This document shows positions 1 through 64,000 of a stretch of DNA of 64,000 nt, piece after piece. The stretch comes from an uncultured euryarchaeote. Its GTDB lineage: Archaea > Thermoplasmatota > Poseidoniia > Poseidoniales > Poseidoniaceae. The position numbers and the translations under genes are program-made. A model generated the notes under the pieces. The model was given only the letters and a program-made list of their open reading frames with translations. It was not told the origin of the DNA and searched no databases. Within the stretch, counting starts at the first letter, position 1, and each line of letters begins with the position of its first letter. Location of the stretch: positions 120,214 to 184,213 of the forward strand of contig CALBRH010000051.1 in assembly GCA_937899865.1 (NCBI GenBank), given 5' to 3'.

Positions 1-425
1 AAGGTGTACCTCTTAGATTAGATATTGGCCCAAGAGATATGGCACAGGGGACTGCCTATGCGGCATTGAGAACTGGTGGAAAAGAGCCTTTAGCAATTGA
101 AAATATTGTTGAACTTTGTCGAGAAAAATTAGAACAAATTGCTGATGAACTAAGAAGACGTTCATCTGCACATATGACAGATGTCATGGTAAGATTACCT
201 AAGTTTACCAATGAAGATGGCAGTTGGAAGATGACCGGTGAAATTGTGGATGGCAAAATCTACGAAATGCCATTTGATGGAACAGATGCTCATGCTGAAA
301 TCATAGAAAAGCAAACCGGTTTAACCTTTTTAGGCGACTCTACTAATGAATATGATGATGAAATACCATGTCATATGAGCGGCAAAATGACTAAGCGGAG
401 AGTAATATTGGCCAAAACATACTGA
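1..425 (+). CDS. proS: Prolyl-tRNA synthetase, 3' fragment (5' end truncated by the window edge)
   Basis: Reading the frame from base 3 gives GVPLRLDIGPRD, the class-II aaRS anticodon-binding-domain signature. This is followed by a Cys-containing C-terminal segment ending in a terminal Tyr, as in archaeal/eukaryal-type ProRS. The ORF is open to the window edge. Confidence 0.5.
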   Translation, partial: GVPLRLDIGPRDMAQGTAYAALRTGGKEPLAIENIVELCREKLEQIADELRRRSSAHMTDVMVRLPKFTNEDGSWKMTGEIVDGKIYEMPFDGTDAHAEIIEKQTGLTFLGDSTNEYDDEIPCHMSGKMTKRRVILAKTY

Positions 426-443
426 GCAACCTTGGTGAGTTAA

Positions 444-1499
444 ATGACTGAACAACTAAATCTTACTGATGTAATGACTGAGGTTCAAAATTTTATTACA
501 TCTGACGGACAAATTATTCCTGCACAACGTGATTTCTACAGAGTTCTAAGAGAAAAAATGACCAATCATACTGGATTATTTACTGAATCAGAAGTAGAAT
601 TGATTCTTGTTGATTCACGCTCTGAAGTATTGGAGTTATCTGATGAAGATTATACAGCAATATTTGATCTAATTATGGATAGATTTGGATTAAGTAAAAG
701 ATTAGAAGAGGAAGCTCGCCTTAGAGAAGAATTAGTCATGAAAGAAAGACTAAGAAAAGAAGCAGAACTGAAAGCAAGAGCTGAAGCAATTGCTAAAGAA
801 AAGGCTGAAGCAGAGGCCAGGGCTAAGGCTGAAGCAGAACTGAGAGCACAAATTGAAGAGCAAGAAAGATTGGTAGAAGAGGCTAGAAAAAGGGCAGAGG
901 AAGAGGAACAAGCCCGAAGACAAGCCGAAGAAGACGCTAGAATTGCTGAAGAAGAAAGATTGAGAGCCGAAGAAATCGCTAAGATAGAGGAAGAGGCAAG
1001 ACTGAAAGCAGAAGAAAATGCTAGAATTAAAGCTGAAGAGGAAGCAAGACTGAAAGCAGAAGAAGTGGCTAGAATTAAGGCTGAAGAAGAGAGAATTCGG
1101 TTAGAGGAAGAGGCTAGGATTAAGGCTGAGGCAGAGGAGATTCGACTAAAGGAAGAGGCTGAATTAAAGAGTATTAATGAAGCTCACCAAAAAATGGTAG
1201 AAGATGCAATTAGAATTTCTGAAGAAGAACGCTTAAAGGAAGAATCAAGGATTAATGCTGAAATTGAAGCGGCAAAGAGATTTGCTGAAATTGAAAAGGC
1301 TGCAAAAGAGAAAGAGGCTGAGAGATTGGCAGCTGAAGAGGCTAGAATTGCTGCAGAAGAAGCAGCGAAAAAATTGGCAGAAGAAAATGCCAAATTAGCA
1401 GAAGAAGCTAGAATAGCCGAAGAAGAAGCAGCGAAAAAACTAGCAGAAGAAGCGGAAAATACCAAGATTATTCCAGATTTACCACCTGATAACAACTGA
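444..1499 (+). CDS. Hypothetical protein with an ~85-aa globular N-domain and a ~260-aa E/A/R/K-rich repetitive coiled-coil region
   Basis: It is a long ORF with in-frame tandem nucleotide repeats (EEARLKAEE[N/V]ARIKA units and AEEARIAEEEAAKKLAEE units). It ends one nucleotide before the convergent srp54 stop codon. Confidence 0.55.
   Translation: MTEQLNLTDVMTEVQNFITSDGQIIPAQRDFYRVLREKMTNHTGLFTESEVELILVDSRSEVLELSDEDYTAIFDLIMDRFGLSKRLEEEARLREELVMKERLRKEAELKARAEAIAKEKAEAEARAKAEAELRAQIEEQERLVEEARKRAEEEEQARRQAEEDARIAEEERLRAEEIAKIEEEARLKAEENARIKAEEEARLKAEEVARIKAEEERIRLEEEARIKAEAEEIRLKEEAELKSINEAHQKMVEDAIRISEEERLKEESRINAEIEAAKRFAEIEKAAKEKEAERLAAEEARIAAEEAAKKLAEENAKLAEEARIAEEEAAKKLAEEAENTKIIPDLPPDNN
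988..1084 (+). repeat. In-frame tandem ~48-nt repeat (two copies) inside the EAK-repeat gene
   Basis: Near-identical units gaagaggcaagactgaaagcagaagaa..gctagaattaa(a/g)gct are seen twice in succession. Confidence 0.6.
1330..1460 (+). repeat. In-frame tandem ~63-nt repeat (two copies) near the 3' end of the EAK-repeat gene
   Basis: The motif gaagaagcagcgaaaaaa(t/c)t(g/a)gcagaagaa occurs twice, encoding AEEAAKKLAEE. Confidence 0.55.
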
Positions 1500-1500
1500 T

Positions 1501-2871
1501 TTACATTCCAAATGAAGAAGGGTCAATATCCATTTCTCCTTCCTTCATCATTTTACGCATTTGCTTGTTTAACTTCCTATTTCCACCCATTCCCTTCATC
1601 ATTTTACGTGAGCGGTTCCATTGACCAATTAGTTCTCTAACATCTTTTTCTCTAACTCCAGAACCTCTGGCAATTCGTTTTATCCTGTCAGCCTTAATTT
1701 TAGCAGGCTCATTTTTTTCCCATGCAGTCATACTATCCATTATAGTTCGATAACGATCTAAATTAGACTGCATATCCTGCTTTTGAGATTTTGACATACC
1801 CCCCAATCCACCAAGCATATTTCCAGGTAAGAAAGACATTAATTTATCAATAGTACCAACTTTTGACATCATTTCCATCTGCTTATACATGTCGTTTAGC
1901 GTGAATCTACCACTCATCATTCGTTGGGTAAGGCGCATTGCTTCTTCTTCATCAAGATCTTCTGGAGCAAGATCGATTAATCCTTGAATATCACCCATTC
2001 CAAGAAGTCGAGAAATGAATCTATCCGATTCAAACTTTTCCAAATCTGATACTTTCTCACCCACACCAATGTGTACAATTGGAGCACCTGTTGCTGCCAC
2101 TGCAGACAATGCACCACCACCTCTTGCCGTACCGTCTAATTTAGTTACAACAATTCCTGTAACTCCTGCCAGTTGGTGGAATGATGCTGCAACCGGACCC
2201 GCTGCTTGGCCGACTTGAGCATCAATTACGAGCCAACGTTCTGTTGCTCTGGTTAGAGATGCGATATTTTCCAACTCTTCAACCAATTCCTCATCTAGTT
2301 GATGACGACCTGCAGTATCTACAATGACTAAGTCTGCAGCAGAACATTCTGCAAGACCATTTCTTACGATTTGGGTTGCATCCTTGTTATCAGGTTCACC
2401 ATAAACTTGTACTGATGTATCTTCCAATAATTGTGATAGTTGTGCATATGCGCCAGGACGATGCACGTCAGCTTCAATTACTGCAACTCTCAAACCATGC
2501 TTTTTACGATACCATTCAGCAAGTTTTGCTGTAGTTGTTGTTTTTCCTTGACCGTATAGACCAACCAAAAGAAGTGTTGCACCTCTTGGTTGAAATTGAT
2601 GAGCTGGTCCGAGAATTCTAACAAGTTCAGTATAAAGAATATTCATAGCATGGGTTTGAAGAGTTAGGCCAGGTCTCAATTCTTCTTCACGCAATCGTGT
2701 TTCCATTCTTTCAACGATTTCTTTAGTCTGTCTTACATTGAAATCAGCTTCTTGTAAAGCACGACGTAAACTTCTTGTCATATCTCGTAACTCTTCCTCA
2801 TCGAGTTTACGACGATTCTTAAGAAAGCCGAGGGAACGAAAGATTCCGCGTGACAGACCTTCCAGTGCCAT
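1501..2871 (-). CDS. srp54: Signal recognition particle protein SRP54
   Basis: It has an N domain plus a GTPase G domain (GLYGQGKTTTTAKLA P-loop, DTAGR, TKLDG motifs). The C-terminal M domain is Met-rich (MMKGMGG..MRKMMKEGEM). Confidence 0.9.
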   Translation of the reverse strand: MALEGLSRGIFRSLGFLKNRRKLDEEELRDMTRSLRRALQEADFNVRQTKEIVERMETRLREEELRPGLTLQTHAMNILYTELVRILGPAHQFQPRGATLLLVGLYGQGKTTTTAKLAEWYRKKHGLRVAVIEADVHRPGAYAQLSQLLEDTSVQVYGEPDNKDATQIVRNGLAECSAADLVIVDTAGRHQLDEELVEELENIASLTRATERWLVIDAQVGQAAGPVAASFHQLAGVTGIVVTKLDGTARGGGALSAVAATGAPIVHIGVGEKVSDLEKFESDRFISRLLGMGDIQGLIDLAPEDLDEEEAMRLTQRMMSGRFTLNDMYKQMEMMSKVGTIDKLMSFLPGNMLGGLGGMSKSQKQDMQSNLDRYRTIMDSMTAWEKNEPAKIKADRIKRIARGSGVREKDVRELIGQWNRSRKMMKGMGGNRKLNKQMRKMMKEGEMDIDPSSFGM

Positions 2872-2901
2872 AACATCCCGTCACTGTTTCCCTCTTTGAA
2901 T

Positions 2902-4161
2902 TCATCCCTTAGTGAGTGGTATATTCAATCTTAAAACATCGCCCTCTAATTTGGCATCTACTTGGCTGGCTTTAACAGGAATACTGGTTTCAATCTCCCT
3001 TTCACGTCCGTTAAGTCCAACATATAGAATTCCTTCATCGCTCCTAAGAGATAACTCATCACGTTTTATTCCGGGAAAATGTAGGTAAATTGATTCAAAC
3101 TTATCAGTAAATTCACGGTACAAACCACGGTGTATACTATGTTTAACCAAAGTTCCAATTTCATGTGGGCCAAGAGTTTCATCGACTTCTTTGACTTCAC
3201 CATACAAATTTTTGGCAACCAATCTTAAATTATCGATGCCGACCACTTCATGCTCCAATAATTCCATCGAACAAACTTCAACTTGGGTCAGTAGTTCTTT
3301 TAATTCTGTGATACGATTTAATTCGGCATTTCGACGTTTCTTAAGAAATGGATGATCAAATTCAGGTGTGACACGATTTACTATACATGAAGATATAGGA
3401 AGTTTATATTCAATCAATGAATCATAGGCTCTAATGGTTTCATTAACACCCATTTTTTCAGGGATGGTCACTAATGTAAATGATGTCAATTCAGGGTCAC
3501 TAAGAACTCTTCTTACATGAAGAACACGATTTCGAAAACGTTCTAATTCCTGCTTCATTTCTTCACTTTCTTTACGACCAAATAGCATTGACCTTATGCC
3601 TCCAGAAACTCTCATCAAACGTATTAATCGACCTGACCATGCTTCTATTATCTCAGGTAATGATAGAAATCTAAGCGTATGTCCTGTAGGTGCTGTATCA
3701 AAGACAATTACATCCCAATTTGGATCTTCAACATGCTTTAGAAGTTCATCAAATGCTAATGCTTCATCAAGGCCTGGAAAAATCATTTCAGAAGTTTTGA
3801 CATCTGATTTTATGTCATCTAATTCTTGCTTAGCTGAAGGATCAAGCATCATTCCAAGACCGCCAATACCTCCAAGCCCACTTCCTGAATTCATACCATC
3901 TACCATATTTCCCAATTTTGGCAATAAATTAGACAATTTTGATTCAGGGTCCATTTCAAGTCCATATAATCCATCGACGCCTGGAATTGGTGTGGGCTCA
4001 ACACCAATATCTACTCCCAATGAATCAGAAGTAGAATGAGCAGGGTCGCTTGATACGAGTAAGACCTTCAATCCGCAATCTGCTAAATGAATTGCTGTTG
4101 CAGCAGAAGTAGTGGTTTTGCCAACACCACCTTTGCCACCGAACAAAAGTAGTCTTGCCAT
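2902..4161 (-). CDS. ArsA/Get3-family ATPase (tail-anchored protein insertion factor / anion-transporting ATPase homolog)
   Basis: It carries a GGKGGVGKTT P-loop and the DPAHS signature typical of ArsA/Get3. It lies 30 nt upstream of srp54 on the same strand. Confidence 0.75.
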   Translation of the reverse strand: MARLLLFGGKGGVGKTTTSAATAIHLADCGLKVLLVSSDPAHSTSDSLGVDIGVEPTPIPGVDGLYGLEMDPESKLSNLLPKLGNMVDGMNSGSGLGGIGGLGMMLDPSAKQELDDIKSDVKTSEMIFPGLDEALAFDELLKHVEDPNWDVIVFDTAPTGHTLRFLSLPEIIEAWSGRLIRLMRVSGGIRSMLFGRKESEEMKQELERFRNRVLHVRRVLSDPELTSFTLVTIPEKMGVNETIRAYDSLIEYKLPISSCIVNRVTPEFDHPFLKKRRNAELNRITELKELLTQVEVCSMELLEHEVVGIDNLRLVAKNLYGEVKEVDETLGPHEIGTLVKHSIHRGLYREFTDKFESIYLHFPGIKRDELSLRSDEGILYVGLNGREREIETSIPVKASQVDAKLEGDVLRLNIPLTKG

Positions 4162-4253
4162 ATTATCGGCTCATAGTTCAAAGTCTTTGAATTCAACGGA
4201 TTTAGGATAAATCTTACATCGGTTTGATGAACTAATACATTTGCGCAGGTATA

Positions 4254-5033
4254 ATGGCTTCAGATTTGTTGTTGTTCCAAATCTCAAGTGTTTCTGCCTT
4301 AATTGGTATGACTCTTGGTTGGCGTGGAGTAATGACAAGATATTCGGGATTTTATGATTTACCGACTGCATGGAGCAATATTTTCTGGGGTATTTTGCTT
4401 GGTGGGATATATGCTTCACAGATTTATTCTCAAATCATCATACCAAACATCGAGTTTGAAGCGACTAATGAAACTGTAGTCAATCCTTTGAATTTGATTT
4501 TGTTATGCCTTATAGCATCAATTGTTGCCCATTTTATTCTTAGAAGAAATAGAGTGCGTTCAGGTAGCTCACAAACTACCAGTGGTTGGGCTTTGGGGTT
4601 GGCCATTGGAGGCATGTTTGGCATGGTTGTAGTCTATGCTGTCTTGCGTTTGTCAGAGTTTAATTTCCAACTAATTCTAACTGTTGCATTACTTAGCATA
4701 ATGGCACCTAGATGTGAAGCGATTATTTCATCTTATCAAGGACAAATGATGTTAATGGGCAGGAAGTGGGGTGCAATTCTTAGAGCAACAATGTGGAGAT
4801 GTGGTTACGTAGTTATGTTTGCATACGTATTGTCTGCTCCGATTGGTTGGATTTTCATAATCCCAGTTATGCTAATTGCCAATAGGGCATCTGAAGATTG
4901 GATCTGGAATTCAATACCTAAAGAAGGTAAAAAACAACTTCGTAAAATTTGGGCACGTCAAGCAAGAGAGAGGAAATTAGCCAAGATTTCGAGTAGTTTA
5001 CCAAGCACATCTTCGGTAAATGAAAGTGAGTAG
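4254..5033 (+). CDS. Hypothetical polytopic membrane protein
   Basis: It has multiple hydrophobic helices and a basic C-terminal tail. No motif was recognised. Confidence 0.45.
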   Translation: MASDLLLFQISSVSALIGMTLGWRGVMTRYSGFYDLPTAWSNIFWGILLGGIYASQIYSQIIIPNIEFEATNETVVNPLNLILLCLIASIVAHFILRRNRVRSGSSQTTSGWALGLAIGGMFGMVVVYAVLRLSEFNFQLILTVALLSIMAPRCEAIISSYQGQMMLMGRKWGAILRATMWRCGYVVMFAYVLSAPIGWIFIIPVMLIANRASEDWIWNSIPKEGKKQLRKIWARQARERKLAKISSSLPSTSSVNESE

Positions 5034-5128
5034 TTACTTACTTAACTCATTGATTTTGATTTAGACGGAATTTTAGATTACTTACAAAATAAACACTTTG
5101 TAGGATATCCGCAGGCAACCGTTATACA

Positions 5129-6709
5129 ATGTCGTCAAAGCCGAGTAACATGGGTAACTGCCCCTATTGTAGGAGTGTCACTCTTCCGGGCGACACAATT
5201 TGTTACACATGTGGTAGAGTATTGGCAAATATTAAGTCAAAACAATTTGCTGCAGAACAGCAATTCAATCAAGGTTCAATTGAAACTACTTACTTGAAAA
5301 CTAAAAAACCAACAAGGCCAGGAGTAGTTCAAACTCATACTGGCAGAAGAAAAAACATACTCAAGCGAAGAAAAAACCGATTTAGGAGTGTGGTTATGTT
5401 GGGCTTAGTTGCTTTCATTATGCTATCGCCTCAGGCTAGAGAAGTAGTATTCAATAAATGGGCTGGAATTAGTGAGTATATACAATTAGCAGCTGCACCA
5501 TATCACTTGTATCCGATAGAATCTACTTACACTGTAGGAAAAACTATCGATGTAGTCAATAATGGTGGTGAGAGCTACTTAAGTGAAGATCTTGCAATAC
5601 CAAGAGATATATCTACTCTTGAAGGTGAGTCAACAATGTTTGAGTATACTGATGATCGTGATCCATTACTGACTCAGTCAATCCAGACTATAAATCAAAT
5701 TGAATTGATCTTGAATGGAGTTTCATACGGAATACCACTTCTTGGTGAACCTGCAAGAATGCCTGATGATAAATTGATAACACCTGATGGGCATGAAATT
5801 TGGTGGCCTGGAGTCGGTATAGGTGATGATATGTGTAATGTGGACATATGTGTAAAAGTCTACCTAAATTTGGACCCTGGGGAAACTGCATCTTTCACAT
5901 ATGCGGTTTCTCTTACTAGCACATCTTATTCATGGTGGTCATCATCAAGAGTTGATTCTCGTGTCGACGGCAGTTCAAATGGAATAAATGTAGATCGTAG
6001 TGGTGACTTTTCAGATATCGTTGACCGTGGTGGTGGTATAAAAGCTGCTCAATTCACATCATCGACATGGTATAACAAAAATCGATTTGATTATGCAATC
6101 AATGGTCAAGATGCAATTGTCACCTCTACTGCACAAACGATTTCTGCATCCCTACCAGAGGGTCGTTCAACTAACGCATATGCTTTTGCAAGGGCGACAT
6201 TTGACTATCTGCATGCTAATATCCTATATGACAAAAATGCGCCTGTAGTAGCACGGAGTGGACCTTCTTGTTTGGCAGCAGGAGTAGGAGATTGTGATGA
6301 ACAGACAAATGCCTTTTTCTCAATTCTAAGAACTAAAATGATTCCAGGTTGGTACGTTTTTGGTGCACTAACTGATTCGACATTTAACTACTGGGAAGCC
6401 CATGCTTGGGGCTACATATTACTACCAATGAATGACGAATGGTGTGCTGAAAGAAACATTGTATTGGATGACTGTTTTGTTGAAGGTTCAGTGGATGTCG
6501 TAAATAATAAATGGTTACTTCACACGCCTACAGCATTCATCGATTGGATTGAAGAAGCAGATGCAACTGGAAATCTGATAAATAATTACTACAGACCAGG
6601 CAGTCATGGCAATGATGTTGACAGAACACGATCATTTTCAACGTTGGATGTTCCTGAAACAACAGGTGGGACATATCAAATCAAGAAACTTGCAGAAAAT
6701 TTGAGGTGA
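5129..6709 (+). CDS. Zn-ribbon / single-TM / transglutaminase-like (Cys-His-Asp) domain protein
   Basis: The N-terminal ribbon is CPYCR..CYTCGR, followed by a basic stretch and a TM helix. The core GVGDCDEQTNAFFSILRTKMIPGWYVFG....EAHAWGYILLP resembles the transglutaminase-like cysteine protease fold. Confidence 0.45.
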   Translation: MSSKPSNMGNCPYCRSVTLPGDTICYTCGRVLANIKSKQFAAEQQFNQGSIETTYLKTKKPTRPGVVQTHTGRRKNILKRRKNRFRSVVMLGLVAFIMLSPQAREVVFNKWAGISEYIQLAAAPYHLYPIESTYTVGKTIDVVNNGGESYLSEDLAIPRDISTLEGESTMFEYTDDRDPLLTQSIQTINQIELILNGVSYGIPLLGEPARMPDDKLITPDGHEIWWPGVGIGDDMCNVDICVKVYLNLDPGETASFTYAVSLTSTSYSWWSSSRVDSRVDGSSNGINVDRSGDFSDIVDRGGGIKAAQFTSSTWYNKNRFDYAINGQDAIVTSTAQTISASLPEGRSTNAYAFARATFDYLHANILYDKNAPVVARSGPSCLAAGVGDCDEQTNAFFSILRTKMIPGWYVFGALTDSTFNYWEAHAWGYILLPMNDEWCAERNIVLDDCFVEGSVDVVNNKWLLHTPTAFIDWIEEADATGNLINNYYRPGSHGNDVDRTRSFSTLDVPETTGGTYQIKKLAENLR

Positions 6710-6713
6710 TAAC

Positions 6714-8132
6714 TTGAGAATAATTATTGGTGGTGCCGGCAGAGTTGGTACGGAACTAGCTAGAGCCCTAAGGGCGGAAGAAATGGACGTAGTCTTAGTT
6801 GATTCAGATTCAAGAGCAGTAAAAAATGCTCAAAACTTGGATGTTTTGGTAATCCATGGAGATTTGACTACAAGAGAAAAATTGAATGAAGCAGGAATTG
6901 GTGAAGCAGAGATATTTGTTGCAGCGACAAACTCTGATGAAAGAAATCTGCTTGCATGCGCCCTTGCAGAACATGCTCATTACCAATATGCAGGGTCAAA
7001 GGCCAAACCATTACTTTCTATTTCCCGAATAAGGAATATGAATTATTTAGAAGAGCAAAAACAGGGATATCTAACTAATTGGGCAAAGGTAAATCATGTA
7101 GTTAATCCATTAGATAGTGCAATCAAAAGATTACATACAGGTCTTAGATCATCCTCGATTGAGGAAGTTATTCCTTTTGGCCATGATTCATACATTATCG
7201 AATTCAATGTAACAAAAAGTGCTGAAGGCATTGTGTTTAATACATTAAAGGAAGCAAATGCTTCGATAGATGGAGAGTTACCACTTATTATTGGAGTAAA
7301 GAGAGTTGGAGAAAAAAGCGTTGTACCAGATGGAGATTTTGTTTTAATGCCAAATGACACTATTGCTGTAGCAACAAATGGCCTGTCAAGTTTTAACCGA
7401 ATTTTGAATATTTTTGGTCATGAAGCTACAGATTTCCCAATATCCCCTAAAGTTGCTATCATAGGTGCAAATAGAATTGGTCAAATGATTGCTGAAAATT
7501 GGTTGATGAATGGTGCAAAGGTTACTGTCATAGAAAGAGATTTACAACTGGCAAATGAATTCTCTGCAACCCATATTGGATCAAATCCCAACCTTGAGGT
7601 GATTCATGGAGACCATCTTGACCGAGACATCTTAACTGAAGTTGGAATACCAGAACATCATATTGCAATTGCAGCATTAGAATCTGACCATGATAGTATT
7701 GCTGCTGCTTTACTTGCAAGTGACATGGGAGTCAATCGTACAGGATTATTGCTTAATGATGCTGATTTGGTAAAAGTAACCCAAAGAATGGGTATAACAT
7801 TTGCAGTTGATAGAAAACGTGTTGCTGTTGATAATATCTTAGCTCATATACATACTAAAGCAGCAGGTGCATATGCAGTATTGTCAAATGTTCCTAATAT
7901 TGTTGGGATAAGTATGAGGGTTGATTCAGCGCATAAATTTTCCAACATGAGAATCTCGGATGCAGGATTTAGTGAGTGGATGAGAATAGCATTCATTCAA
8001 AGAAGAACTGTTGATGGTATTTGGGAGAATCTTAGACCTGCTCCTGAAAAATTACTGTTACCTGAAGATAACTTGATCATTTTTACCAGCCCAGATAAAG
8101 TTGCTGAACTTGAACGGAAATTCAAGGTGTAA
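6714..8132 (+). CDS. trkA: Trk potassium uptake system NAD-binding subunit TrkA (TTG start)
   Basis: A GGAGRVG Rossmann motif sits at the N-terminus and a second RCK/NAD domain (IIGANRIGQ) follows. It is immediately upstream of trkH. Confidence 0.8.
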   Translation: MRIIIGGAGRVGTELARALRAEEMDVVLVDSDSRAVKNAQNLDVLVIHGDLTTREKLNEAGIGEAEIFVAATNSDERNLLACALAEHAHYQYAGSKAKPLLSISRIRNMNYLEEQKQGYLTNWAKVNHVVNPLDSAIKRLHTGLRSSSIEEVIPFGHDSYIIEFNVTKSAEGIVFNTLKEANASIDGELPLIIGVKRVGEKSVVPDGDFVLMPNDTIAVATNGLSSFNRILNIFGHEATDFPISPKVAIIGANRIGQMIAENWLMNGAKVTVIERDLQLANEFSATHIGSNPNLEVIHGDHLDRDILTEVGIPEHHIAIAALESDHDSIAAALLASDMGVNRTGLLLNDADLVKVTQRMGITFAVDRKRVAVDNILAHIHTKAAGAYAVLSNVPNIVGISMRVDSAHKFSNMRISDAGFSEWMRIAFIQRRTVDGIWENLRPAPEKLLLPEDNLIIFTSPDKVAELERKFKV

Positions 8133-8134
8133 AC

Positions 8135-9751
8135 ATGCGTTTTGATGTACTTAGCCTGATTCTTGGATGGACCTTAATTGCGATTAGCATCCCATTGTTT
8201 ATCTGCAGTTTAATCACCATATGGTTAGATGATTTTGAAATGGCCATGAAGGCTTTTCTGATTCCAATTATTCTGTCACCAACAATAGGTAGTTTGATGC
8301 TTAAATTTGGTACTCGCAGTGACACTCCTGAAAGGCTTAGAGACCGTGAAGCGTTTGCTGCAGTCGCATTAATTTATCCAATTGTAGTATTCATTGGATT
8401 ATTTCCATATTGGCTTGGTGGAGTTTTTGTTGGACCTTTTACTGCAGATGCAAATTTAATCGATATTGCTCGTGGAGCAGTAAATTCTTGGTTTGAATCG
8501 ATGTCTGGATTTACTACCACTGGTGCTACTGTAATTTCACATAACATGAGTCCTAATTGTATACCTGGAGTCACAGTTGATTGTATTAATGCTCAACCGA
8601 GGGGAATCTTGCTGTGGCGTTCCATTACTCAATGGTTAGGTGGTATGGGTATCATTATGTTAGGTATGATGTTGTTATCAAGAGTTATGGGGGGTGGAAT
8701 GGCTCTGGCTAGGGCAGAGTTAACTGGTCCATCATTGTCAAGGCTAAGACCCAAATTGAAGGAAACAGCATTTGCATTATGGATTATCTACATTGGTTTG
8801 ACGGTTTTTGAAATGTTTCTATTACACTTTATTGGCCAAATGTCACTTTTTGACGCTGTAAATCACGGATTTACCACCATGGCAACTGGTGGTTTTTCAA
8901 CAAGAGATGCAAGTATTGGATATTATGATTCTTTGACAATTGAGGCAATAATCATTGTTTTCATGTTTGTTGGCGGCATTAATTTTACCTTAATCTGGTT
9001 CTTGATCGCTAGAGAATTTATGAAAGCATTTTCTGATGAAGAGTTCAAGACTTATCTTGTGTATATCTTCACTGCAGTTTTATTCATGATGGTAGCATTA
9101 ATTTCAACCAATATATCTCCAACTGATTCATTGAGACAGAGTTTGTTCCAAGCAATTTCAATTGGAACATCTACTGGTTACACAACACAAGATTATACAA
9201 CTTGGCCTGTTATAACTCAATTTGTACTGATGATTTTGATGATTGTTGGAGCTTGTGCTGGTTCCACTAGTGGTGGATTAAAATTAATGAGGATTATTCT
9301 TGCTTTCAAAGTAGCAATGAGAGAATTGGTTAGAATTGCCCAACCAAGAAAAATCAAGCAGATTAGAATGAATGGCGAAGTTGTAGAACCTCAACAAATT
9401 GACAAGATTGTCGGAATGTTATTTGTTTGGATTGGTCTTTTTGGAATTTCAAGTATATTGTTGGCAATTTTGATGTTAGATGAATCATTTGAAAGCATTA
9501 TAGGAATTACTGCATCATCTCTAGGTAATACTGGACCTGCTCTAGGTTCTTATGGTCCAAGTAGTACTTGGTCACCATTAAATTCTGGAGTTTTGATATT
9601 TACATCGATATTGATGTGGTTTGGTAGATTAGAATTATTGACAGTGGTTATCTTGCTCCATCCAAGGACTTGGCAGGATGAAAATAAAGAACATAGTGAT
9701 CGAAGGGCACTTGCACTGTTTAAGAGAATGATTCCTGGGCGGAAATTATAG
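8135..9751 (+). CDS. trkH: Trk potassium uptake membrane subunit TrkH
   Basis: It is a ~540-aa polytopic membrane protein with repeated selectivity-filter-like G-rich segments (TGAT, TGGFS, TGYT, GNTG). The start is 3 nt after the trkA stop. Confidence 0.8.
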   Translation: MRFDVLSLILGWTLIAISIPLFICSLITIWLDDFEMAMKAFLIPIILSPTIGSLMLKFGTRSDTPERLRDREAFAAVALIYPIVVFIGLFPYWLGGVFVGPFTADANLIDIARGAVNSWFESMSGFTTTGATVISHNMSPNCIPGVTVDCINAQPRGILLWRSITQWLGGMGIIMLGMMLLSRVMGGGMALARAELTGPSLSRLRPKLKETAFALWIIYIGLTVFEMFLLHFIGQMSLFDAVNHGFTTMATGGFSTRDASIGYYDSLTIEAIIIVFMFVGGINFTLIWFLIAREFMKAFSDEEFKTYLVYIFTAVLFMMVALISTNISPTDSLRQSLFQAISIGTSTGYTTQDYTTWPVITQFVLMILMIVGACAGSTSGGLKLMRIILAFKVAMRELVRIAQPRKIKQIRMNGEVVEPQQIDKIVGMLFVWIGLFGISSILLAILMLDESFESIIGITASSLGNTGPALGSYGPSSTWSPLNSGVLIFTSILMWFGRLELLTVVILLHPRTWQDENKEHSDRRALALFKRMIPGRKL

Positions 9752-9753
9752 TT

Positions 9754-11271
9754 TCAAAATAAAGTTCGTTGACCTTTATTTGGTTTTGATTCTTCAATTA
9801 TTTCTTCATCTGATTGGATATCCTCTAAAACAGCAATTTCATTGATATTGCTTTGTTCTGATTCTATTAGATTATATCGAGCAACTAATTCTTTGGTAGA
9901 TTTTCTACTCTTAGGCAAGCCACAAAGAGCAGCATGTTCATCCCCTGTTAGGCCAAGGTCAATTGAAATTGTAAAATCATCAATATTTCCAACTTCAGAG
10001 GTTTCAGAATGCAAAGAAATCAGTAAAGGTAGTAATTCTTCGCGTACTGATGATTTACTTGCTCCAGTAATGTCAGTTAAGCGATTAATAATTGTTGAAC
10101 GACCTTGAGTTGAGCCACGACGAAGGAAATTTGGATAACTTGGATATAATTTTCCCGTCAAATCTTGCTGATTGACAACAGATGCTGCTAGTCCAGATAT
10201 TTGTGAAGACCAATACCACGAACGATGTGCAGTATTTTGATACATTGACATAAGCATTTTTGATGACTGACATAGTGCCCTATTGCCTCGATCAATTGCT
10301 TTTTTATTTGTAAAAATTGATGGGTTATTCCAATGAATCCAATTTAATAATTCAGATGGAGCTTTATCAATTGAAATTCCAAGTTTAATTGCATCATGTG
10401 CATGATTTGATTTGTATAATTCTGACAGACCAGGGAAAACTTCTACTGAAACATCCCTTTCACTTAATTCAACATATTGCATCACAGCATCTTTATCTAT
10501 AGAATTTATACCGGATGCGCAAATAACCTGTAAATCTCTCACAAGTGCTCTTAAGTCACCAGGATTGTTGTTAGTGAGAGCCTCAATTGCTGCTGTATCA
10601 TATTCAATACTTTCCGATTTTAATACTCTTCTTGCAATATTGCGTAGAGCATCTTTACTAGCCCTTTCAAAATTAATAGTCATTAATAATCTTTGAAATC
10701 TTTCCCTAGTGGAGCGCCAATTAGAAGATTTACCCCATAGACCCATCACTTCATTGCAAGCAAGTATCACTGGCTGCTTAGTTTCAGCTAACAATTTCAA
10801 TAACTCTGCTTTACCACCAGTATCACCCTTCAATTGGACTGCTTCAGATGGATCTGCATTTACCTTAATGGCATCATTAATTCTTGTTTCACTAACTGAA
10901 CGCAACCCACCAGAAAGATGGTCAACCTCATCAATTAAAATTAGAGTTTTTTTGTCATTCTCATCGGGATTAAAGAAAAGTGATCGATGTGTTGCTCCTT
11001 TAGTAGCAGCTTTTCTAATCGAAGCAGCGTTTCTAGCATCTGATGCATTTAATTCAATCACATTCCAACCCATGTCTTGTGCAATCGCTCTTGCCACTGT
11101 TGTTTTTCCTACACCAGGAGGACCAACTAACAATATCGCCTTATTTTTAGGAACTCCATTCTTCCAGTCATCTAGCCATTTTCGAATCTTTTGTCGCTGA
11201 GTTTCATTTCCCTCGAGATGACTTTCTGAGGTTGGACGATGTCTTTCAGTCCAATCGGAAACATCGGCCAT
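9754..11271 (-). CDS. rfcL: Replication factor C large subunit
   Basis: It has the AAA+ clamp-loader motifs ILLVGPPGVGKTT, DEVD and a sensor region. The N-terminus MADVSDWTERHRP is typical of archaeal RfcL. Confidence 0.75.
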   Translation of the reverse strand: MADVSDWTERHRPTSESHLEGNETQRQKIRKWLDDWKNGVPKNKAILLVGPPGVGKTTVARAIAQDMGWNVIELNASDARNAASIRKAATKGATHRSLFFNPDENDKKTLILIDEVDHLSGGLRSVSETRINDAIKVNADPSEAVQLKGDTGGKAELLKLLAETKQPVILACNEVMGLWGKSSNWRSTRERFQRLLMTINFERASKDALRNIARRVLKSESIEYDTAAIEALTNNNPGDLRALVRDLQVICASGINSIDKDAVMQYVELSERDVSVEVFPGLSELYKSNHAHDAIKLGISIDKAPSELLNWIHWNNPSIFTNKKAIDRGNRALCQSSKMLMSMYQNTAHRSWYWSSQISGLAASVVNQQDLTGKLYPSYPNFLRRGSTQGRSTIINRLTDITGASKSSVREELLPLLISLHSETSEVGNIDDFTISIDLGLTGDEHAALCGLPKSRKSTKELVARYNLIESEQSNINEIAVLEDIQSDEEIIEESKPNKGQRTLF

Positions 11272-11335
11272 AACTTCACCCTTTGGTGAAGGTTATTCAA
11301 TTTTGACAAAATCAAATTCACTTTTTAGCAAATAA

Positions 11336-13015
11336 TTACAGTTCATTGATTGGAACACGTGTTTGTTCTCCTGTATCTCTTTGTCTAACTGTGACTGTAG
11401 CGTCTTCCAAAGATTGGTGGTCAACAGTAATACAGAATGGAATTCCTATTTCATCTGCCCTTGCATATCTGCGACCTATTGAACCACTGGAATCATATGT
11501 GGAAACTATGCCTGATTTTTCATTGAGTTTGTTGTTTATTTCCAATGCTAATTGCCCCATTCCATCTTTTTCGAATAGTGGGAATACTGAATAATCTACT
11601 GGTACAACATTAGGATTTAATTTCATCAAAGTGTAATTTTCTCCTTGCTTAGTAGTTTCTTCAAACGCATGATCAAGTATATGCCAAATAATCCTATCAA
11701 TACCAAATGCTGGTTCCACTACGTGAGGTATAAACCATTCACCAGTAATTGTATCATTTCTTTGTAACCTTTTTACATGTTCTTCGTTGACTACAATTGT
11801 AGTCCCATCAATCTCTATTTCATGGGGAAATTTAGTTTCAGCAGGAAGTTTTTCTACGGCGATTTTCACCTTGCCAGCAAGTGACCTAAACGCAGGGCCA
11901 GCGACTGCTCCGTCTATTGTCCAACCATCAATAATTACTTCTTTTGGAGTTTCAAATTCTCTCCTTGCTCGCAATGTTTTACCTGTATATTTTTCATGCG
12001 CTTCAAGATCATAACAACCACGATGAGCAATACCAACGCATTCTATCCATCCATAAGAACCATGAATTTCTGCATCCCAACAATCTGTAGCATAATGAGC
12101 CATTTCATTTGATTCATGCTGTCTAAACCTAATTCTTGTTGGATCTATACCAACGTTAATCAAAAAATCAAAGGTTTTGCCGATGAAATAACCGACGGTT
12201 GCATGCCTTACTAAGCCTAATTCAACAGCTTCCTGAATAGAAATATTTACTTCGCCACGATCTTCACTAATCATTGTAAAAACAACATTTGACCAAGAAT
12301 TAAAATCATGATTAACCGGCATTTCTGGATCAATGAAATATTCTAACTCAGCCATATTGAATTCTCGTAATCTTATCATCCCTTGGCGTGGTGAGATTTC
12401 ATTACGATAACCTTTCCCAACTTGAACAGCACCAAATGGTAACTTTTCTCTAAAATGACGGTATAATGAAGGGAATGAAGTAAACATTCCCTGAGCAGTC
12501 TCAGGACGAAGGAAACCATTACGACCAGAATTTCCAGCACCAATTTTGGTATTGAACATTAGGTTTTGAGCCGAAACTTTGGACCAATTGATGGTTTCAC
12601 AATATGGGCAAGATGGTGAAACTTTAGCAATCAATTCATCAAGTTCATCCTTTGATAAAGCATCTGGATTAGGGTGAGAATTCTCTAACAATGTATCTGC
12701 TCGACTTGCTTCTTCACAATCCAAACATGTAGTCATAAAATCTGAAAATTCACTGACATGGCCGCTAGCCTCAAGAACTTCAAATGGAGTAATTGTTGGA
12801 CAAGATATTTCAGATATATTACCCAATGAAAGCCAGTGTTCTAACCACATTTGGTTTACTCTATTGCGAAGTCTACCTCCATTTGGTCCAAAATCATACA
12901 AACCCTTTGAGCCACCATGTATTTCGAAAGCAGGAAGAATGAAACCTCGTCGTTTCAGCATGCCAGACATACGTTCTAGTCTCGCTCCAGAATCTTCTAC
13001 CATCGCCCTTACCAT
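11336..13015 (-). CDS. glyS: Glycyl-tRNA synthetase (archaeal/eukaryal dimeric type)
   Basis: Class II aaRS motifs are present. The N-terminus ...RRGF..P.FEIHGG..GLYDFGP is characteristic of GlyRS, with an anticodon-binding C-terminus. Confidence 0.85.
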   Translation of the reverse strand: MVRAMVEDSGARLERMSGMLKRRGFILPAFEIHGGSKGLYDFGPNGGRLRNRVNQMWLEHWLSLGNISEISCPTITPFEVLEASGHVSEFSDFMTTCLDCEEASRADTLLENSHPNPDALSKDELDELIAKVSPSCPYCETINWSKVSAQNLMFNTKIGAGNSGRNGFLRPETAQGMFTSFPSLYRHFREKLPFGAVQVGKGYRNEISPRQGMIRLREFNMAELEYFIDPEMPVNHDFNSWSNVVFTMISEDRGEVNISIQEAVELGLVRHATVGYFIGKTFDFLINVGIDPTRIRFRQHESNEMAHYATDCWDAEIHGSYGWIECVGIAHRGCYDLEAHEKYTGKTLRARREFETPKEVIIDGWTIDGAVAGPAFRSLAGKVKIAVEKLPAETKFPHEIEIDGTTIVVNEEHVKRLQRNDTITGEWFIPHVVEPAFGIDRIIWHILDHAFEETTKQGENYTLMKLNPNVVPVDYSVFPLFEKDGMGQLALEINNKLNEKSGIVSTYDSSGSIGRRYARADEIGIPFCITVDHQSLEDATVTVRQRDTGEQTRVPINEL

Positions 13016-13112
13016 GATGGTCGTGTAGTTTCTTACCTTTGAAATTGACCATTGATATCAATAATTTATTGCCAATACGCATGGTTAAGAAGAGCCGCCG
13101 GCAGGGCCTAAC

Positions 13113-14213
13113 ATGGGAAATGAGTTTGATTATGATTGTATCATAATCGGCGGGGGTCCGGCAGGCAGTACTGTTGCAAGATATGCAGCTCAAGAAGGCA
13201 TCAAAGTTCTTGTTGTTGATGCGAGAGATTCCATTGGTACACCATTGCAATGTGGGGAATTAGTACCAACAAATGATGAAATGAGAAGGCTATGTCCTGA
13301 TGTTCCAGACATGGATGACTTATTCAAAACACCAAGTCATGCAATTTCTAGAAAATGTGACACCATGAACATCATAACTCCATCAGGAAAATCTCTTTCA
13401 TATAATTTTGAAGGATTGATTTTGAATCGAGTAGCACATGATGAAGCATTAGTTGAGTTAGCAAAAGCAGCAGGAGCAGAATATTTGGTACAATCTTATG
13501 TGGAAAATGTTGAGCAAAATAGTGTCCACATTCGTGGTGGAAAAACTTACACTGCAAAGGTTATTGTTGGGGCTGGCGGGCATAATGACCCCATTCGAAG
13601 AAAATACTGGAACTCTAAATCAGTCAACATACCAGTCAAATTTGAGTTGAAAGAAGGAGATTATGGAGATGCTGTAGAACTTCATTTTGGCTCTATGGCA
13701 CCTGGAGGTTATGCATGGATGTTCCCAAAATCAGAAGGTGCAAATATTGGTTTAGGAATACAGAAAAGTTTTGCTAAGGGTAAATCTCTGAATAAATATT
13801 CCAGTGAATTTATTGACAAGTATGATGGTGAAACAACTTTCAAAGGTGCTGGTTCACTTCCAATGTCCGGAACAATAAAGCGATTTGTCAAAGATCATTT
13901 TGTTCTGGTAGGTGATTCTGCAGGCATGGTTTTGCCATCCAATGGTGCAGGAATTACAATAGCAATGGTAGGAGGTAGAATTGCTGGACAAACTATTGCG
14001 AGACATATCAAAAATGGAGACCCATTAACAGATTACGAAAAGATTTGGCGAAAACAAATGGGTAGAGTTATGAAAAATTCTAAACGTTCATTCAAAATTG
14101 GTAGCATATTATTTCGAATGCCTGATAAATTGCTAGATTTGTTATTTAACAAATTAACCAAAGGGATTGTATGGAGAGCAGTGACCTGTCGGAGAATGTT
14201 TTGGATATTCTAA
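13113..14213 (+). CDS. Geranylgeranyl reductase family FAD-dependent oxidoreductase (digeranylgeranylglycerophospholipid reductase-like)
   Basis: The N-terminus carries the FAD-binding YDCIIIGGGPAGS motif, with GAGG and GDSAG motifs further on. Confidence 0.65.
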   Translation: MGNEFDYDCIIIGGGPAGSTVARYAAQEGIKVLVVDARDSIGTPLQCGELVPTNDEMRRLCPDVPDMDDLFKTPSHAISRKCDTMNIITPSGKSLSYNFEGLILNRVAHDEALVELAKAAGAEYLVQSYVENVEQNSVHIRGGKTYTAKVIVGAGGHNDPIRRKYWNSKSVNIPVKFELKEGDYGDAVELHFGSMAPGGYAWMFPKSEGANIGLGIQKSFAKGKSLNKYSSEFIDKYDGETTFKGAGSLPMSGTIKRFVKDHFVLVGDSAGMVLPSNGAGITIAMVGGRIAGQTIARHIKNGDPLTDYEKIWRKQMGRVMKNSKRSFKIGSILFRMPDKLLDLLFNKLTKGIVWRAVTCRRMFWIF

Positions 14214-14319
14214 TCCAGTACTAATTACTACTTTTCAAAAATAATTTCACCGATTGATATAGGCGAAGTTTTGAAGTAGTTGTTGCATCCAATGCGGACT
14301 ATTGGGATAGGGAAATAAA

Positions 14320-17300
14320 ATGGTAAAGATAGAGTATCTAGATAATCCACAAGATACTGAGGATCTACTTGCTATACTCTGCCCACCAGTTAGAAATTGG
14401 TTCAAAGATAAATTCCCAGATTTTACGAGACCACAAAAACTAGCAATACCTGCGATTATGGATAGAAAACATCTATTGCTATGTTCACCCACTGGTTCAG
14501 GTAAAACTCTAACCGCATTTTTAACAGTGATTGATCAATTAGTAAGGATGGCGCTGGATGGCAAATTACAGAAAAAAGTTCACTGTGTATATATTTCTCC
14601 TATCAAAGCATTAGCCAATGATATTCAAAGAAATCTTATTGGGCCATTAACTGAAATCTCAGAAAAATATCTACCAGATAGAGCTCAAGAAATTAAAGTC
14701 GGTCTTAGGACAGGTGACACACCACAATCAGAACGACAGAGGATGTTAAGACACCCTCCACATATCTTGATTACAACCCCAGAAAGTTTAGCTATTGCTA
14801 TTACTTCACAGAAATTCCAACCATTGGTAAGTGAACTTGAGTATATGATTGTAGATGAACTTCATTCACTTGTTCCTACAAAAAGAGGAGTCCACTTAGG
14901 ATTGACATTATCATACTTGGATACTTTATTGCAGACTCCAGTACAAAGAATTGGAATTTCTGCAACTATGGAACCTTTGGAAAAAGTTGCTGAATATCTT
15001 GTCTCAAGTGATGATAAAGAAAGCATAGGTGAAGAGAGTCATGTTAGTATTGCAAAGGTATCAGGTTCTCGTGAATTAGACATGGACATTATCATACCCG
15101 ATAACAGATTTAGTGATTTATCTGTTATGAAAGTTTTAGAGAAAAATATCGAGGTAATTGCTGATTTAATCGCTGCTCATACAACTACTTTGGTATTTGC
15201 CAATACCAGAAAAATGACAGAAACGTTAGTTCAAAGACTTAGACCTCACCTCGGTGATTTAATTGCTGGACACCATGGTTCAATGGACAAAAAGATCCGT
15301 CTTGATGTAGAGAAGCGATTAAAGCATGGTCATCTGAGAGCTGTTGTCACATCATCATCTCTAGAAATGGGAATTGATATTGGTTCTGTTGATTTAGTGA
15401 TACAAGTTGGTAGCCCTGGAGATATCGCTACTGCATTACAACGTATTGGCCGAGCAGGACACCACGTTGGAGGCATACCTAGGGCAAGGTTTTTGCCAAC
15501 CAGTGTTGATGACTTAATTGAATTGGCTGCTCTTCAATCTGCTATTCAAAAAGGTGACATGGACATTCTTCACTTCCCTGAAAATAGTTTGGATGTTGTT
15601 GCACAATTTATGATTGGTTTAGTTATAATTAACCAAATTGACATTGATGAAGCATACGAAATAATTGTTAATTCTTGGTCATATCGAAATTTCGAATATG
15701 ATGATTTCATCGAAGTTTTAGACATGCTTGAAGATGAACGAAGAATATGGGTTGATTGGGAAGAAAACATCTATGGTAAACGTGGATATTCAAGAATGAT
15801 ATACTACACAAACATTGGTACTATAGCACCTGATAATTCATATCTTGTATTCAATGCTGAAGGTTCAGTATTGGGGCAATTGAGTGGTTCATTTGTATCA
15901 AATCTAAGAAGTGGAGACGTGATTTTGCTCGGTGGCTCAACTTATCGGGTAACAAATATACAGGGTACTAGAGTTAATGTTACAGCAGTTACCGGTTATA
16001 GACCAACTGTTCCATCGTGGTCTGGAGAGGCTCGTTCAAGGTCTAGTGAATTGTCAGGAGCATTATTAGAACTAATTGGACATTGCATAGTGGCATTGCG
16101 TAAAGAGATGGATCCAAGAATGATACTATGCGATGCATATGGATTATCTACAATAGTTGCAAATTGCATAGCACGTCACTTAGAAGAGCATTCTTTAGAT
16201 TCATTCCAAGTGCCTGATCCAAACCGAATATTGGTCGAACAAATCATAAGTAGTGGCCATCCAACATATATGATTACTACTTGCCGAGGAAGAGGTTTCA
16301 ATACTGCACTTGGATATTTCCTTGCAGGTTTAGCGGAATCTAATGGCACTAGTGTCATTGAAATGTCATTTGACGAAAATGGCCTATTACTAAGAACATC
16401 TCAAGAAATCGATCCAAGGGATATGTATAACTCATTTAGAAATCAAAACCACATAGAAATTATTGAAAGATACATAATTAATACACAAATTTTTGCTAAG
16501 CGATTTAAGGAAGTTGCAGGTCGTTCATTGATTATTCCCAAGAGAATTGGTGCTGATGAAATTAGTCCTCAAGTTTTCCAACAAAAGGCAGATTCCTTGC
16601 TAAATAAACATAGAACTATCGAAGATAGTCTGCTGATGAGAGAAGCAAAAAATGAGATAATGTTTGCTGATATTGACCTCAATAGCTTAAATGATTTCCT
16701 CAAGTCATGTATTCAAGGTAATGCAAGAATTGTTCACCAAAAAATGACTATCCCATCTAGACTTGGGATGTCATTGTTCATGTCTGCATTCGAAGATTTA
16801 ATGTCCATGAAAACTAGAGCATTCTTAGTCAAGGATATTGACCCAACCATATTACAAAGGTTACTTGGAACACGAAGTCTAGCTACTGAACTATCAGAAA
16901 AAGAACTTAATGAATATTATCTCAACAAAGCACCTATTCCAAATGATGCTAATGGATTACTAAAATTAATGTCACATGGTGGAGGTCTTGAAAAATCATT
17001 CAATAACCCATTATACAAAGAAAAATTGCAAGGCATTAACATCGATATACTACGCGGATGGGTTCAGGAATTATGCCTCAAAGGAGAAATTGTCAAAATA
17101 AGAAATACTGGTTCATCAGAACTAGATGAAAAATGGTTTACTCCATATATGGCTGAAATTCATGGTACTTTGGGTTGTTTAGCAAGTAATGGCGGCAAGG
17201 AAGTCAAAGATCTTAGAAATTTACTTACTGAAGGATTTGAGTATGAAATCGCAATTGAATATGATGGATTAAAACCGACAAAATGGAAGACGATGAAGAT

Positions 17301-19605
17301 TAGCGACCCACATGTTGCTATGCGTGTGAAGATAATTGAAATGCTCGGCTGCGAGGGCCCAAAATTAGCTAAGCAAATTGAAGAACGTTTACCATTTTCA
17401 AAGGAGTTAGTCGACAGAATATTACACGAATTAGAATCGAGAAATGTTATCTCTGTTGGTTTTTACAAGCAAACAGATGACGCTGAATATATTCTCAAGA
17501 TTGATGAACATCGCTTAACTGGAGGAGAAGAGGAAGTTGTTGAGTATCGTTGGGTTCAAAACATGGTTTTTGACAAATCATTTGCCAAATATGATGATGG
17601 TTTTTCTGCATTTGACTCACATGTAATTTTCCAGAAACAGCAGGAACTTCTCTATCGTGTTGATCAATTTAGATTTAAAGATTGGAAAGATTTACAGATG
17701 GATTCTGATGTTATTATGGGACGTCTATTACACAATAGAATTGGATATACCACGAAGAAAAATATCCCCATGCTACTTGGATTAAAACCTGAACCATGGA
17801 TTGGCCCTATGGAAGAACAATTGCTAGAAAAAATACCACCAGGCGTTAATGTTACAAGACAAGAAATTATGCAAGATTTTCCAAAAGGTGATGAGTTTAA
17901 ATCTCTACAGAGAGACCTAAAAAGAGCGTTGGATAATCTTGAGCGTCAAATGTTAGTGGTTAAACAATTTGAAGATGTCATTGGCCGTAGAAGAAAATTA
18001 TCCTTATTCCATAGAGTCCATGGCGTATACGAACCAACTAGTTTTGAAGATTCATTAGTTGATGTAATTAAGCGGTTGGGGCCAATCAAATCTCATACTC
18101 TAAGATTCTTTGTCACTAAGTCCTATGAAGATTTAACTATTGCATTAATGAATTTGGAAAAATCAGGAAAAATCGCCAAGGTAGTGTCATTGGTACCTGA
18201 ACCAGAGGCATTTTATTGTATGCCTGAAGAGGTTGAAAAATTAAAGAGACCTAGTAGGGAAGATAGTAAATTAAGAATTCTTACTCAATCTGACCCATAT
18301 GTTTCCCGATTTATATGGGAGGTTAGAAGTATCTTGGACAGAGGTTGGTATCTCCCTGTTTTCAAAGGTGTTGACCCCATTGGCAAGGTATTGATGTTCA
18401 AAGTTAATGACTATCTTGAGGTTAAAGACTTGCATATCCCAAATGCTTACATTGAAGAATTCTGTGAGGTATTTTCCCTACTTCTCGATAATCACTCAGA
18501 CCAGTTAGTAGATGTAGCAGTTCTAACAAATTTCAACAGTGAACCTGTATCTCAATTAGACCCTGAGACTAGAAAATATTTGGAAAATATTGGATTTAAA
18601 TTGACAGGAGAACGAATGATTCGAGGTGGTATAGTTGACCCGCAACCAAGAGAAATCGCAGAACGGGCATTATTTCACCGTCACTTTTTACACCAAAACA
18701 CAAGATTGGAAAATGAAGTTATTGCAATGCGAAGGATTCCAGAAGTTCGAGATGATTTTGCGTTAAGAGGTCGATGTGAAGTTTATCGTGCTAACCTCAA
18801 GAGTATGGCCAGTGCGAATAGATTGCACCAAGGTGTAAATCTTCGAGGGCATCAAGTTTGGGCAACGTATGAGCATTTCCAAGATTTATTGATTATTCGT
18901 GGCATCCCTGCAGATGAGGATTTACTTGATATTGTAGATTTCTTTTCCACTAATTCCGATCCAAATATATTCAAAGAAAGACATGCATTATCACAATCTG
19001 AATTCAGAAAATTGATTCAGCCATTGATTAGAACAGGACATATAGTTCAAGATTTTAGAGGTGGTTTTAGAACTGTTGCTATAAAAAGTTCAATCGATCC
19101 TACTGAGTTGCGTAAAGAATATTTACGTAATATGGTTAAAGAATTTCCAATTATTACTTTGAAACAATTCATGAGGTTAGCTGGAACACCATTCAAACCT
19201 GAGGAAATTAAATCTGTACTAAACTCATTTGAAGAGGATGGCACCTTGATTAAAGGATTCTTGATCGAAGATTTACATGAAGTATGTTGGGGTCGTAAAG
19301 AATTACTAGATGAGGCAAAGGATATTCGGCCAATCAGAGACTTTGTTTTACCACCAAGTGACCCAATATCACCATATTTTGCAGATGTTCTGAAAGAAAA
19401 ATTCGGATTTGGGTCAGCATATTTAGTTTTCAAAAATGCTGAGCCAGTCGCAGCATTCAAAGCAAATACTCGTAACAAAATTATCGAAGTCAAGGATTAT
19501 GAAGGTTCTGAAAAAGGGTGGAGAATAGTCAAAGAATTTGCTTGGGAACATCAAATGCCTCTTGAAACTGAATTAAGAATCGGTGGCAAAAAGATGAACC
19601 GTTAG
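14320..19605 (+). CDS. lhr: Lhr-like large ATP-dependent helicase (1761 aa) with a long C-terminal extension
   Basis: The N-terminal half has SF2 helicase motifs (PTGSGKT, DELH, SAT, QRIGRAGH). It is one uninterrupted ORF. Confidence 0.8.
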   Translation: MVKIEYLDNPQDTEDLLAILCPPVRNWFKDKFPDFTRPQKLAIPAIMDRKHLLLCSPTGSGKTLTAFLTVIDQLVRMALDGKLQKKVHCVYISPIKALANDIQRNLIGPLTEISEKYLPDRAQEIKVGLRTGDTPQSERQRMLRHPPHILITTPESLAIAITSQKFQPLVSELEYMIVDELHSLVPTKRGVHLGLTLSYLDTLLQTPVQRIGISATMEPLEKVAEYLVSSDDKESIGEESHVSIAKVSGSRELDMDIIIPDNRFSDLSVMKVLEKNIEVIADLIAAHTTTLVFANTRKMTETLVQRLRPHLGDLIAGHHGSMDKKIRLDVEKRLKHGHLRAVVTSSSLEMGIDIGSVDLVIQVGSPGDIATALQRIGRAGHHVGGIPRARFLPTSVDDLIELAALQSAIQKGDMDILHFPENSLDVVAQFMIGLVIINQIDIDEAYEIIVNSWSYRNFEYDDFIEVLDMLEDERRIWVDWEENIYGKRGYSRMIYYTNIGTIAPDNSYLVFNAEGSVLGQLSGSFVSNLRSGDVILLGGSTYRVTNIQGTRVNVTAVTGYRPTVPSWSGEARSRSSELSGALLELIGHCIVALRKEMDPRMILCDAYGLSTIVANCIARHLEEHSLDSFQVPDPNRILVEQIISSGHPTYMITTCRGRGFNTALGYFLAGLAESNGTSVIEMSFDENGLLLRTSQEIDPRDMYNSFRNQNHIEIIERYIINTQIFAKRFKEVAGRSLIIPKRIGADEISPQVFQQKADSLLNKHRTIEDSLLMREAKNEIMFADIDLNSLNDFLKSCIQGNARIVHQKMTIPSRLGMSLFMSAFEDLMSMKTRAFLVKDIDPTILQRLLGTRSLATELSEKELNEYYLNKAPIPNDANGLLKLMSHGGGLEKSFNNPLYKEKLQGINIDILRGWVQELCLKGEIVKIRNTGSSELDEKWFTPYMAEIHGTLGCLASNGGKEVKDLRNLLTEGFEYEIAIEYDGLKPTKWKTMKISDPHVAMRVKIIEMLGCEGPKLAKQIEERLPFSKELVDRILHELESRNVISVGFYKQTDDAEYILKIDEHRLTGGEEEVVEYRWVQNMVFDKSFAKYDDGFSAFDSHVIFQKQQELLYRVDQFRFKDWKDLQMDSDVIMGRLLHNRIGYTTKKNIPMLLGLKPEPWIGPMEEQLLEKIPPGVNVTRQEIMQDFPKGDEFKSLQRDLKRALDNLERQMLVVKQFEDVIGRRRKLSLFHRVHGVYEPTSFEDSLVDVIKRLGPIKSHTLRFFVTKSYEDLTIALMNLEKSGKIAKVVSLVPEPEAFYCMPEEVEKLKRPSREDSKLRILTQSDPYVSRFIWEVRSILDRGWYLPVFKGVDPIGKVLMFKVNDYLEVKDLHIPNAYIEEFCEVFSLLLDNHSDQLVDVAVLTNFNSEPVSQLDPETRKYLENIGFKLTGERMIRGGIVDPQPREIAERALFHRHFLHQNTRLENEVIAMRRIPEVRDDFALRGRCEVYRANLKSMASANRLHQGVNLRGHQVWATYEHFQDLLIIRGIPADEDLLDIVDFFSTNSDPNIFKERHALSQSEFRKLIQPLIRTGHIVQDFRGGFRTVAIKSSIDPTELRKEYLRNMVKEFPIITLKQFMRLAGTPFKPEEIKSVLNSFEEDGTLIKGFLIEDLHEVCWGRKELLDEAKDIRPIRDFVLPPSDPISPYFADVLKEKFGFGSAYLVFKNAEPVAAFKANTRNKIIEVKDYEGSEKGWRIVKEFAWEHQMPLETELRIGGKKMNR

Positions 19606-19661
19606 AAAAATCACATGACCACTACATTTTAATGGGGCCAGTCTAACCATTACCTGTTAAC

Positions 19662-22600
19662 ATGCGAGCATATAGCAAATCTGTTTTGATTGTGGTTCTT
19701 TTTTTGTTGTCATTAACTGTTCCTGTAATGTCTGTCAGTGCTCAGGGTGAATCTCCATCTCAAATAGAAGTTTTACATACTGCTATCAATCCAAATAATA
19801 ACAAAACTTACCACTTACTCAGTGAAGGATCTTGGTCAGATTCGGCAGAGGTTGCACGTGCATTAGATGGTTTTCTAACAACTGTTGATGATGCTGTAGA
19901 GAATCAATGGATTTTCGAAACCTTTGCTAATTACGATCAACAATCTAGGCATTTATGGATAGGTCTATCTGATTCAAATCAAGAAGGCGACTACCGTTGG
20001 CATGATGGCACACCTTTCCATTACAGGGACTGGGGACAAGATCAGCCTTCAGCGAGTGATGCGGAAAATTTTGTTCACATAGCTGGAACTAACATGGGCA
20101 ACATAATGCCTGGTACATGGAACGATTTAGATGATGACCCACAATACTTCCCAGTTTATGGTGTGGTTGAAGTTGGTGAAGCAGTAGACTATGCTCTACG
20201 ATTTGATGGTAATGATGACCAAATAATTATTGATGAAGACATTCCTTCTTTCACAGATAAAATTTCAATTACTGCTTCGATTAATTCACCAGATAACAGC
20301 GGAATACAATTTATAACTATGCTTGGTGATTATGGATGGGGACTTTACATTAACAATGGACTTGTTGCCTATGCAAGCGAGTATTCAATTTCTCGACATC
20401 CAACATCTAACACCAGTATAGTAGAAGATGTTTGGACCGAAATATCGGTAGAAATTGAAGAAGGGATAGGTGGACATTTCCTAATCGATGGAGAATTGGC
20501 TGGTGAAATTAGTGCTGAAGACGCTAAGATACCACAAGGCGACTTCGGTTCCAATGATTGTTTTCAATCTGGAGAAGATTGCGATGAATTGTACATAGGT
20601 AAGATGGGAGCAGGTTGTGACTGCAATTATTATCGGGGTATGATTGATTCTTTGTCAATAAATAATCAAGAACATTCACTAACTTGGGAATTCCTTGAAG
20701 GTGAAGGTCCAATCACAGAAGATGAAACTGGTAATTTCCAAGGTGAAATTGTAGGTGCTTCATGGGTAATGCCTGATGGGACAATTGTTGCCCAAGCAAT
20801 CCAGTTATTTTCTGATGAAGAAATATATGGTATAAGTGGCCAGAGAGGCGACCAATTACTATTTTTTGTTGAGATTGAGTCTTTGACCAAGAATCTATTT
20901 ATTGAGGCATTCTTTGAGTATAATGGTGAAGAATGGGGTGATTCTTCATTTGATGCATACTTTAGTCATGACGCCATACCGAATTCATGGGACTATGATG
21001 AAATTTATGACGATGTAACAGAATACATGTGGATGGATTGGTCGTGGCCTGATGAAGGTATTATGTGGATGGTAATTGTTCCAAGAACAGACATAGAAGA
21101 CCTTGCAATTTATACTTATATGGATATTGCAGATCCGCCCCCTTCGATAGATGAAATGACTGAATTAGTCAATGAAATACCTGTAACTGGTCAAAAAATA
21201 AACGCTGGTAGAGGTGCTCCTGATGAAGATAGAGTATTGTATTATTATGTCAATGTTACAGAAAATCTCTCAGCTTTAACTGTAAAAACATATGGTGGTA
21301 GCGGTAACATTGATTTGGCAATTTCCTCTCAAACTGTCCCTGACCCATTCAATTCTTTTTGGGGCTGGAATGAGCCTTGGTTTGAGGAATTTGACGACGT
21401 AGGTATTTTTGGTGAATTTGTTAATATTGATACTAAATCAGATTGGTCAATTGGTCCTGGAAATGAACACCAAGTAAATCTCTATGATGTTAAACCTGGA
21501 ATATACTACATAACCGCATACACCTATGGTAAGGCTAATGATTTTACTATAGTAGCATCTATGTCATTTGAACCTCAAAATATTGAGCCAGAAGATGCAA
21601 TTGAGTTAACTCCAGGCATACCATATGGCCCTCTAAGTGGCTATAATGGATTAAGTCAGTATTTCAAAATCAATGTTCCTGAAGCAACTGAAAGATTGGT
21701 TGTCGACCTTAATTCTGGTTTTGGTGAGGCATCTCTTTACATGAAATTATCAGACTCGCCAACAACTAATGACTACATGCACAAAAGCAACAGTCCTGGT
21801 TCTGGTGATAAAATAGGGTTTAATGATCCAACTCCAGGAATGTGGTATATCTTACTTGATACAGAAATGGTGTTTGGTGATGTTACAATAACTGCTTCCT
21901 TTGAAGATAGATATGTTTGGGAATATGATGGAAACCCAATTCAGTTATTCAATGGGGAAGAAATTTCAGGTATTGAGGCTCCAACTGGTGAGTCACTAAA
22001 TTTCTTTGTGGAATTAGAAAAACCAGGTGAATATTTAATGATACAAACCTATGGAGGTAATGGTGATTTAGTAATGACTGCTACTGGAAATTCTTTAGTA
22101 TTCGGTTTCGAGGATTTCTTTGATTTCTTTGAAGATGACAAGTCTTTTGACGAAGAAGGCAGACAAAGACCTGGTAACAATTTTGATAGTGAAGAAGTAA
22201 CACTTACTTCTGATGGATTCGGAACAGAACAAATGATTTACCTAGATCTACCTGCTAACGGAAGATTTGACATTTCTGTTGATGCACTAGAAGAAATCAG
22301 TGAAGTTACAATTGTGGCAAGTTGGGTTTACTCTGACTTCATAGAACCAATTGAAGAACCTCAAGATCCAATCGTTAGCCAAAACTGTCGAGATATTGCC
22401 GAAAACGAGATGACTAGTAAAGATAAAGATAGCAATGGCGTACTAAGTAAAACTGAATTTGAGTCAATCATATTAAATGACAATAAATTAGATTTTACAA
22501 AATCTGATATCAATGTTGATGGTGAAATTGAATTCTCTGAATTATTGCAGATTTCATGTTCATGTAATAATGAACTAGAATTGATATTTACTCAGTTATC

Positions 22601-23297
22601 ACCGGAAGATGATGAAGTTAGCATAGAGAAATTATCATCACAAGTATATGAAAATAAGTACAACTTCTTTGACATAGACAGTAATTCAAATTTAAGAATA
22701 TCACGTTCTGAAATCGACATCCTAATACTACTTTGTGACACAACCTTTGATGCATTTGATGGTGATGGTGATGGAGTTCCTGATGATGAAGATGCATTTC
22801 CAAATGATCCTGATGAAACCAAAGACACTGATGGAGATGGTGTTGGCGACAATGCCGACTTAGCCCCTTCAGTGTCTAATGATTTGATTTATTCAGCTGG
22901 AGCAATTCTAGCTATTGGATTGCTTGCCATGTTGGTTCTTGTATCAAGAAGTTCTAGAGGAGGTGATGTGAATTCAGCGTGGGAATCAGATAAGCAGTAC
23001 AATCTGGCTGAACAAATGCTTAACATGCAAGAGTCACCAATGGTTATGGAACAACAAATTGAGACACCACAAGACTCGTATGAAGTAGATAATGTCATGG
23101 ATAAAAGAGAAATTGTTGATAATAAAACAACCAATAGTGACAATCTTTTCGAACAATTACTTTCCCAACCTGAGTCGCCTCCAAATCAGTTACTTGGAAT
23201 GATTGATAGTAATGGTATTGAAGTGATTGAATTCCCAATGGGTTCAGGAAATATGTGGCAAAGAAGCAATCCTAATCAATCTTGGATCAAAAAATAA
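19662..23297 (+). CDS. Giant secreted/cell-surface protein with C-type lectin, PPC-like, EF-hand-like and D-rich Ca2+-binding repeat domains and a C-terminal TM helix
   Basis: The N-terminal signal peptide is followed by a C-type-lectin signature (WIGLSDSNQEGDYRWHDG..W). Several ~100-aa beta-rich modules follow (YYYVNVTEN..TYGGSGNIDL). EF-hand-like DxDxNG loops, a DGDGDGVPDDEDAFPNDPDETKDTDGDGVGDNAD repeat, a TM helix and a ~110-aa tail complete the protein. Confidence 0.7.
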   Translation: MRAYSKSVLIVVLFLLSLTVPVMSVSAQGESPSQIEVLHTAINPNNNKTYHLLSEGSWSDSAEVARALDGFLTTVDDAVENQWIFETFANYDQQSRHLWIGLSDSNQEGDYRWHDGTPFHYRDWGQDQPSASDAENFVHIAGTNMGNIMPGTWNDLDDDPQYFPVYGVVEVGEAVDYALRFDGNDDQIIIDEDIPSFTDKISITASINSPDNSGIQFITMLGDYGWGLYINNGLVAYASEYSISRHPTSNTSIVEDVWTEISVEIEEGIGGHFLIDGELAGEISAEDAKIPQGDFGSNDCFQSGEDCDELYIGKMGAGCDCNYYRGMIDSLSINNQEHSLTWEFLEGEGPITEDETGNFQGEIVGASWVMPDGTIVAQAIQLFSDEEIYGISGQRGDQLLFFVEIESLTKNLFIEAFFEYNGEEWGDSSFDAYFSHDAIPNSWDYDEIYDDVTEYMWMDWSWPDEGIMWMVIVPRTDIEDLAIYTYMDIADPPPSIDEMTELVNEIPVTGQKINAGRGAPDEDRVLYYYVNVTENLSALTVKTYGGSGNIDLAISSQTVPDPFNSFWGWNEPWFEEFDDVGIFGEFVNIDTKSDWSIGPGNEHQVNLYDVKPGIYYITAYTYGKANDFTIVASMSFEPQNIEPEDAIELTPGIPYGPLSGYNGLSQYFKINVPEATERLVVDLNSGFGEASLYMKLSDSPTTNDYMHKSNSPGSGDKIGFNDPTPGMWYILLDTEMVFGDVTITASFEDRYVWEYDGNPIQLFNGEEISGIEAPTGESLNFFVELEKPGEYLMIQTYGGNGDLVMTATGNSLVFGFEDFFDFFEDDKSFDEEGRQRPGNNFDSEEVTLTSDGFGTEQMIYLDLPANGRFDISVDALEEISEVTIVASWVYSDFIEPIEEPQDPIVSQNCRDIAENEMTSKDKDSNGVLSKTEFESIILNDNKLDFTKSDINVDGEIEFSELLQISCSCNNELELIFTQLSPEDDEVSIEKLSSQVYENKYNFFDIDSNSNLRISRSEIDILILLCDTTFDAFDGDGDGVPDDEDAFPNDPDETKDTDGDGVGDNADLAPSVSNDLIYSAGAILAIGLLAMLVLVSRSSRGGDVNSAWESDKQYNLAEQMLNMQESPMVMEQQIETPQDSYEVDNVMDKREIVDNKTTNSDNLFEQLLSQPESPPNQLLGMIDSNGIEVIEFPMGSGNMWQRSNPNQSWIKK

Positions 23298-24230
23298 TCA
23301 AGCAGATTTTTTCTTGGGTTGCATTATTCCTAAAGGTTTGAGAAGTCTTACAATATGTCTATGCAATTCAGGAAGGATTTCAAACATTATTAGAGCCATG
23401 AAGAACATAGCAAAAAGTGAGACAAATCTTGCTGCATAATTATGTCCAAATTCAAAAATACTCATGCCATAAAATGACCAAGTTGTGTAAGTTTGATGCA
23501 TCCAAATCAAGCCTACATTACGAAATACATTCAATATATGAATAACTGGGATAGTAAACAAAATCGCTCTTATTCTTCGACGCCAATCTAGATCTAAAAC
23601 TGCAATCGCTCCAATAAAAATCACCATAGATTGTAGTGCAGTACAAGCTAAAACGAAATTTATACCAATGAATGAACCATCAGCCATTACTAACTCTGTT
23701 TGAAATGGAAATTCACCAATGGTTTCTGAACTAAACCAACGATTACCATCCCAATTATCCCAAGTAACTTTGCCAGATGATGTTTCCACCCATGTTTCTC
23801 CAAGATGAATATCTCCAGTTCCTGAGATTCGATAAAACAAAGCAACTTGTGATGCAACAAACCAAATTGCCAAAACATTTAGCCAAGGTACGTGAGAAAT
23901 AAGTAAGTACGGTCCACCTGCATAAGCCATCGCACCACGCGCCCAATTCAAGGCTTTTCTTGCCCTCAAATCCAAGGTATTGGTTTCCCATCGAGCAATT
24001 CCGATAGTAAGTGGCAAAGCTGACAAACTCATTACTGTTAAAATTAAGTCGCCTTTTTCTTGATAATTCCATGAACCTAAAAAGAAGTAAACCCCTACAC
24101 ACAACCAGCCAATCTGTGCTATTCGGGCTGATTCTCTAGATCTCATATGCCAAGAAATTGCTAAAGAAACTAATCCAATTGCACCAATAATTGGAACTAC
24201 CGAATTTGCCTCCATGATGATTCCAATCAT
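23298..24230 (-). CDS. Archaeosortase/exosortase-family membrane protein
   Basis: It is an ~8-TM protein. The candidate active-site Cys lies in VLACTALQS and the conserved Arg in NVFRNVGLIW, about 37 residues downstream. This matches the exosortase/archaeosortase Cys...N..R spacing. Confidence 0.5.
   Translation of the reverse strand: MIGIIMEANSVVPIIGAIGLVSLAISWHMRSRESARIAQIGWLCVGVYFFLGSWNYQEKGDLILTVMSLSALPLTIGIARWETNTLDLRARKALNWARGAMAYAGGPYLLISHVPWLNVLAIWFVASQVALFYRISGTGDIHLGETWVETSSGKVTWDNWDGNRWFSSETIGEFPFQTELVMADGSFIGINFVLACTALQSMVIFIGAIAVLDLDWRRRIRAILFTIPVIHILNVFRNVGLIWMHQTYTTWSFYGMSIFEFGHNYAARFVSLFAMFFMALIMFEILPELHRHIVRLLKPLGIMQPKKKSA
23304..23318 (+). terminator. T-rich stretch (TTTTTTCTT) immediately after the surface-protein stop; candidate archaeal intrinsic terminator
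   Basis: A poly-T run lies ~10 nt downstream of the stop at 23297. Archaeal RNAP terminates at oligo-T tracts. The run overlaps the 3' end of the convergent archaeosortase gene. Confidence 0.3.
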
Positions 24231-24294
24231 TCGTTAGACTTCAAAACTTGCATAAGATGCAAAAAAACTTGAACAATTAGTATTACCGATACTC

Positions 24295-24966
24295 ATGGAG
24301 GGAGCGATTGTTGAAGTACTATCCACAAAGTTCCCAGCGAATATTGAGCCTAATGGTGCAATTGCATATCTTGACCGTGATGGAGTAATCAACATTGGCA
24401 GTTCAAATTATATCAATAGTCCTGATGAATTAAGACTCTTAGAAGGGGCAGCATTTTCTATTGGAGAATTAAAAAGACATGGCTATTATGTCTGTATAGT
24501 AACTAACCAATCTCCAATTTCACGTGGACTATGGGATGCAAAACAATTAGGTAAAATTCATCATCGTTTGCAGGAAATGTTGCTAAATATTGATGAAGAT
24601 GCTAATATTGATTTGATTATTACTTGTCCTCATCGGCATATTGACCGATGTAATTGTCGAAAACCAATGCCAGGAATGCTTTACTTAGGTCATTGCTATC
24701 TTAGAGATGGTTTATCACTTGACAAAGGAATGAATATAGATGTAAAAGTCCCAAATGAGGCAGTAAAAGTAAATTGGTGGAAAGATAAAATAATGCCGTT
24801 TAATCAATTAGATTTGATTGTTGGCGATAGAAAAAGTGATCTCGGTGCTGGATGGGCTAGGGGTATTAGATTGTATAAGGTAAATCCTGATATTGGATTA
24901 CACCAAGTGATTGAAAGATTAGTAAATTTCAAAGATGAAGGTGATTTTTTCCAACCAGTGCGGTGA
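24295..24966 (+). CDS. HAD-IIIA family phosphatase (GmhB / histidinol-phosphatase-like)
   Basis: It has the LDRDGVIN nucleophile motif and the Zn-binding C.H......C.CRKP.PGM segment typical of GmhB-like enzymes. Confidence 0.6.
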   Translation: MEGAIVEVLSTKFPANIEPNGAIAYLDRDGVINIGSSNYINSPDELRLLEGAAFSIGELKRHGYYVCIVTNQSPISRGLWDAKQLGKIHHRLQEMLLNIDEDANIDLIITCPHRHIDRCNCRKPMPGMLYLGHCYLRDGLSLDKGMNIDVKVPNEAVKVNWWKDKIMPFNQLDLIVGDRKSDLGAGWARGIRLYKVNPDIGLHQVIERLVNFKDEGDFFQPVR

Positions 24967-24970
24967 AAAT

Positions 24971-26158
24971 ATGGGATGGTTGGCATTAGATGATACTGAT
25001 CATTTAGGGGGCGGTTGTACAACATATACTCTATTTGAACTGATTCAAAACCTCCCTGATGAATATACGGCAAGTGAATTTAGATTGGTTAGGTTATACC
25101 CTTTTGCTCGACAAAGAACACGTGGTAATGCTGCTGTTGCCGTTAAGATTGATGGTGACAATTATGAAGTCTTACTGTCTTTTCTTGATTTGTGGTGGAA
25201 TGAAAACATATTACCACTAAAGGGCATGTTAACTCAATCTGATGATTATCACAGAAAGCAAAGCCCTACTGACCCAGGAATGGTGTGGTTTGAAGAACAG
25301 CCAAATGAAAGCACATATTGGGACTGTGTTACTAGAGAAGTAACTCTTGTGGAACTACCTGCTGCCACCAAATCATGGGGCGGCCATGGGAAGATAGGTG
25401 CAACTGCTGCAATCGCTTGGCCATCACGTGAGTATACTTTTGAGGCTATTAGTTGGCGAACAAAAAAATCTGTTGAAAAAAGTAGTGATAGGAAAGTTGA
25501 CCTTGTCAGATTAGCTGAGATCGATGAAGATCCCAATACCTTCATGTCAAGAGATTTGAGATCTAATTCTGTATTGATCTCACCAAGAGGAAACTGCCCA
25601 GTATTATTTGGTCTGAGAGCCAAAACCTTTGAATCTGCAAAAAATGGTTGCGAGTTTCTTATCGAATCAAATAATACAGAGTCTGTTGAAGGATATGTTG
25701 TATTTCAAACCAATCAAGCAACTGATGATCACTTAGGAGATGAAATGTCCTCAGTAGTAGACTCTATAGAAATTAAAAAACGTGGAACTGTAAAAATTCT
25801 ATGTGATAATGGTGATGAATTGATGGCATTCGCAGAATCAGGAGATGTGAAAATACTCGCACAATGGCTGAAATCTGGAGATGAGGTACAATACAACGGT
25901 ATGAAAAATGAAGATAACACAATTCATTTAGAACGTCTACAGGTTTTATCTGCAGCTCCAGAGAAGCACAGGCCAAAGTGTTCAGAATGTGATTCAACTT
26001 TGAAATCAATGGGCAAAGACCAATTATTGAGGTGCCCTAAATGTCGAAAAAGATTTGCTGACCAGTGGATAAATGTTGAGCGAATCCCACCATTTTCTAA
26101 ATGGGTTCAACCACCTAAAGATTCAATGAGACATCTTTCAAAACCTATTACTTGGTAA
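24971..26158 (+). CDS. tiaS: tRNA(Ile2) 2-agmatinylcytidine synthetase TiaS-like
   Basis: The N-terminal GWLALDDTDHLGGGCTTY matches the TiaS kinase-like domain. A C-terminal CxxC...CPKCR zinc ribbon is present. The ORF track starts at 24935; the Met at 24971 is preferred. Confidence 0.5.
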   Translation: MGWLALDDTDHLGGGCTTYTLFELIQNLPDEYTASEFRLVRLYPFARQRTRGNAAVAVKIDGDNYEVLLSFLDLWWNENILPLKGMLTQSDDYHRKQSPTDPGMVWFEEQPNESTYWDCVTREVTLVELPAATKSWGGHGKIGATAAIAWPSREYTFEAISWRTKKSVEKSSDRKVDLVRLAEIDEDPNTFMSRDLRSNSVLISPRGNCPVLFGLRAKTFESAKNGCEFLIESNNTESVEGYVVFQTNQATDDHLGDEMSSVVDSIEIKKRGTVKILCDNGDELMAFAESGDVKILAQWLKSGDEVQYNGMKNEDNTIHLERLQVLSAAPEKHRPKCSECDSTLKSMGKDQLLRCPKCRKRFADQWINVERIPPFSKWVQPPKDSMRHLSKPITW

Positions 26159-26212
26159 TGAGCTGTTGATTATCATGGATAATTAGAAAAGTATCAAGCA
26201 TTAGGCTTTAAC

Positions 26213-26458
26213 ATGGTTGATGATTCAACTACGAAGACTATTGCATACGCTATTTTTGCAATTTCTTTCTTAATCATGATTTATTTTATCATGCAACAAG
26301 CTCGGAAAAATAGATTGTCAACAATCGATCAACATGCTCCAAAAGTTGCCGGTCATGATGTATTAGCAGGTGGCGCAAAAAACCCTCAGCAATTTGATGA
26401 ACCAGATGATGATGCATTAGAAGAAATGGCTGAATTACTTGGAGAAGAGGACGATTAA
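26213..26458 (+). CDS. Small membrane protein with an acidic C-terminus
   Basis: It has a single N-terminal TM helix followed by a D/E-rich tail. Confidence 0.3.
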   Translation: MVDDSTTKTIAYAIFAISFLIMIYFIMQQARKNRLSTIDQHAPKVAGHDVLAGGAKNPQQFDEPDDDALEEMAELLGEEDD

Positions 26459-27048
26459 GTTACACACTCTAATCCACTATCTACTATTTTCAAAGTTGTA
26501 GAATTACTACCGATATTGAGGATTCTGTGATGGCCATTTGAGCTGCGGCAAAAAGTCCAAATTTCATAGCCTTCTTTGACAAAATGGTTTTCAGCACGTG
26601 CAAAAATCTCTCCAACTCGTTTACCACTTGCATCTACAGTTCCTTTGCTAATTAATAATAATCTGATTTCAGAACTGATTGAATGACTAAGACGGGATAT
26701 TAAATCAAGTTGGAATTTTGGTATTTTTCCGCTTGAATCACACCAATCATCCATTACAATCAATCTTACTGAAGGTAAGTTGTTGGCTGCAGAAATAATT
26801 GTTTCAATAGATTTATCCAAAGCACCGGTTATCATCATAGCGTGAAATCTGGAAGATGCTACAGGGGATATATGACTGAACAACTGTGGAAATCGTTCAG
26901 AATTAGGCATCTCCAAACCTATCCACAAAACTCTACCTCCATTATCAATTACATCTGCAGACATATGTAATCCAATAGTGGTACCACCGACACTACCTTC
27001 TATTGCTAAATGAATCCGATTCGAAGGTGTTTCAGGATGCCATCGCAT
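26455..27048 (-). CDS. RecA/KaiC-fold protein with a degenerate P-loop (likely a non-catalytic ATPase homolog)
   Basis: GSVGGTT sits in place of the Walker A GxxxxGK[ST]. A LIVMDD Walker-B-like strand is present. Overall length and hydrophobic periodicity resemble KaiC/RadB/FlaH-like proteins. Confidence 0.35.
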   Translation of the reverse strand: MRWHPETPSNRIHLAIEGSVGGTTIGLHMSADVIDNGGRVLWIGLEMPNSERFPQLFSHISPVASSRFHAMMITGALDKSIETIISAANNLPSVRLIVMDDWCDSSGKIPKFQLDLISRLSHSISSEIRLLLISKGTVDASGKRVGEIFARAENHFVKEGYEIWTFCRSSNGHHRILNIGSNSTTLKIVDSGLECVT

Positions 27049-27131
27049 AAACTTACTGAGTAGTCGATAGTGAATGACTATTTTGGTAATTCATAGTAAC
27101 ATTATTTGACCTATGAATATGACCACCATAC

Positions 27132-27374
27132 ATGGCTGAGGCTAAGAAAGGCAGTAAGAAGGATGTCGAATTCACTGTAAAAAAGGGTGAGAGAATACCT
27201 CGTAAACCATTAGGAGAGTATTCTGAAGCCAATAGTCTTGGAGAAGCTATTTCTAGAGATGGTTTCTTTGGCACCGCCATGGATGACAAAAATCAATATG
27301 GCCCAGTTTCAATGATGATTCTTTTATTGATTGTGGCCACAGTAACTGGAACTTTACTCAAAATTCTAAGTTAA
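27132..27374 (+). CDS. Small C-terminally anchored membrane protein
   Basis: The N-terminus is basic and the C-terminus is a TM helix. Confidence 0.3.
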   Translation: MAEAKKGSKKDVEFTVKKGERIPRKPLGEYSEANSLGEAISRDGFFGTAMDDKNQYGPVSMMILLLIVATVTGTLLKILS

Positions 27375-27808
27375 GTTTGCTCAATTTCCGATTCTATTGG
27401 AGCCATTGCAATCCTAATGAACAATACGGCTAGTATTGTGGATACAAGGAAAAATATCCCAACATAATTAGAAATGTTATACCACATCATCCCCAAACCA
27501 ACCAATGAAAGATAGGCTACTAATTGACAGACTGCAGATGCTCTGTTTAATCGATTTGTTATTTCATCACTTAATTTGCCATTGTTTTCTAGCATGTAAG
27601 TGTAAATCAAGAAGTAGATTCCTTGAAATGGCAGAGTTGCTGCTATAATTGAAAGAGCTATTTCCCTAATTTGTTTAGGATCTGATTCCTGTTCTATTCC
27701 CTGAAACAGCATCACTGCGGTATTTGTACCTAACAAAGCAGCCATTATTGTCCATCGCTTATCCTGTGATGAGGTTCTACTTTCAACATTCACAGATTTA
27801 TCGGACAT
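27371..27808 (-). CDS. Hypothetical membrane protein (4 TM)
   Basis: Only the hydrophobic helices support this call. Confidence 0.4.
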   Translation of the reverse strand: MSDKSVNVESRTSSQDKRWTIMAALLGTNTAVMLFQGIEQESDPKQIREIALSIIAATLPFQGIYFLIYTYMLENNGKLSDEITNRLNRASAVCQLVAYLSLVGLGMMWYNISNYVGIFFLVSTILAVLFIRIAMAPIESEIEQT

Positions 27809-27949
27809 AAGACAATTATCACGAAATAGGGTTTCAAATTTTTGTAGTTAGCATGAAAAATATTTGATTTTCAGAGGACTTATTTTGTTGCGGAATATGA
27901 TTGATTAACTAATCGAAATGTTATAGGAGGTTGTCCATAACCATTGTAC

Positions 27950-29299
27950 ATGGCCTTTTGCCCGCTAGATTACCGATATGGCTGTGAAGACTTCAAACAT
28001 ATATGGTCAGAACTTGGAAGACACGAAAGACAACTAGAGGTTGAAAGGGCATTAATTTGGGCTCATATGCAATTAGGTAAAGTCTCAAAAGAAGATTATG
28101 AAGCCGTTGCAGCAATAGCAAATTCAACATCAGTAACCAAAGAAAGAGTTTCTGAAATTGAGGCTGAAACCAAGCATGATATTATGGCTCTAACCAAAGC
28201 TATGGCCGAAGCAGCAGGAGATGCGGGTTGGTGTATTCACTTAGGTGCAACCTCAAATGACATTGTTGATACTGCTGTTGCTCTACAACTACGAGATAGT
28301 ATTGTTCTACTTAGGGAACAGTTGTGCTTATTGATCGGCGTTTGTGCTGATGTTGCAGAACGGGAAAGAGATACAGTAATGCTTGGCAGAACTCATGGAC
28401 AAGCAGCTGTTCCGATTACTTTTGGACTTAAAGCTGCGGTTTGGTTAGATGAATTACGTCGTCAACTAATTAGATTGGATGAAGCATCACCGAGAATTTC
28501 AGTAGGAAAATTTCTCGGTGCAGTCGGAACAGGTGCTGCTCAAGGAGTAAATGCAAGAGAATTACAACGCCTGATTATGACTCACTTAGGACTTGGAGTA
28601 CCACTTGCAACTACTCAAGTTGTTGGTCGAGATAGATACATAGAATATGTATCTTGGTTGGCAAATGTAGCAGCATCATGTGAAAAAATCTTGCAAGAGA
28701 TTCGTAATCTTCAACGTTCAGAAATCCAAGAGGCTGGGGAAGGTTTTGATATCAAAAAGCAAGTAGGTTCATCTACAATGGCGCACAAAAAGAATCCAAT
28801 CAAATCTGAAAATGCTTCGGGTTTAGCAAGAATTGTGAGATCGATGATTATTCCAACCTATGAAAATGCGTTATTATGGCATGAAAGAGACTTAGCAAAT
28901 TCTAGTAGTGAGAGATTCACTCTTTCTCATGGTTCGGCATTGTGCGAAGATGTTATCGTAAAAACTCGGCAAGTACTAAGCAACATGTGGGTTGATAGCG
29001 AAAGATGTCTTGAAAACATTAAATCACAACGAGGACTTGTAATGGCTGAAAAGGTAATGATAGAACTAGTTGAACACGGCATAGCAAGAGATGAAGCCCA
29101 TGAAATTCTTCGCTCAGCTTCCTTTGAGGCGGTTGACAAGAAGATTGAGTTAATCGATGTTTGTAGTAGAACACCAGAAATCGCTGCAGCCTTTTCTGCA
29201 GAAGAACTCGAAGCGATGTTTGATCCAATGAATCATATTGGCGTTTCTGGAGAAATCGTTGATGAAGCGGTTGAATTAGCCCGCTCAGCTATCAAGTGA
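27950..29299 (+). CDS. purB: Adenylosuccinate lyase
   Basis: It has the fumarate-lyase signature GSSTMAHKKNP and LGATSNDIVDTA. The ORF track begins at TTG 27944; the ATG at 27950 is preferred. Confidence 0.85.
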   Translation: MAFCPLDYRYGCEDFKHIWSELGRHERQLEVERALIWAHMQLGKVSKEDYEAVAAIANSTSVTKERVSEIEAETKHDIMALTKAMAEAAGDAGWCIHLGATSNDIVDTAVALQLRDSIVLLREQLCLLIGVCADVAERERDTVMLGRTHGQAAVPITFGLKAAVWLDELRRQLIRLDEASPRISVGKFLGAVGTGAAQGVNARELQRLIMTHLGLGVPLATTQVVGRDRYIEYVSWLANVAASCEKILQEIRNLQRSEIQEAGEGFDIKKQVGSSTMAHKKNPIKSENASGLARIVRSMIIPTYENALLWHERDLANSSSERFTLSHGSALCEDVIVKTRQVLSNMWVDSERCLENIKSQRGLVMAEKVMIELVEHGIARDEAHEILRSASFEAVDKKIELIDVCSRTPEIAAAFSAEELEAMFDPMNHIGVSGEIVDEAVELARSAIK

Positions 29300-29956
29300 T
29301 GTTGAAATTTTACTAATTTCCAGTTCGCCCCTTCTACCGTACCATTTGGGACTTCCTGTGATGTTGATTGAGCCATTAAAATGTGGACCTGATACGACTA
29401 GAGTTTCATATTCACCACCTTCTCCATCAACGTTAAACCGATAATTGTTTGATAATTCAATTAGAGATGTTAATGATTGTGAATCTAATATCTTGCCAAG
29501 CCAACTCTCATCAAGGCCATCACATGCAACACTAGTAATCATTACTCCAAATCCATTTTCAACCAAACCAGAAATGTGACTTAGAGCTGATTGATGCCAC
29601 AATGGAGTGTAACTAATTATGCCAAGCCTTTCACACATCCTCTCGATTCTACTTTTTTGATAATCAGAACGTAGTGCACCACATACTAGTGCATCGATAT
29701 TTAACTCTGACAGAGCATTTTCCAAATCAAGGATTTCAACTTCTTCATGACCCTGTGTTTTTACTGAAAGGCAAGGAATATCGGCTAATTTGGCTTGATA
29801 TTGAACTATCTCTGTACCTGGTACTTGAAACATCATTGAATCTCCACTAGTAACAATCATGGTAACTAATGCATCGATATCCCAACCTTTGCACATTGCC
29901 CACCACCATGCAGCGGCCGAATCTTTGCCTCCAGAAGACAATATAGCGACTCGCAT
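29285..29956 (-). CDS. Diphthine-ammonia ligase-like PP-loop ATPase (MJ0570/Dph6 family)
   Basis: It carries the SGGKDS PP-loop and the EGGEYET motif. Confidence 0.65.
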   Translation of the reverse strand: MRVAILSSGGKDSAAAWWWAMCKGWDIDALVTMIVTSGDSMMFQVPGTEIVQYQAKLADIPCLSVKTQGHEEVEILDLENALSELNIDALVCGALRSDYQKSRIERMCERLGIISYTPLWHQSALSHISGLVENGFGVMITSVACDGLDESWLGKILDSQSLTSLIELSNNYRFNVDGEGGEYETLVVSGPHFNGSINITGSPKWYGRRGELEISKISTSLDS

Positions 29957-30104
29957 AATACAGTGGAGAAACTAATTGCTCAATAATTTGATTATTTTTC
30001 GTAGGGATTATAATGGTCGCAATTTGTGGTTACTATACCGAAGATACCGGTTGAGTTTAACCCTTACACTCATAAGGTGTCGCCTTAAGGAATAAACAGG
30101 TGAG

Positions 30105-30830
30105 ATGATGCAACCAAGTGGAAGAGGATATGACCATGGAATTACGACCTTCAGCCCAGATGGAAGATTATTCCAAGTTGAATATGCTAGAGAATCAGTA
30201 AAGCGAGGCACAACTACTGCCGGTTTGAAATTTAAAGACGGTGTTGTTTTAGTCTGTGACAAGAGAATCATTAGCAGATTGATTATCCCTGAATCCATTG
30301 AAAAGATGTTTAAAATTGACAATCATGTTGGTGTAGCAACTTCTGGTTTAATGGCTGATGCTAGACAATTAGTCGCTCGTTCAAGAGTTGAGGCTCAAAT
30401 CAATCGAATAACATACGGCGCTACTGTTCCTGTCGATGTATTGGTAAAGAAAATCTGTGATTTCAAACAATCTTTCACACAATATGGCGGATCAAGACCT
30501 TTTGGTACTGCATTGTTGATTGGTGGAGTTGATGACAACGGTATACACCTTTACGAGACTGACCCCAGTGGTGCGTACCAATCTTACCATGCTGGAGCTA
30601 TCGGCAGTGGAAGAAACACCGTAATCGAATATTTTGAGAAAAATTGGAAAGAAAATCTAACTCTTAACGCAGCTATGAAGCTGGGATTAGAAGCTTTGAG
30701 AAATGCCAATGATGCTGAATTAAATCGAGATGCTGTAGAAGTTGCTGTAGTTGATTCAAGCGGCTACCGATTCCTTGACCGAGAGGATGTCAACAAGCAA
30801 ATTGATAGATTAAAACCACTTGAAGAGTGA
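30105..30830 (+). CDS. psmA: Proteasome alpha subunit
   Basis: The N-terminus GYDHGITTFSPDGRLFQVEYA is the proteasome alpha signature. Confidence 0.9.
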   Translation: MMQPSGRGYDHGITTFSPDGRLFQVEYARESVKRGTTTAGLKFKDGVVLVCDKRIISRLIIPESIEKMFKIDNHVGVATSGLMADARQLVARSRVEAQINRITYGATVPVDVLVKKICDFKQSFTQYGGSRPFGTALLIGGVDDNGIHLYETDPSGAYQSYHAGAIGSGRNTVIEYFEKNWKENLTLNAAMKLGLEALRNANDAELNRDAVEVAVVDSSGYRFLDREDVNKQIDRLKPLEE

Positions 30831-30860
30831 TTGCGTAAATAAAGATTCAAAGGTAAGAAT

Positions 30861-31547
30861 ATGGTTAGTTTAGATGATGCTGTCTTAGCAAGAATGGAAA
30901 AGGGCGGCAAAAGGTATGAAATCTTAGTTGACCCCGATTTAGTCGACGCTTTCAAAACCGACGCATCTTCTGTCAAAATTGATGAATTCTTTGCTATGGA
31001 TGAAGTATTTCATGATGCTAGAGGTGGAGAGAGACCTACTGAAGAAGCAATACAGAACACTTTTGGAACTCAGGACATCTTAGAAATCGCCAAAATTATT
31101 TTTGAAAAGGGAAGTATTCAGTTAACGACCAATCAACGTAAAGCAATGGTAGAAAGAATGCGGCAAAAAATTGTTCATCACATTCATAGCCAAGCCGTAG
31201 ACCCTAAAACGAAGAGCCCCCATCCTAAAACTAGAATTGAATTAGCTTTAGAAGAGTCACGCTATTCTGTTGATCCATTCAAAAATCTAGAGCAGCAAAT
31301 AAAAGAGGCAACTGATAAACTAAAACCACTTATCCCACTATCCTTTGAGACAATAAAATTAGCATTTAAAGTCCCTGGTTCTGATTGTGGTAGCGCAATG
31401 CGTATCTTACGCCCATTTCAAATCAAAGAGGGATGGCTTGAAGATGGTTCATGGGCAAGTGTAGTTGAGATTCCTGCTGGTATGAAGGGCGAATTAATAG
31501 GCCAAATAATGAAAATTTCATCCCAGACAGAAGTAAAAGAAATGTAA
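30861..31547 (+). CDS. sdo1: Ribosome maturation protein SBDS/Sdo1
   Basis: The N-terminal FYSH-domain sequence KRYEILVDPD matches SBDS. It sits in the canonical position after psmA in the archaeal exosome superoperon. Confidence 0.75.
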   Translation: MVSLDDAVLARMEKGGKRYEILVDPDLVDAFKTDASSVKIDEFFAMDEVFHDARGGERPTEEAIQNTFGTQDILEIAKIIFEKGSIQLTTNQRKAMVERMRQKIVHHIHSQAVDPKTKSPHPKTRIELALEESRYSVDPFKNLEQQIKEATDKLKPLIPLSFETIKLAFKVPGSDCGSAMRILRPFQIKEGWLEDGSWASVVEIPAGMKGELIGQIMKISSQTEVKEM

Positions 31548-31586
31548 ATATTCAAACTCCTTTCAAAGGGTTGATTTTATCATGGG

Positions 31587-32312
31587 TTGGCCAGTCGCCG
31601 AATCGGAGAGAAAGAAATGTCCCAAGGTCGAAGCGGCGCCGAGCAGCGCCTAGTGACCCCGGGAATGGCTATTGGGCCATTAACCGGGATGCGTGTCGGT
31701 AGTGGCGCAATAAGCCACAACGACGAAATTATTGCAACCAAACTCGGTTGGGTTAGAGAACTTAATGGAACTATATCAGTAGACCCAATCAACAGCCCTT
31801 ACTTACCTCGTTCAGGTGACTTAGTTATCGGAACTGTTGCTGAAGTAAGAAACAATCTGTGGTTCCTAAATATCAATGGTTCATTTCAGGGTTTACTACC
31901 AATGTCACTTGCACCATGGAAGGTGGAATTTGGCCAAGCTCGTCAACACATGGATGTAGGCGATTCTGCTCTAGCGAGAGTGCAAGAAGTTGATGAATGT
32001 CACAATGTTGTTCTAACTATGAAAGGAGTAGGTTTGCGTAGACTTTCTCAGGGTGCAGTTGTCGAAGTTCCTGTTAATCATCTTGATAGAATTCGAGGTG
32101 AAAATAATGCTAATCTTGATCGAATGAAGAACATCAGTGATTGTCGAATAATTGTTGGTGAGAATGGTCGAGTTTGGATTGATGGAGATGATGATAACAT
32201 CTCATGGACTAGAGAAGCATTGGCAATTACCAAACAACATGGACATAAATCAAATTTTGATTCAATAATGAAAAAACATGAAAAAACTTTTACTAAACAA
32301 GGTGATGCTTAA
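31587..32312 (+). CDS. rrp4: Exosome complex RNA-binding subunit Rrp4 (start possibly at the Met at 31617)
   Basis: It has an S1 + KH architecture, with ..[10 protein letters not shown].. near the N-terminus. Its position before rrp41 supports the call. Confidence 0.75.
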
Positions 32313-33040
32313 TGGGCGGATATGGAGATATACAATTATTACGAGATGATGGATTAAGACTAGATGGAAGAAAATTGGATGAGTCAAGACCTGTTTCAAT
32401 TCAAGCAGGAATTTTGCCAGCTGCTGATGGTTCAGCAATGGTAACTCACGGATTAAATGTTGCAGTTGCGGCAGTTTACGGACCAATGGAAGCGCATCCA
32501 AGGAAAATACAAAGACAAGACAGAGCAGTTATTGATGTAAGATATAACATGGCTCCGTTTTCTACAAGTGACAGAATAAGACCGGGATATAATCGCCGTT
32601 CAAGAGAAATTTCAAAAGTTACTGCGGAAGCATTAGAATCTGCAGTCTTAGTTGAGAGATTTCCTAGATCGAAAATTAGAGTTGAAATAGAAATTTTAGC
32701 TGCTGAGGCAGGTACACGATGTGCTGGAATTACCGCAGCCTCAGTTGCTTTGGCTGATGCTGGAATTCCAATGAGAGACATGGTTGTTGGAGTTGCTTCT
32801 GGTAAAATAGAAGATACTGTAGTACTTGACTTAGACAAGGCAGAAGACAACTATGGTCAAGCAGATTTACCTGTAGGTATCCTACCAAATACTGGTGAAA
32901 TAGCTTTCTTGCAAATGGATGGTGACCTTTCTCCTGAAGAATTCGATTTAGCCATGGAATATAATTTCAAAGCCGCCAAAGAAATTCATGAAATTATGGT
33001 TGATGCTTTGAAAGCCAGGTATGAAGGAGGTGACAACTGA
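32312..33040 (+). CDS. rrp41: Exosome complex exonuclease Rrp41 (RNase PH-like)
   Basis: It has the RNase PH fold, with R..DGR...E.R phosphate-binding residues. Confidence 0.85.
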
Positions 33041-33825
33041 TGGTAGAGTTAGTACCTAACTTGCTACGTCAAGAAATGGCAAGACTTGCTGAACAAGATG
33101 CAAGAATTGATGGAAGAGGTAGATTTGAAGGCAGAGAAATAACTCTAGAAACTGATTGCTTGTACAATGCAGAAGGTTCTGCTAAAGTAACTATGGGCAA
33201 GACTGTAGTTTACGCTGGAGTGAAATTTGAAATTAGAACTCCATGGCCTGACAGACCTGCTGAAGGATCACTAATGTGTGGCGCTGAACTACGTCCAGTA
33301 GCACATAGAAAGTATGAGCCTGGACCGCCATCACCAGAATCAATCGAACTTGGAAGAGTTGTTGACCGTGGAATTCGTGAATCAGGTTGCATCGACATGA
33401 ATAGTTTGTGCATTATTCCGGGCGAGAAAGTTTGGGGAGTAATGATTGATATTCATGTTTTGTCTGATGGCGGAAATATTTTCGATGCTTGTGGACTTGC
33501 TGCGATTGCAGCTCTCAGAACTGCAGTAGTTCCAGCAGAACGATTTGATGTTGGTGAAGACTACACTCTTTCAGTTAATGGAACTCCTATTATGGCATCA
33601 TTTACTAGAGTTGGTGGAAGATATGTTTACGACCCTTGTGAAGAGGAAGAATTGGGTGGAGATGAGCGAATTCATATCACAATTGGTGATGAAGGACATC
33701 TTCACTCACTACAAAAGGGGTTAAGAGGGGTATTCACGCCGCAAGAATTCGCAGAGATATTCGAGGTAGCCCAAGAAAAGTGTGTTGAACTAAGAAAAAT
33801 CGTTGCAAAAAAGGAGGCGAACTGA
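33040..33825 (+). CDS. rrp42: Exosome complex subunit Rrp42 (RNase PH-like, inactive)
   Basis: It is a second RNase PH-like ORF, translationally coupled to rrp41. Confidence 0.8.
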   Translation: MVELVPNLLRQEMARLAEQDARIDGRGRFEGREITLETDCLYNAEGSAKVTMGKTVVYAGVKFEIRTPWPDRPAEGSLMCGAELRPVAHRKYEPGPPSPESIELGRVVDRGIRESGCIDMNSLCIIPGEKVWGVMIDIHVLSDGGNIFDACGLAAIAALRTAVVPAERFDVGEDYTLSVNGTPIMASFTRVGGRYVYDPCEEEELGGDERIHITIGDEGHLHSLQKGLRGVFTPQEFAEIFEVAQEKCVELRKIVAKKEAN

Positions 33826-34176
33826 TTGGCAAAGAGAACCCAAAAAGCAGGAGCAACCGCTAGATTCGGTGCAAGATATGGTGTTTCAGTAAGAAGAAAC
33901 TCTGCATCTGCTATGGCAAAGAAAAGTAAGAAATATACTTGTCCGGTTTGCCAATATCAAAAAGTTTCTAGGAAGTCTGTAGGGATTTGGCACTGCAGCA
34001 AGTGTGACTACACTTTTGCAGGCGGAGCTTGGGAGCCTTTCACTAGAGCATCTGACGCTAATAGCAAAATTATGCGAAGATCTGTTGAAGGAGCAACAAC
34101 TGCTGACATTGCATTTATCGCCCAACAAGCAGCCATAGACTACGAGAGAAGTTTGGCAGAGTCTGAAGAAGAGTGA
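33826..34176 (+). CDS. rpl37ae: Ribosomal protein L37ae (eL43) with a ~25-aa C-terminal extension
   Basis: The sequence MAKRTQKAG..RYG...R......KYTCPVC......GIWHC.KC......GGAW matches eL43. Confidence 0.85.
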   Translation: MAKRTQKAGATARFGARYGVSVRRNSASAMAKKSKKYTCPVCQYQKVSRKSVGIWHCSKCDYTFAGGAWEPFTRASDANSKIMRRSVEGATTADIAFIAQQAAIDYERSLAESEEE

Positions 34177-34440
34177 TTGTTCAGAGGGACCACAATGTCC
34201 ACTGAATGGAAATTAATACTCGAAGTTGAATCGAGTAGTAAGCAGAATACTGACTCACTTGCTGCAGCTTTAATTACCGATTGTGATGTAAATCATAACG
34301 GAGATTCTTTCTCAATTGAGATTCTTGAAAGCAAGGCTAAGGATTTACGAGCCATGTGGAATACTAGAGTTCGTGGATTAATCGCTGTTGATTCTCTTGT
34401 CAACATGATTGATAATTTGATTCCAAGCGAGGATTCATGA
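34177..34440 (+). CDS. Small protein, possibly the KEOPS subunit Pcc1-like
   Basis: It is an 87-aa Cys-free ORF. Its beta-alpha-beta pattern (WKLILEVES..AAALI.D......SFSIEILESKAKDLRAMWNTRVRGL) resembles Pcc1. It sits where RpoP/Pcc1 normally sit in the superoperon. Confidence 0.35.
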   Translation: MFRGTTMSTEWKLILEVESSSKQNTDSLAAALITDCDVNHNGDSFSIEILESKAKDLRAMWNTRVRGLIAVDSLVNMIDNLIPSEDS

Positions 34441-34472
34441 ACCAGTAATGATTGAATTGAAATGGTGAGAGC

Positions 34473-34787
34473 ATGAGTGAAATGGAGCAATTTCAAATCG
34501 TTGTATCTGAGATACAATCAGTACGCCAACAAATGGCAAGTTTAAACGCTCAGATTATCGAACTAAAAGCAACTTCAGATGCAGTATCAAACCAACCTGA
34601 GGACTTAGCACTTCACCAACAACTCGGTGGTGTTTTAATAGAAGTAGCAGATAGAAAATCGTTAGTAGAAGTTCTTGATAACGATGTCAAAACATTATCT
34701 GAACACCTTACACGATTACAATCTCGTGAAACAGACCTAATGAATTCATATGAAGAACTAAAAAAGGTTCTAGAGGGATCTAATTGA
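34473..34787 (+). CDS. pfdB: Prefoldin beta subunit-like coiled-coil protein
   Basis: It is a ~104-aa coiled-coil/beta-hairpin/coiled-coil protein in the conserved position downstream of rpl37ae. Confidence 0.5.
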   Translation: MSEMEQFQIVVSEIQSVRQQMASLNAQIIELKATSDAVSNQPEDLALHQQLGGVLIEVADRKSLVEVLDNDVKTLSEHLTRLQSRETDLMNSYEELKKVLEGSN

Positions 34788-35788
34788 GTGAAATATCTAA
34801 CTCTGATAGTGACAATTTAGTTGCTTTACACGATTGGATAAACAATGCTTGCTCAAATGGTGCTGTACCTGTTGTAACAGGTCTAAATGGAGACATGGAT
34901 ACTGTTGGTTCGGCAATTTCACTTGCTGCCTCAAATGCTAATATGATGGCTTGTGGACTTCATCTTGGACGGGTGTCTAAGCGCGTCTGTGGAGAATTAT
35001 CAGCTCCATTTAGAAAGATAAGTAACTTTGCTGATTTCCCAAAAAATCTTGGTGGCATAATTTTTGTTGATGCAGCATCACCAAGCCAAATAGGGATTGA
35101 ACTACCAGAAAATATTCCAAAATGTATTATTGATCACCATGTATCTAATGAATGGGACATTGGTGATTCTGACCTACTAGTGAAAATGCCAGTTTCTGCT
35201 ACTACTGAAATTGTTGCTAAATATCTTAATGCACATTCACCAGAAACACTCACAGAATCTGTAAGAAAACTATTGCTTGCTGGCCTTCTAACTGATAGTG
35301 GTAGATTCAAACACAACCAAAAAGAATCTTTCAATACTGCAGATTTAATTTTGAATGGCTCAAATATAGATTATGCGAGATTTGTTGAGTGGTTAGAATC
35401 TAATGAGATTAATTCAAGTGAAAGAGGTAGTTTACTTCGAGGTCTTCAAAGAGCAAAAGCGACCGAATCTGGTGATTGGTCAATTGTTCACTCGTATTGT
35501 GGGACTTTGGAAGGACGATTAGCTAGTTTACTACTTGGTATCGGCCATGATATTTCTCTTGTCAGTAGAAATCGAGATGGAGAAACTAGATTAACTGCAC
35601 GTGCAACTAAAGATGCAACTTCTCAAGGATTATCTCTAGCCAAAATTATGACTTCAGTTGCCCAACAAATTGGAGGAGAAGGTGGCGGTCACGATGGTGC
35701 AGCAGGATGGAGTGGTAATGTCGATAGAATTACTGCGGAGAGTTCATTTATCTCCCACGTTGCAAAAATTTCACGGAGTGTTGAGTAG
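34784..35788 (+). CDS. DHH/DHHA1 family phosphoesterase (NrnA-like nanoRNase / pAp phosphatase)
   Basis: It carries the DHH motifs (D.D..GS, VDAAS, IIDHH, GLLTDSG) and the DHHA1 GGGHDGAAG motif. Confidence 0.7.
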   Translation: MSEISNSDSDNLVALHDWINNACSNGAVPVVTGLNGDMDTVGSAISLAASNANMMACGLHLGRVSKRVCGELSAPFRKISNFADFPKNLGGIIFVDAASPSQIGIELPENIPKCIIDHHVSNEWDIGDSDLLVKMPVSATTEIVAKYLNAHSPETLTESVRKLLLAGLLTDSGRFKHNQKESFNTADLILNGSNIDYARFVEWLESNEINSSERGSLLRGLQRAKATESGDWSIVHSYCGTLEGRLASLLLGIGHDISLVSRNRDGETRLTARATKDATSQGLSLAKIMTSVAQQIGGEGGGHDGAAGWSGNVDRITAESSFISHVAKISRSVE

Positions 35789-35790
35789 TA

Positions 35791-36855
35791 ATGTCTGAAA
35801 TTGAAGTGCCTAATTCTCCAGGTAAGTTTGTTTCAAAATGGCGAACTGATGGACCTGTAGACAATATCACATTAGGTAATTGGAAGGACGAAATGGAAAT
35901 AGAATCATGGCTGATGATTGCTGAGGCAGCACTTTTTCTTGATGCTGCTGAATTATTCGAACAGGTAAAGGAGAACCTATCAACTGCTGAATTAGCAACT
36001 ATTGGTTTAGTAAGACGTAGAATGCTTGGCGATAACAAGTTAGAGCAAGCGATTAATGAGGCTATTGAAATTGCCAAAAATCCTGAAACACGTGATTTGA
36101 AGTTAGAGGGGCGTCTAAGAATGGAAAGAGGCTTAACTAGATTTGAAAGTGGAGATATTGAGGGTGCAAAAGAAGATTTGGAATGGGCTGAATTAAGATT
36201 GAAGTCAGTTGCTAAAGCAAGTCGTGATCATGATTTGTCATTGCTCAATAGGGCTGCATTATTGATGGCAACGAACGCACCACTAATGGCACTAAATGTA
36301 TACTCTGAGATTACAAGAGATAGTGACCATGCTCATGAGACAATTGCTATATCGAGATTAGGGGCTTCGCGCATTAGAGCTTCATTAGGGCACATGTTTG
36401 ATGCTACACGTCATGCTTGGAACGCACATGCACATGCAATCAAAGCGTATCAAACCAATATGGCAATTGAAGCAGGAACACTATTCATAGAATTATCATT
36501 ATCAAATATTTCTAAAGATGCTGAAAGAATGCAATTTCAAGTTGACAATGCTAAGCCTAGAAAGGTCGAAGACCCTGAACCAGCCCTTTTAGTGAACCCG
36601 TTAGATATCAATGGAGTATTTGATTGGTGTTTCAACAATTTGCCAAAATCAAACATTGGCGAGCATAGACCAGATCTTAGAGCAATGGTTAGCATCGCTA
36701 AAAATCTCGATAAATTGGATTATTTCAAAGATTTATTCAGCGAACCTGATGAAGTTGAAGACGCGACACTTGCTGCAATGATACAAGTATGCATTGACGA
36801 TGAAGAACATGCGAAAATTTGGGGCGAAAGATTATCTGTCTTGACACTTATTTGA
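35791..36855 (+). CDS. Hypothetical all-alpha protein
   Basis: The ORF begins 3 nt after the DHH gene stop. It contains one Rx5H (RHAWNAH) HEPN-like motif, which is of uncertain significance. Confidence 0.4.
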
Positions 36856-37246
36856 GTGATAATTTCCAATTATCTAAATCAAGGAATTCTTGTTCAGTCC
36901 ACATAATCACAGGTGGTACTTCATTCCACCATGCAATCTCATCTACTTTATCGTCACTAATATGCCAACTTTGGTCTGAAGGAGATAAGTCAGTAACTAC
37001 ATGAGCCACCCATCCTTCAGGATAATATTGCTTATTCCACTCTCTAATTGTTACATGGAGACCGGTTTCTTCTTTTACCTCTCTAATTAATGCCTGCTCG
37101 GGAGATTCTCCATCATTGAGATGGCCTCCTGGAATTTCCCAGCCACGTTCGGGGTGTTTGACAAACACAACATGCCCACCAGATTGCATCGACAAATTAT
37201 CCTCTAAGGTCGAGGTAATCCAAGCAAGAACAAATTTTGGAAGCAT
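36848..37246 (-). CDS. NUDIX hydrolase
   Basis: It has the Nudix box [24 protein letters not shown]. The ORF track extends to 37324; the Met at 37246 is preferred because it abuts the upstream gene stop. Confidence 0.7.
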
Positions 37247-37247
37247 T

Positions 37248-38249
37248 TCAATCAAGACCCAAACGTGCTTGTTCCATATACTGTTCAGCCCAATTTTCAC
37301 CTTGGGCAACAAGTCTTCTAGCAACGAAAAATGCTTCAGAAAAATCTTTTTGACCTAGTAAACGAATCAATTTTTGTTCATCATTATTTACTACTGAAAC
37401 TTCCTCTTCTAAATCTTCCAATTTTTCTTCTATTGTTGAAACACGGCTTGCCAATGCCACCATTTGGTCGAGGAATTCTTCACGCTTAGAAACTGGTGGC
37501 CGTGTCCAAATTTTTTCATCATCGCCATCCATTCTAGCTGTCAATCGACTCATGTATTCATCTCTGACATTACTATGAGAACGCAATGTTTGCACATGGT
37601 CATAACATATCCATGCTTCTTCTGTTTTATTCAAGCGCTCATATAATCGCCCCAATTCTAACCACAATTCATGATTCTGCGGCCTGTGTGCTAACAAGTT
37701 TCTAGCTAATTCAATGAACAAATCTATTTGTCCAGAATCTCTAATCCTCTCTATCCTTCTGCCAAAAATGATGTTTGCTCTTTGGTCTCTAAAATCAAGT
37801 CTTTTACAACGTTCAACAAATCCACTAAGATTTTCTAACGATTCATTTGGTGAATTAATTTGCTGCCACCATACATCAGGATCAAGAGGGTCTCTAGCAA
37901 ATGCTGCTTCCAATAATTCAAGTCCAAGTTTTAGAAAATCAATATCTTTTAACTGCTCAATTTGTTCAGGATCTCTACCTAAAATTGAAAACAAGTCCTC
38001 CAATACTGCACTCAAACCTTCTCCATCACCAATTATTACCTTGATGTCAGCTAAACATCGCCAATTATTTTCATCGGTAAAATCATGTAAAATTGCTTGC
38101 CTAGCACTCTGTTCTGCCCAACCAATATTATCATTAAACCTACTTTCATCCATTGTTGCTAATTTGGCAAATTTTTTGGCTTGGGAGCGATAACGATTAC
38201 CAAGATTTCTTCTTGGATGTTGTAAGAGGTCCTTACTGTCCTCTAGCAA
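37248..38249 (-). CDS. Hypothetical TPR-like helical repeat protein
   Basis: It is an alpha-helical repeat protein ([26 protein letters not shown]) directly upstream of the Nudix gene. Confidence 0.4.
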
Positions 38250-38258
38250 ATAAACACC

Positions 38259-39530
38259 TCACTGAACAGACATAAAGCCAGATTTATCTACGCCAAAAGC
38301 AATTGTCGCATCAAAACCAACCTTTGAGGTAGTACCATCATCATTTCTCGATGGGTCTAATGAACTCCCTTTTTGATTTGACAGGATTATAGTATCCTTA
38401 TCTGGTTGCCATCTTGTAACCATAGCCCACTCTACTCTAACTGGATCTCCAATGTCAATATCTTCGTCAACAACTGTTACCATTTTCATACTTCTATGTC
38501 CAGCAAGTGCAGCCTCAATTGCTTTAATTCCGTCATCAGCGTTTTTCTTGCGAATTTTAACAACTGCTGCCAACCAACCACAACCACCTTCTGTCATGTG
38601 AACATCTAAACACTCACAAACTTTTGAAACCGCATCCTTAATTGTTGGAGAACGAGGCAAACCCATTAGGGTCTTATGCTCTGCTTCACCAGGAATAAGT
38701 GCGTGAAAAATTGGATCGTTTCGATGAACTAATCCATCGAATTCAATAACTGGTTCTTGACGAACATCGTCGATTGTACCTGTAATGTCTACATACGGAC
38801 CTTCATCGTCATTTTCTAGTGTGATTTTACCCCAAAAGACATATTCTGAGGACGCTGGAACTTCTACACCATTTGGCATCTTAGTTAATCGAAGTGGCTT
38901 TTTATACAACTTTTCATGAAGTGCAGCAGCGATGGTTAACTCGTCAATATTTTCATCAAATGACATTGCAGCTGCTAACAAAACCACGGGGTCTGGGGCA
39001 TTAACTACGGCAACATCTACCGTGTCTCCATTTGCTCTAGCAGTTGTCATCATAGTTCGTAAATGACGAGGTACTAAACGAACTACTGTATGATTTTTGT
39101 CACGAAGGAATTGCCGATGAAAAGACATGTTTCTAATTCCATTGTACTGAGCAATAATTACGCTAGCAGAAGAATATCTTCCACGATCTTGAGGCCAATG
39201 GTGAGGAATGGGGATAGCTTCTAAATTGACTGTAGATTGAATATTCTCAAAGCATTCTGCATTTGATGAATCTACAATTTCAGGAGATGCTGGGTTTTTC
39301 ATTGCCCAAGCGAGTGTATCAATATATTCTCCTGGACTAATTCCAATAGCAGCGCATAATCTATCTCTTGTCAACAGATTAACTGCAGCTTTGTGACCTG
39401 GAGTTTCAGTAATATTATCAAAAACCAATAATGGATGATTATTGTCTTTGGAGTACTCCCACATACCGTGAATTAAACTAATTGGTTGGGAAATTGTTTC
39501 TGCAGCACCGAGATGGTCTCTAAAGGCCAT
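38259..39530 (-). CDS. UbiD-family (prFMN-dependent) decarboxylase
   Basis: The segments VEVPASSEYVFWGKI....EGPYVDITGT and VTVVDEDID.......WAMVTRWQPDKDTIIL match conserved UbiD blocks. Confidence 0.7.
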   Translation of the reverse strand: MAFRDHLGAAETISQPISLIHGMWEYSKDNNHPLLVFDNITETPGHKAAVNLLTRDRLCAAIGISPGEYIDTLAWAMKNPASPEIVDSSNAECFENIQSTVNLEAIPIPHHWPQDRGRYSSASVIIAQYNGIRNMSFHRQFLRDKNHTVVRLVPRHLRTMMTTARANGDTVDVAVVNAPDPVVLLAAAMSFDENIDELTIAAALHEKLYKKPLRLTKMPNGVEVPASSEYVFWGKITLENDDEGPYVDITGTIDDVRQEPVIEFDGLVHRNDPIFHALIPGEAEHKTLMGLPRSPTIKDAVSKVCECLDVHMTEGGCGWLAAVVKIRKKNADDGIKAIEAALAGHRSMKMVTVVDEDIDIGDPVRVEWAMVTRWQPDKDTIILSNQKGSSLDPSRNDDGTTSKVGFDATIAFGVDKSGFMSVQ

Positions 39531-39684
39531 ATTATGGCCAATTGAAACAATTGCTTAACCTTTCATACTAAATTCGGCATTTTTTAAGATAAAATAGCAT
39601 CAGTTACATTATTCCAGTAATCACTTTTTCCAAGTTCAAGGGTCGTTGTTAAATAGGGGCTTCAAGTCGGCGAATTGCTTCAAT

Positions 39685-39690
39685 GAGGTG
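39685..39690 (+). promoter_or_regulatory. Shine-Dalgarno-like GAGGTG 6 nt upstream of the rps12 ATG
   Basis: It is complementary to the 16S 3' end consensus, and the spacing to the ATG at 39697 is appropriate. Confidence 0.4.
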
Positions 39691-39696
39691 TATCAC

Positions 39697-40125
39697 ATGG
39701 GTAGAGGACTATTCGCAGGTGCAAAGATGGCTAAAGACCGACAAAAATTTCGTTGGTCGGATCGTAGATATAAGAAGCGTATGTTGAAGTCAAGAGCTAA
39801 GCATGACCCACTTGCAGGTTCAACACAAGCTAAAGGCATAGTTGTTGAAAAAGTAGGTATTGAAGCGAAGCAACCTAATTCTGGTATTAGAAAAGCAGTA
39901 AAAATTTCACTGATTAAGAACGGTAACAAACTTACCGCATTCGCACCTGGAGATGGTGCTATCAACTTCATTGATGAACACGATGAAGTTATGGTCGAAG
40001 GTATCGGTGGACGCATGGGTCGTTCATATGGTGATATTCCCGGTGTTAGATACAAGGTAATCCAAGTCAATGGCGTATCTCTTGATGAGATGGTAAGAGG
40101 CAGAAAAGAGAAGCCAGTGAGATGA
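39697..40125 (+). CDS. rps12: Ribosomal protein S12 (uS12)
   Basis: The sequence MGRGLFAG....[13 protein letters not shown]...[31 protein letters not shown] matches uS12. The ORF track begins upstream at 39646. Confidence 0.9.
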
Positions 40126-40134
40126 GGTGTTTTA

Positions 40135-40764
40135 ATGACAGAAGTAGAAATAGAACTAGAGACAACACCAACTCAAGAAGAAATCAAGCCAATCGCTGGT
40201 ATTGGCACATTGGTTTTCGGAAAGTGGGATGCTTCTGAAGTAACCTGCAAAGATCCTGGACTTTCTCCATACATCAACCTAACAACTGTTGGTGTACCAC
40301 ACACGGGAGGCAGACACGCAAATGCATGGTTTGGAAAAGCAAAACTATCTGTTGTTGAAAGATATATCAACAAATTGATGAGAACTGGTCCATATACTGG
40401 TAAGAAGCAAGGTGCTATGAAAGCCTTCGAAAGTGCTCTCGACAGTATTGCTGACAAATCTGGAGAGAATCCTCTACAAACTTTTGTCGATGCTATTTGC
40501 AACGGTGCGCCAATGGAAGAAATCACCAGAATCAAATTTGGTGCTGTTTCACAACCAAAGGCTGTTGATTCCTCTCCATCAAGAAGACTTGATGTCGCAT
40601 TGAGAAACTTAGCAAAAGGTGCACAACAAGGAACTCACAAGTCAAAGAGAACCCTAACTAGTTGTATCATTAATGAGTTAACTAAGGCTGCAGATGGCGA
40701 TGTGACATCTTATGCAGTTTCCAAGAAGGAAGAACTTGAAAGAATCGCTGCTTCTGCTCGATGA
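40135..40764 (+). CDS. rps7: Ribosomal protein S7 (uS7)
   Basis: Its position after rps12, its length and conserved blocks (KLSVVERYINKLMRTG, SRRLDVALRNLA) support the call. Confidence 0.85.
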   Translation: MTEVEIELETTPTQEEIKPIAGIGTLVFGKWDASEVTCKDPGLSPYINLTTVGVPHTGGRHANAWFGKAKLSVVERYINKLMRTGPYTGKKQGAMKAFESALDSIADKSGENPLQTFVDAICNGAPMEEITRIKFGAVSQPKAVDSSPSRRLDVALRNLAKGAQQGTHKSKRTLTSCIINELTKAADGDVTSYAVSKKEELERIAASAR

Positions 40765-40800
40765 TTTTAATTTCCCAATAATCCTGCTTAGATTTAAGTA

Positions 40801-41661
40801 GTGGCTCAATTTTCGATAACTATGCAATTTTATTTCGCATACGGATCTAACTTGGATTATGACGACTGGTCTTTGTGGTGCAGTAGAAAAAATGCTAATC
40901 CAGAAGGCTTAGTTGAGTACAAGCGTGCTTTCTTACCTGGTTTCACGGTAAAATACAGCCACTATTCTAGTGGCAGAGAGGGGGGTGCTGCAAATCTATA
41001 TCCTGTTACCAATAATTTAGTTGGAACATATGGAGCATTATTTCAAATTGATGAAAATTGCTTAGAACTTTTAGATTCCAAAGAAGGGCATCCTAGTCAT
41101 TATCAACGAATTAATGTCGAAGTTTTAGATGACGATGGTAAATCATTAGATGCAATTACTTACATATCCAAAAAATATGATTCAAATGATTTTTTTCTAC
41201 CAACTGAAAAATATCACAACTTAATTCACAATGGCATGCAAAGAAGGAATATGCCAGTCAACGATATTGAATTAGCAAAACAAAATTTAGACAACTCTGA
41301 TTGTGGATTTATTATCGCTTATGGCACTTTGAAAAAAGGCATGGAAAGAGAGCAAATTATGCCTGGAGAATTTGTTTCAAATGGGAAAATAAAGGGAGAT
41401 TTGTATGATTTAGGACCATTCCCAGGATTATTAGATGGCGATGGTGAAGTTATGTGTGAAATATACTATAGTCGAAATATGGAATCTGATATCGGTTTTT
41501 TAGATCAAATTGAAGGTACAAACTTAATTCCTCCTTTGTATGAAAGAAGATTGATTCCAGTAGAATGTGATGATGGCAAATTAAGGTTTGGAATTTGCTA
41601 TTTTTATTGTGGAGATGTAGCGGGCTACGCATTGATTTCTAATGGCATTTGGAGTGAGTAA
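40801..41661 (+). CDS. Tandem gamma-glutamyl cyclotransferase-like protein (GGCT-like N-domain + GGACT/AIG2-like C-domain)
   Basis: Domain 1 has FAYGSNL...LDSKEGHP (GGCT YGSNL and catalytic-Glu context). Domain 2 has IIAYGTLKKG...LDQIEG.....YERR (AIG2/GGACT signature). Confidence 0.55.
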   Translation: MAQFSITMQFYFAYGSNLDYDDWSLWCSRKNANPEGLVEYKRAFLPGFTVKYSHYSSGREGGAANLYPVTNNLVGTYGALFQIDENCLELLDSKEGHPSHYQRINVEVLDDDGKSLDAITYISKKYDSNDFFLPTEKYHNLIHNGMQRRNMPVNDIELAKQNLDNSDCGFIIAYGTLKKGMEREQIMPGEFVSNGKIKGDLYDLGPFPGLLDGDGEVMCEIYYSRNMESDIGFLDQIEGTNLIPPLYERRLIPVECDDGKLRFGICYFYCGDVAGYALISNGIWSE

Positions 41662-41741
41662 GATAAATGCTATATTTCCAATAGATGCGAGTTGCTTAAG
41701 AACCCCTCTTTAGTGGCCAACACATCGAGAAGTGGTTAAAC

Positions 41742-43949
41742 ATGGGCCGAAAAGAAGACAATATCAAGAAAGCAACTGAAGTAATGAACATATTACCACA
41801 GATTCGTAATCTGTGTATCGCTGCACACATAGACCATGGAAAGACTACCTTATCTGACAACTTGATTGCTGGTGCAGGTATGATGTCCAGTGATTTGGCT
41901 GGTGCAGCACGTGTTTTGGACTTTGACGAACAAGAATCAGCTCGTGGAATTACCATTAATGCTGCTTCTGCATCCATGGTGCACCAAGTTGAAGGAACTG
42001 ATTATCTAATCAACCTAATCGACACACCAGGTCACGTTGACTTTGGTGGCGACGTTACCAGAGCAATGCGTGCTGTTGACGGATGTTTCATTCTTGCTTG
42101 TGCTGTAGAAGGACCAATGCCTCAAACTGAAACTGTGGTAAGACAAGCACTGAAAGAAAAAGTAAAGCCGGTTCTATTCATTAACAAAGTTGACAGACTA
42201 ATCAATGAGTTACAAGTAACTCCTGAAGATATGATGGAGAGATTTAAGGGAACAATTACTAAAGTAAACAAACTAATCAAGCAATTTGCTCCAGAAGAAT
42301 TCAAGAAAAGTTGGCAAGTAAGTGTTGGTGATGGAACTGTTGCATTTGGTTCAGCATACCACAACTGGGGAATTACTGTACCATACATGCAAAAGTCAGG
42401 TATCTCATTCAAGGATATTTTCCAATATTGTAATGATGAGAATCAAAAAGAATTGGCACAAAAAGCTCCAGTTCACGAAGTTTTACTCGACATGTCTGTC
42501 TCAAAGTTACCAAGCCCAGTTGAAGCTCAACCATATCGTATACCAAATATTTGGACTGGAGACTTAGATTCAGCTGTTGGCAAGTCGATGATTGGCTGTG
42601 ACCCTGAAGCAGAACTTGCTATGATGATTACCAAGATATGGATGGATCCACACGCTGGTGAAGTCGCAGTAGGTAGGATTTATTCAGGCGCTATAAGCCA
42701 AGGTGAATCTGTTTACGCAATTGGTGCTGCTAAGCCAGAACGTGTTCAACAAGTTAGTATGATGGTCGGTGGAGATAGAATCACTGTTCCAAAAGTTGTT
42801 GCAGGAAATATAGCAGCATTGACTGGAATTAGATCTGCTGCTGCTGGTGTAACGCTATCAAGAGACAAGGATTTCACTCCATTCGAAGCAATTCGACATT
42901 ATTCTGAGCCTGTGGTTACTGTTGCAGTTGAACCAAAGAGTATGAAGGATTTGCCTAAATTTATCGATGCTCTAAGAGCATTAGCAAAATCAGATGCTTC
43001 TCTTCAAGTTACCACCAATCAAGAGACTGGTGAGGCTCTTCTTGCTGGAATGGGTGAACTACATTTGGAAATCACTGTTTATCGTATCGAAGAAGAACAA
43101 AATATCAAGGTCAAGGTTAGTCCGCCTATTGTTGTTTATCGAGAAGGTATTGAAGGAAATAATCATGGCAGACCTTTCGAAGGAAAGTCACCTAATAGAC
43201 ACAACAGATTTTACTTTGAAGTTGAACAACTCCCTACTGAAGTAGTTGAAGCACTAAAGTCTGGTGAATTGGGTGACGGACCTGTTAGAAATAAAGATGC
43301 CAAGGAAGTTGGAAACAAATTCGGCGAATATGGAATGGACAAAGATTTGATGCGAAAGATATACGCAATCAAAGGAACTAATGTCCTTGTTAATGACACT
43401 AAGGGTATTCAGAACCTTCACGAAACTCGTGAATTGATTATTGAAGCATTCAATGAAGTATGTGTAAAAGGACCAATTGCTGATGAGCCTGTTCAAGGAA
43501 TGTTCGTAAGACTAGTAGATGCAAAGTTGCACGAAGACGCGATTCACAGAGGTCCAGCTCAAACAATACCCGCGGTTAGAAATGGTATCAAGGGCGCAAT
43601 GGTACGTGCTAGAACCATCATTTTAGAACCAATGCAGAAAGCATTTGTTTCCGTACCTAATGACTGGCTTGGACAAGTTACTAGAGAAGTTACAAACCGA
43701 AGAGGTATTATCGAAGACATGCCATCTGACGGAGATGTAACCACTGTAGTTGGAATTATCCCAATTGCTGAAACCTTTGGTTTCTCTAATGACATTAGAG
43801 CGGCGTCTCAAGGTAGAGCAGTATGGAACACTGAGAACCTTGGATTTGACCCACTTCCTCCACAACTATTTGACAAGGTAGTTGGAGAGATTAGAACTCG
43901 TAAGGGATTGAAGCCAGAGCCAAACCCAGAATCTTACTATTCAGACTGA
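41742..43949 (+). CDS. fusA: Translation elongation factor 2 (aEF-2)
   Basis: The N-terminus MGRKED....IRNLCIAAHIDHGKTTLSDNL is the EF-2 G domain. The diphthamide-loop His lies in AIHRGPAQ. Confidence 0.9.
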   Translation: MGRKEDNIKKATEVMNILPQIRNLCIAAHIDHGKTTLSDNLIAGAGMMSSDLAGAARVLDFDEQESARGITINAASASMVHQVEGTDYLINLIDTPGHVDFGGDVTRAMRAVDGCFILACAVEGPMPQTETVVRQALKEKVKPVLFINKVDRLINELQVTPEDMMERFKGTITKVNKLIKQFAPEEFKKSWQVSVGDGTVAFGSAYHNWGITVPYMQKSGISFKDIFQYCNDENQKELAQKAPVHEVLLDMSVSKLPSPVEAQPYRIPNIWTGDLDSAVGKSMIGCDPEAELAMMITKIWMDPHAGEVAVGRIYSGAISQGESVYAIGAAKPERVQQVSMMVGGDRITVPKVVAGNIAALTGIRSAAAGVTLSRDKDFTPFEAIRHYSEPVVTVAVEPKSMKDLPKFIDALRALAKSDASLQVTTNQETGEALLAGMGELHLEITVYRIEEEQNIKVKVSPPIVVYREGIEGNNHGRPFEGKSPNRHNRFYFEVEQLPTEVVEALKSGELGDGPVRNKDAKEVGNKFGEYGMDKDLMRKIYAIKGTNVLVNDTKGIQNLHETRELIIEAFNEVCVKGPIADEPVQGMFVRLVDAKLHEDAIHRGPAQTIPAVRNGIKGAMVRARTIILEPMQKAFVSVPNDWLGQVTREVTNRRGIIEDMPSDGDVTTVVGIIPIAETFGFSNDIRAASQGRAVWNTENLGFDPLPPQLFDKVVGEIRTRKGLKPEPNPESYYSD

Positions 43950-43954
43950 GCGAC

Positions 43955-44416
43955 ATGCTAGCCAAAGTTACTGGCTTACATACTTCTGATGGCGGAGTTC
44001 CAAAGACTCCTGTAGAATTGTTGGAGGTTACGTTTAGCGGCTGTGTTGGTGACAAGCAGAATGATTTGAAACATCATGGTGGTATAGACAAAGCAGTTTG
44101 TATCTTACAGCAGGAAATTATTGAGCAATTAAACCAAGAGGGGCATCCAATTACTGCTGGAAGCACAGGTGAAAATATTCTAATTCATGGTCTTGCAATA
44201 GGCGATATTAAACCTGGGTCAGTAATTAAGTTCCCAGATGTTCTACTTATGATTACCCAAGATGCCCCACCTTGTAAAACAATCAAGGAATCATTTCTTG
44301 ATGGATACTTTAATGCTATTTCTCATATTAGATCACCAAATAATACTAGATGGTATGCTAAGGTAATTGAAGAGGGTTCAGTTAGATTGAATGATTCTAT
44401 TGAAGTGATCAACTAA
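43955..44416 (+). CDS. MOSC domain protein (YiiM-like)
   Basis: It is a ~150-aa beta-barrel protein with the conserved GD...HGG..KA and PC motifs of MOSC domains. Confidence 0.5.
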   Translation: MLAKVTGLHTSDGGVPKTPVELLEVTFSGCVGDKQNDLKHHGGIDKAVCILQQEIIEQLNQEGHPITAGSTGENILIHGLAIGDIKPGSVIKFPDVLLMITQDAPPCKTIKESFLDGYFNAISHIRSPNNTRWYAKVIEEGSVRLNDSIEVIN

Positions 44417-46229
44417 TTCTCTTTAATTGGTAATCTGTTAATTCTCGTAGAGCCAGTAATGCTGGACTGTCTGGTAGGCGATCTAAGCATGCATGGGCTC
44501 TTTTGTGATACATTTCCGCTTTTTCTCTAGCATATTCTACCGAACCAATAGTGTTTAGTGCGGCTAAACCAAGATCTATTTCTGCTTGGGTTGCAGAATC
44601 CCCTTTACCAAGTACAGCCTTGAGATCATTTAGGGCTGGTGAATCTTTTTGTGATAGTGCGTGAATTACCATTAGTGTCCTCTTTCCTTGGGCTAAATCA
44701 GACCCTGCTGGCTTACCAAGAGTGTCTGAATCAGATAGTACATCAATTAAATCATCCATCAATTGGAAACAAAGCCCAACCGCAAGACCCCAATCTGCCA
44801 TACATTGTATGGTCTCATCATCTGCTCCAGACATACGAGAACCTACTTCTGCACATGTGAGAAACATGACTGCTGTTTTGCCTTCAATCATTTCGAAATA
44901 ATCATCCTCAGATACTGCAATTCTATCTTCAAATTCAATATCTAATTGCTGTCCTTCACTTACTCGCCTAACCATCCAAGCTAAGCGATTTACCATTGCA
45001 CCTACATCTTTGTGTTCAAGACCCTTAGCTCCAACTAATCTCTCAAAGGCAATCGCTAACATAGCATCTCCTGCATTGATTGCTGTGGGCAAACCATATT
45101 CTATGTGAACTGCATTAAGACCTCTTCTAGTATCATCATCATCCATAATGTCATCATGAACTAAAGTAAAATTATGGACGATTTCAATTGCTGCTCCAAC
45201 ATCCAATAAACCTGAGTGAGAATCTCCGACTGCTTTTCCAACCAACCATGGCAATGTTGCCCTAAGTCTTTTGCCTCCTCCTTCAATCAAATGCATCATA
45301 GCACTCGATAAGCGAGAATGTTTTGAAGCACAAAGACTGTCAGAAATCCTCTTTTCAACAAGTGGCTTTACTTCCATTATCGACGTGCTTAATCCAGCGC
45401 CAGTTGCATAAGTTAGCATATGCGAAACATCACCCATATCATGAATCATACCGTCTCTTAATCCAAGCAACTTTTGCTCATCACCAATACTATTCCACCA
45501 TTCATCTGACATCACTTGAGCCGCTATACATCTAAACCAGGGGGCAATTTCGCCATCAATATCTATTTCACCAGTTAATATTGATTCCAACTCTTGCTGA
45601 CTAACCCACTTAACATCTGAAACTTCATTTTTGTTGATTGAAAGGTTGACATCTGCTTGAATTACCAAAATGTGGTCTATCTCTCGCTCAATCCAATCCT
45701 CATTCATCCTTGCTGAATACATCATTTTAGTAACAAAGTGAAAATCTTCTAACTTTAATTCACTAGGATCTATACCAAGTTCTTGGTGAAGTTTTCTTAT
45801 CGCTGCACGTTTTACTCCCAATGAATCTTTTAATTCTGATTCTTCTGTAGAATTTAATGGATGTGAGCAGCATGAGTTAGCCCAAACACCTGGAAATGTA
45901 ACTTTATCATCGGCTCTTTTTTGCAACAATAGTCTGTTTTCACTATCAAATAATAACACACTAAAAGCTCTATGAAGTAAACCTGCTTCAAAATGAGCAG
46001 AAACCTTTGAGGCTTGGCCGATTTCATTATCGTCTTCATCGACAAGTATTACCGCTTCTGACATGAGTGAAATTTGCTCTTCATCTGCTGATTTATTAAT
46101 CAACATCTGCATCATATCATCATCTATTGTAACCGACGGAACATCATCTATTTGGTATCCAGCCAAGTCATCACCATACCTTGCACTTGAACTCAATAAA
46201 TGAATAGTTCCCCTATTAAGGAACTTCAA
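44409..46229 (-). CDS. Fusion protein: isopentenyl-diphosphate isomerase type 1 (Nudix) + geranylgeranyl-diphosphate synthase (trans-prenyltransferase)
   Basis: The N-terminal half, HRAFSVLLFDSENRLLLQKRADDKVTFPGVWANSCCSHP, is IDI-1. The C-terminal half has the first and second Asp-rich motifs LVHDDIMDDDDTRRG and FQLMDDLID...GKPAGSDLAQGKRT. It is a single uninterrupted 606-aa ORF. Confidence 0.7.
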   Translation of the reverse strand: MKFLNRGTIHLLSSSARYGDDLAGYQIDDVPSVTIDDDMMQMLINKSADEEQISLMSEAVILVDEDDNEIGQASKVSAHFEAGLLHRAFSVLLFDSENRLLLQKRADDKVTFPGVWANSCCSHPLNSTEESELKDSLGVKRAAIRKLHQELGIDPSELKLEDFHFVTKMMYSARMNEDWIEREIDHILVIQADVNLSINKNEVSDVKWVSQQELESILTGEIDIDGEIAPWFRCIAAQVMSDEWWNSIGDEQKLLGLRDGMIHDMGDVSHMLTYATGAGLSTSIMEVKPLVEKRISDSLCASKHSRLSSAMMHLIEGGGKRLRATLPWLVGKAVGDSHSGLLDVGAAIEIVHNFTLVHDDIMDDDDTRRGLNAVHIEYGLPTAINAGDAMLAIAFERLVGAKGLEHKDVGAMVNRLAWMVRRVSEGQQLDIEFEDRIAVSEDDYFEMIEGKTAVMFLTCAEVGSRMSGADDETIQCMADWGLAVGLCFQLMDDLIDVLSDSDTLGKPAGSDLAQGKRTLMVIHALSQKDSPALNDLKAVLGKGDSATQAEIDLGLAALNTIGSVEYAREKAEMYHKRAHACLDRLPDSPALLALRELTDYQLKRIS

Positions 46230-47041
46230 TTACTGAATATTTGAGTGCCGATTGTTGGTACACCAGTACATGCATCAAGCAAACGCTGAGAATTTTCACC
46301 ATTGATTATGAATACATCGATGCCCATTGCTGCAACTTCTGCACCCCTAGTAGCCTTCAAACCAATCCCACCAGTTATATCAATATCTGAGTGATGGACA
46401 CCAGAAAACTCTACATTTGGTGACCACTTATCAATTAAATCATCATCAGTAGCTACTTTAGGTGGCCTTCTAAGAATTCCATCTACTCCTTTAACAGCAA
46501 AAATCAACCTAGACACATTTGGAACATCTTGGCATATTCTTACTACTAAATCATCACCAGATAATATTCCAAATCCACCAACATCACAATCTACTACATC
46601 ACCAAAAGTGATTACAACTTCTTTGCTTGAATCAAATCGATCAACTATGTTTCCACTGAAATTACTTCCTGTATTCCTAACCCACTTGTGTGGGGGGTGA
46701 GAAATTGTCGAAATTCCCTTTTCAGCAAATGATTTTTTAATGATTGAATTTAAAGTAAGCATTTCTTTACGTACTATACTAACAGCCTGTATTTGTGATT
46801 CACAATCCTCTTGTGGAGAGAAATCATGATTTGCAATTAAGCCTTCATTTAGTCGCCAATGTTTAGCTCTTAGATGGCCGAATGAACCTGCACCATGAAC
46901 AACAATTATTCTCAACCCTTGTTGTAAACAATTTTCCACAACACCTACTAAATTATCAATTATATTGATCTCAGGCGTACACATTTGAGACTTGTTCGTG
47001 ATTAGTCCACCTCCGAACTTAATCACTACGACCTCAGCCAT
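46226..47041 (-). CDS. ipk: Isopentenyl phosphate kinase
   Basis: It carries the amino-acid-kinase fold IPK motifs VIKFGGGLI, VVHGAGSFGH, ILSGDDLV and DIDITGG. Its stop overlaps the IDI::GGPPS start (ATGA). Confidence 0.75.
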   Translation of the reverse strand: MAEVVVIKFGGGLITNKSQMCTPEINIIDNLVGVVENCLQQGLRIIVVHGAGSFGHLRAKHWRLNEGLIANHDFSPQEDCESQIQAVSIVRKEMLTLNSIIKKSFAEKGISTISHPPHKWVRNTGSNFSGNIVDRFDSSKEVVITFGDVVDCDVGGFGILSGDDLVVRICQDVPNVSRLIFAVKGVDGILRRPPKVATDDDLIDKWSPNVEFSGVHHSDIDITGGIGLKATRGAEVAAMGIDVFIINGENSQRLLDACTGVPTIGTQIFSN

Positions 47042-47088
47042 ATACTATCCAATAGTTACACACTCAATAGCATTATGACTCACAAGGA

Positions 47089-47457
47089 TTGATGAACGAG
47101 ATGATACACAGTGGTATTATGGCAGAGGGGCCTTTGGTTGAAGAATTCATGCGCCATCTACAGGCTGGTTTAGATGAAGCCATGGAAATTGATGATGAAA
47201 TTGAGCGAAATGATAGGATTCTTCAATTAGAAATTGCAATTCAAGAAGCCATTATTTTCAAAAATCGCTATCAAGAATTAGTCAGCCATGGAATTGATCC
47301 CTTAGTATTGGTCAAGCAAAAAGATGGTGAAGAAATGCCGCCTCCTGTGACAAAGTCGCAAGCACTTACTCTTGGAGTATCTACTTGCACAAAATGTGGT
47401 GCAACATTAGATGCAGAACTTGATTTCTGTCCAACATGTGGTGAAATCCAAAAGTAG
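47089..47457 (+). CDS. Small protein with a C-terminal zinc ribbon
   Basis: It has CTKCG....CPTCG at the C-terminus. Confidence 0.4.
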   Translation: MMNEMIHSGIMAEGPLVEEFMRHLQAGLDEAMEIDDEIERNDRILQLEIAIQEAIIFKNRYQELVSHGIDPLVLVKQKDGEEMPPPVTKSQALTLGVSTCTKCGATLDAELDFCPTCGEIQK

Positions 47458-47459
47458 AT

Positions 47460-48212
47460 TCACTCTTCTTCTTCAGCTTCCCACTTAGCAATTATCTCAA
47501 CAATTACTGGATCATCTTCTTCAACTTGATAAAGATAATCTGATGGCATATCAGTAGTCAAAAATACTGATTTGCCTGCTCGGAAAATCGTATTTCCATC
47601 TGCAATTGCCCTCGTAGTATCTACTTCTATAATCGCTGGCCTATCTATCCTAACATGACCTGCTTCCATTGCCTTGTTGATGGTTTTGGATAAATGAACG
47701 TGTTGCCTGTCACCCGCAGTAATTCCAAATTCAAGAATTGTAGCTACTTGATTAGGCTCACACGGCCAGTATAATTCTTCAGGGATATCATCTGTTGGTA
47801 GATCAAGTTCTAATTCGATAGAGTGGCCGTAAGTAGCTCTTATCATTTCACCTTCAACTTGATATCTACCTTTCTCATCAGAGTTAGCAATTGCTTCAAA
47901 ATGCCATCCTCTCAACCAGTGATAATGTCTTCTTTGGTTTGAAATAGAATCTGATAATTCTCTTGTATTTACCCATCCGTTGATGTCCATATCAACACCA
48001 AATTTTTCTGGTGCATGTCTTAAAACAAGTGCTAGAATTCTACCTAATGACTGTGCTTCACGGTCACTCATTATGAACTTGCCTTCTTGATTACATATAG
48101 GGCAGTTACTACCTATGAAAAATTTAGTTTCACACCCGTTGTCTCTACATTGCCTTAGCATGATTCTACGCGGAGAGACTCTGTTATTAGTATCTACGGA
48201 AAATAATTGCAC
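47460..48212 (-). CDS. kptA: RNA 2'-phosphotransferase Tpt1/KptA family with a possible N-terminal Zn-ribbon extension
   Basis: LGRILALVLRHAPEKFG...DGWV, RATYGHS and HVHLS match Tpt1. The first 47 aa contain C..C....CPIC. Translation may instead start at the internal Met (~48071). Confidence 0.6.
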   Translation of the reverse strand: MQLFSVDTNNRVSPRRIMLRQCRDNGCETKFFIGSNCPICNQEGKFIMSDREAQSLGRILALVLRHAPEKFGVDMDINGWVNTRELSDSISNQRRHYHWLRGWHFEAIANSDEKGRYQVEGEMIRATYGHSIELELDLPTDDIPEELYWPCEPNQVATILEFGITAGDRQHVHLSKTINKAMEAGHVRIDRPAIIEVDTTRAIADGNTIFRAGKSVFLTTDMPSDYLYQVEEDDPVIVEIIAKWEAEEEE

Positions 48213-48279
48213 CGATTAACTAAACAATGTAGGTTAGTTTAACCGCTTCAATCAAATGCTTCTTACTCTTGGGACTGTT

Positions 48280-49452
48280 ATGGTTGAAGTAGGCATCATC
48301 GGTGCTGGCCAAACAAAATATGGCAATCATCAACTTGGAATGAAGGGAATGTGGGCTGAAGCCGCAAGAAATGCCTTCGACAGTGTCGACAAAGATTTTC
48401 ACCCTAGTCAAATCGATGAGGCTTTTATTGGCAGCGTCGCATTTGGTGGTGGCCAATTAGGAAATACAGCGGCATTATTAACAGAGCACTCGGGGATGCA
48501 AGGGAAACCTGTTCGACGAGTAGAAAATGCCTGTGCATCTTCAGGTTTTGCTTTACGAGATGCATGGATGGCAATAAAGAGTGGTCAAGCAGATATCGTA
48601 GTAGCAGGCGGTATTGAGAAAATGAATGATTTAACACCAGAGAGAAAGCGATTTTGGCTTGGAGTATCTGGAGATACTGAATGGGAAAGATTGGCTGGAC
48701 TTACTTTTCCAGGCACTTATGCCTTGATGGCACGTAGATATTTTCATGAATTTGATTCAACTCATGACGACTTAGTGAACATTAGTGTGAAAAATCATTT
48801 TCATGGACTTGAAAATCAATTTGCTCATATACGTAAAGATGTTAGTTTTGATAAGGCCAAAAATGGATTTATGGTTGCAGACCCATTGACATTGTATGAT
48901 TGTTGTCCAACATCTGATGGTGCTTCATGTGTTATTCTTGCTGCAGATCACGTGGTAAAACAATTCACTGATGATCCAATTTGGATTAATTCATCTGCTG
49001 CGGCCTCTGATTATTTAGCACTCCATGATAGACCTTCAATCACTCAATTGGTTGCAACTCAAATGGCTGCAAAACGAGCATACTCTATGGCTGGAATAAA
49101 AGCAAACGACATCGATTTGGCTGAAGTTCATGATTGCTTTACCATTGCTGAATTATTAGCTACTGAAGATCTAGGATTTGCTAACCGTGGAGAAGGTGGA
49201 TTGTTTGCTAGAGAAGATAGAGGAAGAAGAAATGAAGGCAATACATGCATCAATCCAAGTGGTGGGCTAAAATCCAAAGGCCATCCTTTAGGTGCAACCG
49301 GAACCGGTCAAACCGTAGAAATTTTCAAGCAACTACGTGGTGAAGTTGAGTCAGTTAGGCAAGTTAGGGATGCTGAAACTGCTCTAAGCCATAATGTCGG
49401 AGGTTCTGGTGCAACATGTGCAGTTCATATTTATGGGAGGGATAAGAGATGA
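48280..49452 (+). CDS. Archaeal-type acetyl-CoA acetyltransferase / thiolase
   Basis: The thiolase fold begins VGIIGAGQTKYG, with the active-site Cys in NACASSG and C-terminal GH..GATG and GG.G blocks. The ORF track begins at 48256. Confidence 0.75.
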   Translation: MVEVGIIGAGQTKYGNHQLGMKGMWAEAARNAFDSVDKDFHPSQIDEAFIGSVAFGGGQLGNTAALLTEHSGMQGKPVRRVENACASSGFALRDAWMAIKSGQADIVVAGGIEKMNDLTPERKRFWLGVSGDTEWERLAGLTFPGTYALMARRYFHEFDSTHDDLVNISVKNHFHGLENQFAHIRKDVSFDKAKNGFMVADPLTLYDCCPTSDGASCVILAADHVVKQFTDDPIWINSSAAASDYLALHDRPSITQLVATQMAAKRAYSMAGIKANDIDLAEVHDCFTIAELLATEDLGFANRGEGGLFAREDRGRRNEGNTCINPSGGLKSKGHPLGATGTGQTVEIFKQLRGEVESVRQVRDAETALSHNVGGSGATCAVHIYGRDKR

Positions 49453-50267
49453 GTGATGTTGTAAATTGGCAGGGTTATTTGATTAAAAGCCAAGCTAACA
49501 ATCACTTAATTTGCTCTCCTTGGATTTTGGATGATTCGTGTGTTTTTGGCCACGATAGCGATTATACAACTTTAGCAACATCCTTGCTTAGATACCTTTC
49601 TATAGATTTTAAAGTTACAACACTAAGCAATGTTGATGAAAAAATTTCTCAAGAAATTTTGCTTGCATCAACTGATTTTGTTACAGGAGATGAAGGTTTT
49701 ACAATCACTTGTAATGAAGATGCATCACTTTACATACACTTGAATAACTACAATTCAATTGAATTACCAACTGAACATATGAGTATTATCGATTCAGATG
49801 TTTACCATAAAATAACCAATGCATGGCAAGAAGAAACCAATGTCAAGAATATCTCTCAAGGTGCTTATGTATCCTCACAACAATATAATCAAAATCTTAA
49901 TTCAAGATTATCTCTTGTAGCTCAAGATAATGGACAATTAATCTGGCCACAACGACTAATGGATGCTCAAGGAAATGATATTCAAGACTCCAAAGTACGC
50001 ATGAAGCCTTTTGGAAAAGTAATCACTTGGACACAATTAAGCGCTGCAGGAGCCCCATCAGAATTTGCTATTAGAGCCCCCATTTTAGGAGGGATATGTA
50101 CTGTAATGATAGAGACTTTAGATGGTCCAAATGGTGTATTTTTACTTGTTGATGACCAAAATTTAACTCCAGAAATTGGTGATTCAGTGGAACTGGTTGT
50201 TAGAAGGCTTTACGCACAGGAAGGTGTAATCAGATATGGGGCAAAAGCCATTATTTCGGACCTTTGA
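49449..50267 (+). CDS. DUF35/OB-fold-like protein (thiolase/HMG-CoA synthase scaffold-type) with a ~150-aa N-terminal extension
   Basis: The C-terminal ~110 aa (GKVITWTQL.....EFAIRAPILGGICTVMIETLDGPNGVFLLVDD....IGDSVELV) resemble the DUF35 OB-fold. The start overlaps the thiolase stop by 4 nt. The canonical Cys4 ribbon is not evident. Confidence 0.4.
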   Translation: MSDVVNWQGYLIKSQANNHLICSPWILDDSCVFGHDSDYTTLATSLLRYLSIDFKVTTLSNVDEKISQEILLASTDFVTGDEGFTITCNEDASLYIHLNNYNSIELPTEHMSIIDSDVYHKITNAWQEETNVKNISQGAYVSSQQYNQNLNSRLSLVAQDNGQLIWPQRLMDAQGNDIQDSKVRMKPFGKVITWTQLSAAGAPSEFAIRAPILGGICTVMIETLDGPNGVFLLVDDQNLTPEIGDSVELVVRRLYAQEGVIRYGAKAIISDL

Positions 50268-50309
50268 AATTGCAAAGCATTGATAGAAAAAAGATGATTA
50301 GGGTTAATT

Positions 50310-51326
50310 ATGGCGGGATTTGGTGGAATTAGAAAAGGTCGGCGCGAAGCCGCTGATAACTTATCTTTTACCGAAGGAGGAGATTGTCCAAGATGTGGAG
50401 GAGATGCTGAAAAGTCTTCGATGGCTGGATATCTTAGATGTGTAGTATGCTCACACGAATGGCCAGATCCTGATTATGTAGAGGAAAGCAAAGTAGAAGA
50501 AATACCAAGTTACCATAGAGATGCTGAACTTATTGAACAATTCAAAAAAGACGTTTCTTCAGGTAGTTTAGCAAATGTACTAGGCGTGAACAAGAATCTA
50601 TCTGAACAACAGGAAGCATCGCTTGCTCGTTTAGAAGACAAGTGGATGAGTGGAATGCAGGGCCGATTTAATACTGCCACTGAAGAGCGAAAACCATTGA
50701 TGATTATGTTTGATGAAGAAGATAACATTGTATCTACTGAAGTAGCTGCACTAACTGTTGTTTCAAATGGTTTTGATGGTGGTGAAGAAATACGGTTAGA
50801 ATATCCAGGAAAAGGAACCGAGTTTTACGCATTCAATATCAATGATGGCATGGGATGGAGAAGAGGAGCTAATGCAGAAGAGACTGCTAGGTCAATAGCA
50901 AATGTAATCAATAACAAATCTAATCTTGTTTTTGCCAATGTAGATGGTGCTAGAATTTCTTTTGAATTAAGGAGCGAAGATTTGAGGCCAGAGTCATTGG
51001 TGCTTTTTGTCGACGACCCTGGTGGAACTGATATTATTGCTGAAAAGAATGGCATTATATTAGATGCTAGGAATGCTTCCGATTTCGATGATTATCGAAG
51101 GGTCGTGGAAATGGTTCTTGAAGACGGCATAATTTCACCAAGCGAAGATCAATTATTATGGTCGCTTCGTCAAGAATTAGGAATAGATGATGCATACCAC
51201 ATTCAAATGGTTTTGAGTATGTATGGAGATCAAACTCTCAAGGAATGTACTAGTTGTTCTGCAATGGCTGAATTATATGTCGAATATGGAACTTGGTATT
51301 GTCATTCATGTGAAGAGTGGTGCTAA
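50310..51326 (+). CDS. Hypothetical protein with N- and C-terminal zinc ribbons
   Basis: The N-terminal ribbon is CPRCGG...CVVCSHEW and the C-terminal one is CTSCS......YCHSCEEWC. It lies upstream of the actin-like gene. Confidence 0.45.
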   Translation: MAGFGGIRKGRREAADNLSFTEGGDCPRCGGDAEKSSMAGYLRCVVCSHEWPDPDYVEESKVEEIPSYHRDAELIEQFKKDVSSGSLANVLGVNKNLSEQQEASLARLEDKWMSGMQGRFNTATEERKPLMIMFDEEDNIVSTEVAALTVVSNGFDGGEEIRLEYPGKGTEFYAFNINDGMGWRRGANAEETARSIANVINNKSNLVFANVDGARISFELRSEDLRPESLVLFVDDPGGTDIIAEKNGIILDARNASDFDDYRRVVEMVLEDGIISPSEDQLLWSLRQELGIDDAYHIQMVLSMYGDQTLKECTSCSAMAELYVEYGTWYCHSCEEWC

Positions 51327-51451
51327 TTAAAAATACATTATTCAGCACATCTTTCTATAGAATTTATTCTGATTTAATTTTCTACTTCTCTTTTGAACAT
51401 CATAGGGATTCTTCATAAGGTATGTCGCAATGGCTTAGTTAGGCGAGTCAT

Positions 51452-52477
51452 ATGGCTGGAGATGTATTGTATATTGGAATTGATTTGGGAACTTTTCGCT
51501 CTGTAATGGTTTCCTCAGATAGTCATGAAGAAGAAGAGTTAACTGTTATTGGAACACCAAAAGACCCTATTGCAAAAAATTTCTTGAAAAGAGATGTTCT
51601 ATTTGGTGAAGAAGCATTGAAGAATAGATTGGCGCTCAATTTGTTTAGACCTCTAGAGCATGGTGTAATCAAAGATACATCTGAAGATAGAGATTTCATC
51701 GCTCACTTCATCACTCATCTAATTTCACTTTCAGACCCTGAAGAATATGACCGAGTTGTGGCTGTTATTGGAGCTCCGGCTGAAGCAAGTTATGTTGACA
51801 AGACTGCTATTTTTGACGCCGCTGCTGGTACAGTTAATGCAGCAATGATTATTTCTGAGCCTTTTGCTGTTGCTTACGCTCTTGATATGATTGAACACAC
51901 CCTAGTAATTGATATTGGTGCTGGAACTACTGACCTATGTCGTGTCTACGGTACTATACCAAGCCCTGATGACCAAATGCATACTGAATATGCTGGTGAT
52001 TATATCGATAATAAGATTATTGAAGAAGTTCAGTCTAAATATAGCGGTGCACAAATTACCAAAGACATGGCAAGAAGATGGAAGGAGCAGAACTCATTTG
52101 TTGGAACTTCAACCCCAGATTCTCCAGTAATGGTTGATTTCTCAATCGAAGGTAAGGCAATGACTCTTGACATTACTGATTGTATCCAAAATGCATGTGA
52201 ATCTATTGTTGATCCAATTGTTGAGAATGTAAAAACTCTAATCGCTGGTTCAAACCCTGAATATCATGAACAATTTAGAAGAAATATGATTCTTGCTGGC
52301 GGAGGTTCTGGAATTGATGGCCTTGGTGCTATGATAGAGAGAAGACTCAGTGATCTTGGCGACGTCAATGTTCATGTCGTTGACGACCCTGTAAGACTTG
52401 GTGCTATGGGCGGTCTAAGACTCGCTATGGAAGTACCAGAAGAGATGTGGAAGAACCTAACTCTTGCTTCCCGCTGA
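51452..52477 (+). CDS. MreB-like actin-family ATPase
   Basis: Phosphate-1 is IGIDLGT and phosphate-2 is VIDIGAGTTDL. The adenosine motif is ILAGGGSGIDGL, and FRPLEHGVIKD matches the MreB RPMKDGVIAD block. Its 341-aa length is MreB-like. Confidence 0.75.
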   Translation: MAGDVLYIGIDLGTFRSVMVSSDSHEEEELTVIGTPKDPIAKNFLKRDVLFGEEALKNRLALNLFRPLEHGVIKDTSEDRDFIAHFITHLISLSDPEEYDRVVAVIGAPAEASYVDKTAIFDAAAGTVNAAMIISEPFAVAYALDMIEHTLVIDIGAGTTDLCRVYGTIPSPDDQMHTEYAGDYIDNKIIEEVQSKYSGAQITKDMARRWKEQNSFVGTSTPDSPVMVDFSIEGKAMTLDITDCIQNACESIVDPIVENVKTLIAGSNPEYHEQFRRNMILAGGGSGIDGLGAMIERRLSDLGDVNVHVVDDPVRLGAMGGLRLAMEVPEEMWKNLTLASR

Positions 52478-52479
52478 TT

Positions 52480-53115
52480 TCATTCTTGTTCTGTTAAGCC
52501 GTACTTAGCGGCTAAGTTTGGATCGATTAGTGGTGCCTGGCAATGAGGACATCTGTCACTTGCACTGAGCATTGAAGGCCTAATTGCAAGAACTGCCATA
52601 CATTTTGGACATGCTGCAAGCATCTCACCTTGTTCTAGTTGGAAATCTATTCCATCAGATTCAAAATTAAAGTAACCTGACTTGTAAATTGGATTAAAGT
52701 GATACATAAATCTCCTAAATGAACCAATAGACGCCCAGCCAGTCAAGAATAAAAATAACAATCCACCTACATTACCTGATATGACAAAAATGATTGAATC
52801 AAGAGCATTTAGAGCAAAAAACAGACCCGCAATAAAAATCAAAATAGCAGCAGGCCAATATGCCCAAGCAACCTTTGAGCGATATGAGTTCCATGTCACA
52901 TAACAAATAATTGCGACAAAACAGAGTACTAACTTGGATAATGTTGGAGATATTGCTGAAGCAATTGCCCAAAATAAATACATTACAATAAGTCCGTCAA
53001 TAAAGACAATAAATGTAGTACCGCGATGAATTCTATCAAATACGCTATTTCTTGCAACTAAACTGTTAGGTTTCATACCAGCAACTACAAGCTGGTCGCC
53101 TCGGTTTGGCTGCAT
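52480..53115 (-). CDS. Membrane protein (4-5 TM) with a C-terminal cytoplasmic zinc ribbon
   Basis: Hydrophobic helices are followed by CPKCM..........CPHCQ. Confidence 0.45.
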   Translation of the reverse strand: MQPNRGDQLVVAGMKPNSLVARNSVFDRIHRGTTFIVFIDGLIVMYLFWAIASAISPTLSKLVLCFVAIICYVTWNSYRSKVAWAYWPAAILIFIAGLFFALNALDSIIFVISGNVGGLLFLFLTGWASIGSFRRFMYHFNPIYKSGYFNFESDGIDFQLEQGEMLAACPKCMAVLAIRPSMLSASDRCPHCQAPLIDPNLAAKYGLTEQE

Positions 53116-53204
53116 ATTTGGCGCTGCAAGCCATTAATCTTGAATTGTTGCATTATTTTCAATACAAATAGCAACGAAGGAGTCAAAATGGCTGAACCAT
53201 TGCC

Positions 53205-54410
53205 TTGTTCATGGCGATGCGAGACACGGATGTTGAAATTCGTGGCGATAGCCTTGCAGATAAGAAAATCTTGCTTGGCGTTAGTGGAGGAATTGCAGCA
53301 GTAGACACTGTTCGCCTGGCCAGAGAGTTACGTAGACATGGTGCAAATGTCATTGTAATGATGACACACTCAGCTCAGAAAATAATTTCTCCATTAGCAG
53401 TTGAATGGGCTACACAAACAGAGGTCATTACCAATTGGGAAAGTGATTTGTCTGCTTTAGAAACAGTTGATGGAATTTTAATTGCTCCAGCAACTAGGGA
53501 CTTGTTAGCGAGTTATTTGCATGGCTTGCAACATGGCCCAATTTTGATGGCATTGAGTGCTGCGAGAACTCGCAAATGCCCGGTCATGATGATTCCAAGT
53601 ATGCATGCTGATTTAGCAGATGATCCCGTTACCAATGACCTTGTTGAAGAAGTAGAGAAACTTGGAATCAAAGTACATTGGGGAGAAGAACAAGAAGGAA
53701 AAAGAAAAACTCCACCTCATGATGAAATAGTTGCTCGATTTGCTAATTACATCAACATGAATGTTGCTGAAAGGAAATCCATTGTAATCACTTTAGGTTC
53801 AACACGTTCACCAATAGATGACATAAGATATGTGCAAAATACCAGTAGTGGAAAAACTGGGTTTGAAATTGCTGATCATTTATTTCGGCATGGACATGAT
53901 GTTACATGTGTTGCTGGAATAACCTCATTTCCACAACCAAAGTGGTTACCATTAGTTATCAAAACAGATACACCTAATGAAATGTTACGCGAACTAAAAG
54001 CACTTAGTAATGATAAAATTGATGCTTGGATTCATAGTGCTGCTGTACTAGATTATGTGGTAGATTCTCCGGCTGAAGGGAAATTAGCCAGCCAGCAAGG
54101 TCCTTTGCAAATAACATTAGTTGAAAGTGAAAAACACATTTTAGAACTAAAAGATAAATGCCAAAATGCTGTAAGAATTGGTTTCAAATTAGAAACAGGA
54201 ATCAAGCAAAAAGAACTGGTAAGAAGAGCAGTTGCTCAATTGGAGTATGCTGAAATGACTGCAGTAATAGCAAACAGATTGGAAGACCTCAAAGACAAAA
54301 GTAAGCCACGAGCATATCTTGTCGATAAGAGTGGGGCAGATTTTACATTAAACAATATGCAAGATGTCTGTATTGCTATTACAACCATAGTTGAAAGAGG
54401 TAATCAGTGA
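53205..54410 (+). CDS. coaBC: Bifunctional phosphopantothenoylcysteine decarboxylase / phosphopantothenate-cysteine ligase
   Basis: The N-terminal flavoprotein domain is KKILLGVSGGIAA and the C-terminal domain is DFP/CoaB-like. Confidence 0.7.
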   Translation: MFMAMRDTDVEIRGDSLADKKILLGVSGGIAAVDTVRLARELRRHGANVIVMMTHSAQKIISPLAVEWATQTEVITNWESDLSALETVDGILIAPATRDLLASYLHGLQHGPILMALSAARTRKCPVMMIPSMHADLADDPVTNDLVEEVEKLGIKVHWGEEQEGKRKTPPHDEIVARFANYINMNVAERKSIVITLGSTRSPIDDIRYVQNTSSGKTGFEIADHLFRHGHDVTCVAGITSFPQPKWLPLVIKTDTPNEMLRELKALSNDKIDAWIHSAAVLDYVVDSPAEGKLASQQGPLQITLVESEKHILELKDKCQNAVRIGFKLETGIKQKELVRRAVAQLEYAEMTAVIANRLEDLKDKSKPRAYLVDKSGADFTLNNMQDVCIAITTIVERGNQ

Positions 54411-54414
54411 TAAC

Positions 54415-55068
54415 ATGCGCCGTTTTGCTATAATAGGCCACCGTGCTTTATCTTCAGGTAAAATTCCACTCAATGACCTGGCTGGTGGAGCAGGTAGAAT
54501 GGATGTTCTAATTAGAGCATTAATGGCATCATTGATGACTAGTCATGGTTTTAGAAGAGACAGTGAAGTTATCCTACATTTATGGGGTGGTCCTGGACCA
54601 AAAAGACGTTTGAAAATTATTGGTAATGAAGTGAAAGGAATACATGCAGAAGAGCGTTCTGTTGCTGGACAGATTTCAAAGGTATTACGTGAACCCACGC
54701 CTCCTATAGGAAATTGGGTTAAACGTTCAAGTGGCATATATGACAGTGGCGGAAGCATAGAAGAAACCATCAGAGAATGGAGTGATTCAACTATTATTGC
54801 CTTAGATGCAAACGCTGAACGACTTTGGATTAATAATGCAGAGATACCAACTAAAAGTAAACCACTCTCGTATGAGACTACTGATGAACTATCATCTAAA
54901 ATCGAAGGAATAGATATTGGCTTCATTCTTAGTGATGACCAGCCACTGGAACTAAATTTTTCAAACAATATAGTAAAACGCTCTATAGGTGAAAAATGGC
55001 TTCAAGGCCATATGGCTATTGCAATTTGCCACTTTCTAATCGATGAAGGCGTTGAACTAAATCTTTAA
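54415..55068 (+). CDS. SPOUT methyltransferase, TrmY-like (tRNA pseudouridine-54 N1-methyltransferase family)
   Basis: The N-terminus MRRFAIIGHRA.....LNDLAGGAGRMDVLIRALMASLMTSHGFRRDSEV matches the COG1901/TrmY pattern. The ORF track begins at 54391. Confidence 0.45.
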   Translation: MRRFAIIGHRALSSGKIPLNDLAGGAGRMDVLIRALMASLMTSHGFRRDSEVILHLWGGPGPKRRLKIIGNEVKGIHAEERSVAGQISKVLREPTPPIGNWVKRSSGIYDSGGSIEETIREWSDSTIIALDANAERLWINNAEIPTKSKPLSYETTDELSSKIEGIDIGFILSDDQPLELNFSNNIVKRSIGEKWLQGHMAIAICHFLIDEGVELNL

Positions 55069-56043
55069 CCAAATAGGATAATTTTCCTCACCTGATTGTA
55101 AGCACCAAGTAAGTAATCTATCATCTATAGCTAATGGATGAGTTTGTGGCCATGTAGGTAAGCAAGAAATGCTAGATTTATCCATCATTACTGCATCACA
55201 ATCACTGCTTTCCACTGGAGTGTGATCGATACTTGCTGCTCCAATGGTGAAGGTTGCTGTATTTTCATTATCTGAATTCTCTGCAAAAGAAATTGCATCT
55301 CGATACCAACGCATACCAAGTCGAGTGGTTTGAAATTCACCATTCCAAGTTGGTGGAGTGTTAATGTTGAGCATCAATTCACCATTTCTAAATGCTGTCC
55401 TAAGTGCTTCAATTGGATTATCGCTCCAAGCTGGTTTATCTTCAATTATTGGCCATCTGCTTACATGAGGCTTGGATATATCGACACTTGGTCGCCTAAG
55501 GTTTTCAGGTACCATTGGTAGAATTTCAATAGCACGTTCAATTAATTGAACAGTTGCATCTACTGCTTTTTGCATTCCTTCATCATCAAATGATGTAAGT
55601 GAAGATGCGATGGCTGGCATACCATACAAACCAGCCTCTCTTGCAGCACCCATTGTACCGCTATGATACGAATCTTGTGACATGTTTGGCCCTAAATTTA
55701 CACCTGAAATAACTAGTCTTGGAATAACCTCGGGCAAAATATGCTGTAACCCTTTATCCAAGGCAACTATCATAGTATCACATGGAGTTCCATCCAATTC
55801 AATCAAGTGCAAATTTTCATCATTGACATTCCACTGAGATTTCAAATCATTTCTAAAACGCCAATTTAGAGGTGTCATCAAATTTATTCGCATTCCAGTA
55901 GCAGATTGATTGTTACTTGGAGCAAAAACCACTACTTTGTGACCTCTGTCATTTAGTGCTTCTACAAGCAGTTTCATGCCCACTGCTTCGATTCCATCAT
56001 CGTTAGTAAGTAATAACCAACCTTGGATTTGGGATGTAGACAT
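55057..56043 (-). CDS. surE: 5'/3'-nucleotidase SurE
   Basis: The N-terminus LLLTNDDGIEAVGMKLLVEAL...V.V.APSNNQSATG is the SurE signature. Confidence 0.8.
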   Translation of the reverse strand: MSTSQIQGWLLLTNDDGIEAVGMKLLVEALNDRGHKVVVFAPSNNQSATGMRINLMTPLNWRFRNDLKSQWNVNDENLHLIELDGTPCDTMIVALDKGLQHILPEVIPRLVISGVNLGPNMSQDSYHSGTMGAAREAGLYGMPAIASSLTSFDDEGMQKAVDATVQLIERAIEILPMVPENLRRPSVDISKPHVSRWPIIEDKPAWSDNPIEALRTAFRNGELMLNINTPPTWNGEFQTTRLGMRWYRDAISFAENSDNENTATFTIGAASIDHTPVESSDCDAVMMDKSSISCLPTWPQTHPLAIDDRLLTWCLQSGEENYPIWLKI

Positions 56044-56052
56044 TTGATTCCC

Positions 56053-57054
56053 TCATGACTCTTCGAGAACTTCACTCGTTTCATTGTTCGCATCTGCCCG
56101 TGAACTTCCAATAATTACCAAAAGGATCCCAATTATCAAAATAGGCCCTCCAATCCAAGTCCAAAAACCTGGTAATCCAGTATCAAACAGCATAAATCCA
56201 ATTAGTGAGCCAATAATTGGTTCCATAGTAACACTTGTTGAAACCACAAGAGGTGGAACATATCTAAGACAGGTGTTTAAACCAGTATGCCCAAGTAATC
56301 CAGCTATCAAGGCAAGAGCAAGAAACCATCCAAAGTAATCCATTTGAATCCATCCAAATACTCCAAATTGAGAAAAATTATCCTCAACAAAATACGAGGC
56401 TGGAATTAAAATAACAGCACCAATTAAGGTGACTGGAAAAGCATAGAGGAAAATTGGCATCCATTTCCTGAGAACTCTACCACTGACAATGTAACCTACG
56501 ACAAATAATGCTCCTAGGAAAGCCAAAAAATCACCCCATGCCGTTACAGTTCTACCTCCTTGCTCATCGCCTAAATCTATCAAAGCCAGTGCTGCTCCAA
56601 TAAATCCTATACAAGCACCAATAATTTCCCAACGCGAAGGACTACGATAATTAACAAAATATTTCGCAATTAAAGCCATTCCAAATACAATAATAAGTGG
56701 ATGAGCAGTTACAAAAAGGAGTGAATGAGTCAATGAAGTTTCATCTAAACTTGCAACCCAAGCACCAAAGTGTAATGCCAAAAATATTCCTCCACCAAGC
56801 AACCAGAGAATTGTTTCCCTTTCAGTAAATCTGTGCTTCAAAGATTGACCATGAATCCTCCATTGCATTATTGCTAAAGGCGCTAATACGAGAGAAGTAA
56901 GTTGTAAACGCCATGATGCACGTAATAGGGGTGGTACATCATCGACCTGTTGGAATAATGCTCCAGCGCTTGAAACACCAAATACAGCAGCAATCAGTAG
57001 CAGCCACACCCAATTAGGTGTGGCTCTTAGAGAGGTCATCAAACTCACACTCAA
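56053..57054 (-). CDS. DMT/EamA-like permease (10 TM)
   Basis: It has two internally similar 5-TM halves. The stop overlaps the upstream transporter gene by 4 nt. Confidence 0.4.
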   Translation of the reverse strand: MSVSLMTSLRATPNWVWLLLIAAVFGVSSAGALFQQVDDVPPLLRASWRLQLTSLVLAPLAIMQWRIHGQSLKHRFTERETILWLLGGGIFLALHFGAWVASLDETSLTHSLLFVTAHPLIIVFGMALIAKYFVNYRSPSRWEIIGACIGFIGAALALIDLGDEQGGRTVTAWGDFLAFLGALFVVGYIVSGRVLRKWMPIFLYAFPVTLIGAVILIPASYFVEDNFSQFGVFGWIQMDYFGWFLALALIAGLLGHTGLNTCLRYVPPLVVSTSVTMEPIIGSLIGFMLFDTGLPGFWTWIGGPILIIGILLVIIGSSRADANNETSEVLEES

Positions 57055-59384
57055 GCAATTTCTGCGTCTAGAATAGCTTCCTCTGGACCGCTACCAATAA
57101 CACCAGCTCTCTTGAATAACCAATAAATTAGCCAACCAATTGATACGTTAAGTAGCACGAATCCTACCAGTCTGCCAATATACCATGATGTTGCAAATGG
57201 ATCATCAACCAATGTATCAATGAAAGAAAGAATACTCGATTCAGTTCCAAAGAATGCCTCTCCAGTTAGAAGACCGGCAGCGACCATAAAGGTGCTCAAC
57301 AGAATTAGAGCTCGTTGCTTTTCAGCTTCATTTGAACCCTTTTCTTGCTTAATCTTATCAATTCTTGGCTTCAATTTCTTTTCTTCCCATTGGTCCCTTG
57401 CATATCCTCCAATTAGCATTGGCAGGGTATATGGTACGGTCAAATACATACCAAGTCCGAATGATGTCCCCATACCTGTTGCCCATTCGACAAACATACC
57501 AAGTAAGAAACCAAGGAATAGAAGCCATAAGTCCCCTTCCTTTTCAGCAAAGATAACAGAGAATGTTGCGAATGCATTTGCTTGTGGCGCCAATAGTTCA
57601 ATAGTCCCATCTGCTAATTGAATGGACAGGAAAATAGCAACACCTGCACCAATTATTGCGCCAGGGACAACTCCCATGATATTCCCTTTAGAAATATGAT
57701 AAGGTCTATTTCCAATGTAAAGACTATTCTTGTAATCACCAATAACTGTACCAGACATTGAAATGGCGGAACCAAACACTGTAGTACCAACTAGACCAAG
57801 AAGAATGGCGTCTTGTGTAGTCAAATCTAACAGATCTTGTGCATTTAAGAATACTCCGAGCAACATCAACAGAACAATGAACGATGTACCCGAAACCGGC
57901 TCGATTCCAGTTTCACCCATCACTCTAACTGCAATTGCACCAAGTAGGAATGTTGTCAAGATGAGAACTGAAGCAAATATTAGTGATGCAAGTATTGAGA
58001 ATCCACCAATGGTAAAGATTAGAATCATTGAAAAGAAAGTTAAAATCATGAATATTGGTATATGCTTTAATGGCCATTCATACCATCCTTTTCCTTCCAT
58101 ATATTCTTGGCTACCCTCGCCTTTGAGAGCACCGCCAATATCGCTAAAGATATTGAGGAAGGTCTTGTACATCTTAGCAAGACCAAACATACCGCCACCA
58201 ACGATTGCACCAATTGCAATTGTTCTAACCGATTTACCAAATGCCAGCATTTGTAGTGCTGCACCAGTTTCACCAGCATAATCTTGTATTGGGACATTAG
58301 ATTGAGAAATAGCATCATAAATTGGGAAATTAAACCATACTACCAGAGGAACAAGGAAGAACCAACCAACTATTGTTCCAAGATTTACCAGGAATGCTAC
58401 TCTTGTTTTCATAAACCATCCTATAGCAAACATGGATGGGGTAAGATAAACTCCAATGTAGGTATATGCGAAAGGGTTCCATGCGGTATCTGGGCTCCAT
58501 TGGGTATAATTCAATGAGACTCCACCATCGGTACCAGACGGTTGATGTATCGTTCCTTTAGAGTATATACTAGCAAGGCCAAAATCTCCTACTGATGCTG
58601 TTTGCGCAATCCAGTCAAAGAGTGCTAACTTTTTGTCACCAATCCAAATTAGCGGGTATTCGACTAGGAATAGACCAATCATGGTTATACCTGTCCAAAT
58701 ACCAATAGTCTTGAGAGATTCACGGGCATGCTCAACCGCACCAGTATTAACATCTGAAGCGATATCCAGCATCTTTAGAGTTGCCTCAAAACCCGGGAGT
58801 GGAAGTGGATCTTCTACTAACCAAACCCTACGGAAAATAATGAAATACATCACACCAAGGAAACCAGCAAACATACTTGCAACGATACCGATGAATGCTA
58901 AATTGAAAGCATCACCATCGGCTAAGGTAATCAGAGGCCCACTAGCCAATTCATACCTCGCATCACTGGCAAGTAGGAAGATAGCCGGGAAGGTGAAAAT
59001 AAATCCAGTTGATGCATGCGTTGCTCCAGTTGTTGCTGATGTAGCAATGTTCACTTCAGAAGGTGACCATTTTAAGGCCATACCAAGCAAATATGCAATA
59101 TACCAAGCTGCTGAAATAGCCAAACCAAGTTTTAATCCAATATACGCAGTAACTCCTGAAAATACGGCACCGATTGCAATACCATAGAGAACTTTAGGAG
59201 TACTCCAATGTGAAACTTCGAAAGATTCTACAAGGTTTTTTTCCTCTAAATATTGTTCCAAAACACCAGTATTGAGATTGTTATACATCTCGTCATCTAA
59301 CCATGTGAGTTTGCCTTCTTCGATGGCTTTGAGACCTTCGGGAGTAATTGGTTGACGATATGCAGATTTCTGAACCCCCATCAA
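57051..59384 (-). CDS. OPT-family (oligopeptide transporter-like) polytopic membrane protein
   Basis: It is a 777-aa protein with ~16 TM helices. It contains a GETGIEPVSG motif resembling the conserved OPT-family G.TG..PVSG block. Confidence 0.4.
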   Translation of the reverse strand: MMGVQKSAYRQPITPEGLKAIEEGKLTWLDDEMYNNLNTGVLEQYLEEKNLVESFEVSHWSTPKVLYGIAIGAVFSGVTAYIGLKLGLAISAAWYIAYLLGMALKWSPSEVNIATSATTGATHASTGFIFTFPAIFLLASDARYELASGPLITLADGDAFNLAFIGIVASMFAGFLGVMYFIIFRRVWLVEDPLPLPGFEATLKMLDIASDVNTGAVEHARESLKTIGIWTGITMIGLFLVEYPLIWIGDKKLALFDWIAQTASVGDFGLASIYSKGTIHQPSGTDGGVSLNYTQWSPDTAWNPFAYTYIGVYLTPSMFAIGWFMKTRVAFLVNLGTIVGWFFLVPLVVWFNFPIYDAISQSNVPIQDYAGETGAALQMLAFGKSVRTIAIGAIVGGGMFGLAKMYKTFLNIFSDIGGALKGEGSQEYMEGKGWYEWPLKHIPIFMILTFFSMILIFTIGGFSILASLIFASVLILTTFLLGAIAVRVMGETGIEPVSGTSFIVLLMLLGVFLNAQDLLDLTTQDAILLGLVGTTVFGSAISMSGTVIGDYKNSLYIGNRPYHISKGNIMGVVPGAIIGAGVAIFLSIQLADGTIELLAPQANAFATFSVIFAEKEGDLWLLFLGFLLGMFVEWATGMGTSFGLGMYLTVPYTLPMLIGGYARDQWEEKKLKPRIDKIKQEKGSNEAEKQRALILLSTFMVAAGLLTGEAFFGTESSILSFIDTLVDDPFATSWYIGRLVGFVLLNVSIGWLIYWLFKRAGVIGSGPEEAILDAEIA

Positions 59385-59467
59385 ATCCTCTCCCTAAAGT
59401 GCTTCCGCACATAACATCGTGGGCGCGGCCACTTGATATACTATTACGCTAAATAATGATCAGATTT

Positions 59468-60208
59468 TTAATCTTCTATATCATTTCTTGAGGAGGATTT
59501 TTTGATGCATTTTGCCGGTAATCCAGCCCAAACTTCTCCAGGAGGAATATTCTTCCATTTACCCACCAAACCATTGGTCGCAATAACAGAACCTTCGCCA
59601 ATAGTAACACCTGGTTGAATAGTCGTTCCTGAACCGATTAAGCAGCCTTTCTTTAGATGAACTCTTGCCAAAACTATCTGATCTTTCTCAACTAAGTGTC
59701 CATTGATTATTGAGCGCCCACCAATTACTACTTTGTCTTCAACAGTTAACGTTGAAGGGTCATTAAGATTGATTGAGTTAAGTTGTACTCCTTTACCGAT
59801 TTTAGCACCAGCAAGTCTGTAATATGCATTACATATTGGGGAAGGAATGGTATGTACTAAAACTGGATGGGTGCAACGATGTAAATGAGCACATACAGCC
59901 CACCTTATTGTAGTCCATGACTCTAGGTTGTCGACAATCTTATCCCCCTTAATCCTAACATGAATTATTCGTTGAGTCATCCCAGACATGAAAAGTAATG
60001 ACAAAATGTAAACCATAAAACAAGCACCAACTGTCAAACCATAAACAACGTAATTGATTATTTTGTCATCGGTTAGAAATTGTTCTGTAATGAGGTCAAA
60101 CATTGCCAATGCAGGTGCGACTGGCAAACCCCAAAGTACTATTGTGTAAACTAGTAAAACGGCAGAGCCAATGGTCTGAACTAAAGCGAAATTTTTCATT
60201 CCAAACAC
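59468..60208 (-). CDS. Membrane-anchored hexapeptide-repeat (left-handed beta-helix) acyltransferase
   Basis: Three N-terminal TM helices are followed by [LIV]-G-x-x-x-x hexapeptide repeats (GAKIGKGVQLNS...IGEGSVIATNGLVG). Confidence 0.6.
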   Translation of the reverse strand: MFGMKNFALVQTIGSAVLLVYTIVLWGLPVAPALAMFDLITEQFLTDDKIINYVVYGLTVGACFMVYILSLLFMSGMTQRIIHVRIKGDKIVDNLESWTTIRWAVCAHLHRCTHPVLVHTIPSPICNAYYRLAGAKIGKGVQLNSINLNDPSTLTVEDKVVIGGRSIINGHLVEKDQIVLARVHLKKGCLIGSGTTIQPGVTIGEGSVIATNGLVGKWKNIPPGEVWAGLPAKCIKKSSSRNDIED

Positions 60209-62218
60209 CTAGTTTGATTCAGTAGCAGCTGCAGCAGCACGATTTTTGGCATCCTCTTCTTCTGCAACCCTTATTCCTTCTTCAAGGTCTACCTTACTGG
60301 TAAGATATGTTCCAGCAAGAATCACTACTGTGATGGACAGAATTGCCACTCTGCTGTCGAAGGTTGTACTTGCAATACCATAAAGGAAAGTTCCAATCAT
60401 TGCTGCAGATTTACCAAGGAAACCAAAGAATCCAAAGAACTCAGAAGTTCTAGTTTCTGGCACTAATTGAGAGAACATCGAACGAGCTTGTGCTCCTGCA
60501 GAACCCATAGCAACTCCAACAAACATACCAAGAATAATCCATTGCATAGACACTCCTAAGTTAAGCGGCTTCCATACATTATCTCTCATTATCTCAGCCC
60601 ATGCATCTACTGGCCCACCTTGATCAACTTTGGTCGGGTGCCTATCACCAATCTCGTCTTGACCGGCTAATGGACCATCAACAAAGATAATCGAGAATCT
60701 GTGGTCACTAGCATTATCAAAGTTAGCGAAAATCTGTGCGCCATCAGCAGCTGAAATATTGTGCATTTCGACCTCATCCTCTTCAGCCTGGTCTGCTAAC
60801 ATCGATGCACCTAAAACACCTAGTCCGACAATCGAAACCATTAGTATAACCCCTAGTTTACCAAGTTCTTTACTTTGAATAAATGCAATACTACCGCCTA
60901 TAATTGCTACAAATGCAAGAAGCATTAGACAAACAAGTAAACCTGTACCTATAGTGGATGAACCTGAACTTTCCTTAGCATAATCAGTCGAGTTAGCTGG
61001 GAAATATTCTTGGAAATTATCTCTAAATTCGGAATCTCCTGCTGAAGTTTCTCCAACCCAATTCTCATAACCACGATCATACAAAGTAGTCAGCTCATAC
61101 ACTTGCGCATCTTCATCCCACTCAAATGTAAAGTCATAACGGTCAGCATCTTCTTCACCTTCAAGTTCTAATGGAGCAAAGCCTGCTGCTACAACTGCAA
61201 CAAAGCAATAAATCATTAGAGCAGTCATAAGAGCAAATTTAGTACCTTTGATGTCTGCTAATTTACCAAACACAATAGTCATCGGTATCGCAACTATGTT
61301 TACTGTTAATAGTAGAAGTACATTCATACTTTGGTCAAGCCTCAATACAGATTCTCCAAATGCACTAGCCATACTTGCAATAGTGTTGACACCATCATAA
61401 AACAGAAGATAAGCAAGAAGGAAAAACGCTAAAACTTTGAAACGCTTTATTTCTTTGAATGTTTGATATACTTGGGAATAAGCAACTTTTGTAGCATCTT
61501 TGAGACCTTTCCATTCCATAGAGGACGGGATTTCCGGCTCTGGAGTCCATTTGAACATTAAAAGTCCAAAACCCCACCACCAAATTGCTGATGTCGAAAA
61601 GATGATTGCCATCTTAAAGTTAGTATCCCAACTAAATCCAAGCAATACAATTAGGTGGAAAATCAATATCATTGAACCGCCTATGAATCCATAAGCATAA
61701 CCCCAAGTAGAAACATGATCTTGACACTTTCTTGGAGCCAAATATGGCATAAAGGAATAATAAATTACGTTACCACCAGTAAAACCAATAGTACCTATGG
61801 TGTACATTAGTGCAAGAATTAGATATCCTTGAGAGCCAAAATACGGTGCTGCGCCCATGAGAGCAGTGAAGATAATTCCTACAACAGTATACCATTTGAG
61901 TAACTTTTTCTTAATCGGCATCTTATCTGCTATTACCCCAAGTGCTGGAGCAGTTATTACAACAAATAGCATTGAGAAAGTTAAAACCCAAGCGTAAAAA
62001 GAATCACCAGATTGAGTACCAGTTGCTGTATTGTATAACGCCGCCATCAATGCTGGAGCAATGACAGTCATTACTGTCAAAGCATATGCTTGGTTTGCCC
62101 AGTCATAGAAATACCAACTCTTGAGTGCTTTCTTTTTGTCATCACTCATTGCATCAATAGTTTGTTTAGCGGAAAGTCCCGCATAATCATCAGAAGTCGT
62201 GCTAGCCGTCTCAGCCAT
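60209..62218 (-). CDS. MFS-type transporter with two long acidic loops
   Basis: It has a 6+6 TM arrangement and an LGVIADK motif after TM2. Its stop codon directly abuts the acyltransferase start. Confidence 0.45.
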   Translation of the reverse strand: MAETASTTSDDYAGLSAKQTIDAMSDDKKKALKSWYFYDWANQAYALTVMTVIAPALMAALYNTATGTQSGDSFYAWVLTFSMLFVVITAPALGVIADKMPIKKKLLKWYTVVGIIFTALMGAAPYFGSQGYLILALMYTIGTIGFTGGNVIYYSFMPYLAPRKCQDHVSTWGYAYGFIGGSMILIFHLIVLLGFSWDTNFKMAIIFSTSAIWWWGFGLLMFKWTPEPEIPSSMEWKGLKDATKVAYSQVYQTFKEIKRFKVLAFFLLAYLLFYDGVNTIASMASAFGESVLRLDQSMNVLLLLTVNIVAIPMTIVFGKLADIKGTKFALMTALMIYCFVAVVAAGFAPLELEGEEDADRYDFTFEWDEDAQVYELTTLYDRGYENWVGETSAGDSEFRDNFQEYFPANSTDYAKESSGSSTIGTGLLVCLMLLAFVAIIGGSIAFIQSKELGKLGVILMVSIVGLGVLGASMLADQAEEDEVEMHNISAADGAQIFANFDNASDHRFSIIFVDGPLAGQDEIGDRHPTKVDQGGPVDAWAEIMRDNVWKPLNLGVSMQWIILGMFVGVAMGSAGAQARSMFSQLVPETRTSEFFGFFGFLGKSAAMIGTFLYGIASTTFDSRVAILSITVVILAGTYLTSKVDLEEGIRVAEEEDAKNRAAAAATESN

Positions 62219-62300
62219 GAAGCAAATTTCACAATTAGGCTTATGAATTAAACACCTACTAAGCGAAATTGTTAATCAATTTTACAGCGATTAGTAAAAT

Positions 62301-62696
62301 TCAGTGGTCTCTAATGATGATGTATCGACCAAGGGCTTCTTGCCACATGATTTTTTGACCTGCTTCAATGGTCATTCCACCTTCTGCATCTGGTAAAGGA
62401 AGAATCATCATTGAATAATCTCTATCATTCATAGCATGGACTTCATTTCCATCTAAATGAGTTACAGTTGCTGTCCCTTTCTCAATCATCGGTACGTTGA
62501 TAGAATCTGTTACTGTACCAACATGAGAAATTTTCTTTCCTGTGAAAATACTCTCAAGAGAAAGTCTAGCTTTAGCTGAACCGTGCTTTCCTGGTTTAGA
62601 TTTCGAGATGGCTAATATTTTGTAAGCTTCATCATCAACAACACAAAATCGGCCTACTTTCAATGTTCTAATCTCTACTCTATCAGTTCCTACCAT
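62301..62696 (-). CDS. eif5a: Translation initiation factor 5A (hypusine-containing)
   Basis: The hypusine-loop sequence SKSKPGKHGSAKA is present. The 131-aa length is typical. Confidence 0.85.
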   Translation of the reverse strand: MVGTDRVEIRTLKVGRFCVVDDEAYKILAISKSKPGKHGSAKARLSLESIFTGKKISHVGTVTDSINVPMIEKGTATVTHLDGNEVHAMNDRDYSMMILPLPDAEGGMTIEAGQKIMWQEALGRYIIIRDH

Positions 62697-62761
62697 GGGT
62701 CTGCCTCATATTGCTGGAATAGTGTTGGCTTATGACCATTGCCACTATTATTGCAGTTTTT

Positions 62762-63526
62762 TCATAGTTCACGAACATCGAATCTTTCGCCAGATTGTTC
62801 CATTGTATGACAAGTCATCAGGTCAAAAAGGGCTTTAGCAACAAGATTTGGTGCTACTAAATCGCCATTTTCATGGAATTCAATAAATCTATCAACCATT
62901 GGAAAATCTTCTTTACTAACTGAACGAATTTTTACTTGCATGTCTGTATCAACAATTCCCGGCGCAATTGAAATTGCACTTATTCCATCTCTTGAGCCTT
63001 CATCTGCTAAGCATTTAGTCCACATCTCTAAGCCCGCTTTTGATGTACAATAAGCAGACCAAGATTCAAGAGAATTTATTGCTGCACCGCTTGAAATTGT
63101 AGTTACTCTACAACGTTGCGCATTTACCATTGAAGCATGTAAAATTTTAGTCAAATGTTGAACAGATAACAAATTAACCATCATAGTTTGATCCCAAACT
63201 GAAGAATCTACATCAAACATACTGCCAATTGGGCTAATAATCCCAGCATTGTGAATTATACCATGTACACTAGAATATTTTTCAGTAATCTGCTTACCTA
63301 CAAAAGAGACCTCACTTGGATTAGATAAATCACAACTAATCGTCAATGATTTAGGATTAAATCCCTTTAGCAAATCATCCAATGAAGATAATTCTGAAGA
63401 TGCTCTTGCAAGACCAATTACTACGTAGCCATTATTTGCTAATAATTCGCAAATTGACCTACCAAGCCCCTTTGATGCCCCAGTTACCAAATATACTTCA
63501 GCAGACATTTGAACACTACTCTGCAT
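62762..63526 (-). CDS. Short-chain dehydrogenase/reductase (SDR)
   Basis: It has the TGASKGLG cofactor motif, and the catalytic Y...K is inferred (YCTSK). Confidence 0.75.
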   Translation of the reverse strand: MQSSVQMSAEVYLVTGASKGLGRSICELLANNGYVVIGLARASSELSSLDDLLKGFNPKSLTISCDLSNPSEVSFVGKQITEKYSSVHGIIHNAGIISPIGSMFDVDSSVWDQTMMVNLLSVQHLTKILHASMVNAQRCRVTTISSGAAINSLESWSAYCTSKAGLEMWTKCLADEGSRDGISAISIAPGIVDTDMQVKIRSVSKEDFPMVDRFIEFHENGDLVAPNLVAKALFDLMTCHTMEQSGERFDVREL

Positions 63527-63878
63527 ACATTTCGAGCAATTCTAACGGTATAATCTGCAGTGACTCTTCATGTGTTGCTTCTAAATTAACAGGACAAGCA
63601 ACACCATTATTGGCAGCATCTAACCAAGTTCTTGCGCACACACACCATCTATCACCAGGCTTTAACCCTGGGAAATTAAAATGTGGTGCAGGAGTAATCA
63701 AATCATTACCCTTTGATTTAGCAAACTGAAGAAAATTTTCAGTCAATATGCAACATACTACATGCAGACCTCGATCACTACTATCAGTATTACAACAACC
63801 ATCTCGATACCAACCAGTCAATGGGTCTTTGGAGCATTCTTGTAATTCTTTACCCAGTACGTTAACGCTTGGATGCAT
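63516..63878 (-). CDS. DUF2237-like Cys-rich small protein
   Basis: The GWYRDGCC...DRWCVC pattern is recalled from the DUF2237 family. Confidence 0.4.
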   Translation of the reverse strand: MHPSVNVLGKELQECSKDPLTGWYRDGCCNTDSSDRGLHVVCCILTENFLQFAKSKGNDLITPAPHFNFPGLKPGDRWCVCARTWLDAANNGVACPVNLEATHEESLQIIPLELLEMYAE

Positions 63879-63903
63879 ATTTATTCCTCAAATTAAAATT
63901 ACA

Positions 63904-64000
63904 TTAATACTTGTAGAATCCTTCACCTGATTTTCTACCAAGTTTACCTTCATCAACCATTTGAATAAGTAAATCAGCAGGTGCATATTTGTCATCCTTT
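63904..64000 (-). CDS. 3-hydroxyacyl-CoA dehydrogenase, C-terminal fragment (gene continues beyond the window)
   Basis: The reverse-complement translation ends ...[22 protein letters not shown]. This matches the characteristic C-terminus of 3-hydroxybutyryl/acyl-CoA dehydrogenases. Confidence 0.5.

Follow-up and report, generated by a model that had tools for sequence, protein, structure and literature searches.

A predicted membrane-anchored adhesin beside archaeosortase A in Marine Group II archaea, with a conserved cytoplasmic module

The closest described system is that of archaeosortase A of H. volcanii (ArtA, HVO_0915) and the PGF-CTERM signal. In this enzyme C173 and R214 are critical by mutagenesis, R253 being a second critical arginine (PMC9263693). 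PMC7157517 indicates that permutation of the PGF motif blocks processing by ArtA (J Bacteriol 198:808, cited therein), and that HVO_0405, a strain-specific gene fusion which has retained PGF, is processed by H. volcanii ArtA at a central tripartite signal followed by a large C-terminal domain. According to the same paper, many substrates depend on artA, whose conserved neighbours in Methanosarcina are pssA/pssD and not the substrate genes. 'Thrombospondin' adhesion genes are known to occur widely in Poseidoniales (Rinke et al. 2019, PMC6461757).

The window analyzed here, a 64-kb stretch of DNA from a Marine Group II archaeon (Poseidoniaceae), carries two convergent open reading frames of 1211 aa (plus strand) and 310 aa (minus strand), both found where the original prediction had placed them. 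They are called BIG and ArtA, and the features of the locus are as follows.

19662..23297, plus strand: BIG coding sequence, 1211 aa, stop included; type I single-pass surface protein (ORF and full-length orthologs)
19662..19742, plus strand: BIG signal peptide, residues 1-27, ending in VSA before a predicted cleavage ahead of QG; hydrophobic segment 7-25, kept in orthologs
19830..20177, plus strand: BIG C-type lectin domain, residues ~57-172; cysteine-free; QPS128...E135...WND153-155; Pfam PF00059
20184..20666, plus strand: BIG LamG / concanavalin-like domain, residues ~175-335; PF13385 in orthologs, AF2, Foldseek
20679..22346, plus strand: four BIG beta-sandwich modules, residues ~340-895; two are recognized as PPC
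22359..22745, plus strand: BIG helical EF-hand region, residues ~900-1028; canonical Ca loops at 921 and 949 (regex and AF2 helices)
22746..22859, plus strand: two BIG TSP3-like Asp-rich Ca repeats, residues 1029-1066; DxDxDGxxDxxD at 1033 and 1055
22860..22943, plus strand: BIG pre-TM segment APSVSNDLIYS and TM helix, residues 1067-1094, SRSSRGG following
22944..23177, plus strand: BIG juxtamembrane stretch (W1107, AEQML) and acidic N/S/E/Q-rich linker, residues 1095-1172 (alignment)
23178..23294, plus strand: BIG terminal cytoplasmic beta-module, residues 1173-1211; PxxLxGMxxxxGxExIExPxxSGxxWxR......W
23289..23312, no strand assigned: zero-gap convergent junction, AAAAAA-TAA/TCA-AGCAGA-TTTTTT
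23298..24230, minus strand: ArtA open reading frame, 310 aa
23520..23645, minus strand: ArtA catalytic core, Cys196 codon 23643-23645, Arg237 codon 23520-23522; LACTALQS...HILNVFRN

Judged from its sequence, the 310-aa membrane protein is a bona fide and presumably functional archaeosortase A. It scores 94.4 bits against the archaeosortase A model TIGR04125 (cutoff 75), residues 15-298 covering model positions 5-261 of 271, and 57.6 bits (cutoff 23) against the signature region TIGR04178 at residues 193-287; its orthologs are named 'archaeosortase A (PGF-CTERM-specific)' in public sources. The family assignment, formerly based on the Cys...N..R spacing, was thus confirmed by NCBIfam models, which place the protein in the ArtA subfamily above the curated cutoff. 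The motif reads Cys196...Asn234-x-x-Arg237 and is invariant, and the Cys-to-Arg spacing of 41 equals that of C173 and R214 in the H. volcanii enzyme. Cys196, Arg237, His263 and Arg268 are invariant in 12 orthologs, Arg268 being the candidate counterpart of H. volcanii R253. The protein is polytopic, as had been proposed, with ~7 clear hydrophobic segments in a Kyte-Doolittle profile where eight membrane helices had been counted.

The two genes lie tail-to-tail, with not a single nucleotide between their stop codons (TAA/TCA). Read on the opposite strand, the terminal Lys codons of each protein form an oligo-T run immediately beyond the stop codon of the partner, and these runs may act as archaeal oligo-T terminators. 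A search for a stem-loop terminator at the junction found none, as did searches of the window for tRNA genes and Rfam elements.

Full-length orthologs of BIG in Poseidoniaceae are ~1200 aa long and 46-97% identical to it, and purifying selection on the whole protein is strong (pN 0.116, pS saturated). Public gene calls place the start 22 codons downstream, yielding a protein of 1189 aa; the start at M1 is backed by a conserved signal peptide, in which S17 and P21 are invariant among orthologs. The N-terminus is signal-like over residues 7-25, in agreement with the original prediction, which also holds for the lectin and PPC domains and, at the level of motifs, for the EF-hand-like and TSP3-like elements described below.

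The lectin is recognized by Pfam Lectin_C (PF00059, 37 bits vs. a cutoff of 22.6, residues 57-155), and the best PDB sequence matches of residues 44-160 are the C-type lectin domains of the mannose receptor and the PLA2 receptor (top E 8.6e-16). W99-I-G-L and the QPS128...E135...W153-N-D motifs are invariant; the tripeptide which governs sugar specificity is QPS (128), neither EPN nor QPD. The four canonical cysteines of the two disulfides are absent, no cysteine being present in residues 1-299. With a mean identity to orthologs of 76%, and an intact Ca/sugar site, this N-terminal lectin is the best-conserved large domain of BIG. The LamG-like domain which follows had been overlooked, and was revealed by the AF2 model (pLDDT 80-93); Foldseek matches are laminin LG, neurexin LNS and pentraxin. 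Four beta-sandwiches are seen as strand blocks in the AF2 model, with the ColG collagen-binding domain matched by Foldseek, and Pfam PPC (PF04151) scores 57.6 bits (cutoff 25.9) over two stretches, the best at 665-732.

Candidate calcium-binding elements make up the rest of the ectodomain. The EF-hand families PF00036 / PF13499 remain sub-threshold on BIG (12.3 bits vs. a cutoff of 25.4) and exceed the cutoff in orthologs (e.g., 35.7 bits in P0295); two canonical 12-residue Ca loops are found, at 921 and 949. The DxDxDGxxDxxD motif occurs twice in the TSP3-like segment, which at 88% identity is the most conserved part of BIG; Pfam TSP_3 (PF02412) gives no match at E<=1, and NCBIfam models containing TSP3 match weakly. 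Six N-glycosylation sequons are present in the protein.

BIG has a single TM helix (1076-1094), followed by a tail of 117 aa, close to the ~110 residues estimated earlier. Poseidoniaceae orthologs show unusual conservation of the pre-TM segment APSVANDLIYS; in a divergent lineage ND is lost, and Y-S alone retained. The tail linker is variable (18% identity) and disordered in the AF2 model, and its pN of 0.342 contrasts with the 0.110 of the terminal module, a value near that of whole BIG which denotes ordinary purifying selection. The module, of ~39 aa, is modelled with a pLDDT of 90.5. Since the terminal module is conserved, kept by purifying selection and confidently folded in the model, the tail of BIG is a functional part of the protein, and not disposable. 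The module itself is not indispensable, as it is missing from one BIG clade (P0105, L072).

Among 1.84e9 representative proteins the module has 69 matches, in other architectures also. P0289, P0293 (RCC1+TSP3) and P0299 (TSP3), the cluster of the last being annotated as Poseidoniales, combine unrelated ectodomains with the module at their cytoplasmic end; in P0290, a type II protein of opposite topology, it is at the N-terminus, ahead of a TM helix. Its presence on unrelated ectodomains and its N-terminal location in P0290 mark it as a cytoplasmic unit rather than a C-terminal signal. The pre-TM sequences of the other proteins bearing the module are unrelated to that of BIG. P0280 and others with weak matches over multiple stretches are WG-repeat proteins; their partial matches were considered spurious. 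No match to the module was obtained in Pfam, in a PDB-sequence profile search or with Foldseek, and we regard it as an undescribed, modestly novel mini-domain.

Gene order was monitored in 80 species-representative Poseidoniaceae loci, 79 of which were informative. In all 79 the order ADSL-o197-o81-TiaS-HAD-ArtA-BIG-Lhr-GGR is collinear, and it persists in a divergent lineage in which BIG is just 29-31% identical. A region >20 kb away shows the same degree of collinearity. BIG is single-copy and syntenic in every Poseidoniaceae species sampled. In one clade metabolic genes (OYE-like and GST-like) sit between BIG and ArtA, and in four loci BIG is inverted; these splits and inversions of the pair occur with no loss of either gene, and the neighbourhood outlasts local rearrangements. 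The adjacency of BIG and ArtA is no better conserved than that of the housekeeping genes to either side, and is explained by the collinear housekeeping block (Lhr-BIG-ArtA-HAD-TiaS-ADSL) to which both belong. The suggestion that adjacency marks BIG as a dedicated substrate is not sustained by this synteny, the whole block being collinear and the pair sometimes split or inverted.

Neither the whole of BIG (E<=1) nor its last 171 aa (E<=10) is matched by the PGF-CTERM model TIGR04126; P0412, a related family member used as positive control, scored 25.3 bits against a cutoff of 24.5, and P0400 scored 24.0 bits. The hydrophobic segment has no Pro-Gly-Phe at its N-terminal edge, the sequence reading ...APSVSNDLIYSAGAILAIG..., so that the lack of a canonical signal, already perceived in the original prediction, is borne out by motif and model alike. 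The helix is followed by the basic stretch SRSSRGG, but a helix with a basic cluster is generic to TM anchors, and the helix of BIG is not at the extreme C-terminus, 117 residues, a conserved folded module among them, coming after it. A novel sorting signal with release of the tail, one of the two options offered earlier, is disfavoured by the lack of PGF-CTERM, by the selected and folded tail module and by the synteny of the block. The other option, an unrelated adhesin, is favoured by the occurrence of the module on other architectures and by an adjacency no stronger than that of the housekeeping neighbours.

All open reading frames in the window, together with those of 136 retrieved loci (2.07 Mb), were scanned for tripartite C-terminal signals. 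Recurrent matches in this set are limited to a small polytopic protein of 145 aa and an arylsulfotransferase-like family, whose homologs are orthologs at the same syntenic place, not genes from other MGIIa regions. The sole true PGF-CTERM in the scan lies in contigs of 54% GC (L121/L122) from another lineage; no canonical PGF-CTERM protein was detected in the MGIIa DNA examined, namely the 64-kb window, ~10 kb of additional flank on the upstream side (L119) and the syntenic loci. The window ORF 56053-57039, ending in LPGF and a TM segment, was rejected as a sorting-signal protein, being polytopic with 8 hydrophobic segments. Literature searches combining archaeosortase or sortase with MGII or Poseidoniales retrieved nothing. 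As natural substrates of ArtA were unseen in the MGIIa DNA covered, elimination cannot serve to set BIG aside as a substrate.

In our reading, to which we assign a probability of about 0.65, BIG is a membrane-retained adhesin or receptor, a core type I protein of Poseidoniales, and not the dedicated substrate of ArtA. The protein would be exported via its Sec-type signal peptide, and its own TM helix would keep it in the membrane. Its head, made up by the C-type lectin with an intact QPS...WND site and then by LamG, is predicted to bind glycans in a Ca2+-dependent manner, algal or particle glycans being the probable ligands; the stalk would be formed by four PPC-type beta-sandwiches, EF-hands and TSP3-like Ca repeats. 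The 117-aa tail appears to be a disordered spacer ending in the ~39-aa beta-module common to other single-pass surface proteins, and this module would most likely dock a putative intracellular partner, coupling surface adhesins to the cell interior. The tail-to-tail position beside artA would be an inherited gene order in a long collinear housekeeping block.

Alternatively, ArtA could cleave BIG at a non-PGF signal (NDLIYS, TM helix and RxxR) on the outer face of the helix, leaving the ectodomain lipid-anchored and releasing a tail of ~13 kDa, possibly with a signalling role; we consider this improbable. The zero-gap convergent adjacency is kept across Poseidoniales, down to 29-31% BIG identity, but block collinearity accounts for it, and both genes are kept in clades in which the pair is interrupted or inverted. 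A conserved pre-TM motif, the TM helix and a basic cluster do follow each other in tripartite order; the ND of this motif, however, simply falls in register with the repeat of the TSP3-like unit ahead of it (AFPND / SVSND), and is lost in the divergent lineage that still keeps the adjacency. The signal of HVO_0405 is central, not C-terminal, yet processed by H. volcanii ArtA, a precedent weakened by the fact that this strain-specific fusion still carries PGF, and BIG has no P-G-F, required in the only tested system (both as given in PMC7157517). The MGIIa DNA covered yielded no other PGF-CTERM protein. The modest margin of ArtA over its cutoff (94 vs. 75 bits) makes a shifted specificity conceivable; still, TIGR04126 is silent on BIG while its positive control scores, the module is N-terminal in P0290, where release by a sortase is impossible, and other proteins bearing it differ in pre-TM sequence. 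The extended form of this idea, in which an ArtA of shifted specificity processes BIG at a non-PGF, non-terminal signal, the ectodomain becomes lipid-anchored and the freed tail module engages a shared partner, is more improbable still. A milder version is likelier, although held tentatively and at rather less than even odds: no cleavage occurs, and the module serves a set of Ca-dependent adhesins as a shared docking site in the cytoplasm, linking them to an intracellular partner.

BIG might also be mainly a structural envelope protein (S-layer-like or canopy), TM-anchored, with Ca modules stabilizing a lattice, which we hold unlikely, if somewhat less so than cleavage by ArtA. A single-copy, universal and syntenic core gene in the sampled Poseidoniaceae species, strong purifying selection (pN 0.116 at saturated pS) and many Ca-binding elements would suit such a role, and PMC6461757, the one paper checked for the term, does not mention an S-layer protein for Poseidoniales. 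Yet the best-conserved large domain is a lectin with an intact Ca/sugar site, which argues for ligand binding, just 6 N-glycosylation sequons are present, and the architecture is nearer to eukaryotic receptor ectodomains (neuropilin, neurexin) than to known S-layer folds; nothing points to a lattice or to high abundance.

Marine Group II archaea rank with the most abundant uncultured microbes of surface oceans, and their attachment to particles and algae has been deduced from gene lists only. The BIG locus provides a concrete, order-wide conserved candidate receptor, with a predicted sugar-binding head and an undescribed cytoplasmic module, and may thus give access to the study of outside-in coupling in archaea. 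The locus further illustrates that the adjacency of sortase and adhesin genes, even if conserved, is no evidence of a substrate relation where the whole chromosome region is collinear. Should ArtA process BIG, the pair would form a sortase-driven link from surface to cytoplasm, resembling regulated proteolysis, in an archaeon. Overall, the locus combines an ordinary adhesin, a known enzyme next to it and a cytoplasmic mini-domain of modest novelty.

Compared with the archaeosortase A / PGF-CTERM system (H. volcanii ArtA, HVO_0915; TIGR04125, TIGR04126), the 310-aa protein is a polytopic family member with the same Cys/Arg spacing; its neighbour BIG, in contrast, lacks PGF and has 117 residues past the TM helix, and known artA genes are not paired with a single substrate gene. 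HVO_0405 and BIG are alike in having a secreted N-terminal part, a TM helix with basic residues and a sizeable cytoplasmic C-terminal part; they differ because the former carries a canonical PGF and is a strain-specific fusion, whereas PGF is missing from BIG, whose tail architecture is ancient and kept throughout an order. Divergent copies of the module recall the WW domain (PF00397) in the order W...SG...aromatic pair...W, the ~20-residue spacing and a predicted small antiparallel beta-sheet. This is a resemblance only: assignment as a WW domain was rejected, since none was retrieved by Pfam (24 module sequences, E<=10), the PDB-sequence profile search or Foldseek, and the first Trp is absent in BIG.

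The head of BIG shares with metazoan C-type lectin receptors (mannose receptor, PLA2 receptor, DC-SIGN) the WIGL, WND and QPx motifs at the Ca2+/sugar site, and the protein as a whole the logic of a type I/II membrane receptor with a short signalling tail. Unlike these receptors it lacks the four canonical Cys, has QPS in place of QPD/EPN, resides in an archaeal host, and has an unrelated stalk and tail. BIG is similar to the prokaryotic TSP3/PPC 'thrombospondin-like' adhesins, large secreted Ca-binding multi-domain proteins with a presumed role in particle or algal attachment, and goes beyond them in featuring a cysteine-free C-type lectin, a LamG domain, a TM anchor and a conserved cytoplasmic tail module.

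The two genes lie exactly where the original prediction had placed them, in DNA of 36-41% GC which matches marine-metagenome contigs, the 164-kb ERZ841439 NODE_11 included, and whose orthologs are annotated as Candidatus Poseidoniaceae, i.e. Marine Group II a (MGIIa). No tRNA genes were found in the 64-kb window, nor any Rfam family at the gathering threshold. The features discussed are:

14320-19605, directly upstream of the surface-protein gene: Lhr-type helicase, 1761 aa (DEAD, Helicase_C, WHD_Lhr, DEAD_assoc, faint AlkZ-like)
19662-23297, + strand: surface protein (BIG), 1211 aa
19662-19727: upstream start and signal peptide of BIG
19830-20177: lectin domain of BIG
23178-23294: terminal module of BIG, about 39 aa
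23289-23312: convergent junction, zero gap
23298-24230, - strand: archaeosortase A (ArtA), 310 aa

In public gene calls BIG begins 22 codons further downstream (1189 aa) and so loses the signal peptide; the one encoded from the upstream ATG is conserved, S17 and P21 being invariant. The BIG and ArtA stop codons are contiguous (TAA directly followed by TCA). Lys codons at the protein ends (IKK-stop, KKKSA-stop) make up A6 and T6 runs at the junction, the 3' coding end of each gene giving an oligo-T tract just beyond the stop of its partner; these tracts may be archaeal terminators.

The convergent neighbour, foreseen as an archaeosortase, scores 94.4 bits against TIGR04125 (cutoff 75) over almost the whole model, and 57.6 bits against the exosortase/archaeosortase signature TIGR04178 (cutoff 23); the remaining subfamily models are all far under their cutoffs. 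Orthologs are already named archaeosortase A (PGF-CTERM-specific) by public sources. An alignment of 12 orthologs (59-86% identity) shows no variation at Cys196, Asn234, Arg237, His263 or Arg268. The Cys...N..R part of the initial description stands; its count of eight TM segments could not be confirmed, about seven clear hydrophobic segments being counted. Judged from sequence, the archaeosortase A identity of the 310-aa protein is correct, and corresponds to already known biology and a known enzyme family. C173, R214 and R253 are critical by mutagenesis in Haloferax volcanii ArtA (PMC9263693), and the C173/R214 spacing, 41 residues, is the same as that from Cys196 to Arg237.

Conservation of the gene pair was monitored in one genome per species, giving 80 ArtA loci, all from Poseidoniaceae. 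BIG is the next gene in all 79 loci reaching past ArtA, but the whole order ADSL-o197-o81-TiaS-HAD-ArtA-BIG-Lhr-GGR is as conserved as the pair, and a region more than 20 kb off (transketolase, arylsulfotransferase-like, transaldolase, ProRS, SRP54) is equally collinear. Of all genes in the block, the Lhr-type helicase shows the strongest conservation (74-98% identity across Poseidoniaceae). In a divergent lineage (44-45% GC) BIG is 29-31% and ArtA 48-51% identical, the pair remaining convergent and abutting in the same block. In one clade (L097-L101, L105-L107, L116, L118; e.g. L100:13619-15562) an Old-Yellow-Enzyme-like flavin oxidoreductase gene separates BIG from ArtA, with or without a GST-like gene, which was read in L100 and inferred in L106 from an equally long gap (~2.2 kb) alone. 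Four species loci (L057, L072, L074, L075) carry BIG in the opposite orientation at its usual position, flanked by ArtA and Lhr, and the inverted L072 copy has lost the terminal module. BIG and ArtA are not co-transcribed, because the genes are convergent; a HAD phosphatase/TiaS unit forms a divergent pair with ArtA. Many substrates are served by artA, whose synteny, where any, is with the lipid genes pssA/pssD (PMC7157517). The adjacency of BIG and ArtA is no more informative than that of BIG and the Lhr helicase.

The last TSP3-like unit of BIG is followed by APSVSNDLIYS, the TM helix (residues 1076-1094) and SRSSRGG, 117 residues in all lying after the helix, close to the ~110 first estimated. 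As anticipated, a canonical PGF-CTERM is lacking: there is no Pro-Gly-Phe, and the PGF-CTERM model matched neither whole BIG nor its isolated last 171 residues (E<=10). This null result is meaningful because the model fires on P0412 (25.3 bits) and P0400 (24.0 bits; cutoff 24.5), members of another Poseidoniales surface-protein family, the arylsulfotransferase-like one, with tail SIPGFGLILSITAALGATLVATRRE. The conserved ND ahead of the helix follows the repeat pattern of the TSP3-like unit before it (AFPND.../SVSND...), and is lost, only Y-S being left, in the divergent lineage keeping the whole arrangement.

The tail is made up of a conserved juxtamembrane piece (W1107 and AEQML), a variable acidic linker (18% identity to orthologs) and the terminal module, PxxLxGMxxxxGxExIExPxxSGxxWxR......W (54% identity). 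Values of pN, computed from 103 ortholog pairs and usable in relative terms alone, as synonymous sites are near saturation, are 0.342 for the linker, 0.110 for the module and 0.116 for whole BIG. The tail is no disposable remnant. Modelled alone, the module forms a small antiparallel sheet (mean pLDDT 90.5). It has no Pfam family; its WW-like pattern was unsupported by Pfam, PDB sequence profile and Foldseek alike. One BIG clade (P0105, L072) is devoid of it, the L072 protein ending in ISGVLEDLFD like the P0105 type.

A profile of the module found 69 proteins among 1.84 billion representative ones, mostly BIG orthologs or contig-end fragments. It is C-terminal, after the TM helix, in P0289 (1583 aa, unrelated ectodomain), P0293 (1509 aa, RCC1 propeller and TSP3 repeats) and P0299 (1099 aa, TSP3 repeats; cluster annotated Candidatus Poseidoniales), and C-terminal in several short TM proteins (71-260 aa) with various ectodomains; P0291 and P0297 also bear it. 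In the type II protein P0290 (389 aa, TSP3-like domain) it is N-terminal, before the helix. The module is always on the predicted cytoplasmic side, whichever terminus that is, which argues that it behaves as a cytoplasmic domain rather than as a C-terminal sorting signal; it would dock an intracellular partner. The modestly new element is this conserved cytoplasmic mini-domain, common to several single-pass Poseidoniales surface proteins.

With no PGF, a conserved tail module and collinearity extending over the whole block, the suggestion that BIG is an ArtA substrate with a novel sorting signal is unsupported. A shift in ArtA specificity taking in BIG is improbable. It would fit the finding that the window, ~10 kb of additional flanking DNA and the MGIIa loci retrieved contain no canonical PGF-CTERM protein, weak evidence because only 2.07 Mb were searched, mostly the same syntenic regions; and ArtA can process a centrally placed tripartite signal, that of HVO_0405. 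According to PMC7157517, however, HVO_0405 is a strain-specific gene fusion which retains PGF, and permutation of PGF abolishes processing, whereas BIG has none.

Pre-TM sequence is variable, and PGF absent, in the arylsulfotransferase-like secreted protein nearby and in its MGIIa orthologs. Related lineages of this family (L119:4703-6796 and relatives) display three anchoring styles: in MGIIa the protein ends in a TM helix and 1-9 basic residues, in others the helix is followed by a long, motif-bearing tail, and P0400 and P0412 (54%-GC contigs L121/L122) have a canonical PGF-CTERM. The conserved cytoplasmic motif GLPEGWTMEQWEYYGQQYL (P0371-P0397, P0406, P0420) closes the 50-90-aa tails of Thalassarchaeaceae-type members; as this is the second such motif, Poseidoniales surface proteins seem often to carry conserved, aromatic-rich motifs in their cytoplasmic tails. 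Just upstream of the window lies a conserved 198-aa ORF (L119:7552-8148) that matches no family; its C-terminal residues, GGIGIPDIVALISLSLVFLFLRKK, comprise a TM helix and a short basic tail reaching the very end of the protein.

The anatomy first proposed for BIG was borne out by HMMs (C-type lectin PF00059, 37 bits; PPC PF04151, 57.6 bits in two stretches), motif inspection and an AlphaFold2 model of the mature chain (43 orthologs aligned; mean pLDDT 70.8, most beta-domains 75-93), which added a LamG domain. The model runs from the lectin through a LamG-like sandwich (PF13385 in orthologs), four further beta-sandwiches, a helical EF-hand region and a low-confidence Asp-rich segment to the single TM helix, a disordered stretch and a small terminal beta-unit. 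Foldseek matches include neuropilin, neurexin LNS, laminin LG, pentraxin and Ca-dependent ColG collagen-binding domains. Two canonical EF loops and two DxDxDGxxDxxD units were seen by direct inspection, Pfam EF-hand and TSP_3 being below threshold on this copy. Most likely, as predicted from these domains, BIG stays in the membrane and serves as an adhesin or receptor of the Ca2+-dependent lectin type; proteins of this sort have been noted in these archaea before. In PDB comparisons its lectin domain matches the carbohydrate-recognition domains of mannose receptor, PLA2 receptor and DC-SIGN. Unlike animal C-type lectins, it is entirely cysteine-free, all four canonical ones being missing, and has QPS128 in place of QPD or EPN; WIGL, QPS128, E135 and WND153-155 are invariant among orthologs. 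BIG belongs to the class of 'thrombospondin' adhesion genes known to be widespread in Poseidoniales (PMC6461757).

Follow-up and report, generated by a model that had tools for sequence, protein, structure and literature searches.

Fusions of isopentenyl-diphosphate isomerase (IDI) to prenyl synthases are used in terpenoid metabolic engineering, where an enzyme that forms DMAPP is tethered artificially, through a flexible linker, to one that elongates the chain. Unrelated IDI–prenyl synthase fusions also occur elsewhere. A natural fusion is PtIDISQS of the diatom Phaeodactylum, in which a eukaryote-type IDI1 is joined to a downstream isoprenoid enzyme, squalene synthase (Fabris et al. 2014, as cited in PMC12168105). 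PtIDISQS is eukaryotic, has another architecture and has a head-to-head synthase as its partner that makes no direct use of DMAPP, whereas the partner in the fusion described here is predicted to consume the IDI product directly. In archaea, type-1 IDI has been listed for Haloarchaea and Thaumarchaeota only (PMC3533463), in keeping with the original prediction that this type is uncommon among archaea.

The window, i.e. the whole 64-kb stretch of DNA that was analysed, comes from a Marine Group II (MGII) archaeon (Poseidoniales, Poseidoniaceae) near the genus MGIIa-L1; tRNA and Rfam scans of it gave no matches. Its minus strand carries a maximal ORF at 44409..46229, 606 codons counted from the TTG at 46229, of which 44409..46166 (585 aa) is the probable CDS. 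As the original prediction held, a single polypeptide combines a type-1 IDI with a GGPPS-type prenyl synthase, shown by Pfam and NCBIfam calls and by full-length homologues. The Pfam search matched aa 85-231 to NUDIX and aa 306-546 to polyprenyl_synt, and the motifs quoted in the prediction (HRAFSVLLFD, PGVWANSCCSHP, LVHDDIMDDDDTRRG and FQLMDDLID) are all found in the ORF. Its parts are as follows.

45423..46085, minus strand: type-1 (Nudix-fold) IPP isomerase domain, about aa 49-269, from TIGR02150, the human IDI1 match and Foldseek
45393..45422, minus strand: linker HMLTYATGAG, aa 270-279, from alignment to a stand-alone IDI and a stand-alone GGPPS
44412..45392, minus strand: short-chain trans-prenyl diphosphate synthase domain (archaeal type-I GGPPS-like), aa 280-606, from PF00348, 5jfq and Foldseek
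45141-45155, minus strand: FARM DDIMD, aa 359-363, invariant in 40 sequences
44742-44756, minus strand: SARM DDLID, aa 492-496, invariant in 40 sequences

The fusion ORF is genuine and no assembly artefact. A lost stop or a frameshift could have merged separate idi and ggpps genes, as a lineage with split IDI and GGPPS genes overlapping by 4 nt does exist and an error of one or two bases could in principle join them; a 290-aa match (P0138) even resembles a frameshifted copy such as long-read assemblies contain. The chance of such an error here is nonetheless negligible: the same undivided ORF turns up, at 43-99% identity, in independent assemblies from five sources (ENA, JGI, NCBI, Logan and Tara), conservation and order extend through the junction, where D238 and G245 of alignment A1 are at least 90% conserved, and the linker in the window amounts to 10 in-frame residues more than the split genes have. 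An AlphaFold2 model of the fusion (pLDDT 91, pTM 0.87) predicts a single compact two-domain body in which the linker is itself ordered (pLDDT about 87-92). The idea is the same as in the engineered fusions, from which this one differs in being natural and order-wide and in its short linker, which the model shows as ordered.

For the N-terminal half the closest described enzyme is human IDI1 (2ICJ/2ICK/2I6K), and the half is eukaryote-like, of the long-form IDI1 subgroup, as judged from sequence. Human IDI1 matches it with an E of 3e-55 in a PDB sequence search, and bit scores fall from 190 (human IDI1) and 160 (IDI2) to 66 (Salmonella) and 56 (E. coli). The match spans the domain from end to end, with the N-terminal DxxQxxLMxExxILVDExD and the C-terminal WW segments included, and the predicted AF2 structure superposes on 2ick with a Foldseek TM of 0.91, an rmsd of 2.1 A and 43% identity. 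Human IDI1 shares the catalytic Cys/Glu/His/Trp set; the E. coli IDI residues H25, H32, C67, H69, Y104, E114, E116 and W161 correspond to H79, H86, C121, H123, Y171, E181, E183 and W231 of the fusion, all of them invariant in a 40-sequence alignment (44-88% identity). Among these, H79, H86, H123, E181 and E183 answer to the metal ligands of the E. coli enzyme. The catalytic residues C121 and E183, whose absence would have spoken against an isomerase, are therefore intact. In the Nudix-box equivalent, eukaryote-type IDI1 has SX7EX14RR(L)xAExGI and E. coli GX5EX7RRAxEExGI (PMC5389931); read directly, the window has S-HPLNSTE-E-SELKDSLGVKRAAI-RKLHQELGI, which is the eukaryote-type spacing. The MGII domain differs from human IDI1 in being joined covalently, at its C-terminus and in an archaeal host, to a prenyl synthase, and in bearing an MGIIa-specific N-terminal extension of 15-20 residues. 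The nearest stand-alone homologue (P0135, 47% identity) lies on a bacterial-looking contig, and in neighbour-joining trees of the IDI domain with outgroups the bootstraps supported no placement.

Since the Pfam match is to the generic NUDIX family and models of Nudix hydrolases do match weakly, the domain might instead be a diphosphate hydrolase converting IPP/DMAPP to IP/DMAP, or a regulatory domain, with the kinase upstream recycling the monophosphate. This is very unlikely, as the NCBIfam type-1 IDI equivalogs pass their cutoffs (TIGR02150, IPP_isom_1, 159.5 versus 105.8 bits; NF002995, 147.8 versus 127), whereas the hydrolase models fall far short (33 versus 300 bits). The invariant Cys, Glu and Trp are specific to IDI, the structural likeness to human IDI1 is as given above, and the spacing SX7EX14R(R/K)L is that of human IDI1, not the hydrolase GX5EX7REUXEEXGU (motifs from PMC5389931).

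The C-terminal half is matched by PF00348 (214.7 bits, E 1.5e-63) and, in the PDB sequence search, by the archaeal GGPPS 5jfq (E 2.7e-58). The predicted model has the same fold as the GGPPS of Geoglobus acetivorans (5JFQ) and Pyrococcus horikoshii (1WY0), with Foldseek TM values of 0.93-0.95, and has in common with them the SARM and the motif VHNFTLVHDDIMD with Phe at position -5; it differs in the IDI at its N-terminus, in lying below the NCBIfam GGPPS cutoffs and in that its GGPP product is predicted. No NCBIfam GGPPS/IdsA equivalog reaches its cutoff (the best are IdsA_Meth, 280.7 versus 468 bits, and GGPP_syn, 256.1 versus 500), for which reason the half is classed as GGPPS-like, and chain length rests on the aromatic rule at -5 and on similarity to solved GGPPS enzymes. 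From mutagenesis of F77 in the Sulfolobus GGPPS, an aromatic residue at the fifth position before the FARM is said to limit the chain to C20. The fusion has F354 at that position, invariant in 40 sequences, and its FARM DDxxD is without insertion; F354 most likely stops elongation at C20 (GGPP). Another product, either FPP and GGPP together as made by the bifunctional methanogen IdsA or the C25 geranylfarnesyl diphosphate, is unlikely: the top NCBIfam model is indeed IdsA_Meth ("short chain isoprenyl diphosphate synthase") and a geranylfarnesyl model scores almost equally, yet both lie below cutoff, the Phe at -5 with an uninterrupted DDxxD is reportedly a feature of archaeal type-I GGPPS, and the nearest solved structures are GGPP synthases.

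Upstream of the fusion, the following features bear on how it is expressed.

46226..47041, minus strand: isopentenyl phosphate kinase (IPK), 271 aa, from NCBIfam NF040647 and Pfam AA_kinase PF00696
46189..46213, minus strand: 25-nt element GGGGAACTATTCATTTAT(T/C)GAGTTC, lying past the IPK stop and ahead of the fusion start, from conservation in relatives
46164..46175, minus strand: GGTGAT (Shine-Dalgarno-like), 3 nt and TTG, the candidate start of the fusion CDS, from relatives and NCBI annotation

The archaeal IPK (NF040647 IPPK_Arch, 143.9 bits against a cutoff of 120) lies directly upstream on the same strand, as the original prediction stated, and does so in 78/78 loci with upstream DNA; the two genes are probably co-transcribed. 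The prediction had further proposed that they overlap by ATGA and are translationally coupled, neither of which holds up. The minus strand reads ...AGT AAT TGA AGT..., i.e. TTGA, and the only start that overlaps the IPK stop (TGA, 46228-46226) is the TTG at 46229-46227, which no Shine-Dalgarno-like motif precedes; coupling depends on this unsupported start, and the overlap is absent in relatives. The candidate start codons are TTG 46229, TTG 46196, TTG 46166 and ATG 46115, and the CDS most likely opens at TTG 46166 and has a ribosome-binding site of its own or an internal promoter, without overlap with the IPK stop. This codon begins 59 nt past that stop and is TTG or GTG in the lineages that lack an upstream ATG (the window, L001, L003 and L009), and in P0004, 97% identical, the NCBI annotation places the CDS start at its equivalent. 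GGTGA-type motifs precede 8/35 genes of the window against a background of 6%, mostly genes internal to operons.

Coupling through an overlapping stop and start, with the fusion beginning at TTG 46229, would agree with the window and L001, whose ORF stays open as far back as the IPK stop; in L002 and L005 an open frame starts with TTG right after the stop, without overlap, and the stretch RGTIHLSSSSA appears to be conserved at the amino-acid level. Among other near relatives, however, L004 and L006-8 have the frame closed by in-frame stops directly behind the IPK stop, with no start codon ahead of the downstream ATG, and L003 carries an in-frame TAG further in, beyond the conserved stretch, which argues that the stretch is conserved as DNA and not as protein. 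The first ATG lies 35-130 nt past the IPK stop in most loci, and in one clade the two genes are separated by an inserted ORF of 80 aa. Together with the missing Shine-Dalgarno-like motif, this makes coupling quite improbable. Compared with the 10 closest loci, the 25-nt element shows 0-3 mismatches, and in L003, L004 and L006-8, at least, it codes for no protein; it is a candidate internal promoter (with a TATA-like TTTAT) or regulatory site. A hairpin across the IPK stop is predicted in the window (z -2.55), but was rejected as the cause of this conservation, as conservation in relatives does not extend to its 5' arm.

Both families of Poseidoniales, MGIIa and MGIIb, have the fusion at full length in independent assemblies, the 2012 MG-II genome among them: the best 80 GTDB species loci are full-length fusions without exception (80/80, 63-97% identity, including CM001443.1), and the homologues in Thalassarchaeaceae (MGIIb) are likewise fused. 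That the fusion is unusual, as originally proposed, thus stands as regards the scarcity of type-1 IDI in archaea; the arrangement itself is not peculiar to the window and is normal across the order Poseidoniales. It is a variant of known enzymes, as both halves are well known and the protein is already in public databases, where it is annotated automatically as "isopentenyl-diphosphate delta-isomerase" (NCBI) or "GGPP synthase type I" (JGI). Each name covers one half, so that a pathway reconstruction may overlook the other activity. A description of the fusion was not found in searchable full text, which includes the main MGII genomics and lipid papers and a Nudix-clan review and leaves most subscription journals outside.

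A sister MGIIa lineage (L089-L093, e.g. TOBG EAC30, NZRR01000021.1) has IDI and GGPPS as separate genes; its MAG is in the supplement of Tully 2019 and absent from those of Rinke 2018. It has the very same gene neighbourhood (DFP, actin-like, thiolase, Tpt1, Zn-ribbon, IPK, IDI, GGPPS, EF-2, S7, S12, UbiD, TPR and Nudix), its IDI is of the same eukaryote-like type (41-46% identity) and its GGPPS is 49-52% identical, whereas the IDI (235 aa) and the GGPPS (332 aa) are separate ORFs whose stop and start overlap by 4 nt (ATGA in L090, TTGA in L089), with AAGGGGG upstream. Outgroup-rooted single-domain neighbour-joining trees of GGPPS and IDI did not resolve where this lineage branches; the tree of the neighbouring EF-2 gene, rooted with two PDB EF-2 sequences, was the sole tree to give a supported branching for it. 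As a closely related lineage uses the separate enzymes, covalent linkage is non-essential, and a strong claim of channelling is weakened.

The neighbourhood around IPK and the fusion is the same in MGIIa, MGIIb and a third clade, and two further genes of the window touch on the pathway.

38259..39530, minus strand: UbiD-family decarboxylase in conserved synteny, from TIGR00148 (315.7 versus 244.85 bits)
48256..49452, plus strand: thiolase, candidate acetoacetyl-CoA thiolase (first step of the mevalonate pathway), from NF004720 (445 versus 420 bits)

The UbiD-family ORF was part of the original prediction and scores above the TIGR00148 cutoff; its best PDB relatives are other UbiD enzymes, and the gene keeps the same relative position in MGIIb, the P0289 clade and the unfused lineage. 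The proposed tie to IP/DMAP metabolism, by way of prFMN made from DMAP, is speculation. A more direct link is also possible, in which the homologue would be a putative anhydromevalonate phosphate decarboxylase that produces IP. The thiolase is syntenic in L081 and L092.

Taken as a whole, the locus is very probably a conserved pair, IPK and a bifunctional IDI/GGPPS gene, that supplies GGPP. As IPK lies immediately upstream on the same strand, the natural reading is a route from IP to IPP, IPP/DMAPP and GGPP in two polypeptides. IPK would phosphorylate isopentenyl phosphate to IPP, which the N-terminal Nudix-fold domain would interconvert with DMAPP by the type-1 IDI mechanism, with a divalent metal on His/Glu residues and with Cys121 and Glu183 as the proton shuttle. 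At the two DDxxD motifs of the all-helical C-terminal domain, three IPP would then be condensed with DMAPP; Phe354, which lies five residues ahead of the first motif, would most likely end elongation at C20, and the GGPP may be passed on to isoprenoid ether lipids and to carotenoid/retinal synthesis. The activities and the C20 product are those predicted for the fusion, which would set a 1:1 ratio of both activities and place the source of DMAPP beside its consumer; channelling of substrate from IDI to GGPPS may follow. Rather doubtful, if conceivable, is an origin in which the MGII ancestor gained an IDI1 of eukaryote type and joined it to the GGPPS it already had, yielding a rigid two-domain enzyme that passes DMAPP on directly to the elongating site; one MGIIa lineage would then have re-split the gene into two translationally coupled ORFs. 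If true, the re-split lineage would form with the fusion a natural matched pair for measuring the gain in isoprenoid flux; in any case, the close unfused version provides nature's own control on what fusing the enzymes is worth. What terpenoid engineers build artificially occurs here as a compact natural IDI–GGPPS, which may be a ready-made part to try. MGII archaea are abundant in the ocean and uncultured, and their membrane lipids are still disputed; for them, the locus would represent an order-wide predicted route from IP to IPP, DMAPP and GGPP via two adjacent genes, with a predicted isomerase that is oxygen-insensitive, flavin-independent and eukaryote-like where archaea usually have the type-2 enzyme.

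The fusion ORF lies on the minus strand directly downstream of the isopentenyl phosphate kinase (IPK) gene, the ORF listing giving:

44409..46229, minus strand: maximal fusion ORF, 606 codons
46226..47041, minus strand: IPK ORF, 271 aa

Every peptide motif quoted for the fusion ORF in the original prediction is found in the sequence, and a domain search recovers Pfam NUDIX at aa 85-231 and polyprenyl_synt at aa 306-546. The ORF scores above the curated cutoffs of both NCBIfam type-1 IPP isomerase (IDI) equivalogs (TIGR02150, 159.5 vs 105.8; NF002995, 147.8 vs 127) and below cutoff in every NCBIfam prenyl-synthase equivalog, the best being IdsA_Meth (281 vs 468) and GGPP_syn (256 vs 500). ORF 46226..47041 exceeds the NCBIfam archaeal IPK equivalog cutoff (143.9 vs 120). 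The fusion is very probably a bifunctional IDI-GGPPS enzyme acting right after IPK.

Residues were mapped through HMMER alignments of the fusion ORF to the IDI structures of E. coli and human; E. coli H25, H32, R51, K55, C67, H69, Y104, E114, E116 and W161 correspond to window ORF residues H79, H86, R105, K109, C121, H123, Y171, E181, E183 and W231, respectively. All ten are confirmed in the window ORF and are invariant in an alignment of 40 fusion sequences with 44-88% identity to the window, so that the catalytic Cys and Glu on which the predicted IDI function depended (C121 and E183) are intact throughout; the first Cys of the CC pair is variable (VC in the homologs P0340 and P0308), with the catalytic second Cys retained. 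In the C-terminal half, the first and second Asp-rich motifs (D359-D363 and D492-D496) and F354 at position -5 are likewise invariant in this alignment, and a VHNFTLVHDDIMD motif is common to this half and Geoglobus GGPPS 5JFQ.

The junction was mapped by aligning the fusion with one stand-alone IDI and with stand-alone GGPPSs. The IDI domain ends at ...IHDMGDVS, whose homologue in human IDI1 is the C-terminal ...KIYRM region, and the GGPPS domain starts at LSTSIMEVK; the linker is 10 residues (HMLTYATGAG) in the Poseidoniales family MGIIa and about 5 residues in the family MGIIb, and MGIIa proteins carry 15-20 additional N-terminal residues that are missing from MGIIb. AlphaFold2 on the alignment of 40 fusion sequences gives a mean pLDDT of 91 and a pTM of 0.87 over all 585 residues of the likely product; as this pTM is so high for a two-domain chain, the model implies that the two domains would have a defined mutual orientation, and the junction itself is predicted to be ordered (pLDDT 87-92), with a strand at residues 241-246. 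By Foldseek, the predicted N-terminal half resembles human IDI1 (TM 0.91, 43% identity) and the C-terminal half archaeal GGPPS (TM 0.95), and no PDB chain spans both halves (query-normalised TM <=0.53).

As judged from its sequence, the IDI half is eukaryote-like and may derive from an interdomain transfer. The domain (45423-46085, minus strand) scores 190 bits against human IDI1 and 160 against human IDI2 among solved structures, compared to 66 for the Salmonella and 56 for the E. coli enzyme; the human IDI1 match takes in the N- and C-terminal segments, which are absent from enterobacterial IDI. The equivalent of the Nudix box has the human spacing SX7EX14R(R/K)L (SX7EX14RKL in the window), unlike the GX5EX7RR of E. 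coli, as defined in PMC5389931. Among 1.84 billion representative proteins, the best stand-alone IDIs reach 202-222 bits, slightly above the human enzyme, the top one being located on a bacterial-looking contig, and neighbour-joining (NJ) trees of the IDI domain with outgroups gave zero supported placements. Within the archaea, earlier work reported IDI1 only in Haloarchaea and Thaumarchaeota, transferred from bacteria (PMC3533463).

The fusion is neither an artefact nor rare. The worry that a frameshift or assembly error had joined two genes is removed by the recurrence of fused proteins in ENA, JGI, NCBI, Logan and Tara sequences: a search of 5.8 billion proteins at E<=1e-10 returned 2464 matches, the best 120 of which all contain both Pfam domains at 83-99% identity. 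NCBI names these relatives 'isopentenyl-diphosphate delta-isomerase [Candidatus Poseidoniaceae / Poseidoniales archaeon]'. In a taxonomic survey, 583 stretches in GTDB species genomes encode a relative; the best 80 are all full-length fusions (63-97% identity) from Poseidoniales MAGs, the nearest being labelled MGIIa-L1, and they include CM001443.1 (GCA_000246735.1, an 'uncultured marine group II euryarchaeote' in the Rinke supplement). The fused homolog P0122 (45% identity) leads to fused proteins named by NCBI 'Candidatus Thalassarchaeaceae', that is, MGIIb. No published description of an IDI-GGPPS fusion was found in the literature searched; the sequences have been public since 2012 and carry machine annotation.

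The window itself is ordinary archaeal chromosome, with genes for EF-2, ribosomal proteins S12, S7 and L37ae, proteasome alpha, SBDS, exosome subunits, TiaS, diphthamide synthase, SRP54 and an Lhr-type helicase, and a GC content of 36-41% along its whole length; tRNA and Rfam scans of the 64 kb gave zero matches. IPK lies immediately upstream of the fusion in all 78 loci that have upstream DNA. The wider neighbourhood is alike in MGIIb (loci L083 and L084) and in a third clade (L081), with the shared order actin-like, unknown, (thiolase), Tpt1, Zn-ribbon, IPK, fusion, EF-2, S7, S12, UbiD, TPR. Other genes of the window include:

43955-44416, plus strand: small MOSC-domain gene that separates EF-2 from the fusion and overlaps 8 nt of the fusion 3' end; missing at the corresponding place in L083 (MGIIb), L081 (the P0289 clade) and L090-L093 (the unfused lineage)
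51452-52477 and 50310-51326, plus strand: actin/MreB/Salactin-like gene adjoining a ~340-aa conserved gene with no Pfam or NCBIfam match, the pair being syntenic across Poseidoniales (L081, L083, L091)
19662-23297, plus strand: protein of 1211 aa combining a C-type lectin and a PPC (pre-peptidase C-terminal) domain, probably secreted or on the surface

The IPK-fusion junction differs from the ATGA overlap originally described, as the minus strand reads ...AGT AAT TGA AGT TCC..., hence TTGA. The IPK stop is TGA 46228-46226, and TTG 46229-46227 is the sole start codon overlapping it; the open frame offers TTG candidates at codons 1, 12 and 22 and ATG candidates at codons 39, 40 and 42. The choice was narrowed by comparison with 80 related loci. 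In the closest relatives (83-88% identity) the fusion starts at an ATG ('MYGDDLAGYQ') 44-45 nt past the IPK stop; in L004 and L006-L008 the frame is shut directly past that stop, with zero start codons ahead of this ATG. L003 has an in-frame TAG in its place, and the window, L001 and L009 have AGG. The lineages without the ATG, and exactly those, carry a TTG or GTG five codons further down, preceded by GGTGAT. NCBI annotates P0004 (97% identical) from the start equivalent to TTG 46166, and a GGTGA-type motif precedes 8 of 35 window genes, favouring operon-internal ones, compared to 6% of random positions. On this evidence TTG 46166, 59 nt past the IPK stop, is the most likely start, which would yield a 585-aa product.

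In most other loci 35-130 nt separate the IPK stop from the first ATG, and the gap is ~320 nt in one MGIIa clade (L018, L015, L017, L021, L025, L030, L031, L035, L037, L043, L052, L064); in L018 it holds an 80-aa ORF (5741-5983) resembling a small membrane protein. Given these gaps, closed frames and inserted ORF, the proposed stop/start translational coupling of IPK and fusion is unsupported; the start-site comparison leaves the two as conserved neighbours, plausibly co-transcribed. Just past the IPK stop lies a short element:

46189-46213, minus strand: 25-nt element GGGGAACTATTCATTTAT(T/C)GAGTTC

It has 0-3 mismatches across the 10 closest loci, also where it lies outside coding sequence; more distant loci gave no match. 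With a TATA-like TTTAT ~30 nt ahead of the likely fusion start, it is a possible internal promoter. Within the fusion (45393-45449, minus strand), a GGTGAT lies 9 nt ahead of the in-frame linker ATG (..GDVSH-M-LTY..), from which internal initiation of a GGPPS-only product is conceivable; the surrounding codons are also constrained as protein.

In the proposed pathway, IPK would convert IP to IPP, the Nudix domain of the fusion would interconvert IPP and DMAPP, and its helical domain would condense DMAPP with three IPP to GGPP; the activities, the product length, co-transcription and channelling alike are inferences. GGPP would then pass to GGGP synthase, an MGII core gene (PMC6336850), to a reductase-family enzyme encoded in the window, and to carotenoid/retinal synthesis for the proteorhodopsins of MGII organisms. 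Two window genes may belong to this route:

13113-14213, plus strand: geranylgeranyl-reductase-family flavoprotein (GGR_cat domain), encoded 30 kb away from the fusion and probably acting downstream on lipids derived from GGPP
38259-39530, minus strand: UbiD-family decarboxylase, ~5 kb from the fusion, a position kept in all lineages examined

The UbiD homologue is in strict synteny (UbiD, S12, S7, EF-2, fusion, IPK) in MGIIa, MGIIb and the unfused lineage, and could be a candidate anhydromevalonate phosphate decarboxylase making IP for IPK; an archaeal mevalonate pathway with an IP-making decarboxylase is described in PMC12547664.

Unrelated NUDIX+polyprenyl_synt proteins outside MGII also turned up in the representative search, including independent fusions in three loci:

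L086, 1215-2798: IDI-polyprenyl synthase fusion
L087, 184-1698: IDI-polyprenyl synthase fusion
L094, 1279-2949: IDI-polyprenyl synthase fusion

Of these three fusions, P0212 is encoded with a UbiA prenyltransferase gene on one side and a methyltransferase gene on the other, the gene for P0180 adjoins a squalene-hopene-cyclase-like gene, and P0136 joins a eukaryote-type IDI to the type-III GGPPS motif LLVDDIEDNSKLRRG. Long proteins of 672-1059 aa with an IDI match alone may be IDI-squalene synthase fusions like diatom PtIDISQS.

The closest stand-alone GGPPS representative, P0125, is on Tara contig L090, directly behind a 235-aa Nudix/IDI gene and ahead of a convergent EF-2. In this lineage a 235-aa IDI and a 332-aa GGPPS have a gene each, the stop of the first overlapping the start of the second by 4 nt, in the context ...ACATGAGT... 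in L090 (ATGA) and ...ATTTGAGT... in L089 (TTGA), with AAGGGGG upstream; in L089 an IPK is also present in front of the IDI.

L089, 897-2293: unfused IDI/GGPPS
L090, 461-2163: unfused IDI/GGPPS
L091-L093 (e.g. L092, 5461-7999): unfused IDI/GGPPS

This GGPPS clade comprises 14 clusters at 90% identity, and its member P0391 occurs on 17 contigs, among them NZRR01000021.1, whose neighbourhood is the window's throughout, including UbiD, TPR and a small Nudix gene; NZRR00000000 is the TOBG MAG EAC30, 'MGIIa', subclade 1 (Tully 2019 supplement).

NJ trees (100 bootstraps) of EF-2, IPK, IDI, GGPPS and their concatenation show three clean groups: 65 fused MGIIa loci, the split lineage, and MGIIb plus L081. 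Rooting the EF-2 tree on two archaeal EF-2 sequences from the PDB places the split lineage as sister to fused MGIIa in 92.5% of 200 bootstraps and outside all fused lineages in 0 of 200. Two readings draw on this single-gene (EF-2) NJ evidence: either the fusion is older than Poseidoniales and the split lineage re-split the gene by secondary fission, or MGIIa and MGIIb fused independently. When the split genes are read through, 18 residues separate the IDI G(D/E)(V/L) motif from the first conserved GGPPS N-terminal residues, the corresponding segment being 18 residues in MGIIb and 22 in MGIIa; as the read-through length equals that of MGIIb, a 1-2-nt indel interconverts the fused and split states. 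Under either reading the fused and translationally coupled forms thus appear interchangeable, which argues that stoichiometry and proximity, not an obligatory tunnel, are maintained by selection.

Follow-up and report, generated by a model that had tools for sequence, protein, structure and literature searches.

A MamK-like actin of Poseidoniales and a candidate zinc-ribbon partner

Poseidoniales are among the most abundant archaea of the surface ocean. No member is known to have been brought into culture, and as a result their cell biology is almost wholly undescribed. The locus considered here lies in a 64,000-nucleotide stretch of DNA (the window) and encodes a 341-aa actin homologue between two genes for zinc-ribbon proteins (Table 1). 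An initial annotation had read the three as a bacterial-type MreB, perhaps with a regulator and a membrane tether. We asked to which family the actin belongs, and whether either neighbour belongs with it. All three ORFs were confirmed in position and strand, and the genome that carries the actin gene is indeed archaeal, from the order Poseidoniales.

Table 1. Features of the actin locus, in window coordinates
Feature	Position	Strand	Basis or remark
Spacer 5' of the 338-aa gene, 42 bp	50268-50309	+	Alignment of 9 loci
Promoter-like box AAAGCATTGATAGAAA	in 50268-50309	+	Ends 22 nt before the 338-aa ATG
338-aa double zinc-ribbon protein	50310-51326	+	ORF confirmed as initially annotated
Spacer between the 338-aa and actin genes, 125 bp	51327-51451	+	Alignment of 10 loci; motif counts
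Palindrome TCTATAGA	51354-51361	+	338-aa/actin spacer; MGIIa-specific
Promoter-like box GGGATTCTTCATAAGGT	51404-51420	+	338-aa/actin spacer; conserved in 10-locus alignment
SD-like GGCGAG	~51442-51447	+	338-aa/actin spacer
MamK-like actin-fold ATPase (predicted), 341 aa, clade A of Poseidoniales	51452-52477	+	ORF confirmed; NCBIfam, PDB, Foldseek, residue conservation
211-aa membrane protein, C-terminal Cys4 ribbon	52480-53115	-	ORF confirmed; alignment, hydropathy, charge

Family placement of the actin homologue

Among the family models, the 341-aa protein scored best by far on NCBIfam MamK (NF040964), with 367.9 bits over model positions 1–331 of 335, though this fell just short of the 400-bit cut-off of the model. 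On the MreB models it reached 81 and 90.9 bits, undershooting the NCBIfam cut-offs (365.75 for TIGR00904 and 293 for NF010539) by a factor of 3–4.5. The BeeR model (NF053558) gave 224 bits against a cut-off of 530, and the match to the ParM model (E = 0.0075, 15.5 bits) was at noise level. The top Pfam match was MreB_Mbl (PF06723; 93 bits, threshold 27), a broad model that takes in MamK-like proteins too.

A search against PDB sequences returned MamK structures (5LJW, 5JYG and 5LJV) at E ~1e-75 (best 1.7e-75) over residues 4–336, followed by BeeR at 7e-47 and then MreB at 8e-14. Foldseek, run with an AF2 model of the protein, ranked the same families in the same order: MamK on top (5LJW, 5LJV and 5JYG; 2e-27, TM 0.75–0.81), then BeeR (1e-24), with MreB third (~1e-15). 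Subdomain IB of the AF2 model (residues 25–74) was of low confidence, with a pLDDT of about 30.

The tree, computed by neighbor joining (a distance method, with 300 bootstraps), contained a MamK-like group with 77% support that included two Poseidoniales clades, A and B; BeeR fell outside this group and MreB was a distant outgroup. Clades A and B were each supported at 100%, and their union at 68%. The window protein, which belongs to clade A, had a mean identity of 43% to bacterial MamK-like proteins, compared with 40.5% for AMB-1 MamK against the same set.

On these comparisons, the 341-aa protein is a member of the broad MamK-like actin family and not an MreB. The initial annotation had found it to match MreB "block for block", but the blocks turned out to be motifs common to all actin-fold proteins, and against MamK models and structures the protein scores 4–5 times higher than against MreB (367.9 vs 81–91 bits on the NCBIfam models). 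Its exclusion of crenactin, ParM and Hsp70 held up in the profile and PDB searches, which point to a polymerising-type, bacterial-style actin homologue. Public annotation pipelines name this protein MreB; for the Poseidoniales actin, that name is a mislabel.

Conservation and occurrence of the actin

The ORF carries the actin-fold motifs GIDLGT, SEPF, VIDIGAGTTD and LAGGGS. The motif set described for MamK, i.e., phosphate 1, connect 1 (xEPx), phosphate 2 (DxGxG) and adenosine (GG) (PMC10653835), was complete under those definitions, and the conserved residues comprised D11/G13/T14, E136 (MamK E143), D154 (MamK D161), G156/G158/T159 and G283/G284/S286. Across 81 aligned homologues, the equivalents of MamK D17, G19, T20, E143 and D161 were invariant. 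Judged from the alignment, the ATP-binding and catalytic residues of the 341-aa actin are all intact.

At the position of MamK A278, the window protein has Glu. We discarded the analogy with MamK A278D as an argument against polymerisation, because Asp or Glu is usual at that position: it is found in most of the family, whereas the three magnetosome MamKs of our set have Ala or Ser.

In every comparison, the actin gene was the most conserved of the 13 genes of the surrounding block, with 80–94% identity across Poseidoniales, a pN of 0.04 and a dN/dS of 0.03–0.04. By analogy with its relatives, we infer that the protein binds ATP and polymerises.

Clade A actins were found in both Poseidoniaceae and Thalassarchaeaceae; the clade is vertically inherited and order-wide in Poseidoniales (Marine Group II). 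Some Poseidoniaceae have two such actins, the additional one being a sister paralog (clade B) encoded at a different place in the genome. Beyond this order, MamK-like proteins are widespread among bacteria that are not magnetotactic and present in some other archaea. The genes that recur beside them are lineage-specific: many bacteria have peptidoglycan amidases there, Planctomycetota and Poseidoniales clade B have coiled-coil proteins. Some long MamK-like proteins have coiled-coil N-termini fused on. The nearest representatives outside Poseidoniales are 500–1230 aa long, with the MamK-like domain at the C-terminal end; we considered their N-termini as possible fusions of the 338-aa protein and rejected the idea, as these regions are coiled-coil or low-complexity and carry no ribbons.

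The flanking genes and their spacers

The neighbours of the actin gene encode, among others, a thiolase, a 272-aa protein, the 338-aa protein, the 211-aa protein and CoaBC. The block as a whole, with IDI/GGPS, IPK, ZnR-122, Tpt1, the thiolase and the genes onward to CoaBC, is syntenic throughout the order, in both families. With a housekeeping block syntenic across the whole order, synteny is weak evidence of function, and the position of the 338-aa gene next to actin may be mere inertia. The order 338-aa gene, actin, 211-aa gene occurs in both families, so this arrangement is probably ancestral. Purifying selection acts on each of the three (pN 0.04–0.31 vs pS 0.6–0.8).

A Pfam scan of the 23 window ORFs detected no mam-type genes, and none occurred among the called genes of related loci. 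Likewise, as the initial annotation had noted, no mreC, mreD or rodZ was found near the actin gene among the scanned window ORFs and neighbours. We dismissed the idea that the flanking proteins derive from viruses or defence systems: they had no match in PHROGs and no meaningful match in PADLOC, and the 338-aa family appeared on no viral contig. The idea that the 272-aa protein is a DUF35-type thiolase scaffold found no support in Pfam, NCBIfam or PDB sequences.

The 338-aa protein has a basic N-terminal arm with an L37Ae-like Cys4 ribbon, a helical linker, an alpha/beta domain (~140–255), an ENT/TerB-like three-helix unit (~259–305) and a C-terminal Cys4 ribbon. The ribbons at both ends, already recognised at the outset, were borne out by 39 homologues, in which C26, C29, C47, C313, C316, C331 and C334 were invariant and C44 was present in at least 90%. 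The N-terminal ribbon resembles those of ribosomal L37Ae and of IS1595/TFIIB. The folds are generic, and none matches a known actin-binding domain. With a pN of 0.08, the protein is under as much constraint as the thiolase, and its family is limited to Poseidoniales, the lineage with clade A actin; profile HMM searches found none of its homologues beside other MamK-like genes.

Whether loci were retrieved through the actin, the 338-aa or the 211-aa gene, the 338-aa gene lay immediately 5' of actin at all those examined. The adjacency was observed in 15/15 GTDB ortholog loci, in four MGIIb loci plus one MGIIb contig (from gene calls), and in every metagenome locus with actin and enough sequence alongside. 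Among loci retrieved through the 338-aa gene, actin was adjacent in the three that were long enough; a fourth contig ended shortly after the start of a downstream ORF. The pair was intact in loci with another thiolase paralog upstream and no 272-aa gene, and also where the downstream flank is rearranged, making this the only junction around actin to survive changes on both outer flanks. Since the 338-aa gene is never parted from clade A actin, we infer from gene order alone that, of the neighbours, only its product can credibly be proposed as an adaptor or regulator of that actin.

The promoter-like box upstream of the 338-aa gene was recognisable in both Poseidoniales families (9 loci). A TTCA[AT]A box also precedes many unrelated window genes and is generic for this genome. 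As the 338-aa and actin genes are each preceded by such a generic promoter-like box, they are, judging from their spacers, not an obligate operon; an operon of the 338-aa gene with either actin or the thiolase was rejected on the conserved box in both spacers.

The 211-aa gene is convergent with actin, the stop codons being 2 bp apart. Its product has two broad hydrophobic blocks (residues 32–77 and 81–128), probably corresponding to four TM helices, and an invariant C-terminal ribbon (C169/C172/C189/C192). The distribution of K and R predicts that both termini, and hence the ribbon, are cytoplasmic, in keeping with the initial description of a membrane protein with a cytoplasmic Zn ribbon. 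It evolves fast (pN 0.18–0.31); MGIIb homologues in the same place share 29–31% identity (E 1e-15 to 1e-25). CoaBC adjoins the gene in 74/74 readable loci. Of 69 readable loci, 37 have actin next to it, 5 have actin displaced by 0.7–2.4 kb and 27 lack actin. The junction has been broken in at least two ways: by insertions of unrelated genes and, in the Poseidonia lineage, by a translocation. We judge the 211-aa gene to be a bystander travelling with CoaBC, outside the actin system. The co-conservation of the three genes, initially raised as a condition, stands for the 338-aa gene, which lies upstream of actin at every locus examined, but not for the 211-aa gene, whose constant neighbour is CoaBC.

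What the locus may encode, and comparison with known systems

The reading we favour, and consider likely, is that the locus encodes a MamK-family actin-like ATPase of the order-wide clade A, with the 338-aa protein as a candidate partner and the 211-aa protein as a bystander. Like MamK and BeeR, the actin would bind ATP and polymerise into multi-stranded cytoplasmic filaments, which would position or scaffold some cell component. Given the lack of mam genes at the locus, this component would not be a magnetosome. Through its ribbons, the 338-aa protein might connect such filaments with nucleic acid or a further protein. A more ambitious version, to which we give only a small chance, makes the 338-aa protein a new class of actin-filament adaptor that forms, with clade A actin, a Poseidoniales-specific two-component cytomotive system tethering a cargo; the L37Ae-like ribbon would then bind nucleic acid, ribosomes or a protein complex, and clade B with its coiled-coil neighbour would be a second, parallel system.

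It is quite possible, if not our first choice, that the actin works by itself or with partners whose genes lie in other places. The 338-aa protein would then be an unrelated nucleic-acid- or protein-binding ribbon protein that sits there by gene order. The order-wide synteny of the housekeeping block, the separate generic promoter-like boxes, the ribosomal and IS1595/TFIIB-like character of the N-terminal ribbon and the lack of a known actin-binding fold in the 338-aa protein are all consistent with this. Against it stand the persistence of the 338-aa/actin junction through changes on both outer flanks, which no other actin junction shows, and the strong constraint on a family confined to the clade A lineage. 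Segregation of DNA in the manner of ParMRC, with actin as the motor, the 338-aa protein as a DNA-binding adaptor and the spacer palindrome TCTATAGA as its putative binding site, seems to us improbable. The ribbons are of nucleic-acid-binding types, the palindrome is conserved 5' of actin in MGIIa and mildly over-represented in the window, and the actin weakly matches the PHROG "partition protein" family (E 2e-9). Salactin, the nearest archaeal relative of MamK, has been linked to DNA partitioning. The paper that describes salactin (PMC10746226) reports MamK as the family nearest to it. Yet ParMRC has a ParR adaptor next to the actin and an iteron centromere, and the spacer here holds a lone palindrome with no iteron array. 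The motif is missing in MGIIb, and elsewhere in the window it occurs inside genes. The locus belongs to a chromosomal housekeeping region and not to a plasmid, and ParM models score at noise.

About as improbable, in our view, is an MreB-type cell-shape actin in a three-gene module, with the 338-aa protein as cytoplasmic regulator and the 211-aa protein as membrane tether. The top Pfam match and the public annotation speak for it, as do the three-gene order in both families, the closely spaced stop codons and the predicted cytoplasmic ribbon of the 211-aa protein. MamK models and structures score far above those of MreB, however, and the 211-aa gene, fast-evolving and constantly beside CoaBC, is separated from actin, by absence or displacement, in 32 of 69 loci, the junction being broken by translocation and insertions. 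The MreB assignment and the genomic linkage of the tether are already largely refuted.

The 341-aa protein adds a new member to an actin family already described, and a single lineage-specific protein is a candidate for its partner. The one universally conserved actin of Poseidoniales is a predicted filament protein of the MamK type, and some lineages have two paralogs, each with fixed neighbours, which provides concrete proteins to express and image. Together with the bacterial MamK-like actins, which pair with peptidoglycan amidases or coiled-coil proteins, they suggest that MamK-like actins may be a general positioning cytoskeleton well beyond magnetotactic bacteria.

Among known systems, salactin and volactin (PF25229, PF25216) are also archaeal actin homologues, and the window protein matches their Pfam and NCBIfam models weakly (56–65 bits and 27 bits). 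All of these fall far short of what it reaches on MamK, and the 64.7 bits on NCBIfam salactin are below the cut-off of 400; the two belong to another lineage, and the window protein lacks a long charged N-terminal tail. With MreB it shares the actin fold, a comparable length and the phosphate and adenosine motifs, but only ~21–27% identity; the locus has no MreC, MreD or RodZ, and MreB is a distant outgroup in the tree. MreB is further marked by antiparallel double filaments that bind membranes and by a peptidoglycan elongasome; these archaea are not known to have murein.

BeeR, a three-stranded tubular actin of Verrucomicrobiota (PDB 8R2N), resembles the window protein in being a MamK relative from a non-magnetotactic host, and is its second-best match in both sequence (E 7e-47) and structure (Foldseek 1e-24). 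BeeR has a disordered N-terminal extension of 30–50 aa (PMC11929497). The window protein has none, the alignment beginning at its residue 7 and BeeR residue 38; BeeR also has cross-strand residues specific to it, and the window protein branches with the MamK-like proteins rather than with BeeR.

In magnetotactic bacteria, the founding member of the family, MamK, serves to position magnetosomes; its filament is a parallel, non-staggered double helix that treadmills. The host of the 341-aa actin is a non-magnetotactic planktonic archaeon with no mam genes nearby; the gene lies outside any magnetosome cluster, the mark of MamK in the strict sense, and its neighbour encodes a zinc-ribbon protein rather than a partner of the MamJ, MamY or Mca type. 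The resemblance is otherwise close: the two proteins are of the same length class and align collinearly over their full length (residues 4–336) with 36–38% identity, five nucleotide-binding motifs are shared, including E143 and D161, MamK is the best structural match, and the window protein falls inside the MamK-like clade.

Family assignment of the 341-aa protein

The initial annotation had proposed that an MreB-like actin and two flanking zinc-ribbon genes may form a cytoskeletal module. All three open reading frames were found at exactly the coordinates and strands claimed (see the table), with pN far below pS in each, and 13 public marine contigs carry the identical actin protein in an unchanged gene order. 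Named relatives identify the host as a Poseidoniales (Marine Group II, MGII) archaeon. The ribbons of the flanking proteins are also genuine, as their Cys4 residues are invariant or nearly so among 39 homologs of the 338-aa protein and invariant in seven diverse homologs of the 211-aa protein. The observation is therefore real, and only the family label was wrong.

Coordinates of the features discussed (window positions unless a locus is named)
Feature	Position	Strand	Remarks
Lhr-type helicase	14320-19605	+	1761 aa
C-type lectin/PPC protein	19662-23297	+	1211 aa
NUDIX (IDI-like)/polyprenyl synthase fusion	44409-46229	-	606 aa
AA_kinase-family gene	46226-47041	-	isopentenyl phosphate kinase-like
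Isoprenoid cluster	44409-47041		
Thiolase	48256-50267 (with the 272-aa gene)		
MGIIb "thiolase"	L087:3738-4865; L089:3686-4822		
272-aa gene	49449-50267		overlaps thiolase; no family match
338-aa ORF	50310-51326	+	Cys4 ribbons
341-aa actin ORF	51452-52477	+	MamK-like actin
211-aa ORF	52480-53115	-	predicted membrane protein, C-terminal Cys4 ribbon
CoaBC	53205-54410		divergent from 211-aa gene
TTCA[AT]A[GA]R box	50280-50291; 51410-51421		also 5′ of 1501-2871(-), 2902-4161(-), 30861-31547(+)
Palindrome TCTATAGA	51354-51361		8 bp; spacer 5′ of actin
Clade-B actin, example L028	5941-6999		neighbours 2639-5881, 7093-8358
Amidase_3-linked locus, example	L055:4683-6005		

Public annotation pipelines name the actin MreB because the broad MreB_Mbl model is its best Pfam match (93 bits). 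Finer libraries point to MamK instead. NCBIfam scores were 367.9 bits for MamK (cut-off 400), 224 for BeeR and 81-91 for the MreB models, whose cut-offs are 293-366. Sequence comparison with the PDB gave E values of 1.7e-75 for MamK (spanning actin residues 4-336), 7e-47 for BeeR and 8e-14 for the best MreB, and the fold ranking of an AF2 model (pLDDT 74, pTM 0.75, subdomain IB poorly predicted) placed MamK (E 2e-27, TM 0.75-0.81) ahead of BeeR and then the MreBs (~1e-15). All five nucleotide-binding motifs defined for MamK (PMC10653835) are present. All 81 family members in the alignment retain the equivalents of MamK D17, G19, T20, E143 and D161, the last two being the residues mutated in ATPase-dead MamK. 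The gene looks ordinary, and its product is a MamK-like actin whose family had been mis-assigned. Nor is it a MamK of the magnetosome type: the scanned window ORFs and the called genes of related loci include no mam gene.

Among 1.84 billion cluster representatives, searched exhaustively, 158 matched the actin at E <= 1e-30. A scan of GTDB species genomes yielded 80 loci with homologs, falling into three groups: Poseidoniales orthologs (83-94% identity), a second paralog in Poseidoniaceae genomes (46-48%), and a group at 40-47% from Planctomycetota, Acidobacteriota, Desulfobacterota, Nitrospirota, Gammaproteobacteria and Omnitrophota, as well as Methanoperedens, ANME-2 and the true magnetotactic Magnetococcales. 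Both paralogs sometimes co-occur in one MAG, such as UBA255 (L010 and L030). In a tree built by neighbour-joining from Kimura distances over 330 columns, with 300 bootstraps, the order-wide Poseidoniales actin that includes the window protein (clade A) and the second paralog (clade B) each received 100% support and were sisters at 68%; a MamK-like assemblage without BeeR received 77%, with MreB as a distant outgroup. Mean identity to the same set of bacterial MamK-like proteins was 43% for the window actin vs 40.5% for AMB-1 MamK, a sequence measure by which the former belongs to the family as fully as its founding protein.

The actin was the most conserved of the 13 block genes in every comparison (80-94% vs 21-88% identity), with pN 0.04 and dN/dS 0.03-0.04. 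Such constraint would be typical for polymer-forming cytoskeletal proteins. Poseidoniales, an order of abundant and uncultured archaea, carry this highly constrained clade-A actin universally.

E273 of the window actin is the equivalent of MamK A278, the site mutated in the "non-polymerising A278D" crystal form. Asp or Glu stands there in 12/13 clade-A proteins, 29/50 other MamK-like proteins and T. maritima MreB; Ala or Ser is found in all three magnetosome MamKs of the set and in just six of the 50 others. This residue may be a loose sequence marker of magnetosome MamKs.

The two flanking genes

The 338-aa gene lies directly 5′ of the clade-A actin at all 15 GTDB ortholog loci and at the four MGIIb loci read from DNA, two of which were confirmed at 52-61% identity; one further MGIIb contig has the same order, read from gene calls alone. 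It is also directly upstream in all metagenome loci with the actin present and room to see. With divergent 338-aa homologs as the anchor, the actin followed directly in 3/3 sufficiently long loci, a fourth contig stopping just past the start of a downstream ORF. The family comprises 278 clusters, none above threshold in Pfam, and every source-named cluster is from Poseidoniales or Thermoplasmatota. Neither BLAST nor a profile HMM found a 338-aa homolog beside any other MamK-like gene.

Against a functional link, the entire housekeeping block is syntenic order-wide and the two genes each have their own conserved promoter-like box, of a type generic for the genome. The pair is, however, kept in MGIIb despite a different upstream flank: there the 272-aa gene is missing, and the "thiolase", which shares no more than 21-23% identity with that of the window and ends in another Pfam domain, is therefore a different paralog at the same position. 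It is also kept where the downstream flank is rearranged. The 338-aa protein is constrained like the thiolase (pN 0.08). We retain it as a candidate lineage-specific partner or adaptor of the actin, mainly because filament proteins with lineage-specific neighbours recur in the family.

The TTCA[AT]A[GA]R box occurs ~20-45 nt 5′ of many start codons throughout the window and looks like a generic promoter (TATA-like) element. MGIIa loci keep the palindrome, whereas MGIIb loci do not. Four window sites match the 9-mer TTCTATAGA, vs 0.74 expected, and the three outside the spacer are intragenic. The isoprenoid cluster, in which the AA_kinase-family gene adjoins the fusion gene, accompanies the block in both families of Poseidoniales. 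Elsewhere in the window, the Lhr-type helicase (with a weak, sub-threshold C-terminal AlkZ-like match) is followed by the C-type lectin/PPC protein, a probable surface protein.

The downstream gene had been described as a membrane protein with a cytoplasmic zinc ribbon, convergent with the actin; hydropathy, charge and stop codons agree. Hydrophobic residues form two broad blocks, at 32-77 and 81-128, interpreted as four TM helices. By the distribution of charges, both termini lie in the cytoplasm, the ribbon with them. The stop codons are 2 bp apart. As a diverged homolog sits at the same place in MGIIb, the convergent arrangement is probably ancestral.

The suggested role as a membrane tether fared less well. 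Among 80 metagenome loci anchored on the 211-aa gene, CoaBC was adjacent in all 74 readable ones (displaced in 0, absent from 0); the actin was adjacent in 37 of 69, displaced by 0.7-2.4 kb in five and absent from 27. Behind these breaks lie at least two types of event, namely a translocation in the Poseidonia lineage, which left unrelated genes after the actin, and the insertion of unrelated genes, among them a sirtuin-type deacetylase. With the gene also evolving fast, gene order gives the tether no support: the 211-aa gene is a bystander tied to CoaBC. Of the proposed module, the 338-aa gene stays with the actin and the 211-aa gene drops out. The 211-aa gene and CoaBC remain adjacent across 42-94% protein identity.

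MamK-like genes in other genomes

At the clade-B loci (L021-L032 and L053; the window has no copy), the actin is preceded by an S8 subtilase-like surface protein in 13/13 and followed by a 421-aa coiled-coil protein in 12/13. One of these loci, L031 (NZEQ01000025.1, labelled Verrucomicrobiales bacterium ARS100), groups tightly with Poseidonia MAG copies and also has the subtilase-like gene on its upstream side; the contig probably comes from Poseidoniales and was mis-binned.

In 18 of 52 bacterial loci (L033, L035, L036, L041, L047, L054, L055, L059-L061, L063-L065, L067, L072, L074, L076, L077), an Amidase_3 (N-acetylmuramoyl-L-alanine amidase) gene lies directly 5′ of the MamK-like gene, often overlapping it by a few bases, an arrangement suggestive of a function in the cell wall or in division for this bacterial subfamily. 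Its host lineages are not known to be magnetotactic. Planctomycetota loci have a coiled-coil protein upstream, and in some cluster representatives a coiled-coil N-terminus is fused to the actin domain: P0244, P0246-P0255 and P0257-P0259 (500-1230 aa) begin with a coiled coil, continue with a long low-complexity stretch and end in a MamK-like domain that shares 43-49% identity with the window actin. Across the family, the filament protein is conserved and its neighbours are specific to each lineage.

Full-text literature searches found no description of an actin or MreB homolog in Poseidoniales/MGII, an earlier mention in the key archaeal-actin review being possible; both "MreB" and "actin homolog" are absent from the main MGII genome paper (PMC6461757). 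A MamK relative outside magnetotactic bacteria was already known in BeeR (PMC11929497), as was the relationship between MamK and salactin (PMC10746226).
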